From assembly GCF_000002865.3 (NCBI RefSeq), contig NW_001865066.1:274005-338004 (forward strand): a stretch of 64,000 nt of DNA, in the 5' to 3' direction. Both the position numbers and the translations under genes were made by a program. Within the stretch, counting starts at the first letter, position 1. The number at the start of each line of letters is the position of its first letter. The stretch is from Monosiga brevicollis MX1. Lineage: Eukaryota. The notes beneath the pieces were generated by a model. The model was given only the letters and a program-made list of their open reading frames with translations, was not told the DNA's origin and did not search any database. Below, in pieces: positions 1 to 64,000 of the stretch.

Positions 1-1058
1 TCTTTCCGCGCGCTGCAACGGGGGTTTGCCATAAGCCCGTTTGCTGATTCAAGACGGTGCTTCCAGACTGGACGTCGCAGTGAAGCAGCGACAGGCCCAA
101 CGTGACCAGCTACAGCGATGCGTTGGTTTGCTCGAGACCGCCATTGAGATGGAACAGTCAGCCAGTCTGAGCGTTTCTGCGAATCAGCAGAAGATTGGGG
201 CCGCCATCGAGTAAGCTTCCACCGCATGGCTGCTGAAGAGCTGTACCATTCTCGGCCCTCACCTTCCTCTTTGGACGTGATGAACATGCAATTTTACCCC
301 ATCCACAGTGCACTCAGATCGCTATTTGCCATGGCCCACCGTGAGCTACCACGCTTCGAGCCCCAAGATTTGGCACAAACGTCCCATTCTGCGGCCAATC
401 CTCCAACCGCATCTACGAGCACTGACCCTGCGCATGCGGAGCCACGAACCATGCTCAACCGCCCTGTCGAGGTGTGTTGCAGGTTCTCCCTCGCCATTTA
501 GATGATCGAAAAAGGCTCATGTTGTTCTGTGATTGCCACACGTGCATGATGGCAAAGGTTCGCGGCCTGCATGGCGGGGCCAGTCCGCTCAATGGCGTCT
601 ATCTCCCCATCGTTGCAACGCTGCTGGGTCACACTTGAGTAGATGCTGTCTACCTGTATCAAGACGTTCAAGGCATGACCTGGAATATTGGCCCGACCGT
701 CTTTGGCGATGGTTAGATTCCTAGAAGCTATTTCGGCGAGACGAGATTTGTTCAAACCCACCCCGTTTTTCTCCCATGCTAATGTGGCTTGGCTCTGTTC
801 CTGGACATAGACGTATTTGCATACCAAGTCAACGATACTGAAGCACCATGGCTCTCGCGGCAACCATGGCATGTGCACGTGAAAAGCGCTTTTGTAGCCC
901 ATTTCTCGGTACGTTCGTCCAAAGTCCCTGAAGCTACCCACCCCATATCTTTCCGGCTGATTCACGAAAGCGCCCCCTTTGCTTGCACATGGGCTGCTCA
1001 ATACCAGATGCGCGTTGTCCCTCGGGCCAGCATTGCCGTCGGTGTCGAGCTGCAGTAG
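1..1058 (+). CDS. 3' part of an uncharacterised multi-exon gene (begins left of the window)
   Basis: Exon LDVAVKQRQAQRDQLQRCVGLLETAIEME...GAAI ends at gtaagc (~211). Later exons: ALRSLFAMAHRELPRFE..., DAVYLYQDVQGMTWNIGPTVFGD and DVFAYQVNDTEAPWLSRQPWHVHV..., with GT-AG boundaries. Family not identified; one apparent exon carries an in-frame TGA at 636. Confidence 0.4.
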
Positions 1059-1314
1059 CCGATCTGTCTTTCTGATCCATCATACCAGCCCACATTTTTG
1101 TCAACAGTAAATTGCATAAAAGACCCTCTGCTGCGCCGCAGCCCACTGGATCGTCCGCGGAAACTTGAAGAAATGAGAACAAACTGCCCCCGCCCAAAAA
1201 AAATACAAAAGATATATGGCTCTCACGCCAAAGAGAGAGAAAGGCATGGCATGTCATGCCCGGTCATATCAGCGGTTTTGCTCATGAATCCAGAGCAAAA
1301 AAAAAAAGCTCCCG

Positions 1315-2418
1315 TCATTCGGCCAGGGAACGTGCAAAGACGGCGTCGCGTTGCTGCTGCTCGAGTGCTGCCATCTCCTTTTGCTGATGGTGAAGTTCAG
1401 CTACGGAAATGGTCGCCTTCGGGTAAGGTGTTTGAGCCACTTGTGCGGCAGCGCGAGCCTCTTCGAGCTCCTGCAGCTCCCGGGCCAATGCCTCATCCGA
1501 AACTGAAATATCAAAGCCGAATTGCTCTTTCTCATCCTCAAGATTTGATTCGGCGTCTGTTGTCGCTGCCGAGTTGGTGAGGTCGGCTTCGGTGGGTGCT
1601 GCCGGCTCAAAGCTACCGGCGCTATCTTCAATCTTGAGCGACTCTTGAATGTGGCGGGCAGCAGCTTCAGCCTCTTGCTCGCGCAACAGTGCGGCCTGAA
1701 GTCCCAGCATTGGGCATGAGGCCAGGCATTGGTGCACAGGCACTGCATTGCACGAGTCTTGATGAGCGCAGAGCACGCACCTGACGCTCCTCTTCTTGCA
1801 AACGTTCAACAAATTCGGCATCCTGCCGAGCAATTTCCTCTTGCTGCCCATGGAGCGGGGTTTAAGGACAAGATTAGCCTCTGCAAGAGACTGTATACAG
1901 CAGACTCGCAGCCCGTGCCAACCAAAACTCAAACCTGGAGGCGATACTGCTCGGCCAACTCCTCCTCGGTCAACACGACTTTGCGTACATGCCGGGCATC
2001 GATGCGGCCAATATGCCGAGCACTCTGGTTGAAATTCTTCTTCTCCCGCCCTGCCCATGTAGGCGGGCGCGCATACAGACAATTGGCGAGCGATGAGGCC
2101 AGCCTGTCCATCAATAAGAAACACATGATACAACGCCCCCCGGCTGACACCCCCACGTACAATAGTGCTCATGGAGTTGATGCGCGAGGCCTTCGTCCGA
2201 CTTTTCCAGAAAGTGACGCCGCCCTGCACACACACACACAAACAATGGCCACGCGGCCCAAAGCGCCAAGCACAGATAAGTCCCACCACGCGCAACCCAC
2301 CACTGCAACCCCCTTGAAAAGCCGCTGGCACCAGCGGCGGCGACAGCGGCAACTCCTCGTCCTGCTCACTTTGATCGTAGTCATCAATGCCCACAACCTC
2401 GGGCCGACCCGAAGCCAT
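1315..2418 (-). CDS. CCDC50-like coiled-coil protein with MIU-type ubiquitin-binding helices
   Basis: Pieces RRHFLEKSDEGLAHQLHEHY and NQSARHIGRIDARHVRKVVLTEEELAEQYRLQ resemble the CCDC50 N-terminal domain. C-terminal SDEALARELQELEE and RDAVFARSLAE fit the MIU pattern DxxLAxxLQxEE. Confidence 0.5.
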   Translation of the reverse strand: MASGRPEVVGIDDYDQSEQDEELPLSPPLVPAAFQGGCSGGLRVVGLICAWRFGPRGHCLCVCVQGGVTFWKSRTKASRINSMSTIVRGGVSRGALYHVFLIDGQAGLIARQLSVCAPAYMGRAGEEEFQPECSAYWPHRCPACTQSRVDRGGVGRAVSPPGLSFGWHGLRVCCIQSLAEANLVLKPRSMGSKRKLLGRMPNLLNVCKKRSVRCVLCAHQDSCNAVPVHQCLASCPMLGLQAALLREQEAEAAARHIQESLKIEDSAGSFEPAAPTEADLTNSAATTDAESNLEDEKEQFGFDISVSDEALARELQELEEARAAAQVAQTPYPKATISVAELHHQQKEMAALEQQQRDAVFARSLAE

Positions 2419-2502
2419 CTTATTGGTTGCTCAAATTTTTGGGAAAAAAAAAAATTTGAGAGAGAGGAAGACACATTTGATCAAATTAGAGGGGGTTCTT
2501 GA

Positions 2503-2650
2503 TGATTCTCTCTCTAAATCTCTCCTCTCTCTAAATCTCTCTAAATCTCTTCTCTCTTTCTCAAACTCTCTCAAACTCTTCAAACTCTCTCTCAAACTCT
2601 CAAACTCTCAAACTTCAAACTCTCTGTGTTGTTACATGTGGTAGTTGTAC

Positions 2651-2741
<91 letters not shown>

Positions 2742-2800
2742 CTCTCTCTGTTTCTGCCTGACCATTCATCACTCCCTCTCTCTCTCTCTCTCTCTTTTCT
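2503..2800 (+). repeat. CTCTCAAA(C/T)-type degenerate repeat followed by a (CT)n microsatellite
   Basis: Repeated ctctcaaact/ctctaaatct units at 2503-2625, then (CT)n at ~2656-2750, between divergent genes. Confidence 0.9.
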
Positions 2801-3057
2801 TGTTGTTGTTGGCTGATCATGTCGCAGCAGCAGCAGAGCGGCGGTGCAGGAGCGCCGATGGTGCTGCCGGTGCCCACTGGAAGTGGGGCGCCGAGCAGTT
2901 CGGCCAGTCGGAAGAAGACGACTACGCGTAAGAGCAAAGGCACTGCGAAAGGTATGTGACACTGCACAGTCAATCATGAATGGCATCACCCCGCTGCCAT
3001 CATCTTGCCGTGCTTGTCACGTCTGTGCCAACTTGCTGCATGCCTGTGCCGCGCCGG

Positions 3058-5119
3058 ATGGCAGACAAGAAGAAGCGAACCACCAAAGCTAGCAAGGCTC
3101 CAAAGGAAAATCTTAGGGTACACTCCGCCCTTGGCGAGCCTGCCGCATTTGCCATGTCAGCTCGTCGCCGATTGTCTCATATCTGCCTGCTGCGATGACC
3201 GCCACCCCAGCTCGTCATCCGACGCCTGCCACCCAAGCTCCCGGAAGAAATCATGATGCGACTGCTTGCTCCTTACCAGCAATTCTTTTCCAATTTCTAC
3301 TTTGTTGTCGGAGACCCCACGTGAGTCTGCCTCTCTGACTCGCCGAGGGCTTGGCCAATGCTTTTCCCGTTTCTTCATCCATCCCCACTTCCCCACGTAG
3401 TCTGGAAAAGAATTGCTTTGCACGCGCTTACGTCAAGTTCAACAACCGTGACGCCATGCTCCACTTTGCCCGAGGCTTTGACGGCCATCTGTTCAAAGGC
3501 CAGGATGGTCAGTCCCTGCGCTTACCCCCATTCTCTCGTTTTGGTTTTTGGTTTGCGTTTTTATTTCTGATGAAAAACTGTTTATTCACCATCGCCCCAT
3601 TCCTGGCAGGGTCGGAACACCGTGCACGGGTGGAATGTGCTCCATTTGCCGACGTGCCACCAAAGAAAGCACCCGACCCCCTTCAGGGCACAATTGAGGA
3701 TGGTGCGGTCCGCCGCGCAAGAGCAAGCGCCCCACACGCATACATTGTTGGAACAAGAACCTCACATCTCCCCCCCTTTCTCAATGCAATGACCAGATCC
3801 GGACTACAAGCGCTTTCTAGAGGAACGTGACGCCAAGCCCGAAGCCTTGCCGAGCGCTGAAGAATGGCTCAAGGAGCATGAAGCCCAACTTGCTGGTCAG
3901 TAGCGAAATGCTTGGGATCTGCGGCCCACCAATCGTGAATGGCCGGCTCGGCTCATTCCGTCCCATGCCCACAGAATTGGCAGACCCTGCCGATGCCACC
4001 CCGCTGCAGGCATTTGTGGGCTTAAAATTAGAAGAAAAGGCCAAGGTGTGTTTCTGGCAGCCCGAACCCCGTCGCCGCGCACCGCGAGGCACCACCCGCC
4101 TGCCCATTGCACAAATCTGATACGGCTAGCCTCGTCTGCTGCACATGATCGCTCTAGGCTAAACGCGCTGAACGGCGCTCAAAGGCCAAGGCCAAGGTAG
4201 GTGCCAGGCCTCTAGCACAGCCCTATGGTGTGCGACTCGAAGCAACCTGATGCGCATTGCTTTTTGCCCCATTTGACAACACACCCTTCAGGACAAGGTG
4301 AAGGCCAGCAAGGCCAGTGCCAACACGCACCACGATAAAGAGACCAAAAAGAAGATGTGGACCACCACCGACAAGGCCCAGGTCTCATTCGCAGAGCGCG
4401 TCAGCGCATCGAAAAAGGCCGCTGCGGAGCAGGCCAAAACAAAAGCAAAAGGCAACAGCTCTCACTCTGGCAGCGGCTCAAAAAAGAGCAACGTGTCGCT
4501 ACCCCCGCCAACCCCCACGCCGACCAAGATCCTGACAAAACCTAGCAGCGCTCGCAATGCCTCAGCCTCGGATAAAAGCAAAAGCAAGCAAGAAGGGCCT
4601 TCGGCGCCCGCGTCCAACACGCCTGGCCAGCTCGTTTTACCGGCTCCGACAGCACAAGCTCCCACCCAGTCAAGCCGACCTGCTGCAGGAGCGGGAGCCA
4701 ACAACAAGCGCGACGAAGCATCAACAGACAAATCAAGAGGTCGCCGGCAAAAGCGACCAGATCGCGCCACTTACAAGCCACCTTCTGAACGACACGCTGC
4801 GAGGCTAGCGGCTGAAGGTGCGGGTGACGCTGCCCCCAAAGCGCCAGGTGGTCGCGGCAGCGGCAGTGGTGGCCGAGGTTTGTTCGTCGTGCGCTGAGTG
4901 AGCTGCCTGGGGCTGCAACCCCCAACACTTGACTCTTACACCCCCTCTGTGCTGCTTGACATCCTAGGCGGTGGCCGTCGTGGTGGACGAAGCCGGGTAT
5001 GTGACCGCACATTGGTATCTATCCCCTTTCCTGCACCTAACCCCCAACGCACTCGGGATATTCAGTGCCTCACCTGCGGTCTCCGGAATTGTGGCTTCCC
5101 GCAGGGGAGCGCTGCTTGA
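3058..5119 (+). CDS. UPF3: Nonsense-mediated decay factor UPF3 (Smg-4/UPF3 family)
   Basis: Spliced MADKKKRTTKASKAPKENLR|LVIRRLPPKLPEE...FARAYVKFNNRDAMLHFARGFDGHLF...ARVECAPF...DPLQGTIEDDPDYKRFLE gives the UPF2-binding RRM-like domain. C-terminal RQKRPDRATYKPP resembles the EJC-binding motif. Stop at 5119 if the two last introns are spliced, otherwise 4897. Confidence 0.9.
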
Positions 5120-5717
5120 GCTGGAAGGGCATTCAACCCTCCGCTCTGACTGTCATGCGGGTTGTGCCTATGTGGAAGGGTATCCTATGGCAAGCTCATG
5201 GCGCAGCGACCTTCCTATGCCTTTGATGCCTTTGAAGTGGGTTTGACAAGCGCTGGAGCATGCATTCTATAGCTTGAAACGTTGCCCCCACGCTGGCTGG
5301 TCCTGCAGGGCGCACACATTTGCATCCTGGCTCGCCATGCAAGCCACTCCATGCAATCATCGCATCTTGTTGGCTCACCACCCCCGTGCTGAACAACGCC
5401 TGCGTTGCACACACCAGATGCCGTGCACCTGCCTCATGTTGACTGGTTGTACCAAGACAATCAGGTTAGGATACAGATGTGAGGTCCATGGTGTTTCGTG
5501 ACCATGATGCGTTTGGTGCTCCCATATTTTTTGGGGGGGTGGGGGGCCATGCCAAGCCATGGCGCTTTGATAGTTGACGCATACAATGCCATTTCAATTC
5601 GGGCGGACTGAATTGTTGCTTCTTGCCAACAACCATACCCACAAACACCGTCCATCACCGAGACATCCATGGAGAAGACACAGCACGCTGCCAAGCAGTC
5701 AGCATTAAAACTTAAGC

Positions 5718-8150
5718 TCAGCTTGTGGCTACAGCGCGAGCCGCCAGCCAATCGGCATGGTTGTGACCAATTTCCTCCACAAGACCGTTGACCTGTGACC
5801 CCGTTCGACGGCAAGGTGAGCCACATGCCAAGATGTAAGGATAGCGAGGGCATGGCACATAAAAAGTGGCGACGTACATGAGCACAGAGAGCAGCAATGG
5901 CCGCATCCCAATCCTGCACCAAGTGTTCCGCGTCTGCAAAAGTGACTCGACCTTCCAACTGATTGATTTGACCCTAAAGTTGAATCAACCACGCCGGGGC
6001 CAAAAGTGGAGGGCAGATACGTACGATATGAAGCAAGAGTTCAGGGCCATGGCAGAGTTAAATCAGGTTTCAAGCAACGACATACGCTGAGCCGTCCATC
6101 GGCAATCATTTGAGCCACTGTATGCTCTGCCTGAGAGAGCCGCCAGCGGCGAGGAGGTGAGAAACAGGCAAGTGCACATGACAGCAGGAAAGATGGCAAG
6201 GGTAATCTCAAGAACACGAAAAGTATTAAGCTACCTGCTCCGTGGACACGTTGACGAGGCGACCCAGTTCTTCGAGGGTAATGTTATCGTAGACGCGGGT
6301 GGCAGACAGCATGTTATGTTCAACCACCGCCTTTTCCAGCACCGTGGAGCCTGGTTGCATTCATCGGACAAGCCACCATAATCGTGAGGATGAACAGCAA
6401 CCCAGCCCAGACGGCCAGCAGTGTCATTGGTCAGGCCTGAAAGCCTGAAACGCACCATCAGCAGTGCGCGCCTTGTGGTGTTCTGCCAGACCCGCTGCAA
6501 ACTTGGCCAGGTCCTCGCTCCGCACGATGCGCTGAAGGTGCCTGAAAATGCAAGGCGCAGACATGAGATGCGACGAGACGATGACGGTGACAATGCACGG
6601 CCCATGCGAGTTGGACTGACATGGCTTCAAGTGTGTGAAATTGAGGAAGAGCATGTGTGCGCTCGTCCTTGAAAAGGGTGGCAAGCAGTCGAGATCGGCG
6701 CGGGCCAGCCGGGGCCAACACTGCGCAGGTCACGGCTTGGGACAAGGCTGCTTGGCGGGCCTCCTCGTCGGGAATGGTATAAGAAAGGTCCAAATAGCGC
6801 TGAGATGCTTGGAGGTACTGTGTTGGCATGAAGCAAAACACAAAGATTGGTGAACAGCTAACCGCGCGGGTCGTGGATGCCTACGAGATTGGCCCGGTGT
6901 GCAGCACAGATGCATGCAAAACCTACCTTGCGCTTGGCGTCGTTGACACGTGCGGCTTGCACCTGGGGACCATCAAAGATGCGAGTAGGCAAGAAAAAGA
7001 CATGAACCAGGCGACAGTCGAAGGAAAAGGGCAGACGCGGCAGTCTAGAGCCAAGACCATCGAGCACGCGATGCAGACGCAGGGTACTGTGGCGCGGGTT
7101 CTCACCTTGAACTTGAACTGCAGCTCTGTATTGTTGACTTCGTGGGCAATCATGGATGCGCGGCTGACATAGGTCTCGGCCATGCCAGCATCTTCCTCCT
7201 CCAAGTAAAGGGCCCCGATGCGCAAGTAAATGTGAAATTTGTACTCTGTCTCCACGTGACTGTGAAGAGCACCGAGGCACCGCGAAGCGATTTTCAAAGT
7301 TAAAAAGAGGCAACGGAGGCAGATTTGTTGGATTGTGGGGCACCAAGCCGGCTCACCGATGGCTTGATTCCAGGGGGATGGCTGCCAGGACGCGCGCTGC
7401 GTCCACCCAGGCTTCGCGGCTCTCAAGGATATCAGCCAATACTTCACGAGCGCGGCAAGTCTAAAACAATGCGCGTGTTGAATTCGACACCACTGTCAAT
7501 GTAAACCACGTCGCCTTTGCGGTGCACAAAAAGGGCATCGTGTGGGTAAGCCGCATACCACGTCTTCAAAGGCCACTGAGCGCGTTTCGGACGCCTGGAG
7601 ATAGTGAGCAAGAACTTTTTCAACCTCCTACAGGCGTAGCAGTGAGATTTGAGAAAAGCCTGGTTGGGACCGGGATATGCTAGGTGACAGGGCCACACCG
7701 GAATGTCTCGATGTGCTTGGACAGAAGACCTGAGCCCATTGATCATGGCATCCAGAGCTTGTTTGGCAGGCATGAGAAGAGTTGATTCATCCAGCACTGA
7801 GGTCAACGGTTGGTTTCCAAAAAAAAAAAGAAGAATGGATCAAAAAATCAATAAATGGAGAAGCGTGAGGATGAAAGGGTACACGGGGCAAATGGAGGGA
7901 ACTTGGACAGGGAAACAAGGATACGCTGGGGGGGGTTCAGACGGCAGGCGTACGCTTGGAAGTCAGGCTGGTTAGCGCTCCAACATTTGAAGCGGGAGCA
8001 GCAGAAAGGCGCACAGCCTCGTCCCTGCCAGAATTGCAGCCCATTCAATCGCCGCCCATCCTGCAACGTGAGGGGATTGGCGACCCCAATGGCTGAACAT
8101 CAATCAGGCCGCGTCACGCACCGCAATGCATCTTGGCCCGACGACGCCAT
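5718..8150 (-). CDS. COPS4: COP9 signalosome subunit 4 (PCI domain)
   Basis: Exons include LLADILESREAWVDAARVLAAIPLES, YLRIGALYLEEEDAGMAETYVSRAS, CAVLAPAGPRRSRLLATLFKDER, AVVEHNMLSATRVYDNITLEELGRLV and QLEGRVTF...WDAAIAALC, ending HADWLAARAVATS*. First exon and start uncertain. Confidence 0.92.
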
Positions 8151-8372
8151 TGGATCGGTTACAAGCCGATACGCCTGGCGATCCTCTTGTACGCCAAGCC
8201 GCTCCCTCCAAACACCAACCTGGTACCCCCTCGGACCAAGGTCAGCACGCACGCGCACCTACGCACGCTCTCTATCTCCCTCACTTTCTATATCCCTCCC
8301 TCTATCGCTCTCCGTCCAGAGCGCCAGAGCGTCAGTGCGTGTTGGAGCTCGCGTCAAGCCACTGCCACTGNC

Positions 8373-8419
<47 letters not shown>

Positions 8420-8425
8420 AAAAAA

Positions 8426-8765
8426 NNNNNNNNNNNNNNNNNNNNNNNNNNNNNNNNNNNNNNNNNNNNNNNNNNNNNNNNNNNNNNNNNNNNNNNNNNN
8501 NNNNNNNNNNNNNNNNNNNNNNNNNNNNNNNNNNNNNNNNNNNNNNNNNNNNNNNNNNNNNNNNNNNNNNNNNNNNNNNNNNNNNNNNNNNNNNNNNNNN
8601 NNNNNNNNNNNNNNNNNNNNNNNNNNNNNNNNNNNNNNNNNNNNNNNNNNNNNNNNNNNNNNNNNNNNNNNNNNNNNNNNNNNNNNNNNNNNNNNNNNNN
8701 NNNNNNNNNNNNNNNNNNNNNNNNNNNNNNNNNNNNNNNNNNNNNNNNNNNNNNNNNNNNNNNNN
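8426..8765. other. Assembly gap (340 N) flanked by CT-rich repeats
   Basis: Run of N; (CT)n at 8372-8417 and CTCTCAAACT repeats at ~8800-8910. Confidence 1.
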
Positions 8766-9071
8766 TCACCTCTTACTTCTCTCTTCTCAAACCAATTCAT
8801 TCTCTCTCTCTCTCTCAATCTCTCTCTCAAACTCTCTCTCAAACTCTCTCTCAAACTCTCTCTCAAACTCTCAAACTCTCAAACTCTCTCAAACTCTCTC
8901 TCTCTCTCTCAACACACACACACTCTTCTCTCTCTTCTCTCTGTCTCTGTCATCCATCCATTCGACAGTGCGTCGGGGACCTGGACGGCACCACTTGTTC
9001 AAGTCTTGATTGATTGAAGGATTGCAAACAGGTGAGGGTGGGGGAGGGGCAGCCAGGCAAACGTGTGCACC

Positions 9072-10914
9072 ATGGCGGCGCCCGCGCTCAAGCTGCCAAA
9101 GAAGACAAACGTCGAGTATCGCATTCGGCTGAAGGTAAATGTGGGCTGCCCTTGTGCGTGTTGGCCTCCTCGCCACGTGGCCATGCGCACCGACTCATCT
9201 GTGAACCACCCGGCGCTTCGACCCCGGTCTCGCCTTGATAGCGACGTGAACAAGACTGGGATGCCGTCCAAGAGCTTTTGCAGGAAAAAGCCGCGCGCAA
9301 GCAGGTCTGGCCCCTGCCCCCGGGTCCTACCGCCCTGCCTTTTTCATGGAACAGGCCCACCAGGTCATGAGACCAGCCGTCCAATGCGCCTCACAAACTC
9401 TCTTGGCCGGACTTGATTAGCATGGCGTGCGAACACAACTGGAGCGCGCCGTAACCGCTGAGCGAAAGAAATCACTGCAGCTCTTTCATACCAATGCCAA
9501 GCGGTAAGCTGGCGGTCGTTTCTGGATGATCCAATGCGACTTGAGGGCTGCGAGCCCCTCTGGGATGTCGAGGTGCAACCATGACTCAGCTGAGACCCTA
9601 CCACAACCACTGCTACCTCCTCAGGGCAAGCAAGGCCGGAGATGAAGACAAAGCCAAGACGCTTGAAACGCGGCGCTCCGCTCTGCTTGAGTACAGCGCG
9701 GAGCAGTTGTGTGCCCTCGTTCTTGGTGAAGCTGAAAAGCCCACGGCAGCCCCCATCCAGGCCGCACTTCAACGCTTCACGGGCAACAAAACCATCAAGG
9801 TATCAGCTTATACCTCTCTTTGGCACTGCCCCCTTGCTCCATCCCTTCTCCCCTTTCCTTTTCCTTTTCCTCCTCCTCCTCCTCCTCCTCCTCCTCCTGG
9901 GTATTTCCTGATCCGCCCGAGCGAGCATGTGTACATTGCACCATCTTTCACGGTTGTCACCTTTTTGTTTCAGGACCTGTTGCAACAGTATCGTGTGGCG
10001 GGCATGGCAGCCACCCCAGCCGTGCTGGAAGTTGCCGTGCAAAAAATGAAGACCGAGGCAGAGGAGCAGGCTGCGGCCAAGGCCATGGCTCGGAAAAACA
10101 AGGGCCGAAACAACAAAGCAACAGATGAAGCGAGCAGCAACGCCCCGTCTGATCTCAGCGCGGCTGCTGATCAGGTTGATTATCAGGAAGAACCAATGAC
10201 CGACAGCGACGGGGAAGGCCAGATGGGACATTTCGACTCAAAGTCGTGGAGTCAAATGGTGGACAGCGTGGGCCATGCCAGCGACGACGATGATAGCGAC
10301 GATGACGAGGCTGAGCTGGCGCAGATGCGCGCCGATCTCGCCGCTGCTGAGAAGCAACAGGTTGGTGCTTGGCGTGAAGTACCACCTCATGTGCAGATAA
10401 CTTGTGGCCCTTCGCTTCCTCAAGAACGGGTCATGTTCGCGTGTCCTTGTCCCGCAACATTTGCCCCCAATTTCCTCTTCCCTCCCGCTGACACATTCAC
10501 TCTGGCCTGCCTGCGGCTTGTTGGGTGGGGGTTTCATGCCGCTAGAAAAAGAAGAAAAATCGACTGGGGCAGCGAGCACGGCAGATGCTCGCTGAGCGCA
10601 AGTATGGCAATGATGCGCGTCATAAAAAGGACCCGAGCAAGGATGCCAATCTGCGCCAACAGAAGCAAAGAGAAAAGGCGCAGCAAGACCGGCGACGCGC
10701 ACGACAGGAAGATCGAGGATCGAGCCGGTCCCGAAATGGAGGTGAAACTACGGCTGGGCGCCAACCGCGCTCGCGCGGGTCCGGTGGAAGCACGTCGTCG
10801 GCCGCTGCACCAGCAGAGCCCGTTCATCCGTCATGGCAAGCCAAGCAAATGCAGAAGCGCCAGGCCGTGGAGATTGGGGCTTTTTCAGGGAAAAAGATCA
10901 AGTTTGATGACTGA
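9072..10914 (+). CDS. SRFBP1: BUD22/SRFBP1-family ribosome biogenesis protein
   Basis: C-terminus PVHPSWQAKQMQKRQAVEIGAFSGKKIKFDD* matches the BUD22/SRFBP1 terminal signature (HPSW...F.GKKI.FD). Acidic/basic low-complexity middle; multi-exon from MAAPALKLPKK. Confidence 0.8.
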
Positions 10915-11312
10915 AAAGTGCTTGTCCATTTATTCTTTTTTTCTTTTTTTTTTTTCTCTCCTGACCCAGACCGTGGTGCGCTGCTTGTTGGTCAAATGGT
11001 GCACATTTTCAAATCGAGTATACCCAAACAGCAATGTTGTTCCCTGGTTGAGCGAAGGCAATGAAGTGATGACGAGATTCATTGACAAACGCTTTCGGCC
11101 ACGTTGAGTTCTCGCTTGTGGGAAAGACTCCGAGCGAGTCGCGAGCACAAGGGCGAACAGCACAGGTCAGAGAAAAAGAAAAGAATGATAAAAGAAATTT
11201 TGAGTGGACCTCGTGAAAAGAGGATGCGGTAGCGACGCCTCGGCAGCATAAACCAAGTTGCAAGCGACGTCTAGACCATCGGGATCTTGATGGGGTGCAA
11301 GACAAAAAGATA

Positions 11313-12095
11313 CTAAGCAGTTTTACTTGCAGACAATTTCTGAAGCTTGGCCTCAACGGCAGCTAAGCGGTAGGGAAGGAGAACGGCACCAGCAAAGTGA
11401 GAAGAATGATAAACTCGACATATGGGGGGCGACGAATCTGGGGTCGGAGCAGACAGGACACACCAAGGTCTTCTGCGGTAAGTTTGAGCTTGGGAAGCGA
11501 GTTATCGACGTATTCAATGTAGGCCACCTGCGCGCTATCTGGTTTGCGAAAGCCGGCCTTCATGATACGGGTGTATCCGCCAGGACGATCAGCAAAGCGC
11601 TTGGCCAGCTCATCTTTCAGTTTGGTCTTGAGGCTTTGGTCCTGTGCAAAGCAAGGTGGCAATGGAGATACCGCGAACGTGAGAACAGATCATGATGAAC
11701 CACGACACGGGCCCGGATGGCGCGATGCATAATTTTGAGGGGTCAAAGGGGATGGGCAAGCAAAAACTCTGCCGCCACGCACGAAGAGGAAGCTCTGAAT
11801 GCTGCGATCTGCGTGTGGTGTATTCTTCTTGGCAAGAGTGATGAGCTAGATGGGCAAAGGAGGTGCGGGAAATGCGTGAGGGGAAGATGGAAAGCAAGGC
11901 GGCTACTCGAGTCCTTCCCGCTCCGACCGAGAGGTGTCTGCAAACCTGCTCGGCGGGGCGGCGCAGCTCCTTGGCCTTGGCCAAGGTAGTTTTGATGCGC
12001 TCATGGCGAATCAGTGAATCGGTAAGGTTGCGCAGCAGGGCTCGGCGGTGGGCTGAGCCGCGTCCCAAGCGCCGGAACGCCTTGCCGTGACGCAT
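11313..12095 (-). CDS. MRPL17: Mitochondrial large-subunit ribosomal protein bL17m
   Basis: [45 protein letters not shown]...LITLAKK...[17 protein letters not shown]...AYIEYV; four exons, ending [16 protein letters not shown]. Confidence 0.95.
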
Positions 12096-13296
12096 TCTTG
12101 CTGTGACAAAGTATCAAGACGAGCACGCAAACACCGACACGACAACGTCCACCAACGCACAGCAACTCTGTGACACCCAACGCTGACCGTCAAGCAAGGC
12201 ACTGCGTTGCTCGCACCGCGCTGCCACTGCCGAAATGAACTGAAAAAAAAAAAAAAAAGAGAAAAAAAAAAGCGTTTGCCCACGCGTTGCTGCCGGGGAA
12301 AAATAAAATGGTCACTGCTTTCGCTTTTTACCCTTTGCCCTTTTGGATTTTTGGGGAGTTTTTGATCTTTTTTTGACCTTTTTTGACCTTTTTTTCTTTT
12401 TTTTTAAATGGCTTTGTGGCTTTGGGTGATCCACACTCTCGCACGCGCACACGCGGATCTTAACCTATGCTCTAATTCACGCTCATCGGGCCGTGATGCT
12501 CATCTGATCAACAAACCAACGCGGCCTGAAGCGGCCCTGTGAACCAATGTGCCCCTTTCAACCAATGCGACCCCCCAAGTCTGACCCACTGCCTTTACGC
12601 AAGAAACAACAGAGACAAACAACAATCGTGGCAGCTCGACATGCTCCCAGCACGTTGGATGAATGGCATTGAAACACACTGAAGCAAAGCCCATACCAGC
12701 TCTACTCGCCCCCGCCCTCGTCTCGCTCTGCCTCTCTACTCAGCACCCTTCCCGCGTTGCTTGCTTCCCTAACGTAATCCTGAGCTGTAAATTTGATGAC
12801 ATTTATTGCTGACACATTGGCCAGAGACCCAGTGGAACGGGCGAAGCCAAGTCAGAGGGAGGAAGACGCAGTCATTCGAACCAAGTCAATCTCAAGGAGA
12901 TTTCAGTAACCGTCGAGAGAGTCTGGCCATTTCTGCCCGGCTTCTAGAGAAGCGAAGCAGGGTGCAATAACAGTGATAACACGGCTGCTGGACGACTCGA
13001 AGCGGCATCCTTCCCTCCCGCTGCACTGCAGAGGCCGGTACTCGCCGCGGTTGACGGCGCCTTGGCGCTTGGATCGTGCGCAGGTGGGCGGCGTTCAGAG
13101 GATAGGTGATTGATGTGTGGATGGGTCTGGTCGTCGCTAGGCCCGCCCCCGCGCCGACCATCCAGGACACACCGATTGACAAGCGCCTGAGCTAAGTTGG
13201 ACACACTAGCTGACGCCTCTCCCTCTCTCTCTCCCTCTCTCTCTCTCTCCCTCTCTCTCTCTCTCCCCCTCTCTCTCAGTGCCGGTGCATGCAGGC

Positions 13297-15880
13297 ATGA
13301 CTGCGGCGCGCGCCATGACCACAGTCACGGCCACTGAGGCGAGTGACCCAACACTCAACCACAAGCAGACGGCGCTAAAAGGCTCTCACCACAGCGGAGT
13401 CCGCGCTTCCCTGCAAAACCCCGCTTCTGAAGCGCCCTTCCGTGAGCGGCCAGTCTGCCCCGGCACCTGGGCCCCCTCACGCGGCTGTTGCAAACTCCAG
13501 AGCTCCCCCCTGGGACGCTGGCGGCACCGTCTACTTCAACGCCCCGCATGGCCCAGCCCTGCCCTATCATCCGAACAACCTTGGCACTATGGCCCTGCCC
13601 CCGGGCTATGATCTCTACGCCACTCAGCATGCTCTTTTAGCAACCTCGCCGGGCTTCCCCCTGTCGGGCCCGCCGCCGTACGGCTACCCGACCACGCCCG
13701 AGGCCAATAATTACAACCCCTGGCCCGTGCCCGGACTCGGCCTGCCCACCCCAGCCTCCCCGAGCCTGGGCTTGGCTTCAAACGGTTTCCCGCCAACCCC
13801 GACCATGATCGTGAACGAGACGCGATCTCACATTGCATCCACCCCGAGCAGCAACACGAATGGACCGTCACCTGGACCTGGCGGCTACATGCTTCATTCC
13901 TACCCACACGCCCTCCACGCCAGTTCGGCGTACCCGGGCACGCCCGAGCAAGGCAGCTTCTGGGCTCCTCCGCCCGAAACCTCAGAGCCGTTTCTACATG
14001 CTTTCACCGGTCAAGCACCCCCCCTGTCCGCCAACGGCATGCCCCTCGCCCCCTACCCACACCCGTACGCGCACGGCAACGGCAACGGCCCGCAGCCCGT
14101 GCATCCACAAAACGCATACCACGGCCCGCCCTTCCATCACCCTCAGCACTTGCAGCAGCCTCACCAGCACTACCACGGACCCCAGGCTCCACAGCCTTAC
14201 CATCAGACCGCCTTCCCAGTGCCCTCGGCGGGCCCCACGGCATACCAAACACAGCCCTATCAACGAGCCATGCCGCCTGCAATCCCATCTCCTCATCCGT
14301 CCAGTACCCGCACCCCGCCCTCGGCCACCGCTTTAAAGCTTCAACCCCCACCCAAAGGCAGACACACCCATACGCCCCCCTCGTCGTCCATCTCTGCGCC
14401 CGCGCCCCCTGCAAGCCCCGCGTCGTCAATATCCCATCCAACTCTGCCCGATGGACCCCGGCCCAATGGACCCCTGCCCTCGGCCGAGCCCTCGGCGAGT
14501 ACCTCAACTGTCGCTTTTTCACAGCACCCGACAGTTTTGGCCGCCATGTATCCGGTTCGTGCCGATGCAGATAGTACCTGGCCTCCAACAGGCTCTAGTC
14601 AGCACCAACGTGCCGGAACAGGCCTCAACACCGTCCACGACCCGCCACCACCCACCTCTGTCGCCAATGCGCCTCCCTCCGTCCCCACCGACCAGGCCTC
14701 AGAGGCCTCGACACAGGAACAGGTGGAGTCGCACGGCCCTGCAACCAAGCCCTCTCCGTCAGACCGCAGCGGCACACCGCCAAATGTGCAGCAGCAACGA
14801 GCCCGTGCCATGCTCGAGCTGCGCAAGGCACAAGCTAGCCGCGCCGCTCAAGATTGGATGCAAGCTCATCAACGACCACCCGTTCGAACGGCCCAGCACG
14901 AAGCAAGCCGGCCACCCATGCCACACAGCTATCGACAACAGCGTCCCAGCGCCATGGTAAATGGGTCCCATCACCACTCGACACCTGCCGTCAAGCAGCT
15001 CGCCGCACAGAGCGATTCAGGTCTAGATCCCGCAACCCCTACGTCCACCGCTGCCACAGCACTTCTTCCCACCGAGGCCGCCGATACAACCTCGTCAGTG
15101 TTTGAAGCTTCAGTTCTAGCCACTATTGAGGCCGCCACTGATTCGGGCACCACAGACCCGCAACTCGTGGTGCCGAGTCCAGCCCCCGTAGCGCCTGCTC
15201 CTATCCATGAGCTTCCAGATGCCGCGCTTCTCTGTCTGCAAGCTGATGCCTGTGCGACGCTTGATGAGATGCTGGACTGGTGTGACATCCCAAGCCATCT
15301 GAGGGCTGCACACGACTCTGAGCAAGATGCCCAAGTGCACCCGCACTTGGGCCGACGATTGTTCACCATTGACAACCCCGTACTCAACAAGCCCTCCACG
15401 GACGTCAACGGGTTTGTCCCCTTTCTGTGTTCTTGTTCCGATGCCCTTTTCCCTGCTTTTTATTTTTGCGTGATGGCCATCATCTTCGTACCTGGCCTCA
15501 CCATCATGGATTCTGCCTACGCACACGACACATGGGTGTCATAGAATTTTGGAGCTATTGCACGAGATTGAGACTCCCGCGCCCGTTTCTGCCGAAGAGG
15601 CAACGGCCGAGGCATCGGCAGGGGGGCTTTCCGATACTGTCTCGTCATCGCACCGCAGCACTCGAACGATGGTAAGTGCAAAACACCTTCACCTCTCTTC
15701 TCGCCGACAACGTCATCTGACTGCAGCTGCCCGTGCAAACCCCAACAACAGGATGGTACTTCCCGAGGCCGCTCCAACCCGCACCCGCCCGTGTTTCAAC
15801 CAGACCAGACTTTCATGCGGCAGCAACCTGTCTGGGTGCAAGGCAAGGCTCCTCTGGCCCAAGTGCTCAATGCTTCATAG
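13297..15880 (+). CDS. Pro/His/Gln-rich low-complexity protein of unknown function
   Basis: Stop-free exon of ~2 kb (~13395-15411), then in-phase small exons (ILELLHEIETPAP...; DGTSRGRSNPHPPVFQPDQTFMRQQPVWVQGKAPLAQVLNAS*). Start and end approximate. Confidence 0.6.
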
Positions 15881-16585
15881 CCTCCGGTTCGATTTTTGAT
15901 TTTTTTTTTTTTTCGGTGTTTCTATTCTGACCGCTCCGAGAGACTACCAGCACCCTTTGTCTCGGGATCTGGCTGCGCACTCGTCGGTGCTTTTGACCAC
16001 TGTCTGCTGCGCACTTGAACCTCGGGGCCTGGACTGACACTTTCTCCTTTTTCTCTCTTTTCTATTTTCTATTCTTCCTTTTCTTTTTCTTTTTCTTTTG
16101 CTTTTTCTTTCCAATGCGATCCGATCCTGCGCACGCCTGGCGTGTCCGGTTTGTGCCACAGCTCATCACCTTTGGAATTTACGAGTTTGTATTGAAGAAC
16201 CAGTCTGATTTTCCTGCCCGAGGCGCCACCTCGAACAGCATAACCAAAGCGGGTCGGACACATTTGTTGACGAACGCAGTGAGATGTGCTGCGGTTCAGC
16301 TCGGCACTTAATGTAGCAATTATAAATATTATTGCAGCTTTCCAGGTTTAGACGTGATAATACCATTACGATAAAGTATCAGTTTATGCAGTACTTATCG
16401 CTACTTTTGTGCCGTGCACTTTTTATTTTGTTGTTGAGCTGGACTTGATCGAATCAGTGACGGGCAACGAGGAGTGAGACGCCAGCAGGCAGGCCGAGCA
16501 CAGCAGTGCGGGGCGAGCGGGTGTCGCCTGACCACAAGCATCCTGCTCAAGAAGCGAGGGCGTTTTGTTTTTTCTCGCCAAGATC

Positions 16586-17990
16586 ATGCCGACCATCATC
16601 TTTTCTGCCTATCTCACGAAGCAAGGTCTGACCCCGTCCCGCCCCCCTTGTCGCTCGCCACCGTCTCCTTCTTCAGGGCTGGCTGCACTGGCTGCTGTCC
16701 GTGGCCCTGACCCGTACCAGTCTATGGAATGCTCTTTTCTCCATTGTTTCTTGATCATACATGGCTGGGCTACAAGCCAAGCCCTGCGTGCGGCTCTGTC
16801 CTCGCCATGGTAGCTGGTCACAGTCCATTCACGCATTTGTGGGTGGGTTTTTGCATGTGTGTGCATCGGGTAGGTGCTGTTCGCAAGAGCTGGCGCAAGC
16901 GCTGGTTCGTGCTCGACAGTCATGGCAAGCTATCGGTACGTATGTGCCCAAGATACCTCGCTTCATATGCCCACGAACCTGATGCGGCGTGCGGCCTCGG
17001 GCTGATGCTGCGCATGTTTGATGCACCATAGTACTACAGTGGACAGCACTCGGACAAGGCAAAGGCATCCATTGATTTGAAACTGGTCAAGGACGTCATC
17101 GCCGCCAAGCACTGCGAGGTGTGCGCCTGCCGACCAACAATTGCGATCCTGCCATCTTGGTTCAGCCCACGCCGCTAGGGTCGATCGTTCGGCGGGGGCG
17201 CGTATGTGAGGGGGAAGCTTGCAATCGACACCATGGGGCTCTGACAGTCCTGTCTTGACTGCTTTCGGGGGCAACCAATCGGACCCAATAGTGTGCCTGG
17301 CCTCAAGGATTCCCACTATCACAAGCCTTTGGTTTGGTGACTGAGACTCGGACCTATCACGTTGGTTGACGAGCGCATGAACCCCAAACGACACCAACGC
17401 CTCTGCCCCAGGGGCTGGGCCTTGTGTGGGCCATGTCTTGTGTGTCTCATTGGCCTACCTCGTCTACGACTGCAGATGTATAGCGAAAATGACCTTGAGT
17501 TTCTGGACTGGATGCGCTACATTAAGAAGGAGGCGCGGATCGCCCACCCCATCCCAACGGGTGCCCCCGTCACGGATGGCATTACGTCTCAAGTTGTGAG
17601 TTGAGCCCCGACTGTGGCATTGGTTGAGCCCAGAGGCGTGCCAGGTCAAGCGCTGGCCCGTTGGCCATGATCGTGACTGGTCTATATATCCGCGCACGGG
17701 AACGGTGACCCCTGTCTGCACTGTGATTGGCGCCTCTAGGTGCAAGAGGATCATTTGGGTCGACACAAGAGCGTGGTTCGACTCGCGCATCAGTCCGGGG
17801 TGAGCTCTGCAAGCCAGAGCATGACCTTGGTCGGGTTCGAGCAAGCGTTTGGACACTCAACCCGGGTCTTTGCTCGAAATCGTAGGCAGCCGCCGTACCG
17901 GCGAGACCAGCGGCGGCGCCCGTAACCGTGGCACCAGCTGCAGACCCAGACCTGAGTGCGAGTGAGTCATCGGGGGATGAATGGGATTGA
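16586..17990 (+). CDS. Small single PH-domain protein
   Basis: Spliced MPTIIFSAYLTKQG|AVRKSWRKRWFVLDSHGKLS|YYSGQHSDKAKASIDL...|...FGLVTETRTYH|MYSENDLEFLDWMRYIKK is a canonical PH fold; tail ends SESSGDEWD*. Confidence 0.88.
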
Positions 17991-18436
17991 GGAGGGGGGT
18001 GTCTCTCTGAATTCCCGCAGCACCCCTGACTCACAAGCGCAGCTTTTCCCAGCAAAGGTGTTTGCGTTGTCCCATGTATCCATTTGAACGTACTCTCTAA
18101 GCGGCTTTCCTGTCTTGATGTTCTGTGTGTGTTCCTCTTCCTCTCGTTTCTGCTTGTTCTTCTTTTTTTTTTCTTCTTTTTGCTGATCAAGACTTGCCTT
18201 GATGGGCCTGGCCAATCCATGCCCAAGTACACCCTTTTCCCTACGTGCCGACCCTCTGCCCTCGAATACGCAGTCCCACCCCAAGTCATGCATGGTCGAT
18301 ACGCCATCGCGCACATCAAGCCAGCTACTTGTGCTCTTTCGCTTAAAACCCAACGCCCAAAAGTCTTGCCGAAACCAATACAAAATTTCGCTTTTGCATC
18401 TCAAGAACAAAAGAAGTTGGCCAACAGATTCCTTTT

Positions 18437-18438
<2 letters not shown>

Positions 18439-18507
<69 letters not shown>

Positions 18508-18742
18508 GTAGCAGATCCAAGCTGGAATGCAGAATGCTTGGTTTTTGTTTTGTTGTGGTCTTTTGTGTACACGTTGATGACAGGTGTGGTTAAAGCCCCT
18601 TTGAATGGCTATGCAAGGTGATACATAGGTGTGGGCACTCTACATCTCTGAAGTGTGTGCGAAAATCTGTCCTCACGCCCCCCTCCTTCTTTTCTCTGAA
18701 TGTCTCTGTTCTCTCTCTTCTCTCTGACTCTCTTCTCTCTGA

Positions 18743-18790
<48 letters not shown>
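18439..18790 (+). repeat. (CT)n microsatellites
   Basis: Pure CT runs at ~18439-18503 and ~18745-18790. Confidence 0.95.
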
Positions 18791-18796
<6 letters not shown>

Positions 18797-18932
18797 TCAG
18801 TGTCAGTGACAGGTCTTCAAAAAGAGATCATTTGGCAGTCGAGATCCGCCGCTTGAAACACTGGAATTCCATTTTCCGTCCCTGGATAGCATTCATCCAA
18901 GAGTGTCAAGGCCGTAGTATCAACCTGCCATC

Positions 18933-20950
18933 ATGCCCTGGAAGCCCCCACCCCAACCCAAGTAAGATTGGCAGCAGCTCGCGCTCGCGCCGCCCTTTCC
19001 CAACATCGAGATGACTGCAACCCACAACCCGACTGAGTGTTTCTTGTTGTGGTCCGTGGTGTGAGGCTTGCCGAGCCCCGTTGGCTCGCCTCTCAACAGG
19101 CCCCGCCACCACCACCACCACCACCACCATCACATCCAAACCCCTTGGTCCATTTGATGTGGTTTTTTTTGTTTTGTTTTTTGACAAGTGGTCGACGCCA
19201 AGGCAAATCTGTTTGTGGAGCTGCCTTCTGGCTAGTCTCATGTTGGTCGTTGTTGCTGTATCTTCTTCGGTCACCATTGCGTTTGCTTGCACTGCCAGAT
19301 GCGCGCGCTGCGAGAAGACGGTGTATCCCACCGAGCAGTTCAAGTGTCTTGACAAGGTGTGCCTGCCGTCATCAGCCTGCAAGCTAAAGAGGCCGAAGGA
19401 TTTTGGTCAGGCCAACTCATGCTTTTTTCCATCTCGTGGTGAACGAATAGCTCTGGCACCATGGCTGCTTCAACTGCGAGATTTGCCACATCAAGCTCAC
19501 CATGAGCACGTACCGTGGCTATGAAGGCCAGCCCTACTGCAAGACGTACGCCTTTTGTTTGCTCCCTCCCCCTCGGCAAACGTGCGTCTAACAAGTCACT
19601 GATCCTGGACACCTATGCCGGCTGATGGTCCCGTGAGACAGGCACTACCCTCAGGGTAAGGCCACGCAGGTGGCGGATACCCCCGAAACGCTGCGTTTGA
19701 AGAAGCAAACCGAGCGTCAGTCCGTCGTTCAATACACCAAGAACTATCAGGCCGAAAAGGGCAAATATGTTGGTGCCGCTGATGACAAGAACATTGCCGT
19801 ACGTGTCATGTCTGTTTGCACAATGGTCTGCTCGGGGATGCGACCAAGGTCTCAAGTCGGATCGAGACAGATGGGGATTGTGACAGCACGGCCTCCACTG
19901 ATCAATCGTCATGCCATGCCAACCTGCTTGCTTCGTGGCACTTTGATCTAGTCCGCCCTGTCTAGCCAGAAGAAGGCGTCCAACCTGGGTTATCGCAGTG
20001 CCGCCGAGGCCCCGGCACCCACCAAGCCTGCCCCCGCCGCTGCTCCGGCCGCTGCTCCGGCCCCAGCTCCTGCTGCTGCTGCCCCTGCCCCTGCGCCAGC
20101 GCCCGAGGCGGCCCCAGCTCCTGCTGCCCCGGCTGTCGAGAGCGAGGACTATGTTGCTCAGTACGACTACGAGGCTGCCGACACGGACGAATGCTCCATC
20201 CAGGAGGGTGATGTCATCACTGCCGTCACCATTGTGGACGATGGCTGGGTCAGCGGCACCAACTCGCGCACCGGCCAAAGTGGTATGATCCCCAGCAACT
20301 ATGTGGTCAAGCAGAGTGAGGCTCCTGCCCCAGCTGCGCCTGCTGAGCCCGAACCCGCACCTGAGCCTGAACCCGAACCTGAACCCGAACCTGAACCCGA
20401 ACCCGAACCCGAACCTGAACCTGAACCCGAAGTGGCAGCTCCCGCTCCTGCGGATGCTGCGGCAGATGGAGAAAAGTGGAAGGCACTCTACGACTACGCC
20501 GCCCAAGATGGCGACGAGGTGTCTGTGACCGAGGGTGAGGAGGTCATTGTCCTTCAGGTCATCGACGAGGGTTGGGTACAAGCCCGCAATAGCAGTGGTG
20601 CAGAGGGCATGCTGCCCAGCAATTACATTGAGAAGGTCTGTTTCTATCGTCTCTTTTCTTTTATCCGCCGAAAGCTTGAGGAGCCAACACTAAATGCTTT
20701 GCCATCCCTTACGCCACAGGTTGGAGGTGATGCTGCCGCTGCCGCTCCTGCTCCTGCTCCTGCCGCCGGTGGCGTCGAGACGTGGTCGGCCCTTTACGAC
20801 TACGAGGCCCAAGACGGTGATGAGCTCAGCTTCCAGGCGGGAGACAAGCTCATTGACGTCGAGCAGGTCGATGACGGCTGGGCTAACGGCACTTTGCAGA
20901 GCTCGGGAGCCCGTGGCATGCTCCCCAGCAACTACATTGAGAAGGATTAA
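18933..20950 (+). CDS. LASP1: LASP-like actin-binding protein: LIM + nebulin repeats + three SH3 domains
   Basis: MPWKPPPQP|KCARCEKTVYPTEQFKCLDK|LWHHGCFNCEICHIKLTMSTYRGYEGQPYCKT|HYPQGKATQVADTPETLRLKKQTERQSVVQY (LIM plus nebulin repeat). Three SH3 domains follow (AQYDYEAADTDE..., ALYDYAAQDGDE..., ALYDYEAQDGDELSF..., each ending PSNY). Confidence 0.9.
20344..20432 (+). repeat. Coding (Pro-Glu)n hexamer repeat, SH3 linker
   Basis: gaacct/gaaccc units encoding PEPEPE. Confidence 0.9.
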
Positions 20951-21523
20951 ATCCCTCCGCGCCTAGCCAGCATCTCGTACCTCTCAGTGTTCTCTTGCTT
21001 GTTCCTCTTTTTTTTCCCCTTGTTTCGGGTGTTTGTCATGACGTTTGTGTTGCGTGTTGGCATGTGAGTGTGTTTGCGGGACGGGACACTCAACAACACT
21101 TTCATGGCATTAAACATTCCTCGTCTTTTTCTGTTTCTTCTTCTTTTCGAAACGTCTCTGGGACGGCACGCGCTGCCTTGTGACCCGCCACACGTACCTT
21201 TTGGGCCTTCTTTCCTTGATCGGGGTGGATGCTTGCCCTTCTTGTGTTTGTATAATCTGTAGGGTGCGTGCCCCGACGCTCCCAGTACCTTGTCTCTCCC
21301 TCTCCTCTTTTTTTTTCTCGTCCACTTTCTACTATGCAAACAAATTGACATGTGAAGAAACCCTGTGCTTATCATGTTTGTCAATTCGTGTCGTGTCTCG
21401 TCGCGCGCGCATGTGACGGTGCGATCGGCCTACACGCGCGTGCTCCAAGTTGGAAAGATGGCAAATAAATAATCAACAGGGCCATGGCACACAGACAGGC
21501 GCTAGTCGGGCAGGAACGGAAAT

Positions 21524-22603
21524 TTATTTCTTAATATTCAGACACAGACCCTGCAATTCAGTCCGATGCGTTTGAGAGAGCGGGGCTAAGACATCATCCA
21601 AAGAGCGGCGTGGTGTCTTGCTTGAATATTGAGTGCCGCCCGATGCTCGCAGCAAGCCCCGCGGGCCTGCAACGCCCGAACCATCAGGATGTTGATGCAT
21701 GTCATGCTCGCTTTGATCAAAAGCAGGGGAGAGGGGCATCTCCTCGAGCAGCCATGGATCGATTCCTCCGCTTTGGACGACGGGGTGATCAGGCGTGAGC
21801 ATACGCATGTTGCTGCCGAGGGATAAGGTCGAGGCCCGCCGGGTGCTGGGTCTGGAGGCATCTGGGGATCCGATGCTATGAACACTGTTATTGCTGGTCT
21901 GGCGCTGCAACGTGGCTTGGCAGGCCAGTTTGGTGTGCTCCGCTGCTTCAACGCGTGGGCCTGACTTGCATTGGCGCTCGTGACCATGCTGTGGCGCGCT
22001 GGGAGTCAACTTCAAGTGATCGCAAGTGTGGCGGCGGCGCATGGGTCGCTGGCAAAAGTGATCAAGCGCGGACCGTCGCTCGGCAGCAAAGATACTGCTG
22101 TCTCGGCGAACGTCGCTTTCACCATCTTGAACCAAGTCCAGAAGATTGTCCGAGCTATTGCGCGGAGTGTTGCGCGGGGTCCAAACGCGAGAGCGGATTT
22201 GTACGGCTTCGTCGGCAATCTCGCGCGCGGATGGACTGCGCTTGGCATGAGTAGGACTGTCAGTGCCAAGCATGGCGTCGCGAACACGAGCAAAGCGCGA
22301 GGCAGCATCGTGGCCAAACACGGCTACGAGCGCTGTAGCCTGTTCGTGGCTGTGTTCGAGGCTGCTGGCGTTACTGATGGCGGTGGCAAAGCTGGTACCA
22401 CTCATTCGGCTATCGACGCTGCTGGTGACGCTCGCGACGCTCGCGACGCTGGGTGTACTGCTGCGGAGACGGCTGAGACTGGGATTGCCGTGGATGCGAT
22501 GACGAGTGGGATTGCGAGATTGCGGGCCATGATCGTTGAGTACGCCATGACCCTCACAGAGGCGGGGGGTTGGCAGGGACGAATGCGCCATTGAGCTGGC
22601 CAT
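21524..22603 (-). CDS. Ser/Arg-rich hypothetical protein (~360 aa, single coding exon)
   Basis: Long stop-free ORF from MASSMAHSSLP to LCLNIKK*, with an acceptor-like ccag just upstream; no recognised domain. Confidence 0.6.
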   Translation of the reverse strand: MASSMAHSSLPTPRLCEGHGVLNDHGPQSRNPTRHRIHGNPSLSRLRSSTPSVASVASVTSSVDSRMSGTSFATAISNASSLEHSHEQATALVAVFGHDAASRFARVRDAMLGTDSPTHAKRSPSAREIADEAVQIRSRVWTPRNTPRNSSDNLLDLVQDGESDVRRDSSIFAAERRSALDHFCQRPMRRRHTCDHLKLTPSAPQHGHERQCKSGPRVEAAEHTKLACQATLQRQTSNNSVHSIGSPDASRPSTRRASTLSLGSNMRMLTPDHPVVQSGGIDPWLLEEMPLSPAFDQSEHDMHQHPDGSGVAGPRGLLRASGGTQYSSKTPRRSLDDVLAPLSQTHRTELQGLCLNIKK

Positions 22604-24128
22604 GTTCCTGGACAGCTGGCACAGCGCAGGAACGTGGACAAGCCAACAAGAAAAGTAAAAATGTGCCCGTCTCAAGACAATCTATCAGATGACGCGCCAA
22701 TGCATCCAAAGGTACTCCCACAGTTGTCCAGCTGGCTGGATCTGTCAGTGTGCTAAAGACGAGGGGCGAGGGCTCCGCTTGACGTCGGGGGGTGATGCTT
22801 GAAATCAGTATCGGGCGGTAGGCAAGGTGCGCCTCGCGGATCGTGTATTCGTGCGCTCAGAAGTTGGAGGTGCCTTGAGCATGGGAAAGACGGGCTGAAC
22901 GTTGCTCGTCAACAGCAGCCAGGCTTGAGCGACGACTGTTTCGTGGGGAACGATAATAAGATGGAGAGAGGGAGAGAGGGCAAGAGAGGACCGAAGATTG
23001 GTCAGAGGCAATCAGCAAAATGATACTGCTCTCGCTCGTGTGGTTTAAGCACCCGGATGGAGGGCACCAAAACAGAGCTGAAGGGTGGCGGCGGGGTGAC
23101 CGGCGTCGGCCTGGGTTGCGGGTGGCGGGGGAAGAGAGAGAGGAAAGAGGGGGAAAATGGTGGTGGATGTGGTGGTTTTGCAATGGGCAAAGCGTGCTTT
23201 TTTCAAAAGAAGAGGTTCAACGGCTGGTCGATTGTGGTGGATTGGCCTCTTTGACAGGCTCCCCACACATTGAAAGTGGGGAGGTTGTTGGCATCGGCTG
23301 TGCGTGGGCGAGCTATCGGCGTTGAAGAGAGAGGCGGACAGCAAGCCCCAAAAGAGCAGTCAAGTGGCGCCAACTCTTCTCCGGCTCTTCGCCAGAAAGG
23401 CAGGGGCCAGGCTCCGGTGAACACAAGAGCGCGAGCGATCTGTGGCGACAAAGCACGAGCGATGGTGAGGGTAAGCAGCAGTCGAGGGGCCAGGAGGACG
23501 TTGCGAAGAATCGTTGTTGTGGTGATTGGCAACTCAACGACGTCGACCTGCTGCTGCTTGTCAAACTGCATACATGCATGCATGACACACGGGCGTGACT
23601 CTAGTTACACATGTTCTGTCCGATCGCTTGGTCCGTGTTGTGAAGAGTGGGGGGGAGGACGACCGTTTTTTCCCCTTCTTCCCTTTGCCGTTGTGGTGTG
23701 CTATCCCCCACTCTCCCTTGAGCGGGAGGAGGAGCGGGCTGGCGTCGTGGAGCGTAGGTGATGATGTAAAGGGACGTGTAGAAGATGACATTGTAGAGGT
23801 CAAAGTGGCGGACACCATCAGCCCTGTTTCTGCAGAAACGGCGCCGAAGGCAGACGAAAAAAACACGCCCGGACAGTTGATTACAAGATACGTCGAGTTG
23901 GACATGGCACCGCGCCAGAACAGCAGGAGTCAAGGCCATTACGAGCAGAGAAGAGGCGGCGGGAGCACAGTCCACAGCATAATTACAATACTCCCCTGAC
24001 GAGAAGGAGAAAAAAAAAAAACAGAACAGGATTTAGGTTGTAACACATGGTCAACGCCACCATCAAGTTACTCGTCGCCCCCAACCATCGACAGGGGTCG
24101 AGCGGGACAAATCCGGCCACGGCGGCCG

Positions 24129-27100
24129 TCAATCACGCGCCCATGCAAACTTATTGTCGAGGTTGCTGCTGCTGGCACGCGCGCTGCCGTTTAGGCTCTG
24201 CGCCAACGGTGAAGCATGACTCCGACTCATCCTGCGATACGTAGGCCATCCCCAGGTTCATGTGAGCTTCAGGCGCTTGACCAAACTGTCACAATGGCCA
24301 AATCGCCTGCCCCTCTTCGAGCCGACACGCACCGGGAACTCGCGCTGCTGAGATTTAGCGAGGTGGCGGGCGAGCGATTGGCCGACAAAGAGGGATCCTC
24401 GTGCCCGGACAGGTCATACACGGTGGCCAGAAAACTTTGATCATACGATCGCAGCTCGCGCAGCTCCTTGATCGCTGTATTGCCATTGAGCCATGAGCAA
24501 CCGCGAGCGCCAAAGGACTGCGCTGCCCTTTTGTCCCTTCATCCTCCCAAAGACATGGAACAAGCACCACAGGCGCGGAAGCACTACCACACACTGACCC
24601 ATGGCCATTTTGCGACGCGCTCCAAAAGTTGAGACACCCAGCTGCTTCATATCTTCCTCCGACAAGGAAAGAAACGTGCAGAGATCAACCTCTTGCTGCG
24701 CAAACACCTATCACACACACCCCACAAGTAGAAAGACGAGGCGAGATTTGAGCTGCCCGAGCATCCCGGCCGAAACCCCAACACGCGAGCCGACACATAG
24801 AGGTAGCGCTTGGCGCATGCGAGCAATTCAGGCCGGTGGGTAGCAGCGCCCACCTGCACGTAATTGTGGAGGTTCAGCTTGGCCAGCAGCTCAGGGAGGC
24901 TGCGAATATTAAAATAGGAGCGCACTTCGCCCGACACCTCGGGCATGGGCGTGGAGGGGCTGGGTTCTCGTTCCATATCCAAGTCAAAGACATCCTCGCT
25001 CGGGTGCTGGGAGTCGAGCGCATGCGCATGTCCCCCAAAGACCCCGCTACTGGCCTGACTGAGCGGGCTCAGCGGCGCTGACAGCGGGGAGACCCCAGCT
25101 TGGTGAGCATCCCCCTGCCGCTCTGAAATGTGTCCGAGCGTGCCTTGACCCAGCGCACTGGGTGCGGGTGAACTACCCGGCGCCAAGCTAGGCAAAGCAC
25201 CGTTGAAGGAGAGAGACAAAGATGGCCAGGGCCTTCCGCCCCGGCTGCCCTCCGCTGCGTCCCGCAACGCTTCGTAGGATGCGACCCCCGCGTCCTATTC
25301 GCACGCACATCCAGGCAACTGTGAGCACATTCCCTTTGCCAAGCACGTGGAAACCGAGTGTGGCTGCACCAAAAGAAGCAAAGCATGTCCTCCTCGCAAA
25401 GCACCGCCTCCCGTGTCCCGATACCTGGCCCAATGCAGACTGTTGGTGCAGGTGTGCGTCCTCCTCGGCTTGCTCTAGCGCCTGACGCTGCAGTCGCTTA
25501 AACTCAGTGGCCGGCATTGAAAACGAAAACCCATCACCCGCAAAGTAGCTGTTGCAGAACCCATGACGAGAACAGGAGAAGCGTCAGGTCCCAAAACCCG
25601 CGCATGAGCCACCACGAGGAAGAAAAAGCCTGGCCCAAGACAAAATAAAATGCCATTTACACACGCACACGCACACGCACACATAACAGCGGGGCGATGG
25701 CAAGCACAGCAAGCTCTGCCACTTTAACGATGCAGCGCGTGCGTGGGGGGAGAGGGGAGGCAGGGGAATCATCACCTGGTTGGGGCACGTGGCTTATTAA
25801 AGACAGTCTCAGCGCGAGCTTGCTCAGCCTCCAGGCGCCGCTGCTCCCAGCCGGGCTTGCGCAAATGAGGTGAGCGCGAGCCCGATTGTCGCGCCGACTC
25901 CAAACCAGGAGGTGGTGCCGATGATGCAGCAAAACCCGTTGAAGCCAATTGACCGTCCTCTCCATCATCCAGCCCCAAAATGCTGCCGTCACTGCGACTG
26001 TCGTGCAGACTGCTCTGCCGACTGGCATGCCGACTGTCCTGCCGACTATCGCGCCGACTCACCAGGGGGCTGCCTCTGCTTTGGCACTGGCTTTGGCTTT
26101 GGCTTTGGCACTGGCTTTGGCTTTGGCTTTGGCACTGGCTTTGGCTTTGGCTTTGGCTTTGGCTTCCACGACTTTGCGTGGCAAGACTCGTGCGCAACGG
26201 GGAGGGGGCAAGTGGCGAGCCCGGAGCTCGTGACTCCATGACCAAAGGATTGGGCCCTGGTCGCGGCGCCGCGGGTTGCAACCAGCGCGCGTCGTCAACA
26301 ATGACATCAAAATTGGGAGCATCAACATCCATGCTGCCATAGCCAAAATCAGGTCCACCCCCCAGCGCCCGCAAAACTGCCCGCCGCGCCCGATAGAGAT
26401 CAGATGCGGTGGCTTCGGTGGACTTGAGTGAGATGGACGCGGTATTTGCCTTCCGTCGTAGCGACAATTGCACCTGTAACTCCTGTGCGCGCAGAATCTG
26501 AGCCAGAAGGACTTCAGCGTCGATGCCTGAGCGGCCAGATTTGTCGTCCAGCTCCAGCGCCATCTCCTCCACAAGGTCAAACGTCAAGCTGATGGGCATG
26601 GTGCCCTGAATCATGTCCAGCCCAGCTCGTACACACTGAGGTGGGCCCTCGATCATCATGCCTGTATCTTGGCCCGGCATGGTAAAATACATTCTACACA
26701 GGCGCGCCAAGTGCATGCAGAGTGAGACGGCCAGCTGCCTTGGATTGTCGCAGTGACAGCTCAGAAGAGAAGAGGCACAGACAGACGTACAGGGTGCCAG
26801 TGGCGTCGCCCAGCGCCTTGAGGCCCTCTCCTGCACGGCCAGCAATGTTGCTGTGGAGGTGGCGCGGAACATCAATCTGAACACCGTATGAGCAGTGAAC
26901 CCAGGCGTGAGCGCCGACATGGGCTGCGCGAGAGCAGATGGTGAACGTTCGCCCTTCCCACCCACGCAGAGCGAGTTGATGGCTCAACTTGGCCCCTTGC
27001 AAAGGCTGATGCAATGCCTGACCTGAGCGCATAGATGATTGAGATCGGGCTCAAGACCAAAAGCTCGCTGAACGGCCTTCCAAGCTTCATGCAAAATGGA

Positions 27101-28317
27101 CATTTGATAGCGCGGGCCTGCGTTGATGAAAGAGCGGGAGCAACCAAGTTAGGCGAGGGCCAGCTGCTACACGCGCCGCCAGTCGTACTGGCCTTTGATC
27201 ATGACCATGGTGCCTTGGTTGCCAGGCTTGAAAAAAAGTGTCAGCGCGTACTCCTCGCACACGGTGCGCGCCGCCGGCGGGATATCCGTGGTGTCGATTC
27301 GTTCAACGCCACGCAAGTGAAACCTGCACACCGCACGCATGGGTCGGAGCAGGGGATGGAGTGAGGAGGCTGGTCGCAGCGGCGCACGCATTGCATGGGC
27401 CTAATGACCTGTGCGCAGTAACCGGTGCCAAGGGTAGTCGTGGGCTGAATGGCCGGAAATGGAATGAACCCACCAGAACACAATCGCCATGAGCCCTCGA
27501 ATTTGACGACGAGCGTGCTCCACGGCGTCGGGCTGGCCAGAGATGCTGACCTGTATGGTGGTTTAAAACAAGGAGTCGGTGAGAGCAAACGGGCGGCATG
27601 CTGGGATCTGACAGCCATGGGACAGACCAGAATACCTGGTCTTTGGCGCCTTGGTTAGCAGCCGACATGATGGGCTGGCCACGGCGCACGTGATCGGGAA
27701 AGTGACAATGACAGCCAGTGGTTGAGGATACGCGTTTCATATTCTCGCCTTTGCGGCCGATGATGTAAAAGTGCTGTTCGTTGACAATTTCCAATCGCAA
27801 GACCATGCGATGGCTACGTGTGTCACAGATGCGCAAGATCTCCTGCCGAGCTGCCAGCATCTGTGCGCCTTGATCGGATCGAGCTAAAATGCGAATGGTT
27901 GGATCTAAAAGGAGGCAGCAGTATCGCGTTGACCGGCCGCATGATGAGGCAGGTGAGCTGGGGTTGGCTAGCGTACACAAGCACACACAAGACTTGGCCG
28001 AGCTGGCAAAGCTTTCGTTGTTGCACATGTCGACATACCCTTTTTGGAGCGAGCACCAATCTTAAAGTTGCGATCCACCGTCACAGCTTGGATGCCATGC
28101 TTGCGGGCAATAGCGTCAAAGACATGCTCCCCTGCATGTACAAAGCGCGGAGCTGGCAAAGTTCATCAATAAGAGCCCAAACAAGAGAAAGCCAGCTACA
28201 ACCGCGAGCCCGCGACACTGCGGCTCCGGCCGGTCATTCGCGCATGCCCGCAGAAGATTGCAGGCCGACCCCGGACAGTCACCTGTCCGAAGCAGCAGGG
28301 CTGGTTCTCTCACACAT

Positions 28318-28362
<45 letters not shown>

Positions 28363-28463
28363 CAGTGGAGCAGAGCATGGTGCCTACCTTGTAACACATA
28401 CTCCAAGGTGCGACGCTCAATGCGCACCCGATCCTCCACCAGCCCAGACATGACGTCGCTCAT
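24129..28463 (-). CDS. BICC1: Bicaudal-C-like KH-repeat + SAM RNA-binding protein
   Basis: VEDRVRIERRTLEYVLQG N-terminus; KH motifs HFYIIGRKGENMKRVSSTTGCHCHFPD...QVSISG and HSNIAGRAGEGLKALGDATGT; Ser-rich linker; SAM LPELLAKLNLHNY|VFAQQEVDLCTFLSLSEEDMKQLGVSTFGARRKM.MAIKEL, close to the BICC1 SAM pattern. Confidence 0.85.
26078..26165 (-). repeat. Coding hexamer repeat encoding SQSQSQCQ in the BicC linker
   Basis: TTTGGC units with ACTGGC variants (24-nt higher-order unit) on the + strand. Confidence 0.9.
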
Positions 28464-29192
28464 TTTGTTGTTTTTTCGCTCCCCGGGAGGCGGTCCCGGC
28501 ACGACCCTGCCACCCAGCGTTGAGACACGCTCAAACCCCACACGTAATCGTAATCAACCTCTTCCCCTCTGCAACCTGCGCCTTCCTCCCTCGTCCCAAT
28601 GCCTCGGGCTCCTCCACGACCGCCAACACCGCCGCTGCCTCGACGCGCGCGACACAGAGAGAGAGAGAGAGACAGAGAGGCAGAGAGGCAGAGAATGTGT
28701 GAATGAGAGAGCGAGAACTAGAGAGCCAGAGAGAGACGAGACGAAAATAGCGCAAAAACAAAGGAAATAAGAAGGTGATCAGAGATATACACTCGGACAA
28801 AAGCAGTAATAGAGACAACACTCACTCACTCACACACACACTCTCTCTCTTTCCTTCTTTCGGGTAAAATGTATTTTACTTTATCCATGTCGATCAAGCG
28901 TACTGGAGCAGGATGGGGAGGCGATGGAGATGGGAAAGACGATCAGCATGGGTGTGGCCAGCGTGGGTGTTGCGGGTGGACAAGCGCGCTGCATCGACCG
29001 TGCTAGGCACATGGAACAGCAGAAAAAAAAAAGAAAAAAAAACCCCCCATTCCCTCCTGTACGCGCTTCTTTGGAAGGAAAAGGTCAACCAGAGAGGGCC
29101 TGCCCATAGGAGCGGAAACAATGTCAATTTGCATGCCTGTGTGCATGTGAGAGAGGGTTCAGAGGTGAGGAGACGCGGGTGCGCTGGGTGGA

Positions 29193-32100
29193 TCAGTTGA
29201 CGGCGTTTCGTTCGAGCCAGGCAGTAAAGGCGCGATTCTCTTGGTGGCCAGGCCTGAGCGGAGATGCTGGTGTGGGTTGGGAGGGAGCGGGCCGTGGGCC
29301 GGCAAACGCGTTCGCCTCGAGGGGCGGAAATCCAACGGGAGGGGTGGTGGAGCCACGATTCGGGTCGACGTAAGCCTCAAAGCTCAACTCCTCGGGTGAG
29401 GTCGCGCCTGAGCGAGGCTTCTCGGGCTCGGTGTACGCCTGGACCGGCTCATCAAACCCCGGAAATCCCGCCGGCGGAGGCTCCTGACCATGGCGCTGGG
29501 CCTGCTGCAGCAGAGTTTGAGACACACCTTGGCTGCTGTCCACGCGAGCAGCTCGACCGAATTGCTTGCTACGGTCCTCGAATGACAAGGCGCGTGTGCT
29601 GCGCATCACCTCGGGCAGCGCAATGACTCGTCGCTTGCGGCGACGATGGTCCTCCTCTAGAGCCGTGGCCGGTGCTGAGGAGGGGTGGCCTTCTGGCATC
29701 GCCGCTCTTGTGGTTTTGGACCTCTCTGACCTGGGCGAGCCGTCCCCCTGATTTGCTGGGGGCAGGACGGCCTGTTCCGATGCTTCGATGCCAAAGTCGG
29801 CCCCGTTCGCCACTAAGAGCTCGACGACAGCACGACCGCTGGGATCAGCTGATGCGTGCTTAATGAACCCTTCGCAGGTCAACCCTGCCACAACAGACGT
29901 CGTCCGTGAGGGAAAGATCAAAGCAGCACGTCGCTACGAGAGATGAACGGGACCCACGTACCCTCTCGTCGAACACGATCGTCCAACGCTTTTCGAAACT
30001 GCCGATACAAAGTCTCCTTGTCGGCCGGCGGGAAAGGTGCGCGCGTGGTGTTGAGTCGACAAAGGTCATACAACACATACACGGCCCGACGCAGCTGAGC
30101 CCCGGCCAGCAACTTCTCATCGTGCTCATCGTGCTCGGCTATCCAAAGGGAGGTACGGTTGTAAGGCGAGCGCACGATCGACGAACGGTACTTGCAGCCA
30201 TGGTAGCCGCAGGCAAGGCCACCACGGGGTGGTCCTGCAGTCGTGCAAAAACAATGGCACTGACCAAACGTATCAAAAAGCAGCGTCAGGCGATCAACGG
30301 CACTGCCACGAACGCAAAGCGCCAGCATGCCCACATAGAGGTCGGTGTGAAGACGCTCCGAGGTGACGGACAAGGCTTGCTCCGTTAGGCCTGCATCACC
30401 CATGGGGGCAGGGTCTGAGAGCAGGGGGGCGACCGGTCTACACGAGGACAAGCTTGATGCTGATCCGGAGAGCATGGTTTGCCTCAACTTACCAAAGTGC
30501 TGCTCCCAAGGCCATTGCTTGTGGACGCTAGAGCTCATGATGGTGTGAAGACTATGAATGTCCACAACGCCTGAAGGGAGCACACGGCGGCTTGCGTTAC
30601 GCAGCGCAGCGCAAGCAAGACATGGACAAACGAGCAATGACAAAAGGCATCAATCATCACGCGCCGAACCTTGCAAGGCCATGTCGTGTAGCAAGCGAGC
30701 CGCAGTGCGCAGCTCGAGAACGGTGAGACTGCAGCCCTGGAACAAGTCTGTAGCCACACGCCCATCCTATTAGACCAGGATAACGCGTGAGCCAAAAGCA
30801 ATGGGAAATAGACAGCGTCAGGGCACAAGGTAATTGAGTGTCACCCACAACCCGTGCCCCACCTTAAAAAGAGCCCCGGCGTCAAAGACCAGCTGCTCGT
30901 GCCCTGCATGGTGCTGGGCCTTGTCCACCAGACCAAATCGGCTAGCTAGAACCCAAGTGCGCAACGCATGGACCCCAAAGGGCAGCGGAGTGACGGGGCC
31001 CAAACGCAGTGATGGCAGAGTCTGACCTTGAGCCAGATGATTCTCGTCATAGTTGTGCATTCGGGCCTCCAGGAGCTCCATATCGTGTCGGGCCAGCACG
31101 TCGACGCGGCGCTGCTCCTGGCCAATAGCCAGCAGCCGCCGACTCAGAGCAAAAAGCAAAACCAGAAACACGAGCAAGGTTATCAATGCGACGGCAAGGG
31201 CCGCCACGGGCCCGGGCCTTTGGGTCCATGTGGTGGACGAGCTCGCTGCGACTGCGACCGCCTCGGTGGAAGTAGTGCTGGGAAAAAGAGTGGAGGCTGG
31301 TGTTGTTGCCAAACTCACCACTGGCCACGGCGATATGTTGGACTCTGGCACCACGCAGAAGAGGGGGGGGGAAGCAGCACAACCATTCGAGGTGTGTGAG
31401 CACATGTTTCCGCGTCGTGCATTCAAGGCCCGCAAGGATGCGGCCGATGGATTGAGGCACGATGTGGTTCTGAGAACAAGGCATTGCGTGGGTTGCTGGC
31501 AAGTAACTGTGTGGTTGTGATGAGACAATGGGTTGATGTGTGAAACCACGCACCAGCGGCAAGAAAGACATCGGCCTCGATCTGCAGGTGGTCGACAGCA
31601 CCGCCTCCATCAGTGGCGGTCAGGTTCACCATGATCGTGTAGCGTCCCGGGGGACCTGTGGCAAAGACGAGGCCCGTGGTTGGATCGGCCTGTACAGCCA
31701 AAGTGGATGGGTCGCTGGGATCCGTGATGGCTAGGGCACTATAACGAATTTGACCCCAAGGCGAGGTGGGAGCATCGGGATCCTGGGTTTGGATTAGCGG
31801 TCCAAGAGCCGTAGCAGCCGGGCCCAACTGGGAGAGGCGCACAGATGATGACGCGTGGGCAAAGGTGACCGGTTCGTTGATATCAGTTACCAGTAAGCGC
31901 AGACGCCAGTTGATGGTCCATGAATCAGTGGCATTGACATGGCAAAGAGCCGACAGGAGGACGGGTATGTCAGGCTGAGTTTCGTAATCGAGCTGCCACC
32001 AGCCCTGCAGGAGCTGGTGGTCGGAGCTGGCAGTCAGGTTCAAGACATGGGGGATTGAGCTGTTGACGACGATGAGACCGGACAGGTTGGCCGCTGGAGT

Positions 32101-33145
32101 GAGAGCTGCGAGGTGCCAGGGCACGGCAGTGTTCTCGGGCAGAAAGATGGTGAGGGGAGTGTCCGGGTCCAGGAGCTCCGCTCCATTGAACACCAAACCG
32201 CAACCTATATTGCAAAGCATGAGAATGAGTGACGACGCAACCACCTACACCACCACAAGTCACGAAAATGGCAGAAGGTAGTTGCACCACACGCACCCGG
32301 GGGTGAGCTGCCGATGCCACTGGTAACCCGAAACAGCGAGGCGAAAAGGAGGATGAGAAGCGGGGTCGGCCGGTGAGGATGGTGGTGCCGACGGTCATCC
32401 TGCACCGGCCGATGGAGGCGGCCTGGCGCGCAGCCTGCCCAGCGGTGACCAAGCCATGACCCCATCACCCGAGGTCCCCCACACGTTCGGCACTGCAATC
32501 CGTTGACCAGGCGGCCCAAGCGTTGTGAGGACAGACGAGGGCCTGATGGCACTCGGTGCCAGGGGCTGGAGCACCGAAGGGGGGTGGCGCATACGAGCAA
32601 GCACCACGGGGAGCCGCCTTAAACAATGGTGGCAGCCCGCTATCCGCCAGTCAGCGGGCCACCAGACAGACGATCACACAACGGGCCAAGGTACAGCCGG
32701 CGCCAGGCAGCATGGACGGGTGCCAGGGATTTAATGGAGGCGGGTGAGCGTGGCACTTTATACCGGATGCCAGATGCCAGATGCCAGCGACACCAACAAC
32801 AACAGCAACAATCCACTCGGCGCCAAATCCTTGTCCCAGTCACACCATTGATGGGTTTCGAGGTTATATACGCAAAAATAATAGTTATTGCAGTTTTGTA
32901 TATGGTCTTGTCTTCTTAAAGTGTATCAAATATTCATGTTTGTGTAGGGTGTGTTGCGGATGGGTTTTGGCCTTGTCAATGGTCCGGTCGCTGTGCATCT
33001 GGATGTACCTGTCCATGCTTGCTGCCCCGGCTCTGTCAAAGCTCAAGACGAGGTGGGCGTGCGAGCGCGAGACAGAGAGACAAAAGAGAGAGAGAAAGAG
33101 AGCGCTGAAGCCCAAGGCACGCTTGCCGACACCTCCAGATGCCAT
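29193..33145 (-). CDS. Single-pass cadherin-repeat protein with a cytoplasmic NCS/KChIP-like EF-hand domain
   Basis: Exon 32204-31554 has the cadherin motifs LPENT, LDYETQ, VTDINEPVTF, QDPD, IRYS and ATDGG. Exon 31344-30863 has an S/T stalk and the TM ALAVALITLLVFLVLLFALSRR. In-phase exons 30766-30670, 30570-30493, 30390-30265, 30138-29962 and 29884-29193 encode an NCS-like domain. The 5' end (hydrophobic stretches near 32830-32770 and 33145-33050) is not resolved. Confidence 0.7.
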
Positions 33146-33399
33146 TTGACGTATGGGTGCGGTGTCGTCTCATCATAATAATAATTTACATGTTAGTCTT
33201 CTACGGTAAATACAATCAGACAGGAGGTGCAGTTGAATTCGTATGTTCTCTCAGAGTTGGCCTGAATTGGGTCCAGGGCAAGTTTAGTTGCTTCGATCTT
33301 TGGCCGTTGCAAGGGCCGTTGTCTCTGGAGCGCCGTTACCAAAGAAATTCGCGGCCTGTTGTCCAATTGGCCTAGAAATTGTGAAATGACTCGCGCAGC

Positions 33400-34295
33400 A
33401 AGATGTTCATGCTCGCTGGTGGCATGCAGGGAGCTGAGCGAGGGAATTGCCCGTCAGGCCGTCTGCTGTGTCAGCTGCTATCTGATGTACTGTCGCACCG
33501 GGTCTCAAAAGATGAATCCATCGTGCCTCTTGAGGTAGGGGTACTTCGTATCGCCACATGTCCAAGCCAGCTGGCGCTGAACTCAAAGTGCGCCATCTGA
33601 ATACCTTTGTCAAGAACGTACTGGCTTTCCGGTATAAGTCCGTTCCACTCGCTTGCCAGGCTTGCACAAGGAAGCTGGGAAGTTGACATTGACGAGGTCC
33701 ACAATGTCTTTGAGAGTCCAAACGTATTGCTTCCGTATTGTGTGTTTGATCGGATCAAAATAGGCACCGCAGTGCTTCTTGGTGTGCCCCAACAACCATG
33801 AGGTGTAGTTTGATGCTTTTTTTTTCAGATCCACCAGGCTATGCCACGCGAGATACTGCAGCACGAAAAGCGGTTCTTGTTCTGAACTACACGATTGTGT
33901 GAGTCGATGGCATGGCTTCCCATGAGTCGGAGGTTCAGTTTCGTTGTGTTTGTTGGCAGACTCTGTATCGATTTATCCTGCTCGCGGTCAGCGCCCGACA
34001 GACGGTAGACTGGGTAGTCTTCAGCGTACCGCACCAAAAACGCCAGTGCAATTCGAGTGTGTTGGCGTCGATGCCCTGTGGCTCTGCCTGAGCTTGGACG
34101 GTAGTCGTTAATCAGGAAAGCGTTGACTGTCGTAAACGCAGAAACACCACCCAGGCACATCTGTCGCCCGTGTATCACGTATACTGTAGTGATGCGCCCA
34201 GATTGCTCCGATTTGGATGCGCCAGCGACTCATTGCGCTTCTTGGCGGAACTAGAGCCAGAGGTTCAATTCTTCTACACAGGTCTCAGCGCGTCG
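33400..34295 (-). pseudogene. Decayed, internally deleted DNA-transposase-like fragment
   Basis: Frameshifted pieces RITTVYVIHGRQMC, ALAFLVRYAEDY...IQSLPTNTTK, SHNRVVQNKNRF/LQYLAWHSLVDL...LLGHTKKHCGAYFDPIK...TLKDIVDLVN and AHFEFSAS. They resemble, from memory, the DNCxxQNKN...GHTK transposase-like family (DUF7869-type). No introns or TIRs seen. Confidence 0.55.
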
Positions 34296-34299
34296 ATTT

Positions 34300-34949
34300 T
34301 ATCTCTCTCTCTCTCTCTCAAACTCTCAAACTCTCTCAAACTCTCTCCCCCCCCTTCATCCCCGTCCCATCCTGCTCACAGGCTCGAGCACCTTCATTCG
34401 CTCCCTCATCCTGGGGTGTGCCTCACCCTGCACTGCACGCATGTCAGGTCCTTTTTCCGGACTGCTCGTAAAAGACAGTAGATTGCGACACCGTGAAATG
34501 TCAGACTATTTCATACCCAGCTCACCTGTTCGCAATAGTTGTTGCGACCATAGATGGCACTCATGTTTGAAGATGAAAAAACAGGGCCAAAGCTTTACAG
34601 AAATCCAACAGCCACCCCTCCCTTTCCTGGCATCTTCGTTTGCATTTCAAAGTGTATCATTTGTCATACTTTATTGGGTGCTGTTCAGGCTATAAACTCC
34701 ATCACGCTTCCCACCCGTGTTGGATTTCTCACGCTGGTGTACACGTGCAAACAGAAGCACCAGGAGTAACCTAACCCTCTCTGTTTTTGTCAGCCCCTTT
34801 TCTCAGCTCTCTACGTCTCTCTCTCTGTCTCTGGCTCTCTGCGTCTCTCTGGCTCTCTGGCTCTCAGTCTCACTCTCTCTCTCTCAAACACACACACTCT
34901 CTCTTTCTCTGCCTCTGTCTCTCTCTCTCTCTCTCAAACTCTCTGTGTG

Positions 34950-35001
<52 letters not shown>

Positions 35002-35020
35002 ACTCTGGCTCTCTCTCTCT
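34300..35020 (+). repeat. CT-rich / CTCTCAAACT low-complexity tracts upstream of eIF5A
   Basis: Tracts at ~34301-34350 and ~34800-35020. Confidence 0.85.
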
Positions 35021-35804
35021 GTTCTCGACGTGGGGTTGGCTGTGCCTTTTTCCATCTCAAGGTACTGCGCCATCACAGGAGGCAGAAACGGCAGGCGTCG
35101 ACACCTTGCGTGTCCTTCTGTTGGGTCGGGGTTGGTCATGACTAAATGGCAGGCACCGATGCGGGTCGCTTGAGTTGATATCTTGCCCGTGGATGCCCTT
35201 GATTCTCGACCGCTCCTATTTTCGCACAAGCCTGTCTGCCATTGTGCACGATGCGCACACCGTCTCGTGCTTTGAAATGGGAGGCCGTGCTAACACATGA
35301 TGATCCTTGTTGACCAGCTCGCAAACTCATGGAATCGGTGTTGCGCGTCTTGTGTTGGTTCTGATAGAAAGCTTCGTCTTTCCTCCTTTCAGCCGATTTT
35401 TTTTTTTTAACAACGTAAGCCTGCCCGAGAATGATGCGCAAATTGTTCTGCCAACGATACACGCAAATGAGTTTGATACCTGCAGCGAGGCGTAGTGAAG
35501 AGCAGACATAATTTTGACTTTGGAAACGAGGGATGGGCCGGCAGTATGCCACACAGGCCTCGCCGCCACAGTCGCATTGCGTGTTTTGTGATGGCTGCTG
35601 TGCTGGGTAACCTTTATCTCATAACTTGGCAAACATAATTTGTTACGCCATGGGCGTCTCACATCGCGCGGGGATTCTCTTTGTGTTGTGTGCCACCACG
35701 GAAGCTGTTCATTTTTTTTGACACACCTCAACCCTTCCAAGCCTGCTCGCGCTCACGACTTGCTCTCTGCGTCTGGTACCATGGTGGCTTTTACAGCATT
35801 CGAC

Positions 35805-36281
35805 ATGGCTGATGAGGAGTTTCATGCCGCCGACGCCGGTGCTTCGGACGTCTACCCCATGCAGTGCTCGGCTCTGCGCAAGAACGGCCATGTCGTCATC
35901 AAGGGCCGTCCCTGCAAGATTGTGGACATGTCCACCTCCAAGACTGGCAAGCACGGTCACGCCAAGGTCCACTTGACCGCCATTGATATCTTCACTGGCA
36001 AGAAGCTCGAGGATATCTGCCCCTCCACCCACAACATGAACGTCCCTAACGTTCGTCGTACTGAGTACGAGCTTGTGGACATTGATGATGAGGGCTTCAT
36101 GTCCCTCATGACCACCGATGAGTCTGGTGACACCCGCGAGGACATTCAGCTCGATGAGTCCAGCGAAATTGGTCAGGAGATCAAGAGCAAGTTCGAGGAT
36201 GACAGCGATGACATCCTTGTCGTCATCATCCAGTCCGCCATGGGTGAGGAGGCCCCCGTTGCCGTCAAGACCAGCAAGTAA
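35805..36281 (+). CDS. EIF5A: Eukaryotic translation factor eIF5A
   Basis: [57 protein letters not shown] contains the hypusination motif [12 protein letters not shown]. Intronless CDS with strong codon bias; acceptor ttacag 8 nt upstream of the ATG. Confidence 0.98.
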
Positions 36282-36843
36282 ATGGCTTCAATCTCGTAAA
36301 AGATGGTGCTCGCGTTAGCGGGAACCAACTTGAGTCGTGCCTTTTTGTCCGTGCTTGATCGTAGTGTCAAGCCGTTGTCTGGTTGCGTTTCTTTGCCGTG
36401 CCTTGCCTCTTTTTTTGTTTGGCTGGTGATGGTTGGTGTCAGGGCTGCCGTGGTCACGTGCCATGGCTGCCCGCGCCATGATGTGTGTGGTTGTTCCTCT
36501 TTTTTTTCCCTCAACGCGATTTCCAATCCCGGACCGTCAAGGCCGCGGAGGTCGACGCTTTCTTTTGGTTAAAAAGAATAAATTGAAACTTGACAGTATT
36601 ACAACATGGCATTTAGACACGATACTCTCCAAGATGGCGCCAGCGCGTACGCCTTGATATGGTGCATCTCCATACTGCTGGGCGATGGGTGCATTGAAAG
36701 CGGCAGGCACAACAGAGGGTAGGTAATCAGAAAAAACAAACACCCCGATCCCACCCTGGGTTGATCAAACAAAAAAATTCAAGCGAGAGAAGCACCGTTT
36801 GAAAGCGAGTCGTGCAGAGATCGCGCAAAAGAAAAAGAATTAA

Positions 36844-36915
36844 CTCCCCCACGGGGAATCGAACCCCGACCTTGACGGTGAGAGCGTCACATCATAGCCA
36901 TTTGACTATGGGGGA
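36844..36915 (-). tRNA. tRNA-Glu (anticodon CTC)
   Basis: Reverse complement TCCCCCATAGTCAAATGGCTATGATGTGACGCTCTCACCGTCAAGGTCGGGGTTCGATTCCCCGTGGGGGAG: 7-bp acceptor stem, anticodon stem TGACG/CGTCA around CTCTCAC, T arm with TTCGATT, and a downstream T-run terminator. Confidence 0.97.
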
Positions 36916-37451
36916 TGAGCTTGTAAACCTATTCAAAAATACAAAATATAAATCAAGCAAATATTTTTGGACAAAAAAAGCTTTTTCTTGTGAAGAACAG
37001 AAAAGAAGTCACTATGACTCTCAAGGTGGCCAAGTGCCTCGCCGTCTGACTCGTGGGGTACAGTCATCGACAGTATGTACACGTGGACATGAAAATGGAA
37101 GAGAAGATGAGATCAGACAAGGCATGAATTGGAATCAGGGATAATTATGACACCCACAAGTGACGCACAGCGTCGCAGGGGCTTGTGGCAGCACTAGCAG
37201 CCGCAGCACGGCGTCCAAAAGAACATGATAAACAAAGATTCAGAACTCACGAGCACCCTCTCAAAACAGATATGCCCAACCCCAACATCCAGAGTTGGAT
37301 GTTCACAATAGTCGTGTACATGCAGAAGAAAGGTTGAGACAGCAAGGATTGGAGACGCGACCAGATCCCCAATCAAGCAGGCAGCCGCGTTTCGACCGAC
37401 GGGCAAGCCACAGTCAGCCACCGACCAAACATGATCACAAGACAAGGACTT

Positions 37452-38898
37452 TCAATGAGCGGGCGGGGCTGGACGGCGATCAGCTAAAATTTGCTCTCGA
37501 TAGAGCCGCGCCACCGTCTCGTAGGTATAGAAGACCAGCACGGCATTGGGAACGGAGCGCATGAGATGCGTGGACATGCCGGCATACAAGGCACGCCAGC
37601 CCTCCTCGCGACAGGTGCGGACGAGTGCGTCGAAAAAGCCACGGTAGGCGAGTTGGCCTGGCGTAGGCAACTCCCGGAGCCGTGTCCGAGCCACCTCTGG
37701 CGTTCCAAAAGCAAGAGAGCACCAGGGTGAGCAACAGCCGATTCAAAGATTCTCAAGCGTCTAAAATGGGTGAGGAGAGGCGCGCTACATCGACGCGAGA
37801 CTCACCGTGAGGATATGTCAACACACAAGCGATCGTCTTGGCGGATATGCTGCTCAGAATTAGCCGCCCATCTGTCGCACGTCAAGAGCGCAACGCGAAG
37901 AGGCGGCGGTCACCATCGGGGGATTCAAACGCGTGAGAGGCAAGCATTGGAATCGAGCTTGCTCACCGCATTGGCCGAGACAATGGAAACTGATGACAGT
38001 GCGAGCGCGCCTTACCCTTGTAGCTCGCAGACACATCGTCGGCGCCGAAGCTAGTCTTAAAGTGCTCATAGAGCGTAAACTGCAGAGCCGATTCCACCAC
38101 GCCTGCTCGGTTCAACGCGATAGGCATGAGAGACGACGACGACGGGAGAGGACAAGATGAGCCCGACCACGAGTGAGCGATACAAAACTGATGCAACATG
38201 ATATGGCCAGGGCCACACACCGGCATAGGAGGCTGTGAGACCGGTGAAGAGACCGCGCCATCCTTGTTCTTTCATGGTGATGCGCAGCACGCTTTGGACC
38301 GTGACGGGCTTGTTGACCTCGTTTTGCATGAGCTGCAGGCGGGTTTTAATCACCCAGATGGGATTGGTGGCCGAGGCCGCCACCACGCCTGCAGCCAGAC
38401 CGCTAAGCATGCGCACCCCATGCGAATCAGGGTTTCCGTTGGGGCCAGCAATCACGGGCTTGGTGGCGTTGTACACGCTAAAGTAGCAGGCGCGTGATGG
38501 TACGATGCCTACAAGGGTGGGTACAAGACCACGCCACAAGGCCCGGATACCCTCCCGATGCAGCGTCATGCGAAGCGCATTGTATGTGGCGCTGTATTGC
38601 TGCCAGCCGGTCGCTGCCCCCTGCCCACGCATGGCTGCCAGCTCTTGTTGCAGGAGCAGCCGATGCTGGCGGGACTGCATCCGTGTCTTGACCACCTGCA
38701 CCCGATGATCGAACAGAGAGGAAAGTGAGCAATCAGCAATCGATCAAGGTGAAAGGCAGACACAGGTGAGGGGGAGAGGTGGGACCAGGGGCGTACATCT
38801 AGCGGGTTGGTAATCGTGGTCCCCACGAGGGCGCCCAGCCCGCCACCGAGAAAGTGAATGTGAAACGGCAAGGGTATGTCCTCGATCGAGGGCGCCAT
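37452..38898 (-). CDS. SLC25A36: Mitochondrial pyrimidine-nucleotide carrier (RIM2/SLC25A33/36 subfamily)
   Basis: Three carrier repeats TNPLD|VVKTRMQ, TNPIWVIKTRLQL and TYPHE|VARTRLRE, with the subfamily-type motifs GIVPSRACYF, GLTASYAG and HLMRSVPN. Confidence 0.9.
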
Positions 38899-39144
38899 GT
38901 TTGATGTTTGCTGATAGTATGGCAGCTTGAGAAGGACGCTGGTTGCAGACGAATCAGAGAAAGAACTGTTAAAAAATGCCAATGCACCTGCGCCAGCAGA
39001 TTCAAAAGGCCTCAACCTTCTGCTCGAAAGCACTCCGTCCTTGACGGTTCGAGCGGCGCGTAAACAGACTGGCGCGCTTGGGCCTGCCACACACCCAGCA
39101 CACCCACACCCACACCCACGCACAAAGATGCGACTGTCAAGCCA

Positions 39145-39286
39145 CTACTCGGCTGTTGAGTTGCTCACACTCGCGTCTTTGCGCCACGTGTGGCTGCGCG
39201 TGCAGTGCAGCCCACAGCCGTCAGCGCCAAGTCATCAACCCGCCCAAAATGACAACAACAAAAAAAAAAGAGAAAAATGTCACACA

Positions 39287-39327
<41 letters not shown>

Positions 39328-39887
39328 TCGGCCTTTGACGTTCTGGCCGCAAGTCTGGGCAGGGGGGGTGTGTCCGTGTCCGGGCTCGTTGAAAGCAACA
39401 TGGGATGCAGCAAAGGCATTTTCAGGGCAAGGAAGAGTATTCGCCCGCTCCGTCGCCATCGACTTGCTGCTGCCACTGCTGTCGTCGCTGCCCCAGGCCC
39501 ATGGTTGATCACCACATGCGCGCCCTTTGACAGAGGGAACACGTGCTTTCTTCGGCCTTTGAGCCAGATCTGCATCTTCTTCAGTTTCGTCGACGTTTTC
39601 TCTGGTTGTCTCACAAGCTTCTTCGCCTTTTATGGGCCCTCTAATCAACATGTTCCTCACTCTTTGCCCCTGCTTTTGTTGCTTGCGTGAAAGTACCGAC
39701 AGGTTGCAGCATGTTGAGCGAAAATGTCAGATTTGCAAGATCGCAGCAACGTGGTGCTGCTTCCACAGTCGCAACGTGCCGGGCAGAGTCGGGCGGTGGA
39801 GGGGATCAAAGTGAGGGATCGCCGGGGGTGAGTGAAAGGACGAGCATGCACGGATACGGGAGTCGCACAATTGTCACAATGTGGCAT
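39145..39887 (-). CDS. Possible small hypothetical protein with N-terminal Cys/His motif
   Basis: MPHCDNC...DIFAQHAATC joins in phase (CG|gtactt ... ttag|A) to GPIKGEEACETTRENVDETEEDADLAQRPKKARV; exon structure otherwise uncertain. Confidence 0.3.
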
Positions 39888-40108
39888 GAATTGCTCGATC
39901 GAGAGGCAATGGCCCCTGACACAACAGTCCACTCGAAGCCCCACTCAAAATCACGGGTGGGGGAGAAGGGGCGAAGACCGATTCGCAAGGAGCTCGGGCA
40001 GCGCGCCCCTGCTCTCTTCTGCTCTTTCTTTTTGATTCTTTCCTTTCGCCTTTTTTTCATTCCAGTGCTTTTGTTGCACGCTGCAACCACTGACGATGAC
40101 ACGGTTGG

Positions 40109-42298
40109 CTACCAGCCAAGTACATAGTCGCGAAGCGATTTCATGTAGGAGGAAGGCTGAGGGGTGGCCGGAACGGGCCCAGACGTCTGACCTTGGGGCT
40201 CAAACCCTGCCCCAGCCGTAACACGACTCTGCCGCATCCATACGCATACAATAGATAAGATGACAAAGACCAAGACTCCAGGCCACTACTGATGTTGTGT
40301 GGCCCATGGCTCGAAAGGTGTACACACAGCACTGCACCTACCCGAGCGCTGAGATCTCGAATCGGCGTCTTGCGCACAGGCGTGCTGAGAACACCCATCT
40401 CCGTACGGCTCCGCGACTGTCAGTCAACAAGAGCGGAATGAGTGATCGGCACAACAGGTTCCGAAAAGATAAACGCCAGCTTGCGCACATCCACCACCAC
40501 GTACCTCCACCGCGTTGCGCAAAAATTCTTCATCCAGGCAAGGCTGAACACCAACCATCAGCCTCGCAGACAGGACCATCCCGTGCTTGCTCAACGCCTA
40601 GCCCCGGCAGCACACACCAGCGTCCACCCAAACACATATGAATCAGACCACCTCTGTACAGCACCAGGCGTGCGCTAATTTGCCCCATGTGCTTGACCGA
40701 CGTACTCGCTGAGCCGACAACTGATCATCAAACTGCACGTGTAGCCAGTTGCAGTTGGTCTTGGTCTCCCGGCGCAGAATGCGACCGCAACGCTCAAACT
40801 CCGTCATGACCAAATCCAGATCCGCAAGCCCAAAGCCGAAGATGGTCACGCACGCCAGCTGGTGCCGCCCGTCTGGGAGCCGGCCCTCAAGCGCGGCTTC
40901 ATCTGTTTCCAGCCGCTGCCATCGCCGCGGCGTTTTGCCCCGCACCGGTGTGCGCGCGACGCTTACCATGGACTGATCATGTCCGACCTGCCATGCCACC
41001 CACCCCGCCCAAGTGTACGCGCCATGACGAGCCAGGCACTCCGTGAGCATCACGTATGGCACAGCAGTGATAGGGCTTGCAGCAATTCACGTACCATGCT
41101 GGTGTTGGCCAGTTGTTGCGTTGTCGCCACCACGCTCACTGTGTCTACAGAGACCGACCCGCCCAGCAATAATGGGAGATGAGTACAATTAAAAAAAAAA
41201 TCCGTAAAAAGGAAAGCACCAGAGCCAAGATCGAGCGTCACAGCTCAGCAGCAACTGGCGCAAGGTGAGCGTGCGCCCTCTCCTGAGCTCTGACCTTCGC
41301 GTCGTGAAACCTCGTCAAACAGGTCTATTTGCAACCACAGCCACCGCACGCGCAAGATGAGGTCTGATGGGTGACCGACAAGCACAGCGCGAGGCACCCG
41401 AGACTGATACGCACCAGCAATGGGTGGGTCGGTGGCAGCCAGAACAGCGGCTGGACGCGGACCTTGATGGCCACTCCTACATTGATTTTGTTCCAATCCG
41501 GCCATGAGAAGGCCTCGCGTGCAGACCATGAACATCACGTGCTGAGCCCAGATGTGTGCGGCTGACGACGCACGTACCGCTCAGAACCGGCTGCAAAACT
41601 GGTACGAGCCAACGACGGCGAGGCTGCCGTCGGCAGCAATTTACTTGAATTTGTCTACGACACAGACACGGCAGTGTCACCCCTGTGAGGCTTGCCGTTT
41701 GTTGTTGGCGTGGCTACCCATGCCGTCTGTTGCTTGCAAGACTGTGAGCTCTGCCTTTCGTACCGCACTAGGTTCGCGGCGCTGGAGCAGGATGTTCTGG
41801 ATCCGATCTGGTGTGGATACGTCTGTGGTACTGCTTCGGTGCCGATGGACCGCGCTGGATGGCGCACCAGCCCCAGGCGTCCCGGCGGCTGTGCCCCGCT
41901 GTCCTAGCGGTGGGCTTGCGGGTGGGACTGCAGACGGACCTGTGCAACAACATCCCAACAGTGAGAGACGCGCAGGGCATGGAGCAGGATGCTGGTCAAG
42001 ACTTTGCATGTGTAAACCCGGAATATGTCTGCGGTTCCGCACACAGACCCAGAGGCTCTTACCGCGCGACATGCCAAAGTTGAGGCCCCCGACAGGGGGC
42101 TTGACATGTTGATACCCTGCCAGTCGTCGAGTCGATGACGTGAGCGCCGAGCACGTAATCAGAGCCACGAGGTAACCCTCGCTCCTTCACACCGATACCT
42201 CATCACCCTGCACTGGATGCCCCATGCTGCTTCCCCTCCAAGGTTCCATGTTCCTTACCATTCCCGCTGCCACTGCCACCGCCGTACGCTGCCATCAT
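40109..42298 (-). CDS. NUP35: Nucleoporin Nup35/Nup53
   Basis: RRM CVTIFGFGLADLDLVMTEFERCGRIL...NWLHVQFDDQLSAQR|ALSKHGMVLSARLMVGVQPC; C-terminal amphipathic helix YMKSLRDYVLGW*; disordered N-terminal half. Confidence 0.9.
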
Positions 42299-42921
42299 GA
42301 GCGTTTGCGCACGCGTGTGTGAGAGAGAGAGAGAGAGAGAATTTCGAAAAATTCGTTGCTTAAAGTGTGACATTTGTCATGCTTTTGGGTCTGACGGAAG
42401 AGTTTGTTCAGTTTCTCGCCGAATTTTAACCGAATTTTGGCCGAATTTTGCGACGACAGGTGGCACTCGAGGCTGTTGCTCGTGCTGCAGGTGCCCGTCT
42501 GCGGTGTTCATGCGTTGTCGTAGTGCCTTGCCTCGTGTGTGAGTTCAGAGGCGTGACACTATACTATTTGTGCTCGGGTTGCCTCTGCACCCCAGCATCA
42601 AGTGCCGATACCCAATATTGTAGTGCCTAGAAATAGGAGGCTTGTGAGTGCTTCGCATCTCTCGTCGATTGACTGACACGAAGGGATAAACAGGGCCAAG
42701 AGACTACGGAGAATATGAGCCTAGAATGCGGCACCAATCAAATCATGACATGCCAACAAGCGTTCCTCAAGCCAACGCCACGAACGGCACATCGATCACA
42801 TGGCGTATGGGCGTCAGCCAACTCTTCACAAACACGATAACACAAAATCAAATTTCACACGCCGATGCAGCAAAGCACTGCAAACAAGTTCGATCACGCA
42901 AGGCGCCCTTGGTGGAAGAGC

Positions 42922-45900
42922 TCAAAAATGAACCACGACGGCCGTCACATCATCAATGTAGCCGCCACCTTCCTGCATCCACATGCGCCGCGCAGCCTTG
43001 ACAATAGCTTGCGCAGCATCCTGCGACGAGGCGCTACGTGCTACCAGTTGTACAATCTATACCAGGCACATGCAGGACGTAGTAGGTACTGTGAGGCCAA
43101 CACCAAGCGCCCGAACACACACATTACGAAATCGGCACCCTCCTGGTACTTGGCCAAAAACAATATCACCTGGGCATTGGACAGATGATCAAAAACGCCA
43201 TCCGAGCCCAAAACGATAAAGTGGTCCTGCGAGTCAAGCGTCTTCTCAAGTTTCCGATCCAGCCCGAGTGGCACATCACTGGTAAGCGGATGCTGATATG
43301 CGATATGGCGAGCGATGCTGCTTCTTGTCCAAAGCCCCGGTCCCCGGCCCAGATACTGCCTGCCTGCCTGCCTGCCCACCCAGTTCATCCAAGATGCGTG
43401 CCCCCTTTTTTGTTTGCCGTACGTGAATTTGGAGCTCCGGTTCAGCCACAACGCCAGCCTCAAAGAGGTGAAAGTCACCCACGCTCCTGGATAAAGCCAG
43501 ACCACCCTCCTACAGCACCACAGCAATAATGCACAAACACAGGTGAGGCTTCCTGGCCACCAGACACGGGCGAGAGGGGCGAAATAGAAGCGAAGCAGGG
43601 TGTCGCACCTGTTGACGTCGGCGCCAAACACGCGCCGGTCCTTGAAAGCCCCAGCCACGGACGCGGGTCGGCTCCACGTATCCGCCTGCACGCTGAATGC
43701 GCTGGCGCTCACCAGGGTCGCTGGGCTTGTGATCCCGTGACAGTGGGATGGGTTGATAGCGGGAGCCACCCAAACACCGGCCCAATACACAGCGCGAGTC
43801 ACCCACATTGGCAACGATGAGCTGTCGACCATCGGGGGTTCGGGCGCACACCACAGCAGTGGTGCCCGACTCTCGCGCATCGATGGTAGACTTGCGTAAT
43901 TTGGCAGCCGTGGACACGATGCCGTTGACCAAGGCCTCAGACAACGCCTGATTCTGGCGATAGCTCTCTAAAATCTCGACACCCAGAGTGCTTTCTGCAA
44001 AACCTGAGACCTTGCGTCCGTTCACACCGTGGCCATCCATGACGGCTGCCAAAAAGGGCTACAAAGAGAAGCGGCAGGTCTGGTGAGGGCAGGCAAAGGT
44101 CCAAGGGCTGCCCCCCCAAATTGAATATAGCCAGCAAGCCAAAACCCGGTCCCACCAGAGCAGAGCTGCCTTCGTAGACAAGAAAGCCATCTTGATTTTC
44201 CTTGGGATTCCCAGCATATCCACCTCCCATCGAGTAGGCCCCATATTCTGGTACTTGGATCGTGGGAGACGTCGACGGAGCTTCTGGAGTAGGAGTGGCT
44301 GGAACAGGCGTTAAGCCTTCCATATCTGCCCCAAGAGAGTACAAGCATAGTGCCAGTGTTACCATACAAGCAAAGAAAAAACAACGACAATAACAACAAC
44401 AACCAAAACACAAGGACACCGCGCTCCGCCACGTTGCGCCAGACCAGCTCCAAACGAACCAAAAGCGTAACCCTTGCTATCACGTCGGTTGATGGGCAGA
44501 TCCTCCCCCTCCTGAGAAATACAAAAAAGAGCGCCAAAGAGGTAGCAACAGAGGGCACAGTCAAGTCATGAAGCGATGTGGCAACAGGGGATATAGGGTG
44601 GTGATTGTGCATACAAAACGGCTGACCTCGAGCAAGGCCGGCGAGCTGAAGCGCCGGGTGAGAGAACTTCGTCGATTGCGAGGCTCAGTAGGAATGGTGG
44701 GTACCAGACCATCAGGCTGCAGTGGTCCCACTATTACAGAGCTCGGTGGGGTCTGGCGCGAGGCAAGCACATCCTCTTCAACCACACGCAGTGACGGTGT
44801 GCCACGGCCCGGGACCGAGTCCAGACGAGGTGGACTCTCGCGTCTATCCAAGCCACTCAAAGATGGTTCCTGCAAAGCGAGCCCCAAGCAAGGCCACAAA
44901 TAGTATCAGTGAGTCGAGCACCGTCGCGGCTGACGCGAGATCTTGTGGAGCCAAGGCATTGACCTGATTAAGGGTGGGAGACATCATGTGTTGACGGCGA
45001 ATGTTGTATCCGGCAGGTGTGACGGAGCGACGGTTTTCGGGGGGTCGTGGCGATCGTGGCGTTAAAGTAGAGGGCTCGGCAGTTGGAGGCACGCCTTGAC
45101 CATCACCCGGCAAGTTCCAGGCAAAGGGGCCGCGGGATGTCGGTCGAGCCGACTGTTGTGAGGCAGGCCGTGGGCGAGTGTGTGGGTCTCGGGAGTTGCG
45201 GGCTGGGCTCGCGCTAATGGCAAGACCGGCACCGGGGGAATTGAGGCGGCGTTGCGTTTCCGAGTCGGGGGGTGCTTCACCAGTCTGAGCAAAAAGAGGC
45301 AAAAGCCGGCCACTGGGTGGACGCTGGCGCATGCTCTGCGAGCGAAGGCGAGCGCTGCGTGCAATGCGAGTATCTGCGGCGTGTCGCTCCAAATTGGCTT
45401 CGGCTACGGCGCTGGCAGGGGTAGGTCCGGGGCTTGGGCTGCCGGGTGGCGGACTGGCGCGCAAAGCAGCCCGGGCAGCAGCGGCGGCGGCAGCGGTGGT
45501 GGAGGTCGCGGGAGCAGGTCCACCACCGTTCTTAGCAGGGGGTGAAGGAACGAGGCCAGCCTGAGTGGCGCCAGAGGCACCCGTGGCAGTACCCGTCCAA
45601 CGTTGCACCGGAGACACCGGCTCGGAGTAGGAAAGACTCGACACAGGTGAAGCTAACAAAGGGTCTCGGGTCGGGGCCTGGCCATGTAGGGTATGGACCG
45701 TTTCCATAATTACTGGCTGTGGTGTCGAGCGCACTGATTGGCTAATTCGAGGACCCGCACCATGGCCACGAATGGCCAAAGAGGGCTTGGTAGCCCCACT
45801 TCCGTTCTCTGAACCAAGAAGACCAATGGGGGAGCTGGCGGAGAGCGGGGATGCCCCAAGCCCCACAGATTGGAGTGGGAGAGATTGCATGCTCAGTTGT

Positions 45901-45959
45901 TGTCGAGGCATGACGTTCGACATGCCTGAATCGCGCTGCCACTGTGAATGGCGTGCCAT
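42922..45959 (-). CDS. PP2C/PPM-family Ser/Thr phosphatase with long disordered N-terminus
   Basis: ENQDGF, VMDGHG, SGTTAVV, ANVGDSRCVL, LSRDHKP, LALSRSVGD, LGSDGVFDHLSN and IDDVTAVVVHF*. Preceded by a Pro/Ser-rich region of over 400 aa; start approximate. Confidence 0.92.
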
Positions 45960-46616
45960 GTTGCCAAATGCTGTGTAGCACGACCAAGCAATCTGGTTGA
46001 TGTGAACCAATCAGAAGCCCTTTCGGCACTCCCGCGAGAGAAGAGACGAGTCGATACTTCAAGAGCCTCGTTGACACGTCGGATTAGCTTGACAAAGGAC
46101 GTGCCTCCATGCTGCGATTCCCAACAAGCCTTGTGTCAGCCAAAAGCGCGCGCGCGCGCGCGTGTGTGTGCGCGAGTGTGCGTGTGTGTGCCGCGTACAA
46201 AGCGTTGACACGAGCAGGCTGTTGCATGCCACAGCAACGGGCAGCGAGCTGGGCACATCAGCGTACCTCGTTGCGCGCTGTTTGTGTGGCTCAGCAAGAC
46301 CTGTAATAATGGCACAGAGAGCTCAGTGAGTGCGTACTGTTGGCAGCAACTACGCAGATCAAGCTGGCTGCACGTACATGCACAGGAGTGAGACGGGGAG
46401 CGAGCGAGCGCGCGGGGCTGCCGTTTGTCTCTCACCAACACACGCAGACACAGACACAGACAGACACACACAAGAAAAATCATGCTCAGACGTGTGGTAC
46501 TTTTACGTTATATTGCCTTGATCAAATGTGTACACGTGTGATACTGAGATTGATGCACCCCATGCTCTCTCTCTCTCTCTCTTACATTTTGTTATGGTTG
46601 TTAAGGCTTGAAGAGA

Positions 46617-46627
46617 TGTGTGTGTGT

Positions 46628-46671
<44 letters not shown>
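46617..46671 (+). repeat. (TG)n microsatellite
   Basis: Nearly pure TG run; similar runs at 28321-28360, 39282-39326 and 48558-48603. Confidence 0.95.
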
Positions 46672-46673
<2 letters not shown>

Positions 46674-47135
46674 AACGGCTGCTATGGGGGCTATCTCGCT
46701 GGAACGGCAGCTATGAGGGAGGGAGCTACTTGCACTCGCTTGCTGTGTTTATTTTTTTATTCTACATTGGATGTACACGGGTGTATATTTCCGGTTTATG
46801 CCGTTGCGCTTTGGGGTGGATAGAGAGAGGGTTGATTTGATTTTCTTCTGCTAAGGGAATGCTTTTGTGTGTGTTTCTCGATGGCCTGAGATTACGAGCT
46901 GTATTTGGATGGCGCGTTGAGCTGGAAGCACGAGTTCAGAGAGTCTGGGTCTGGGGTCTGAATTCGGAAAAGGGGCGGGATAGAGCCAGCAGGTGAGTGC
47001 AACTCGTTGACTGAGAAAAGGTCATGCTGGCTCGAAAAGATACACTGTCATTGTCATCGGATACAACACACATACGTATGCAGACATCTACACTCAAATC
47101 ACACACTGCGCAGGACAACAAACAAGGAAGGAACA

Positions 47136-48443
47136 TCAGCGAAGCTCGTCGACGTTAGAGAGTTTGGCAATCTCGCTCAAAATGCGCTTGCGGTGCAACG
47201 AGTTGTCAATGCCCATGTCAATCAAGTCTTGATCGGTCAGAGCCAACAAGACCGAGCCATCAATCGCGTGGCTTAGGAATCCTTTGGCATACAGGCGAAA
47301 CTGTGGATGAATGCGTTCCACCCAGGACTTGACCTGATCCTCCGTCCAGGACGCGGCAGCTGGTTTACGTCTTACGCTGCTTGCAAAAGGGGCTCGAGTC
47401 GCCGGGTGTGCTGCTTTACCATCACGAATGGAGGGCGAGGGCAGACTGCGTGGCCACTTAACCTTCAGTTTCCGGCGCTGGGCGCTATATTGGGCCACGA
47501 GGGCTTGAAGTTGAGCCACGCCCGTCGCTGTGAGCGGATTCTCATCCAAGTCCAATTCACGCAAGTAAGGTTGATGGGTCGGGGCCAAAATCGGCAACGC
47601 CTTTTGTAGTGCCTCATCCGTCACGGCATTATGATCCAGCTCCAGCTCCCGCACCTAATTTGATCCAAACGAGAAAGCCACAAACCAACCCAGTAAAACG
47701 TGAGATGCGCGAGGCCACGGTGTTTAAAATGGGCGTTGACTCTGGATTTGGGGTCCATGAGCACCAGCGAGTCACGGCTAGACACTGGGTCCCTTCAAGA
47801 TACGAACAAGTGGACACGACTGACCGTGGTGCTCGATAAAGCTTCAATCAGGGCCTCAAAGCCCGACGCAGCAATGGCATTCCACGACAAATCCAGCTCG
47901 TGCAACGAGGTGGGCAAGGCAGCGGCCAAAGCAGTTACACCCACATCACCAATGGCATTGTGGCCCAAGTTGAGTGCTCGTAGCGCCGAGGTCTTGGCAA
48001 GAAAAGATGCCACAATGTCTGCCCCCTCGTCGCCCAGCTGCAAGTTCGTCAGCTCGAGACTGTACAGGTCTGTTGGGCGGTCGACGAGCGCCTCTATCAA
48101 AGCCTCTGTCATGGCCTCATCAAAGGGGATGTCGTTCAATTCTAGCTTGCGCACACCTGCATTGGCGCGCAGCGCGGCCACAAAACTGATAAACGTCTCC
48201 GAGTCGGCACTCACAGGCGCTGCGCGCTTCAGCTCCAGCTCATTGCATCTATGTTCGCCGCAAGCGCACGGCCTCACGTCAATCACCACACGCGGTACAG
48301 ACAATGCAAGCAAGCAGACGTCAATCCCACCGAGTCGCCAAAATGCGCTGCGCAGCCTCCCACGTCCGAGCTTCACAGTCACTCCATGCCACCACTCCGC
48401 CAACCACCAAGCAGCTCATAACGAGAACCCCGCGCCACCACAT
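47136..48443 (-). CDS. Signal-peptide protein with RI-type leucine-rich repeats and a C-terminal SAM domain
   Basis: Exons 48443-48331, 48248-47825 and 47654-47136 join in phase. MWWRGVLVMSCLVVGGVVA is signal-like; LRRs LRALNLGHNAIGDVGVTALA, LHELDLSWNAIAASG and LRELDLDENPLT; SAM WTEDQVKSWVERI...YAKGFLSHAIDGSVLLALTDQDLIDMGIDNSLHRKRILSEI; ends NVDELR*. Confidence 0.85.
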
Positions 48444-48555
48444 GCTTCCGGTCCCTCCCACGAGCAATGATTAAAAATTATTTTTGTGAAAAAAGAGAGA
48501 GAGATTTAGAGAGAGAGAGAGAGAGAGGCTTTTGATGAGAGATGTTGCGAGAACA

Positions 48556-48605
<50 letters not shown>

Positions 48606-49023
48606 CTTGCCACGGGCTGTGTTGCGTGCCAGTGCCTGGCTTTTAGCTCTGTGATTTAGGAATACAGCTTGCTTGCGGCTGTGAGGGGCACGCGCGATTA
48701 TTGGTACTGCTAACATTAAGCAAGGTCGTATGGGAGATGCTGAGCCTTGAAGCGTTTCAGGATGATAAGAATGAATAAGAATGAATTACAAAATGGATAT
48801 CCGAGTTCGTTCAGGGAACAGAAAAAAAAAAAAAAAGGATGTGCGGACAATGGGAGCAGGCCCGAGCGGGAATTCACCCCCAAAAAAACATGACGTGGGA
48901 TGGAAACTTGGCTTGGCACCAACCCGAGTCATGTCAATAATGGATGGCCAAAATCTGAAAAGTGAAAGCGCGATGTAGCAACACGAAATGACTGGCAGCT
49001 CTTATCACGCGTCGCTGGGATCC

Positions 49024-51186
49024 CTAAACGGCTTCTTCCTCCGGTGCCGGGTCTGCCTCCGGTGCCGGGTCTGCCTCCGGTGCCGGGTCTGCCTCCGGTG
49101 CCGGGTCTGCCTCCGGTGCCGGGTCTGCCTCCGGTGCCGGGTCTGCCTCCGGTGCCGGGTCTGCTTCCGGTGCCGGGTCTGCTTCCGGTGCCGGGTCTGC
49201 CTCCGGTGCTGGGTCTGCCTCGGGTACAGCCTCCTCTTCAGGTGCTACCTCCTCTGTTGCTGATGCCGCTTCTTCTTCGCCTTGCGGCTCATCATTGGTT
49301 GCGAGTTCGGGCTGCGCTTCATCGGCAACATCGGCACTGCCAGACTTGTCCTCCTCCTCCTTGAGGAGCTTGATGCCCGTGTACAGCGCCGTGATAATCT
49401 GAGCCTCCGTAATGCAGAAGCGTGCACTCGGCGAAATGTCGCACACACCGCCCTCACCAATCGGCGTGTGCTCGCCGCCAATGCCACGCACCGACAGGCC
49501 CAGCGGGCGGCACACCTCCTTGGCCTTTGCATCCGTGCCATCCGCCGTCAGGTTGGGCAGGCCAATGTGCACACTCGCGCGCATGCCCGTACCCAGGTTG
49601 GTCGGGCAGCTCGTCACCACACCGTAGTCGGGCGACATGGCAAAGGACAGGCCCTCAATGCCGTTGACCACGTCCAGCGCCGTCTTCAGGCGGTCAAACA
49701 CCTCGTTCAGCACCGTGCCCTTGCGCATGCACATGATACGCAGGTGGTCTTCCTCACCCACCCAGATGATAAAGCCACGGTCCTCCGACACGTAGCAGCC
49801 ACGGCCATAGGGCCAGTCGGCCGCAATACCAGCCGACGCCAGGTACGGATCCGCCGCCATGTCCTTGAACATGATGTGGTCCTTGACCAGCTGCTGGTAC
49901 GCCTCCTCGCTGATGTGGTCCGGGTGATCGGGCGTCAGCGAGTTGTAGCCGCCGCCGTACTCGGGCATGGCCTTGAGCTTGTCAAAGGCCTCGCACATCT
50001 TCTTCTCCAGGCTGACACGGTCATCCTTGGTCATGGCGCCCGGCAGCGGAAAGTCGGCCAGGTTGCGACCCACGCGCACGCGCATCGACAGCGCCGGCAG
50101 ACCCAGGGCAGCCAGGTCCAGGCGCCCGTCAGCGGGCAGACCCTCGACACCCGACAGGTCCCAGTTGTTGGTGTGCTTGGCGTCCTCGCCCACCTTGTGG
50201 TAGTCGGCCAGGACCTTGCTGAAGAAGGGCTTGAAGCGGTCGTAATCGGCCGGCTGCATGGCGTAGCAGCCCATGCCCGAGTCGCCGTTGTCGATACCGC
50301 TCTGGCAGCACTTGATCAGGGCCTTCTTGTCGTCGTCGCTCAGCGTGTTGTAGTAGTCGACATCAAAGTGCTTGGCCATGCGGTTACCCGGGTGCGCCGC
50401 CTTGACGGCCGCAATCTTCTCCAACACTTCAGCACGAGTGGCAATGGCGGGAAGCAAGGTGTTCTTGTTGAGCGAAGCGTCGCTGTCGGAAGAAGGTGTA
50501 CTTGGTGCAGAGCTGGCAGGGGCAGGCTTGCTCGGCGACGCAATGGGGGCAAGGGTCGATCGCTTCGAAGTTTTGAGCGGTGATGACTTGGGAGTGCCTT
50601 GATTGAGACGCTTCGACTCGATGCCGGTTGGCACGCGATCAGGACGTTGGCGCTGGCGTCGACTGCCCACGAAGCGATCCCAAGCATAGGCGGGGACAGC
50701 CGCATTGGGGTCAATACTCGCCAGGCAATCCTGAATGTAGGGGATGGGTCGCTCGGGCTGATCATACATCAAGCCCGCCATCAGTGCCTATAGATTCCCA
50801 GTCGCCGCCAAATCAAGAGGTCACAAGACACAGGTGGAATCAAACCATCAAGTGAGTGCGTGCGCATGAATCTGTCGCTGTTTCGCGCCGGTCTGTGCAC
50901 AACTTTTGCGGCCATGGCTGAAAACTCATTGAGTGCTTGGCTCAGGCCAGCGCCTTGACGCAGTCACAGGTTCTCCCATGAAGACGTATGGAAGCCATAA
51001 GCACACAGCCAGGCACCGCTGCCATATGCGCCACTCCTCTCAGCTTGGCCCCAACTCCTCCTTCCTGAGATGACCTCACAACCCTACTCGATCAACATCA
51101 ACAACGAGCAAGCGCTGATTCTTTCGCACCTGAAACAGCTGGGCAAGCTGATGCCGATCGGCATAAGCCTTGGCATCTCCAGACAT
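49024..51186 (-). CDS. Phosphagen (probably arginine) kinase with N-terminal RIIa/DPY30-type docking domain
   Basis: Exon 1 (51186-51130) [19 protein letters not shown] plus exon 2 (50787-49024) [22 protein letters not shown]. Kinase motifs [45 protein letters not shown] and [15 protein letters not shown]. Confidence 0.93.
49045..49224 (-). repeat. Coding 18-bp minisatellite, 10 copies, encoding PEADPA
   Basis: tgccgggtctgcctccgg x10 on the + strand, with few substitutions. Confidence 0.97.
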
Positions 51187-51280
51187 TGTGCTGTTCCTTC
51201 TCCAAGTCTCCTTCTTGCCATTCAATGCAGCGTACAAAGCAAAATCCCCCGACACCGCCCCTCTGCCCTTTCGCGCATCC

Positions 51281-51384
<104 letters not shown>

Positions 51385-51542
51385 GTGTGTGAGGGAAAAT
51401 GCGGTTGTCAAGCTGACAATTCAGAGCCTGATTTTTGTATTAAACTGGGCAAGTAATTTAGCTGGTGGATTAATTCACATTTTCGACCGGGCCACGACCC
51501 TCGTGTTCGACCCCGGTGGCGGGTCGGTCAGTGGCCTGCGTG

Positions 51543-52621
51543 ATGGAGACGGAGGGTGGGGACCAACAGCAGCCGCCGCCAGAGGAGGGCCCGCATGTGT
51601 CGCCCGAGTTTACACGCTGGTATGTGGTTGGGTGCAAATGGGGTCTGGTGGCTCGTGTTCTTCCATGCTGGTCGATGGTGCTCACTCACTGACCCTTTCG
51701 TTCTGACAGGACGGGACTGGGTGACCCGGAGGTGGCTGAGTTGGTGCGCGATGCGTGCTTTGCCACTTTTGGTGGCTTCTTCTTTGGTGGCGTGACTGGT
51801 ATCAAGAATGCCTCGGCTGAATTTATCGAGGAGAATCGAACTACCAAGTTCAAAAACCAGGTGCACATGCAGAGTGAGATGAACAATGCCGTCCTGCGTC
51901 GCTTCGCCTTCCGAGGCAGCCGCTGGGGCTGGCAAATTGGTCTATTCTACACTCTTTTCAAGTATGTATACATCCAAACCACTCTGCAATATGGCTTGTC
52001 GGCGTGTTGTAGTTTGTGGATTGCCGATGGCGCTGCCTCACATGCCTTGTTTCTCGAGCGTAGACTGGGTGAGCACACGCTCCAGCATCAGCGGCAACAA
52101 CGCGATGTTCTCAACATGGTCGGCTCTGGTGGTAAGCTTTGCGTCCAACCTCTTTTTGTTTTGTTCTTGCTCCATCTAATGATGGGCACGCGCGGCGGCA
52201 TCACTTGTTGTTGATGATCACTTTTATTGGAGCTGGACTGATTGTCTGTGCTGATAACCTTTAATACGCAACTTTTTTCTGAAACTTGTGATGCCAGTCA
52301 TTGGCATCTCGTGTGCTTGATTATGTTCATGTCTTCTCATTGGTGCTTTGGCTATTGGCTCCTGCTTAACCGATAGGTGCTGTTGGCACCCTGTTTGGCC
52401 TGCGCCATGGCCCCCGTGGCGCTGGTGCCGGTCTCTTGGTAGGGGCTGGCCTCAGTCTGTGGCTGGGTTTGATCCTTCAAGGTTCATGGATTGTCGAGAA
52501 GTACATCAAGAAGGAGCAAGCTGCGCTGGCCTGCAACGAGGACACAGCTAACATTGACGCAGATGCTCTCCTCGCAACTTCAAATGATGAAGCGAGCAGC
52601 ACAACCGAGATCACTGCCTGA
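51543..52621 (+). CDS. TIMMDC1: Complex I assembly factor TIMMDC1 (Tim17 family)
   Basis: GGFFFGGVTGIKNASAEFIEENRTTKFKNQVHMQSEMNNAVLRRFAFRGSRWGWQIGLFYTLF, then LQHQRQQRDVLNMVGSG|GAVGTLFGLRHGPRGAGAGLLVGAGL; this matches the TIMMDC1 pattern (G.RWGW, G.RG..AG). Confidence 0.8.
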
Positions 52622-53177
52622 GATCACATTTGCGCGCTAGTGCTAGCTAGTTTTCTCTGTTTTTGCCTTTCTCGGGTCTAGTAACGATACAAGAGCCTGC
52701 CTATCAATGGCTTCGCTTCTCGACACTCCGCTGTGCGGTTCTTTGTTTTCTTGTTTTATTTCCCTATTGCCAGCTGGTCTGGCTGTGTCGCGCTTTCCCA
52801 TGGCAAGGCTGCGACACGTGTGGTTCCAACCCAAACTGTGATGCCTTTTTTTTTCTTAGCTTTGCGCTTTCTCTGCGTCTGCGACGCTGGCTTTTTGGTG
52901 CCAAGCACCTCTCTGAATCGAACGACAAGACTCTTTTGATCCGATCCCCTCCTTGACCTCCCTCACTGTCGTGTGTGTAGACAGGCCTCACGTTTCTTCC
53001 CCTCCACAAAATGCGAGTGGGCCACTGTGCGTCAACATGAGCTTTGCTTGGATTTCGGGCAATGCACAACAACGATTCGGAAAGACGAGTTTGACCGTCC
53101 CGGACGGCAAGATGATTGAGCTGGCGCTCTTCTAAGTCGGCGACTCTGGTGTGAGTCGATACAGCTCGACTGCTGCG

Positions 53178-54670
53178 TCACTGCTGATTGGCCGCAGCGG
53201 GGTTTTGAACAAAATTGACGCTATATGAACCCGAGTTGGGGTCCTGTTGGAACTGAAAGTTGTTTGTCGAAAGCCCAAAGGGACGAAGACACATGTTGCC
53301 CAGCTCCTTCAACTTGCCTAGACGGTTTGATATGGCATCACTTTGCAATGAGGTGCACCTGGAAAAGATTTCTCCATTCCAACGCCGCGAGACCTTGACA
53401 TACCAAACATCTCCTCCTTCATCTTTTCCTTCTGTTGCTCTACCAAAGGTGGCAGTCGCTGTGTTCGGGGCAAAAGCAACACGACACCACCCATGAGTTG
53501 CAGCAGCACACGCAGCAGACGGAGCGCACACGCAGGGAGCTAAAGAGGATTTATCAAGACAAGACAATCCAGTCAACTGACCACAACCGCAGCACGGGCC
53601 TCTGGTTGGTTGGGCTCCAACTCGAGTAGTTTCTTGAAATCTATCAATGTCACACCACGAGAAGCGTACATTCAAGTTCATGTGGCCACGAGAACGACAG
53701 CGGTTCGCATCATCCAGCGCAGCTGCAGGGAAAGAGCACACCTTCCAATGCCTGGTCATAGCGTTCGAGGGCCTCCAGGGCCTTGGCACGACGTCCATAT
53801 GCCTTGGCATAAGAGGGGTTCAGTTTGATGGCTAAATCAGGAATCAGATCAAGATCAGGGCCATTGACACAAACAGAGGCCAGCTGACGCATCTGACACG
53901 CACCTTCGTCGCAATCATCGATGCAGAGCTGGTGCGCTTCTAGTTTAAGCTGGCATGCCGCGCGGTTGCTGTAGAAAACGGCCATTTCCTACACACGTAC
54001 GCGGTGGCATGCATCAACACTGGTGAGGCCAACGAGCGGTCAGCTGACAAGGCAACACGACTAGCTGCCAACGCACTGCCGCATCCATGTATTTGGCGGG
54101 AGGTGCTGCCTCAATGGCTTGCGTATAGGCCTCGATGGCGTCACCAAATTCTACAGCGTGGTGAGCACTCGATCGTGAGTGTAGAGGATGATGAGTTCGT
54201 GTAGTTGGCAGGCCCTTGACTCACCACCCTGTCGAAAAAGTCCGTTGCCCTGGTCTTTGTGTGTCTTGGCAGTTCGGCACATATCCTAGCACAGGTTGAC
54301 ACGGGTGCATATGTATGATAAGTGACGGTCAATTCTAGAGCAGCAGACATGACGCGGTCCAAAGCGCTCACCTGCACAACGTCATCTGATAGAATTTCTT
54401 CAATCACCTCTTCAACCTCCGAAGCACCGCCCTCTTCCGGGCTCGCTTCGATGCTTGGCTCTGGAACGGCGTCGGTTGGCACCGCATCGCTAGGCGCGGC
54501 GTCAACTGGTGTGTGCTCGGTTTCGGGGTGATCCGAGCCAATGAGCTCCGACTCGGGCTCCAATTGCCGTCCTTCGGCCTGCTGCATCACATTTCATCAA
54601 TCGGGCAAGCAGGTACCAGGTAAAGGTGGCAGCATGTTAACAGGCGTACCTTCGTATCGCTGGCTTCCAT
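53178..54670 (-). CDS. TTC1: Tetratricopeptide repeat protein 1
   Basis: Acidic N-terminus; TPRs [14 protein letters not shown] and [43 protein letters not shown]1-type tail [46 protein letters not shown]. Confidence 0.92.
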
Positions 54671-54956
54671 GTTGCTCCGCCCTAATCAGCCGTGCACTGC
54701 TCAAGGATATTGAACACGACCTCGGTGATCACTCTCGTACTCGTTCTGGAAAAACGTAAAAAAAGTAAAAGAAAAAAGAAGGAGAATTATTGGATAAAAA
54801 AAAAAAAGGTTTTTTTTTTCCAAGATGTTTGCGAACTCGTGCGATTGCGGGGTGGGTGTGTGGGTGAAAGGATCAATGACTTGGTTGAGACGAGGAGTCA
54901 TGTGGGTGCAGTTGGGAGGAAAAGAGTGTCGGTATCAATTGGGACGGATGTGCCGA

Positions 54957-57900
54957 CTAACGACGGCGTGGGGGCGGTGGGGCGTCCAATTGGCGACTAT
55001 CAAGCGCTATGCAAAATTCCGTCAGGATGCGAATGGACTCGACCGGCAATTGTTGCTTATCACCACAGAGGCATTGCAGTACCGTGGCATGCCACTTGGT
55101 GCGCACATAATGCAGGGCGCGATACTCGTCGCCGGTCATAAACATGCTGATCCATGGGTCAGCATGACATTCGCGCTGGTTTGGGCGGCGGCTCAAGTTG
55201 GTAAGAAGGGACTCGACATCAAAATCATCGTCACTGCTCTCCTGGTCCTCATCCTCGGGGTTGCACGCGCTTTCCAAAGAGCCGTCTTCAGCCAGCCATT
55301 CCCCATCCTCATTCACGACAGGTCGGAATAGCTCCGCCGTTACTTGCGGCAAAGAGGAGCCAAACACAAAGACCAAAGCTGGGTCCACCACCGTGCACTG
55401 CCAGTGTCGCGGCGCAAGTAGGGCGGCAGAAGAGAACAGGGCGACAAGAGGATTGACAAAGAACCGTGTTGATGAGGGTGATCACCAACAAAATCAAGTG
55501 CCTTTGCCGAGTGGCAAAACGATGGGACACACCTCGCGAATGCAAGTAAGTCGCTCTAGTCGTTGAATGTCTTGAAAGACGAGCCAAGTGGCTTGTGTGT
55601 TCTGCAAGTGGAACACAACATATGCCATGGCCCACATAGGGGTTGAGACTTGCACAGACGTGATGGTGACAAGACCAGACGTATCCATCCAAGTGCAAAA
55701 AACAAACAAACCTTGAGCATGGAGCCAGTATGGACCTTGACGCGCGATTCAGAGCGTGTGGAATAGCTACCGATAGATGCAGTGGATTTATGATGAGGGA
55801 CGAAAGCAACTCTCTTGAAGCAAACTCATTGCCTTGCCACGCTTTACCCACCTCTTGGCGTTGGGGTTGCGACGTGCAATGTTAGGGTAGAGGCCCGCGC
55901 ATAGCGCCGCCTTGATCACGCCGCGTTGAGTTTGATTTCGGTTACCAAACTGTGTTGTCATCCAAGCCAAAAGTGATTTGAATGAGCAAATCGGCTTCGT
56001 CTCGCTCGCGCAGGAGGGAGGGGCTTGCACACAGTCAGCGCATACACGTTTACCTCAAGGTCCAAGTGCTTGCCAGTCGGCAAGACTGGACACCGGTGTA
56101 GTTGCTTCAGAACTTGTTGGCGCATGCCTAAGCAAAACACCGTAATGCAGTTTAGAGCCCACAGATGAAACATGTGCCAAGGGACACCCGTGGTACAAAC
56201 CGTCAATGACGTTGAGAGTGCTTTCGGACAGATAGTTGTCACGACAAAAATTACGCGCGGCCTGCGAGCTCTGCAGTATGGCATGCGTTGGCAAGCGAAC
56301 AAGCGGGCACCAATCAAGCGTCAAGATCCCCATGACTTTCAAAACTAGAAGGTGACAACACAACCCCACATGGATGCTGCAGCCGTTTTGGGAGAAAAGA
56401 CAATGGAAAGGTCTCGACGCAGTGGCTCTTTGCGACATCTCTGCACGCAAACGACGTACCATGGTCTTTTGGCGGCGATACTCGTCATAAACCTTGATCA
56501 GAGCCAGATGGTCCGATTCAAATTCCAAACCCCACTGCATGTGCATTCGCTTGGCAGCGGCCTGCTCAACGCCCAAAGGACACATGAGTCTAGCGAGCTG
56601 AGGGCGGGAGACCACGAGCGCTGCACACAGTCAAGGCTTGCACATACCCGCGCTTGCGGTTGCATGGGAAGCGCAAAGGGCGAGCGGTAGTCACCGCAGC
56701 ACACGAGCGTCAGAATGGGATCCAGCACGCCCAGGACATAGGCCAACAACACCATGCGGGCTGATGGTGGTGACAATGACAGGTTGGAGAGACGGTAGCC
56801 CAGGTTGGTCACGTTCTCTTCTGGATCGAGCACGGCAATCTGCTGCAACAAGTCAATAGCCGAGTCAATGGCCTTGGGATCGGGGGCTTCAGGCGCCAGC
56901 TCCAAGAAATCCTGCCAACAAATGTGTCCAAGATGAGCTAGATGAGCAAAGCTACCACAGGAAGGGACAGGCTTTACGGCTGAAGATTGGTGTGAGTGAG
57001 ATTAGCAGGACGACGTACAGCAATGCCCTGATCTTCTCGCATCAGCATCTTGGCCTATTGAAGGGCGTAAAAGTGTCAGTAACCACCAAGCTGCCAGATG
57101 CTCGTGATTTGCTCAAGAGGAAGGGTGAAAAAAGAAAAAAAAAAGGCCAGCGACAATAACCACACAAGAAAACAAGCAACGGCTCGTGAAATTTGCCGCT
57201 GCACTCATGAATTAGACGCACTTGCAAGCAGAGGTCGTCCAGTGATACGCGAAGCAGCTCGGCCTTTTGAAAGTGAGCCAGATTGCGATACCGTTGCTGC
57301 AATTGCAAATGGGGAACAACCAGCTTGAGCATGTGGAATTGTCCCACAATTCAAACGGGGATCCGACACGGTTATGCACTTCACATTCGGACCTTGCTGA
57401 AGAGGTGATAGGCCAAGCCAGGACGCACGCGACCGGCACGCCCACGGCGTTGCTTGGCCGAGGCCTGGCTAACCCAAGTCTTTTGCAGCGTGGGTACCCC
57501 CGTACCGACGTCATACGACTACATATGCGTGAATAGGTCCCGACGTCAGGTCGTCACATGATTGACAGTGGCAGCGGGTGGGTCGCAGTGAGAACCATAG
57601 ACAGGAATTGGCAAAAGCCGTACAGTTTCTTTCAGTTTGCCAGAATCAATGACGTAGACCACGTCATCGATCGTCACGGCAGTTTCTGCAATGTTGGTTG
57701 AGCAAATGATCTTGGTAGTTCCCTATCAAGAGTCGAGGGAAAAAACAAAAAACAAACAAACAAACAAAACAAAAACAAAAACAAAACAAAAACAAAGTCG
57801 GGGCATGAGAAGTGGGTAGAGTTCAGTGTGGGCCGAATTGGGTTCTGAGCAACACGGGGCCGCAAATTATGACCAACCGAGGGTGGGTGGGAAAACACGG

Positions 57901-60900
57901 CGTTTTGATCGCGGGCTGAGCACTGAGAATGCAGGGGCAAGGCGTAAATGTACTGTAGCGAGCTGGTCAGTGCGGCAATCGTGTTCATAATCTCCTCATA
58001 TCCTGTTTTGTCAGGCCCCACCGACATGAGATTGCGTGATGCAGCCGTGCGCGTCAGCAAACTAGGCATGTACTACTCATGACTAACCGGGCAAAAAGAT
58101 CAAAATGGCGCCTTCGCCAGCAGGCCAGTGCTGCATGATATGGGCCACGAGCTGGACAATGAGCTCAATGTCGACATCGGAATCGTCGAAGCTGGCCTGG
58201 TATGCCTGCACCATGGCCCGCTCATCGACGGTCATATCCTGGGAAAGACACGACACGGTGTAGAGCAGCCGCGGCATATACAAGGCGGCATATGCAAGGC
58301 GGGCACAGCAGCACGTGAGCAGGGCTAAAAGAAAAGCCACGTTCACTGTATTCGGCAAGCAAAGAAGCGTCCACTGGACGTACGGCTATGACTTCTGATT
58401 GCATGCCGTCTTCGTCATCCGACAGGAAGGTTTGCAAGATGTTCAAGACGTTGTGATGTCCAAAGTAGGCCGCAAAGTCTGCTGCAGTCCAGCCGTTGTG
58501 ACGGCAGGTGGCACCAGCATCGGCATCTAAGCGTAGCAAACGGTCCACCCATTCGTCCGCTCCTTTGGCCGCAGCGATCATCAGTGTCGTCAAATCTGTT
58601 TGGGGGTGCCTGGAACATTACCAGCGATGGGTCGCATGAATGGCTCAATGAGACACACGGTTTTGGCGGCCAAGGGGCCCATACCGGTGGTCGACGTCAA
58701 TGCCATCAGCCACGAGCTCATGGTAAATGTTCATCAGGTAGCTCTCCGTGCTGAGGCCAACTTCGGCGTGCCACGCTTGGCCCATGCCCTGCTCAATGAG
58801 CGCCAGGCTGCTGCGCAGCTGGGCAGAATCGGCTTGTTGCTTCCGGTGAGACTGATGGCCGCGAAACCCAATCGACTTGAGCGCCTGCCAATATGCAGCA
58901 AAACGCCGCAAGCTGTGAGACTTGCGGCCTTTTTTTCAAATAGCCCACCGACCAAATGGATGGGTGATCTCATCTGGAGTGCCAGAATGAGGGGGCGGGG
59001 GACCCACATCTTCAAGAAAGAGCGACTTGACGGGAAAGGTGCGACCGGCAATATGGAGGCTGGGGCAGTTGTCAAAGTACTGAATAATCGTGACACCAGA
59101 GAAGGGCATGGTGAGGCTGGTGCACCGCGGGACGCGGTCACATTAGCGAGGTGGCCAGCTCTTTGATCCCACCTCAGTGAAGAGCTCGCTGTGCAGCGTC
59201 GCGGACATGATGATCAACTTGACATCCGGGCGCCGCGCCAAGAGCTGACGCAAGGAAATCAGGAGAAAATCGCTGCGGACAGCATAAGAGGTCGGCAGCG
59301 CGTACAGGCGATATGAAGATGACCCAAAAAACGGTGACTTTGTCATGCGTCATGGTAAGGGCGCAGGGATGGCGGCGTTCGAACCACGAGCTTACCTGAA
59401 GCGATCGCGTTCGTGGACCTCATCCACAATGACATGGGTGACATGGCCCAGGTCTGACAAAGCATCGATATGATTGTCAAGTGGACGCAGGTTAATGGAC
59501 AGCCCAACACTGGTATCTGATTGTGAGCGACCGTACCTGGGTCGGACATGGCAATGCGCAGCAGGAGGCCTGTGGTGCAGAACATGAGCTTGGTGTGGGC
59601 AGAGACCTGGCTATCCAGGCGAATGTTGTAGCCAACTGTGTCACCTGTGTGTGTTTACACAGGTGTAACAGAACACAGTTGTTGGAGGGGGGCGGGGGGC
59701 GGTCAGCGGTGGCAGGGTGAGAGTGGATGATCACAACCAGATTGCGTGTTCTGTGTATTGGGCTGAATCAGTAGCCGTACCAACGCGGGAGCCCCATTCG
59801 GTGGCAACGCGCTTGGCCACACTCATGGCAGAGATGCGCCGAGGTTGGGAGCAGACGATGCAACAAGGCGTGTTCCTGCCACAGGTGCAGCATTGGCGAT
59901 GGGTGAAATGTACAACGGCAAGATTCGATCCGCTGCAATGTTGGCTCAATGCTTTAGGCACGTACCGCTCTACTGCGGCCTCGAGCACAAACTGCGGAAC
60001 CTGGGTTGTCTTGCCCGAGCCAGTTTCACCGGACAGCAGCAAGACCTGGTTGCTATCAATGGCCGCCAAGATTTGCTCGCGCATGGCAAAAGCTGGAAGC
60101 GTTTGGCGAAATTGCTACACAAGGGTCCAAAAAAGAGGAGGGCTTGCAACTTATGAGAGGGCCCCACGAGGCAGGGGCGGGGGTTAGGAGGCTTGAGGCA
60201 GAGCAAGCGTACAGCCAGATCCTCTCGGCGTTGCGGCGCTGGGGGTGGGCCGCTGATCTGATCCATGAAGCCCTTGGAAGAGGTGACATCTGTCAGCTTG
60301 CGCGCTGATGGTGGAGCGGCCTTGAGGCCATCAAGAATAACGTCGCTGCAAGGGGGTGCAAGAGCAATGAGCATGTTGGGCAGAGGGCGCAGGAGTCGGT
60401 TTCTGGTTGGAAGGGGCTGCAAGACCAACCGCTCTTGGTCAGAGACAGGCACCTTTTGGGACACTTGCAGGAGTACCTCTCTCGTCTACGGCAATCATAG
60501 AGGGAAAGGTGAGGCAGGTGAGCTCTCTCACATCCCCACAACACGTGCCCCCAGGAGTAGAAGGAAGAGAATCGACAATAACAACTCTCCCCTGGACGCA
60601 ACCCGAGGCTGCCAATACGGCTTGCCGAGGAGCATCGAACGACGAACCTTGTCAGCTAGGTGCACTTGGTGGGAGCTACTGGCCTTTTGAATGTGTTGCT
60701 TTGAAGCCGTCAATCGTCTGCGTGAGGTGAAGCATGAGAATGGTAGAGGTCAGCCAGGTGGCGCCGCGAGACGGAGCCGGCTAGAATAGAAAGTCGTGCC
60801 TGTTTTGATTCGAGCCAATTGATTTGGATTTGAGGCCGAGCTTGATACACAGCTGGTGTGCAAACTTGCGCTGGAGGTTATTCAGCGTGGCCGGGAAGTA

Positions 60901-61487
60901 GAGGGCTGTCGTTGCACGATCATGTCACGGTTCATGCCGTAGATGAGATTGTAGTGGTGACAAGGGGTGGAGGGCAGTGTGAGCCATTGGCACTCTGATG
61001 TGAAAGATGTGGGTCGGCACTTGGACAGCCCAAGGATGGTTGAAGAAGCGCCTCAAGACGTACTGGTGTCTTCGGACAAGGCAAAGTCCTCAAGCTTGGC
61101 CGAGATCCATTCTTGAAATTCTTCCGAGACGGAGGCGTCGGTGGTGGGAGGGACATCGCGCGTTGGTGCTACACGACGCTCTAGCCCTTGCCCACTCGGC
61201 AAGCCATGCGCATTGCCGCGACCCCGCCCACGGTACGATGTCGTTGGATACCCACCACTGCTGCTGTGGCCACCGCCTCGCGAATAAGGTCGATCATCAT
61301 ATTGTCTGTGGCCGTCGCGGCCGCCATGCCCACCACGGCCTCCAGCCCAGTGGCCTTGGCCGTAGTTCTGGCCCTGACCGCGTCCACGTCCCCGACCGCG
61401 GCCCCGACCGCGACCGCGGCCGCGACTCCTTCCGCCGCCACCACCACCACTACCATGGCTCTGGTATTGCGTGTTCCAGTTCTCCAT
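54957..61487 (-). CDS. YTHDC2: YTHDC2-like DExH RNA helicase (RGG, R3H, RecA1, ankyrin insert, RecA2, HA2, OB); no YTH domain seen
   Basis: RGG N-terminus; R3[63 protein letters not shown]; ankyrin pair [11 protein letters not shown]...[45 protein letters not shown]2 and OB regions. Confidence 0.88.
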
Positions 61488-62136
61488 TCTTGCACTTGGG
61501 GCCTGAGGGAAGTGTTTTTATTTCCAACAAAAGGTCCGGGTCGTGAATGAAAGCTCCCGCCTAGATTGGCCCAGCACGCTCACACGCGGCCCAAACAAAT
61601 GCAAGTTGACCACCTCCTGTCACGCTCACCAGCAAAAACCCCTACAATAGCCACCGATCAGCTTTAATATCAGAGCGCATGCGTACGAGCGCGCGTCAGC
61701 GAAGAAGCCCGAACCGGTTCCCAGTCTGCAACAATTGGCTGTCATAACTCACCTCCCGAAAAAAAAAATCAAAAAAAAATCCAAAAAAACCAAATTGCCT
61801 TACGAGAATGGCTTGACGCCAAAACGTGTTGTCATCATCTGTTCATAACATCGGTTGTCAGATTTTTCGATTGACCCGATGAAGGGGGGTTTCTGCAGCA
61901 GCTTTTCAAGTTATTGAAGATTGTTTAAGAGTAAAAGTAGAAACTTTGAGAGAAAATGAAGTTTCATTAGGAACTTGATGTAATTTTACAGAAGAAAATA
62001 TAAGACTTTGTGACGATACTAATTCCCGTGAAGAAGCAGTCCGTGTAGCTATTGCTGTCCCAGCTTTGAATTTTTATCTGACAACGGCCGTCCGTCGCTC
62101 TCAAATTTTTAATTTTTTTTTGGCGGGGGCAGGGGA

Positions 62137-63376
62137 ATGATGCGAGGGGCAGCGGCTCGACAGTCGGGCAGCCAGGAGCGGGTGGAGGAGGGGGAGGGGG
62201 GTCAGGAGGGGGGTGGAGGACAAGAGGAAGAGATTGAGGCCCCCCTGGTGTTTCAGTGTGATGGCTGTCGACGAATCGTGGGAGATTCTTTCAACTGGGT
62301 TGATTCGAATCAAGAGCTCAACGTGATTACCCTTTCCCGTAAGTGGTGTTGGGGCGCAGGAGCAGTGTGCGCGAGCAGCTTGATCCTGCTTGCTCGCCCA
62401 CAGCCTTTCCCCTCTTTCAAACTCTCAGCTGAACTGCGAGGCAGAGGAAAGGACACAGGGCAAAGGACAAAGCATAAAGAATGTTGAGATTAACTTGGTG
62501 ACTCTACACCGCCCTTGTGAATCGTGGACTAGGCGCACCAGAGTCGTTGCGGGTCATGGAGCGGATGGAAACAAGTACACAAGGACCCGACCTCGGCAGT
62601 ACCTATCGGTACTTTCTCTGTGCGTGTGGCATGAACCTAGGCCGCATTTACCATACCACACCGCCGCAGCTCGATTATTTGAGGTTTGTCCTCACCATGT
62701 CGCTGGTCTGTCGATTCCGATTGGAAGCGCGTGTGGATGTCCCCTTCACGCGGTCCATGGAACTCCGGTGGTTTGTAGAGGGTTCTACACGTATGACCTC
62801 AAGGCACTTCAAAGGTATGCGCCCGGGTCCACTCGGTCCTGAAGCTGGGGCCAGAGTAGCGGGGTGTATATAGCATGCCCGGGCGAGAGGGGAGGGAACG
62901 TGTAGTCCGTGTGTCATCCGCTTTGACTGACTGGTACACGTCCTGCAGTTACACCCTGGGCACTGGCAGTCCAGAACAGGAAGTCGGGCAACAAGCATCC
63001 CTCCTCACGCGCAGTATTGATGAAGTACGTATGCTTGTGTGTGAGCCCTGAGCCTGGAAACCGTGTGCCTTTTTTATTTCATTTTTATACATTTTTTCTT
63101 CGGGCGGCGGCCGCACGAGCAAGATTTCCCGCACTCTTCGTTTGGTCACGTTTGACCGTTTTTGGCATTGCCTTTGACTTATGACTGTGGTTTGGGTTGT
63201 GGCAGTTGCGGAACGAGGTCGGGGAGGCGCTTCAACAGCACGAAGAGGGGCTAGAAGAACTACGGGAGGCTGTCTTGGACCTGCAGGCACGTTGGGAGCG
63301 CCACGAAACCAAGCGCGCACCAACCAGCACCCCCACCGCAACGCCGAGTCGTCGCAAGCACGCCAAGCGTACATAG
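62137..63376 (+). CDS. MIS18: Centromere licensing factor Mis18 (Yippee-Mis18 zinc domain + coiled coil)
   Basis: PLVFQCDGCRRIVGDSFNWV...GSTYRYFLCACGMNLGRIYHTTPPQLDYLR|GFYTYD..|SYTLG, then coiled coil LRNEVGEALQQHEEGLEELREAVLDLQ...KRT*. Confidence 0.88.
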
Positions 63377-64000
63377 TCTTGCCTTTCTCTACGACTTGCT
63401 CTGTGATTTGGCAGCAGTTGTCAATTGATTTCAAAGGGGGAAAATAGCAGACCGTTCACATTTCCACACGAATACTTTGGTCGTTAATGGGGGAAACCAC
63501 CGCCGGACCATTCACATTGACACATGAATACTTTGGTCGTTAGCTGTCACGCGTTGCCACTCGCGATATTCAACATCATCCGCGGGTGTCAACAGCATGA
63601 AAGCTGACGATCATGCACGCCACGTTGCTGCCAGGCGTTGCCATGAACATAGAAGTTCGGACAAAAAAAATGATCATGCCAACGCACGGCATCTTCGCCA
63701 GTTCGTATCGCACTCAAAGGTCAAGTCAAGCTTGCCATTTGCTTACCCATGCCTGTCATTTAGATGCATTTGGCTGATCGAGCCACATGGAGGGCCAACA
63801 AGATACATCTCAACGGCACGCATGGGCAAGCAAGGGCAAGCAACGCACGACTTCCATGGCCAGGCGATTACTTAGTGGTGCGTTTCAACTTGTGAAGGAG
63901 ATCCTTGGCTGCCCGTTGATCAGCGTCGCGTTTCGTCGCGGCTGACCCCACGCCCAAAAAAACTTGATTGCGGGATTTCACATAGACACCGATGGACCGG

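What the first reader, a model, noticed from the sequence alone, without database searches (positions are those of the whole stretch)
29193..33145. Cadherin fused to a cytoplasmic neuronal-calcium-sensor (KChIP/recoverin)-like domain
Seen: what the ORF track shows as separate ORFs joins through six consecutive GT-AG introns with matching phases (1,0,1,1,1,1). The product has about two cadherin repeats, an S/T stalk, one TM helix, then CSLTVLELRTAARLLHDMALQGVVDIHSLHTIM...LYVGMLALCVRGSAVDRLTLLFDTF...LLAGAQLRRAVYVLYDL...GLTCEGFIKHASADP. Established: NCS proteins have the collinear pattern FT..EL..LY..F....PSGVV...F..IY / LS...RG...EKL...F..YD / EM..IV.AIYD / G.L..EEFI.....DP; they are normally soluble or myristoylated, and cadherin tails normally bind catenins or carry SH2/PTP domains. 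The EF loops here lack the canonical DxDxDG. Inference: a receptor coupling extracellular cadherin repeats to a membrane-tethered, perhaps Ca2+-insensitive, NCS-fold module that could bind channels or kinases. I do not recall this architecture being described.
Basis: partly seen in the sequence, partly recalled or inferred. Interest (0 to 1): 0.85.

Follow-up and report, generated by a model that had tools for sequence, protein, structure and literature searches.

The report
Small divergent cadherin, orphan helical tail
This is an expressed, mis-annotated Monosiga brevicollis gene for a small membrane protein with two very divergent cadherin repeats outside the cell and an unrecognisable helical region inside, whose proposed likeness to neuronal calcium sensors is only weakly supported.

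Summary
The window is Monosiga brevicollis. RNA-type contigs from two runs of one study give one 2947-nt transcript, 32860 to 29113 on the minus strand, with seven GT-AG introns. The ORF is 823 aa. It has a probable signal peptide, two cadherin repeats, an S/T stalk, one TM helix and 482 cytoplasmic residues.

The cadherin reading holds, although Pfam's Cadherin model misses it:
- The only 3 non-self hits among 1.84 billion representatives are multi-cadherin proteins.
- Language-model features, my own repeat profile and a moderate AlphaFold model all agree.

The NCS reading is not established:
- There is no Pfam EF-hand, PDB or library hit.
- There is no canonical Ca2+ loop.
- The fold prediction failed, with pLDDT 37.
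- An independent NCS profile gives only a weak collinear match to aa 516-613, at 4.7 bits with 5 of 3000 shuffles as good, and nothing for the N-terminal half.

The public 1487-aa model wrongly fuses this gene to a Bicaudal-C-like neighbour.

The parts
29113..32860 (-). Whole transcript (8 exons, 2947 nt spliced)
   Evidence: Contigs of X3 (29113-32860) and X4 (29112-32842) with 7 joints.
32297..32860 (-). Exon 1: a 395-nt leader with uATGs at 32848, 32713 (20-aa uORF) and 32592 (65-aa uORF). The ATG is at 32465. It encodes aa 1-56 with hydrophobic core PLLILLFASLF, a probable signal peptide.
   Evidence: The signal-peptide reading is inference from the sequence; no predictor was run.
31858..32190 (-). 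Cadherin repeat 1 (about aa 62-172), with PEN (79), LDYE (128) and DINEP (164)
   Evidence: In-register alignment to cadherin repeats.
31555..31857 (-). Cadherin repeat 2 (about aa 173-273), with DPD (198) and TATDGGG (252). It has no terminal DxNDN.
   Evidence: Best-matched stretch of the 3 library hits, aa 127-265. My own cadherin profile matches aa 192-257. The model is all-beta. Foldseek returns cadherins.
31214..31344 (-). S/T-rich stalk (aa 274-317; 18 of 44 residues S/T)
31142..31213 (-). Transmembrane helix (aa 318-341), followed by SRR
   Evidence: Kyte-Doolittle 19-residue windows reach 3.16.
30863..31141 (-). Juxtamembrane cytoplasmic region (aa 342-434), no family
   Evidence: Pfam gives only a sub-threshold MSC match at E 0.051.
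29790..30766 (-). Helical cytoplasmic region, aa 435-625, encoded by exons 4-8 (introns included in this span). The C-terminal half, aa 516-613, is weakly NCS-like.
   Evidence: The AlphaFold model is all-helical but at pLDDT 37. The NCS profile scores 4.7 bits on aa 516-613.
29196..29789 (-). Pro/Ala/Arg-rich tail (aa 626-823) with RRRKRR (674), YTEP (744) and YVDP (765). The stop codon is 29195-29193.
   Evidence: Composition and motifs. No Pfam family.
30767..30862 (-). Intron 3 (96 nt, phase 0), which holds the in-frame TGA near 30818
   Evidence: Joint 30765|30862, cut +1

Best explanation
This is a real, expressed, lineage-restricted type I membrane protein of Monosiga brevicollis, 823 aa long.

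Outside the cell it carries two highly divergent cadherin (EC) repeats. All the acidic motif positions that in cadherins bind Ca2+ between repeats are kept: PEN, LDYE, DINEP, DPD, ATD. The repeats sit on a short mucin-like S/T stalk.

Inside the cell there are about 280 residues of helical sequence with no detectable relatives, then a disordered Pro/Ala/Arg-rich tail of about 200 residues with two YxxP motifs.

The most likely way it works is inferred, not shown. The Ca2+-stiffened two-repeat head binds an external ligand, such as prey, substrate or another cell. The helical region and the tail recruit cytoplasmic partners, possibly after tyrosine phosphorylation.

The fold of the helical region is unresolved. 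A degenerate EF-hand pair that does not bind Ca2+, resembling the C-terminal lobe of NCS proteins, is the leading candidate for aa 516-613 at about 0.4. A full four-EF-hand NCS module is less likely, at about 0.2.
For: Transcript and splicing.

Organism and public model.

Cadherin repeats:
- Of the 4 proteins with E<=0.001 among 1.84 billion representatives, 1 is the gene's own model. The other 3 (E 1.4e-6, 9.2e-6, 1.5e-4) match aa 127-265. They carry 21, 21 and 5 Pfam Cadherin stretches.
- BLASTP alignments are in register on ENTA, LDYE, DxNExP, DxD..Y and A.DGGG.
- All language-model nearest clusters shown are cadherin clusters, with score 0.95.
- A repeat profile built from 63 repeats of the three hits scores the ectodomain 15.9 bits, against a maximum of 7.2 in 2000 shuffles.
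- The AlphaFold2 model is all-beta, with pLDDT 59 and pTM 0.46. It finds 326 PDB chains at E<=0.001, and all 38 rows listed are cadherin-superfamily ectodomains, the best at 1.8e-9.

Topology: the TM helix; 6 of 7 N-x-S/T sequons lie before the TM; SRR follows the helix.

Orphan cytoplasmic part.

Weak NCS-like signal in the C-terminal half. Language-model neighbours include clusters in which 11-31% of members carry EF-hand families.
Against: - Pfam's Cadherin model gives no hit even at E<=10.
- The three library E-values are full-sequence scores over 4-7 stretches in tandem-repeat targets, which inflates them.
- The ectodomain model is only moderately confident, and its 4-row alignment consisted of cadherins, which may bias it.
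- The signal peptide has an unusually long charged n-region, and three upstream ATGs precede the start, so the N-terminus is not certain.
- No orthologue was found anywhere, so conservation cannot vouch for function.
- The function, the ligand and the role of the YxxP motifs are pure inference.
- The RNA nature of X3 and X4 is the tool's guess and comes from one study.
Confidence: 0.75

Rival explanations
1. One reading: the cytoplasmic region aa 445-612 is a complete four-EF-hand module of the NCS/KChIP/recoverin type. It is tethered by the TM helix instead of a myristoyl group, is blind to Ca2+, and docks channels or kinases.
For:
- An independent NCS profile picks the same register for blocks 2-4, HMM positions 87-181 on aa 513-612, i-E 0.0021 for one sequence; 3 of 3000 shuffles and 0 of 208 real decoy windows are as good.
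- From my recall of NCS-1, not from a call, the spacing of the blocks there (67, 31, 42) is close to the spacing here (67, 34, 45).
- Language-model neighbours include clusters with a minority of EF-hand members.
Against: - The blocks were chosen after seeing the sequence, so overstates the case.
- The NCS profile gives no match at all to the N-terminal half, aa 435-512.
- hhalign gives P 0.024 and probability 2%.
- The best decoy reached 3.6 bits against 4.0.
- No Pfam EF-hand hit at E<=10, and no NCS, KChIP, recoverin or calcineurin B chain among the PDB hits at E<=10.
- A calcineurin-B-like profile gives nothing: 669 of 3000 shuffles are as good.
- No canonical loop, and no similarity between the two halves: 185 of 1000 shuffles are as good.
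- The fold was not obtained.
Confidence: 0.2
2. The helical region is some other fold, such as an ankyrin-like or other alpha-solenoid or a novel helical bundle, and the NCS likeness is a chance match of amphipathic helices.
For: - The only PDB sequence hits of the 262-aa piece are 4 designed or consensus ankyrin-repeat proteins (E 0.019 to 1). All align to one segment, KHASADPSGRAVVELLVANGADFGIEAS, which is the very segment read as the NCS C-terminus.
- All family searches are empty.
- 23 of the 30 language-model neighbours have no family.
Against: - Each ankyrin stretch alone is insignificant, the best at 7.5 bits. The E-value is a sum over four copies of one consensus repeat.
- Pfam ankyrin models give nothing at E<=10.
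- Only one such repeat is visible, and ankyrin repeats do not fold singly (established knowledge).
Confidence: 0.35
3. The public 1487-aa model is right: one protein joins the cadherin-like part to KH and SAM domains of Bicaudal-C type and has no TM helix.
For: The model exists in public databases and its KH/SAM part is genuine.
Against: - The RNA-type contigs of both runs end at 29113/29112, after the in-frame TGA at 29195-29193.
- The KH/SAM gene lies on separate contigs ending at 28640, and none covers 28759-29009.
- The model skips the stalk and TM helix, which the contigs include. It reads parts of introns 2 and 6 as coding.
Confidence: 0.03

Closest known systems
The 23 catalogued Monosiga brevicollis cadherins (MbCDH1-23; Abedin and King 2008 as cited, and Table S4 of PMC4265756, where I saw 23 of 23 rows)
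   Same: Same organism. They have cadherin repeats on single-pass membrane proteins with lineage-specific cytoplasmic parts and no catenin-binding tail.
   Different: - All 23 are 1222 aa or longer. None has the 1487-aa length of the public model.
- Their listed cytoplasmic extras are only SH2 (MbCDH1, 2, 12) and PTPc (MbCDH7, 21).
- This protein is 823 aa with two repeats that fall below the Pfam threshold, and it appears not to be in that list. I could not map accession numbers, so this rests on lengths and domains.
Protocadherins and classical cadherins with solved ectodomains (for example 6vfv, 4zpm, 3q2w)
   Same: Two tandem EC-type beta sandwiches, and the inter-repeat acidic motifs.
   Different: - 13-24% identity, TM-scores only 0.33-0.45, and an uncertain model.
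- Only two repeats, and no Cadherin_C tail.
Neuronal calcium sensor family (NCS-1, hippocalcin-like; represented here by 11 proteins encoded on metagenome loci L008, L009, L019, L025, L028, L039, L084, L087, L088, L090, L096)
   Same: A weak collinear match of aa 516-613 to profile positions 90-182, that is the RG linker, EF3, EF4 and the DPS end.
   Different: - No N-terminal-lobe match.
- No Ca2+-binding loops.
- No N-terminal myristoylation site, because the region is internal.
- 3-4 residue insertions.
- The score is far below any database threshold.
Calsyntenin/alcadein (recalled, not tested here)
   Same: A type I protein with two cadherin repeats and a cytoplasmic part linked to Ca2+.
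   Different: Calsyntenin has an LNS domain and an acidic, unstructured Ca2+-binding tail, not a helical domain. No similarity was found in any search here.

Membership tests
Cadherin superfamily | Match to the Pfam Cadherin model (PF00028) | tested here: not met
   No hit at E<=1 on the exon or at E<=10 on the public model.
Cadherin superfamily | Significant sequence similarity to bona fide EC repeats, in register | tested here: met
   3 of 3 non-self library hits are multi-cadherin proteins. BLASTP gives 5e-9 and 1e-7 pairwise. My own repeat profile scores 15.9 bits against at most 7.2 in 2000 shuffles.
Cadherin superfamily | Inter-repeat Ca2+-binding motifs (XEX, DXE, DXNDN, DXD, XDX; names recalled) | tested here: met
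   PEN79, LDYE128, DINEP164, DPD198 and ATD253-255 align with the same columns of three cadherins. D129, E131, D164, N166, D198, D200 and D255 are invariant in A1. Binding itself was not tested.
Cadherin superfamily | EC beta-sandwich fold | tested here: inconclusive
   The model is all-beta with pLDDT 59 and pTM 0.46. Foldseek finds 326 hits at E<=0.001 and all 38 listed are cadherins, but TM-scores are 0.33-0.45 and the alignment rows were cadherins.
Classical cadherins | Catenin-binding cytoplasmic tail (Cadherin_C) | tested here: not met
   No such Pfam hit.
EF-hand / NCS family | Match to Pfam EF-hand models | tested here: not met
   None at E<=10.
EF-hand / NCS family | Canonical 12-residue Ca2+ loop | tested here: not met
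   0 matches to a recalled PROSITE-type pattern and 0 to a relaxed one.
EF-hand / NCS family | Similarity to an NCS sequence profile over the whole domain | tested here: inconclusive
   The C-terminal half scores 4.7 bits, with 5 of 3000 shuffles as good. The N-terminal half has no match. hhalign gives P 0.024.
EF-hand / NCS family | Four helix-loop-helix units in a compact fold | tested here: inconclusive
   AlphaFold2 gave pLDDT 37 and only secondary structure: 13 helices.
EF-hand / NCS family | N-terminal myristoylation signal (feature recalled) | tested here: not met
   The region is internal, starting 94 residues after a TM helix.
Ankyrin repeats | Several tandem 33-residue repeats matching Pfam Ank models | tested here: not met
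   No Pfam hit. One 28-residue consensus-like segment only.

The most novel reading that the evidence does not exclude
A pre-metazoan cadherin whose cytoplasmic domain descends from a neuronal-calcium-sensor-type EF-hand protein, has lost Ca2+ binding, and is anchored by a transmembrane helix instead of a lipid. That would join two animal-type signalling modules in a combination not catalogued in any cadherin list I could read.
Probability: 0.2. Interest if true: 0.6.

Novelty: new variant of a known kind. Interest (0 to 1): 0.35.

Why it matters
Choanoflagellate cadherins are used to reason about how animal adhesion and signalling proteins arose. This locus adds a small cadherin that the standard domain models miss. 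It is also hidden inside a wrongly fused public gene model, which suggests that the published count of 23 is a lower bound. Its cytoplasmic part has no relatives in 1.84 billion representative proteins, so it is either a fast-evolving remnant of a known fold or a new one. If the weak NCS-like signal proved real, it would be an unreported domain pairing. As it stands, the practical value is a corrected gene model and a candidate for structural work.

Tried and rejected
- Word-based homologue searches of the cytoplasmic region found only the gene's own model, or nothing: near lengths and shorter lengths at E<=10.
- AlphaFold2 of the cytoplasmic piece gave pLDDT 37. This was residues 367-628 of the public model, which carry a spurious 32-residue insert from a misread intron. 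A Foldseek search with that model gave 0 matches at E<=0.001 and unrelated helical proteins. This is meaningless and I did not use it.
- Complex prediction with the two halves as separate chains gave no answer, score 0.02. It counts neither for nor against.
- An internal-repeat test between the halves and between the four putative hands found nothing above shuffles.
- A first decoy set drawn from the metagenome loci was contaminated with EF-hand proteins and I discarded it. I replaced it with 208 windows from this window and the cadherin hits.
- A calcineurin-B-like profile of 3 sequences gave no signal.
- Dystroglycan-like reading: a paper reports no dystroglycan-like proteins in choanoflagellates (PMC4582122, passages), and nothing here points to it.
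- Nichols et al. 2012 could not be read. Abedin and King 2008 was not seen.
Full report
Identity of the locus. The largest exon of the finding (31555-32205, minus strand) is 100% identical to one public protein, the uncharacterised MONBRDRAFT_28864 of Monosiga brevicollis MX1, 1487 aa (sequence). It was the only hit among 5075 candidates. Pfam finds KH and SAM domains of Bicaudal-C type only in aa 818-1412 of that model, and nothing significant in its first 700 residues.

Gene structure. I laid four public runs on 26500-34000.
- Contigs of X3 and X4 (one study; their RNA status is the tool's guess) form one record of 2947 and 2930 nt. It covers 29113-32860 and has seven skipped intervals.
- Run X1 covers introns and intergenic DNA colinearly with no differences, so it behaves as the DNA control.
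- Placing the cuts on GT..AG gives introns 32296-32205, 31553-31345, 30862-30767, 30669-30571, 30492-30391, 30264-30139 and 29961-29885.
- The longest ORF of the spliced RNA is 823 codons, from ATG 32465 to the stop at 29195-29193.
- Intron phases are 1,1,0,1,1,1,1.
- The in-frame TGA near 30818 lies inside intron 3 and is spliced out.
- The KH/SAM gene downstream lies on separate contigs that end at 28640, and nothing covers 28759-29009 in X3/X4. The public model is therefore a false fusion. It also skips the stalk and TM helix and reads pieces of introns 2 and 6 as protein.

Ectodomain.
- Pfam's Cadherin model does not see it, and no PDB chain matches by sequence.
- An exhaustive phmmer search of residues 1-705 of the public model against 1.84 billion representatives returned 4 proteins at E<=0.001. 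One is the model itself. The other three, at 1.4e-6, 9.2e-6 and 1.5e-4, all match aa 127-265. All three are multi-cadherin proteins with 21, 21 and 5 Pfam Cadherin stretches.
- These E-values are sums over 4-7 stretches in tandem-repeat targets and are therefore generous.
- The pairwise alignments are long and in register on every cadherin landmark. In a four-row alignment, D129, E131, D164, N166, F171, D198, D200, Y211 and D255 are invariant (numbering).
- A repeat profile that I built from 63 repeats of the three hits, without the query, scores the ectodomain 15.9 bits. The maximum in 2000 shuffles was 7.2 and the reversed sequence scored -0.4. Repeat 2 carries most of the score.
- Language-model features put it among cadherin clusters, with score 0.95 and all shown hits cadherin.
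- AlphaFold2 on the four-row alignment gave an all-beta model with pLDDT 59 and pTM 0.46. Foldseek found 326 PDB chains at E<=0.001, and all 38 rows listed are cadherin-superfamily ectodomains aligned over about 220 columns. TM-scores are only 0.33-0.45. The alignment rows were cadherins, so this is not fully independent.
- Taken together, two divergent EC repeats are well supported, at about 0.9.
- The stalk (18 of 44 residues S/T), the TM helix (aa 318-341), the SRR after it, and 6 of 7 N-glycosylation sequons lying before it all fit a type I orientation.
- The signal peptide is inferred from the sequence only.

Cytoplasmic region. Nothing recognises it:
- Pfam at E<=10 finds nothing.
- PDB sequences at E<=10 give nothing in this region.
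- The representative library gives no hit to this part.
- Word-based searches find nothing: only the gene's own model among 4271 candidates, and none of 3192 candidates at E<=10.
- With the 262-aa piece alone, the only PDB hits are 4 designed or consensus ankyrin-repeat proteins (E 0.019-1). They align to one 28-residue segment, and each stretch alone is insignificant.
- There is no canonical EF-hand loop and no similarity between the two halves.
- AlphaFold2 without relatives gave pLDDT 37. Only its helical secondary structure, 13 helices, can be quoted.
- Language-model neighbours are mostly unnamed clusters (23 of 30). A few have 11-31% of members carrying EF-hand families, with scores 0.89-0.92. 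This is a lead.

A fair test of the NCS idea. But those blocks were written after seeing the sequence.

To get an independent yardstick, I scanned metagenome contigs with a degenerate pattern for a short EF-hand motif. Among the 119 loci I found 11 ORFs of 175-197 aa that begin MGxxxSK (10 of the 11 carry CPxG) and are plainly NCS proteins. I built a profile from them. Against the true spliced region aa 435-630:
- It scores 4.0 bits. 3 of 3000 shuffles are as good, the reversed sequence gets no hit, and 0 of 208 real decoy windows are as good, the best reaching 3.6.
- Split up, the C-terminal half scores 4.7 bits, with 5 of 3000 shuffles as good. The N-terminal half, the juxtamembrane part and the tail get nothing.
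- hhalign gives P 0.024 and probability 2%.
- A calcineurin-B-like profile gives nothing.

There is therefore a reproducible but weak signal, confined to the half that would be EF3, EF4 and the C-terminal helix. It would not survive correction for a search over many families. I put a degenerate EF-hand pair at about 0.4 and a full NCS-type four-hand module at about 0.2.

Literature.
- No paper in the library holds the locus tag (0 papers).
- A search for M. brevicollis + cadherin + EF-hand gave 5 papers. Judged by title and abstract only, none is about such a protein.
- A six-term search gave 52 papers with at least 5 of the 6 terms, of which 15 were listed. I read passages of one of them (PMC13245172). 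Its single EF-hand mention is alpha-actinin.
- Table S4 of PMC4265756 lists 23 M. brevicollis cadherins. I saw all 23 rows. All are 1222 aa or longer, none is 1487 aa, and the cytoplasmic extras are only SH2 and PTPc. File 1 of that paper's supplements was not searched.
- PMC4265756 (passages) states that choanoflagellate cadherins lack recognisable catenin-binding tails and that their functions are unknown.

Verdict. The NCS half remains an untested lead with a small objective signal. The locus is a modestly interesting, lineage-specific variant of the known choanoflagellate cadherin theme.

Noticed in passing
window 26500-32465 (-): The public 1487-aa model MONBRDRAFT_28864 is a chimera of two genes. 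The Bicaudal-C-like KH/SAM gene is transcribed separately, on contigs ending at 28640. The model also omits the TM helix of the upstream gene.
   Followed up: yes
window 27118-27192 (-): One intron of the Bicaudal-C-like gene (joint 27114|27190, skips 75) cannot be placed on GT-AG. The only canonical placement is GC-AG.
   Followed up: partly
window 32466-32860 (-): The 395-nt leader holds three upstream ATGs: 32848 (2 codons), 32713 (a 20-aa hydrophobic uORF) and 32592 (a 65-aa uORF overlapping the main ATG out of frame). Translation of the main ORF may need leaky scanning.
   Followed up: partly
window 30139-30862 (-): Four consecutive introns have lengths divisible by three (96, 99, 102, 126). 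The 102- and 126-nt ones are stop-free in frame (ORF 29918-30649 runs through exons 5-7), so their retention would keep the reading frame.
   Followed up: no
window 29778-29861 (-), aa 602-629: A single segment resembles the ankyrin-repeat consensus (..HA.A....VVELL...GAD). It gives the only PDB sequence hits of the cytoplasmic piece (E 0.019-1).
   Followed up: partly
window 29361-29435 (-) and about 29628-29645 (-): The disordered tail has two YxxP motifs (YTEP at aa 744, YVDP at aa 765) flanked by GFP(G/P) motifs, and a polybasic RRRKRR at aa 674. These are possible phosphotyrosine docking sites in an organism rich in tyrosine kinases. This is inference only.
   Followed up: no
window 28305-28369, 28641-28687, 28813-28863: Simple-sequence repeats, (CA)n and (GA/CT)-rich, lie in the intergenic stretch between the two genes. 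Contigs of the runs break there.
   Followed up: no
whole window: Neighbouring ORFs carry ordinary eukaryotic families: UPF3 (3339-3827), ribosomal L17 (11613-12113), three SH3 domains (19952-20947), eIF5A (35625-36278), mitochondrial carrier (38069-38743), PP2C (43513-44058), SAM+LRR (47139-48415), ATP:guanido phosphotransferase (49027-50787), Tim17 (51693-52211) and HA2 helicase (56501-57001). None has an EF-hand at E<=1e-4 (I scanned 72 of the 140 ORFs of 130 aa or more).
   Followed up: partly
runs X8, X9: Two marine metatranscriptome runs hold 7-9% of the sampled words of the locus.
   Followed up: no
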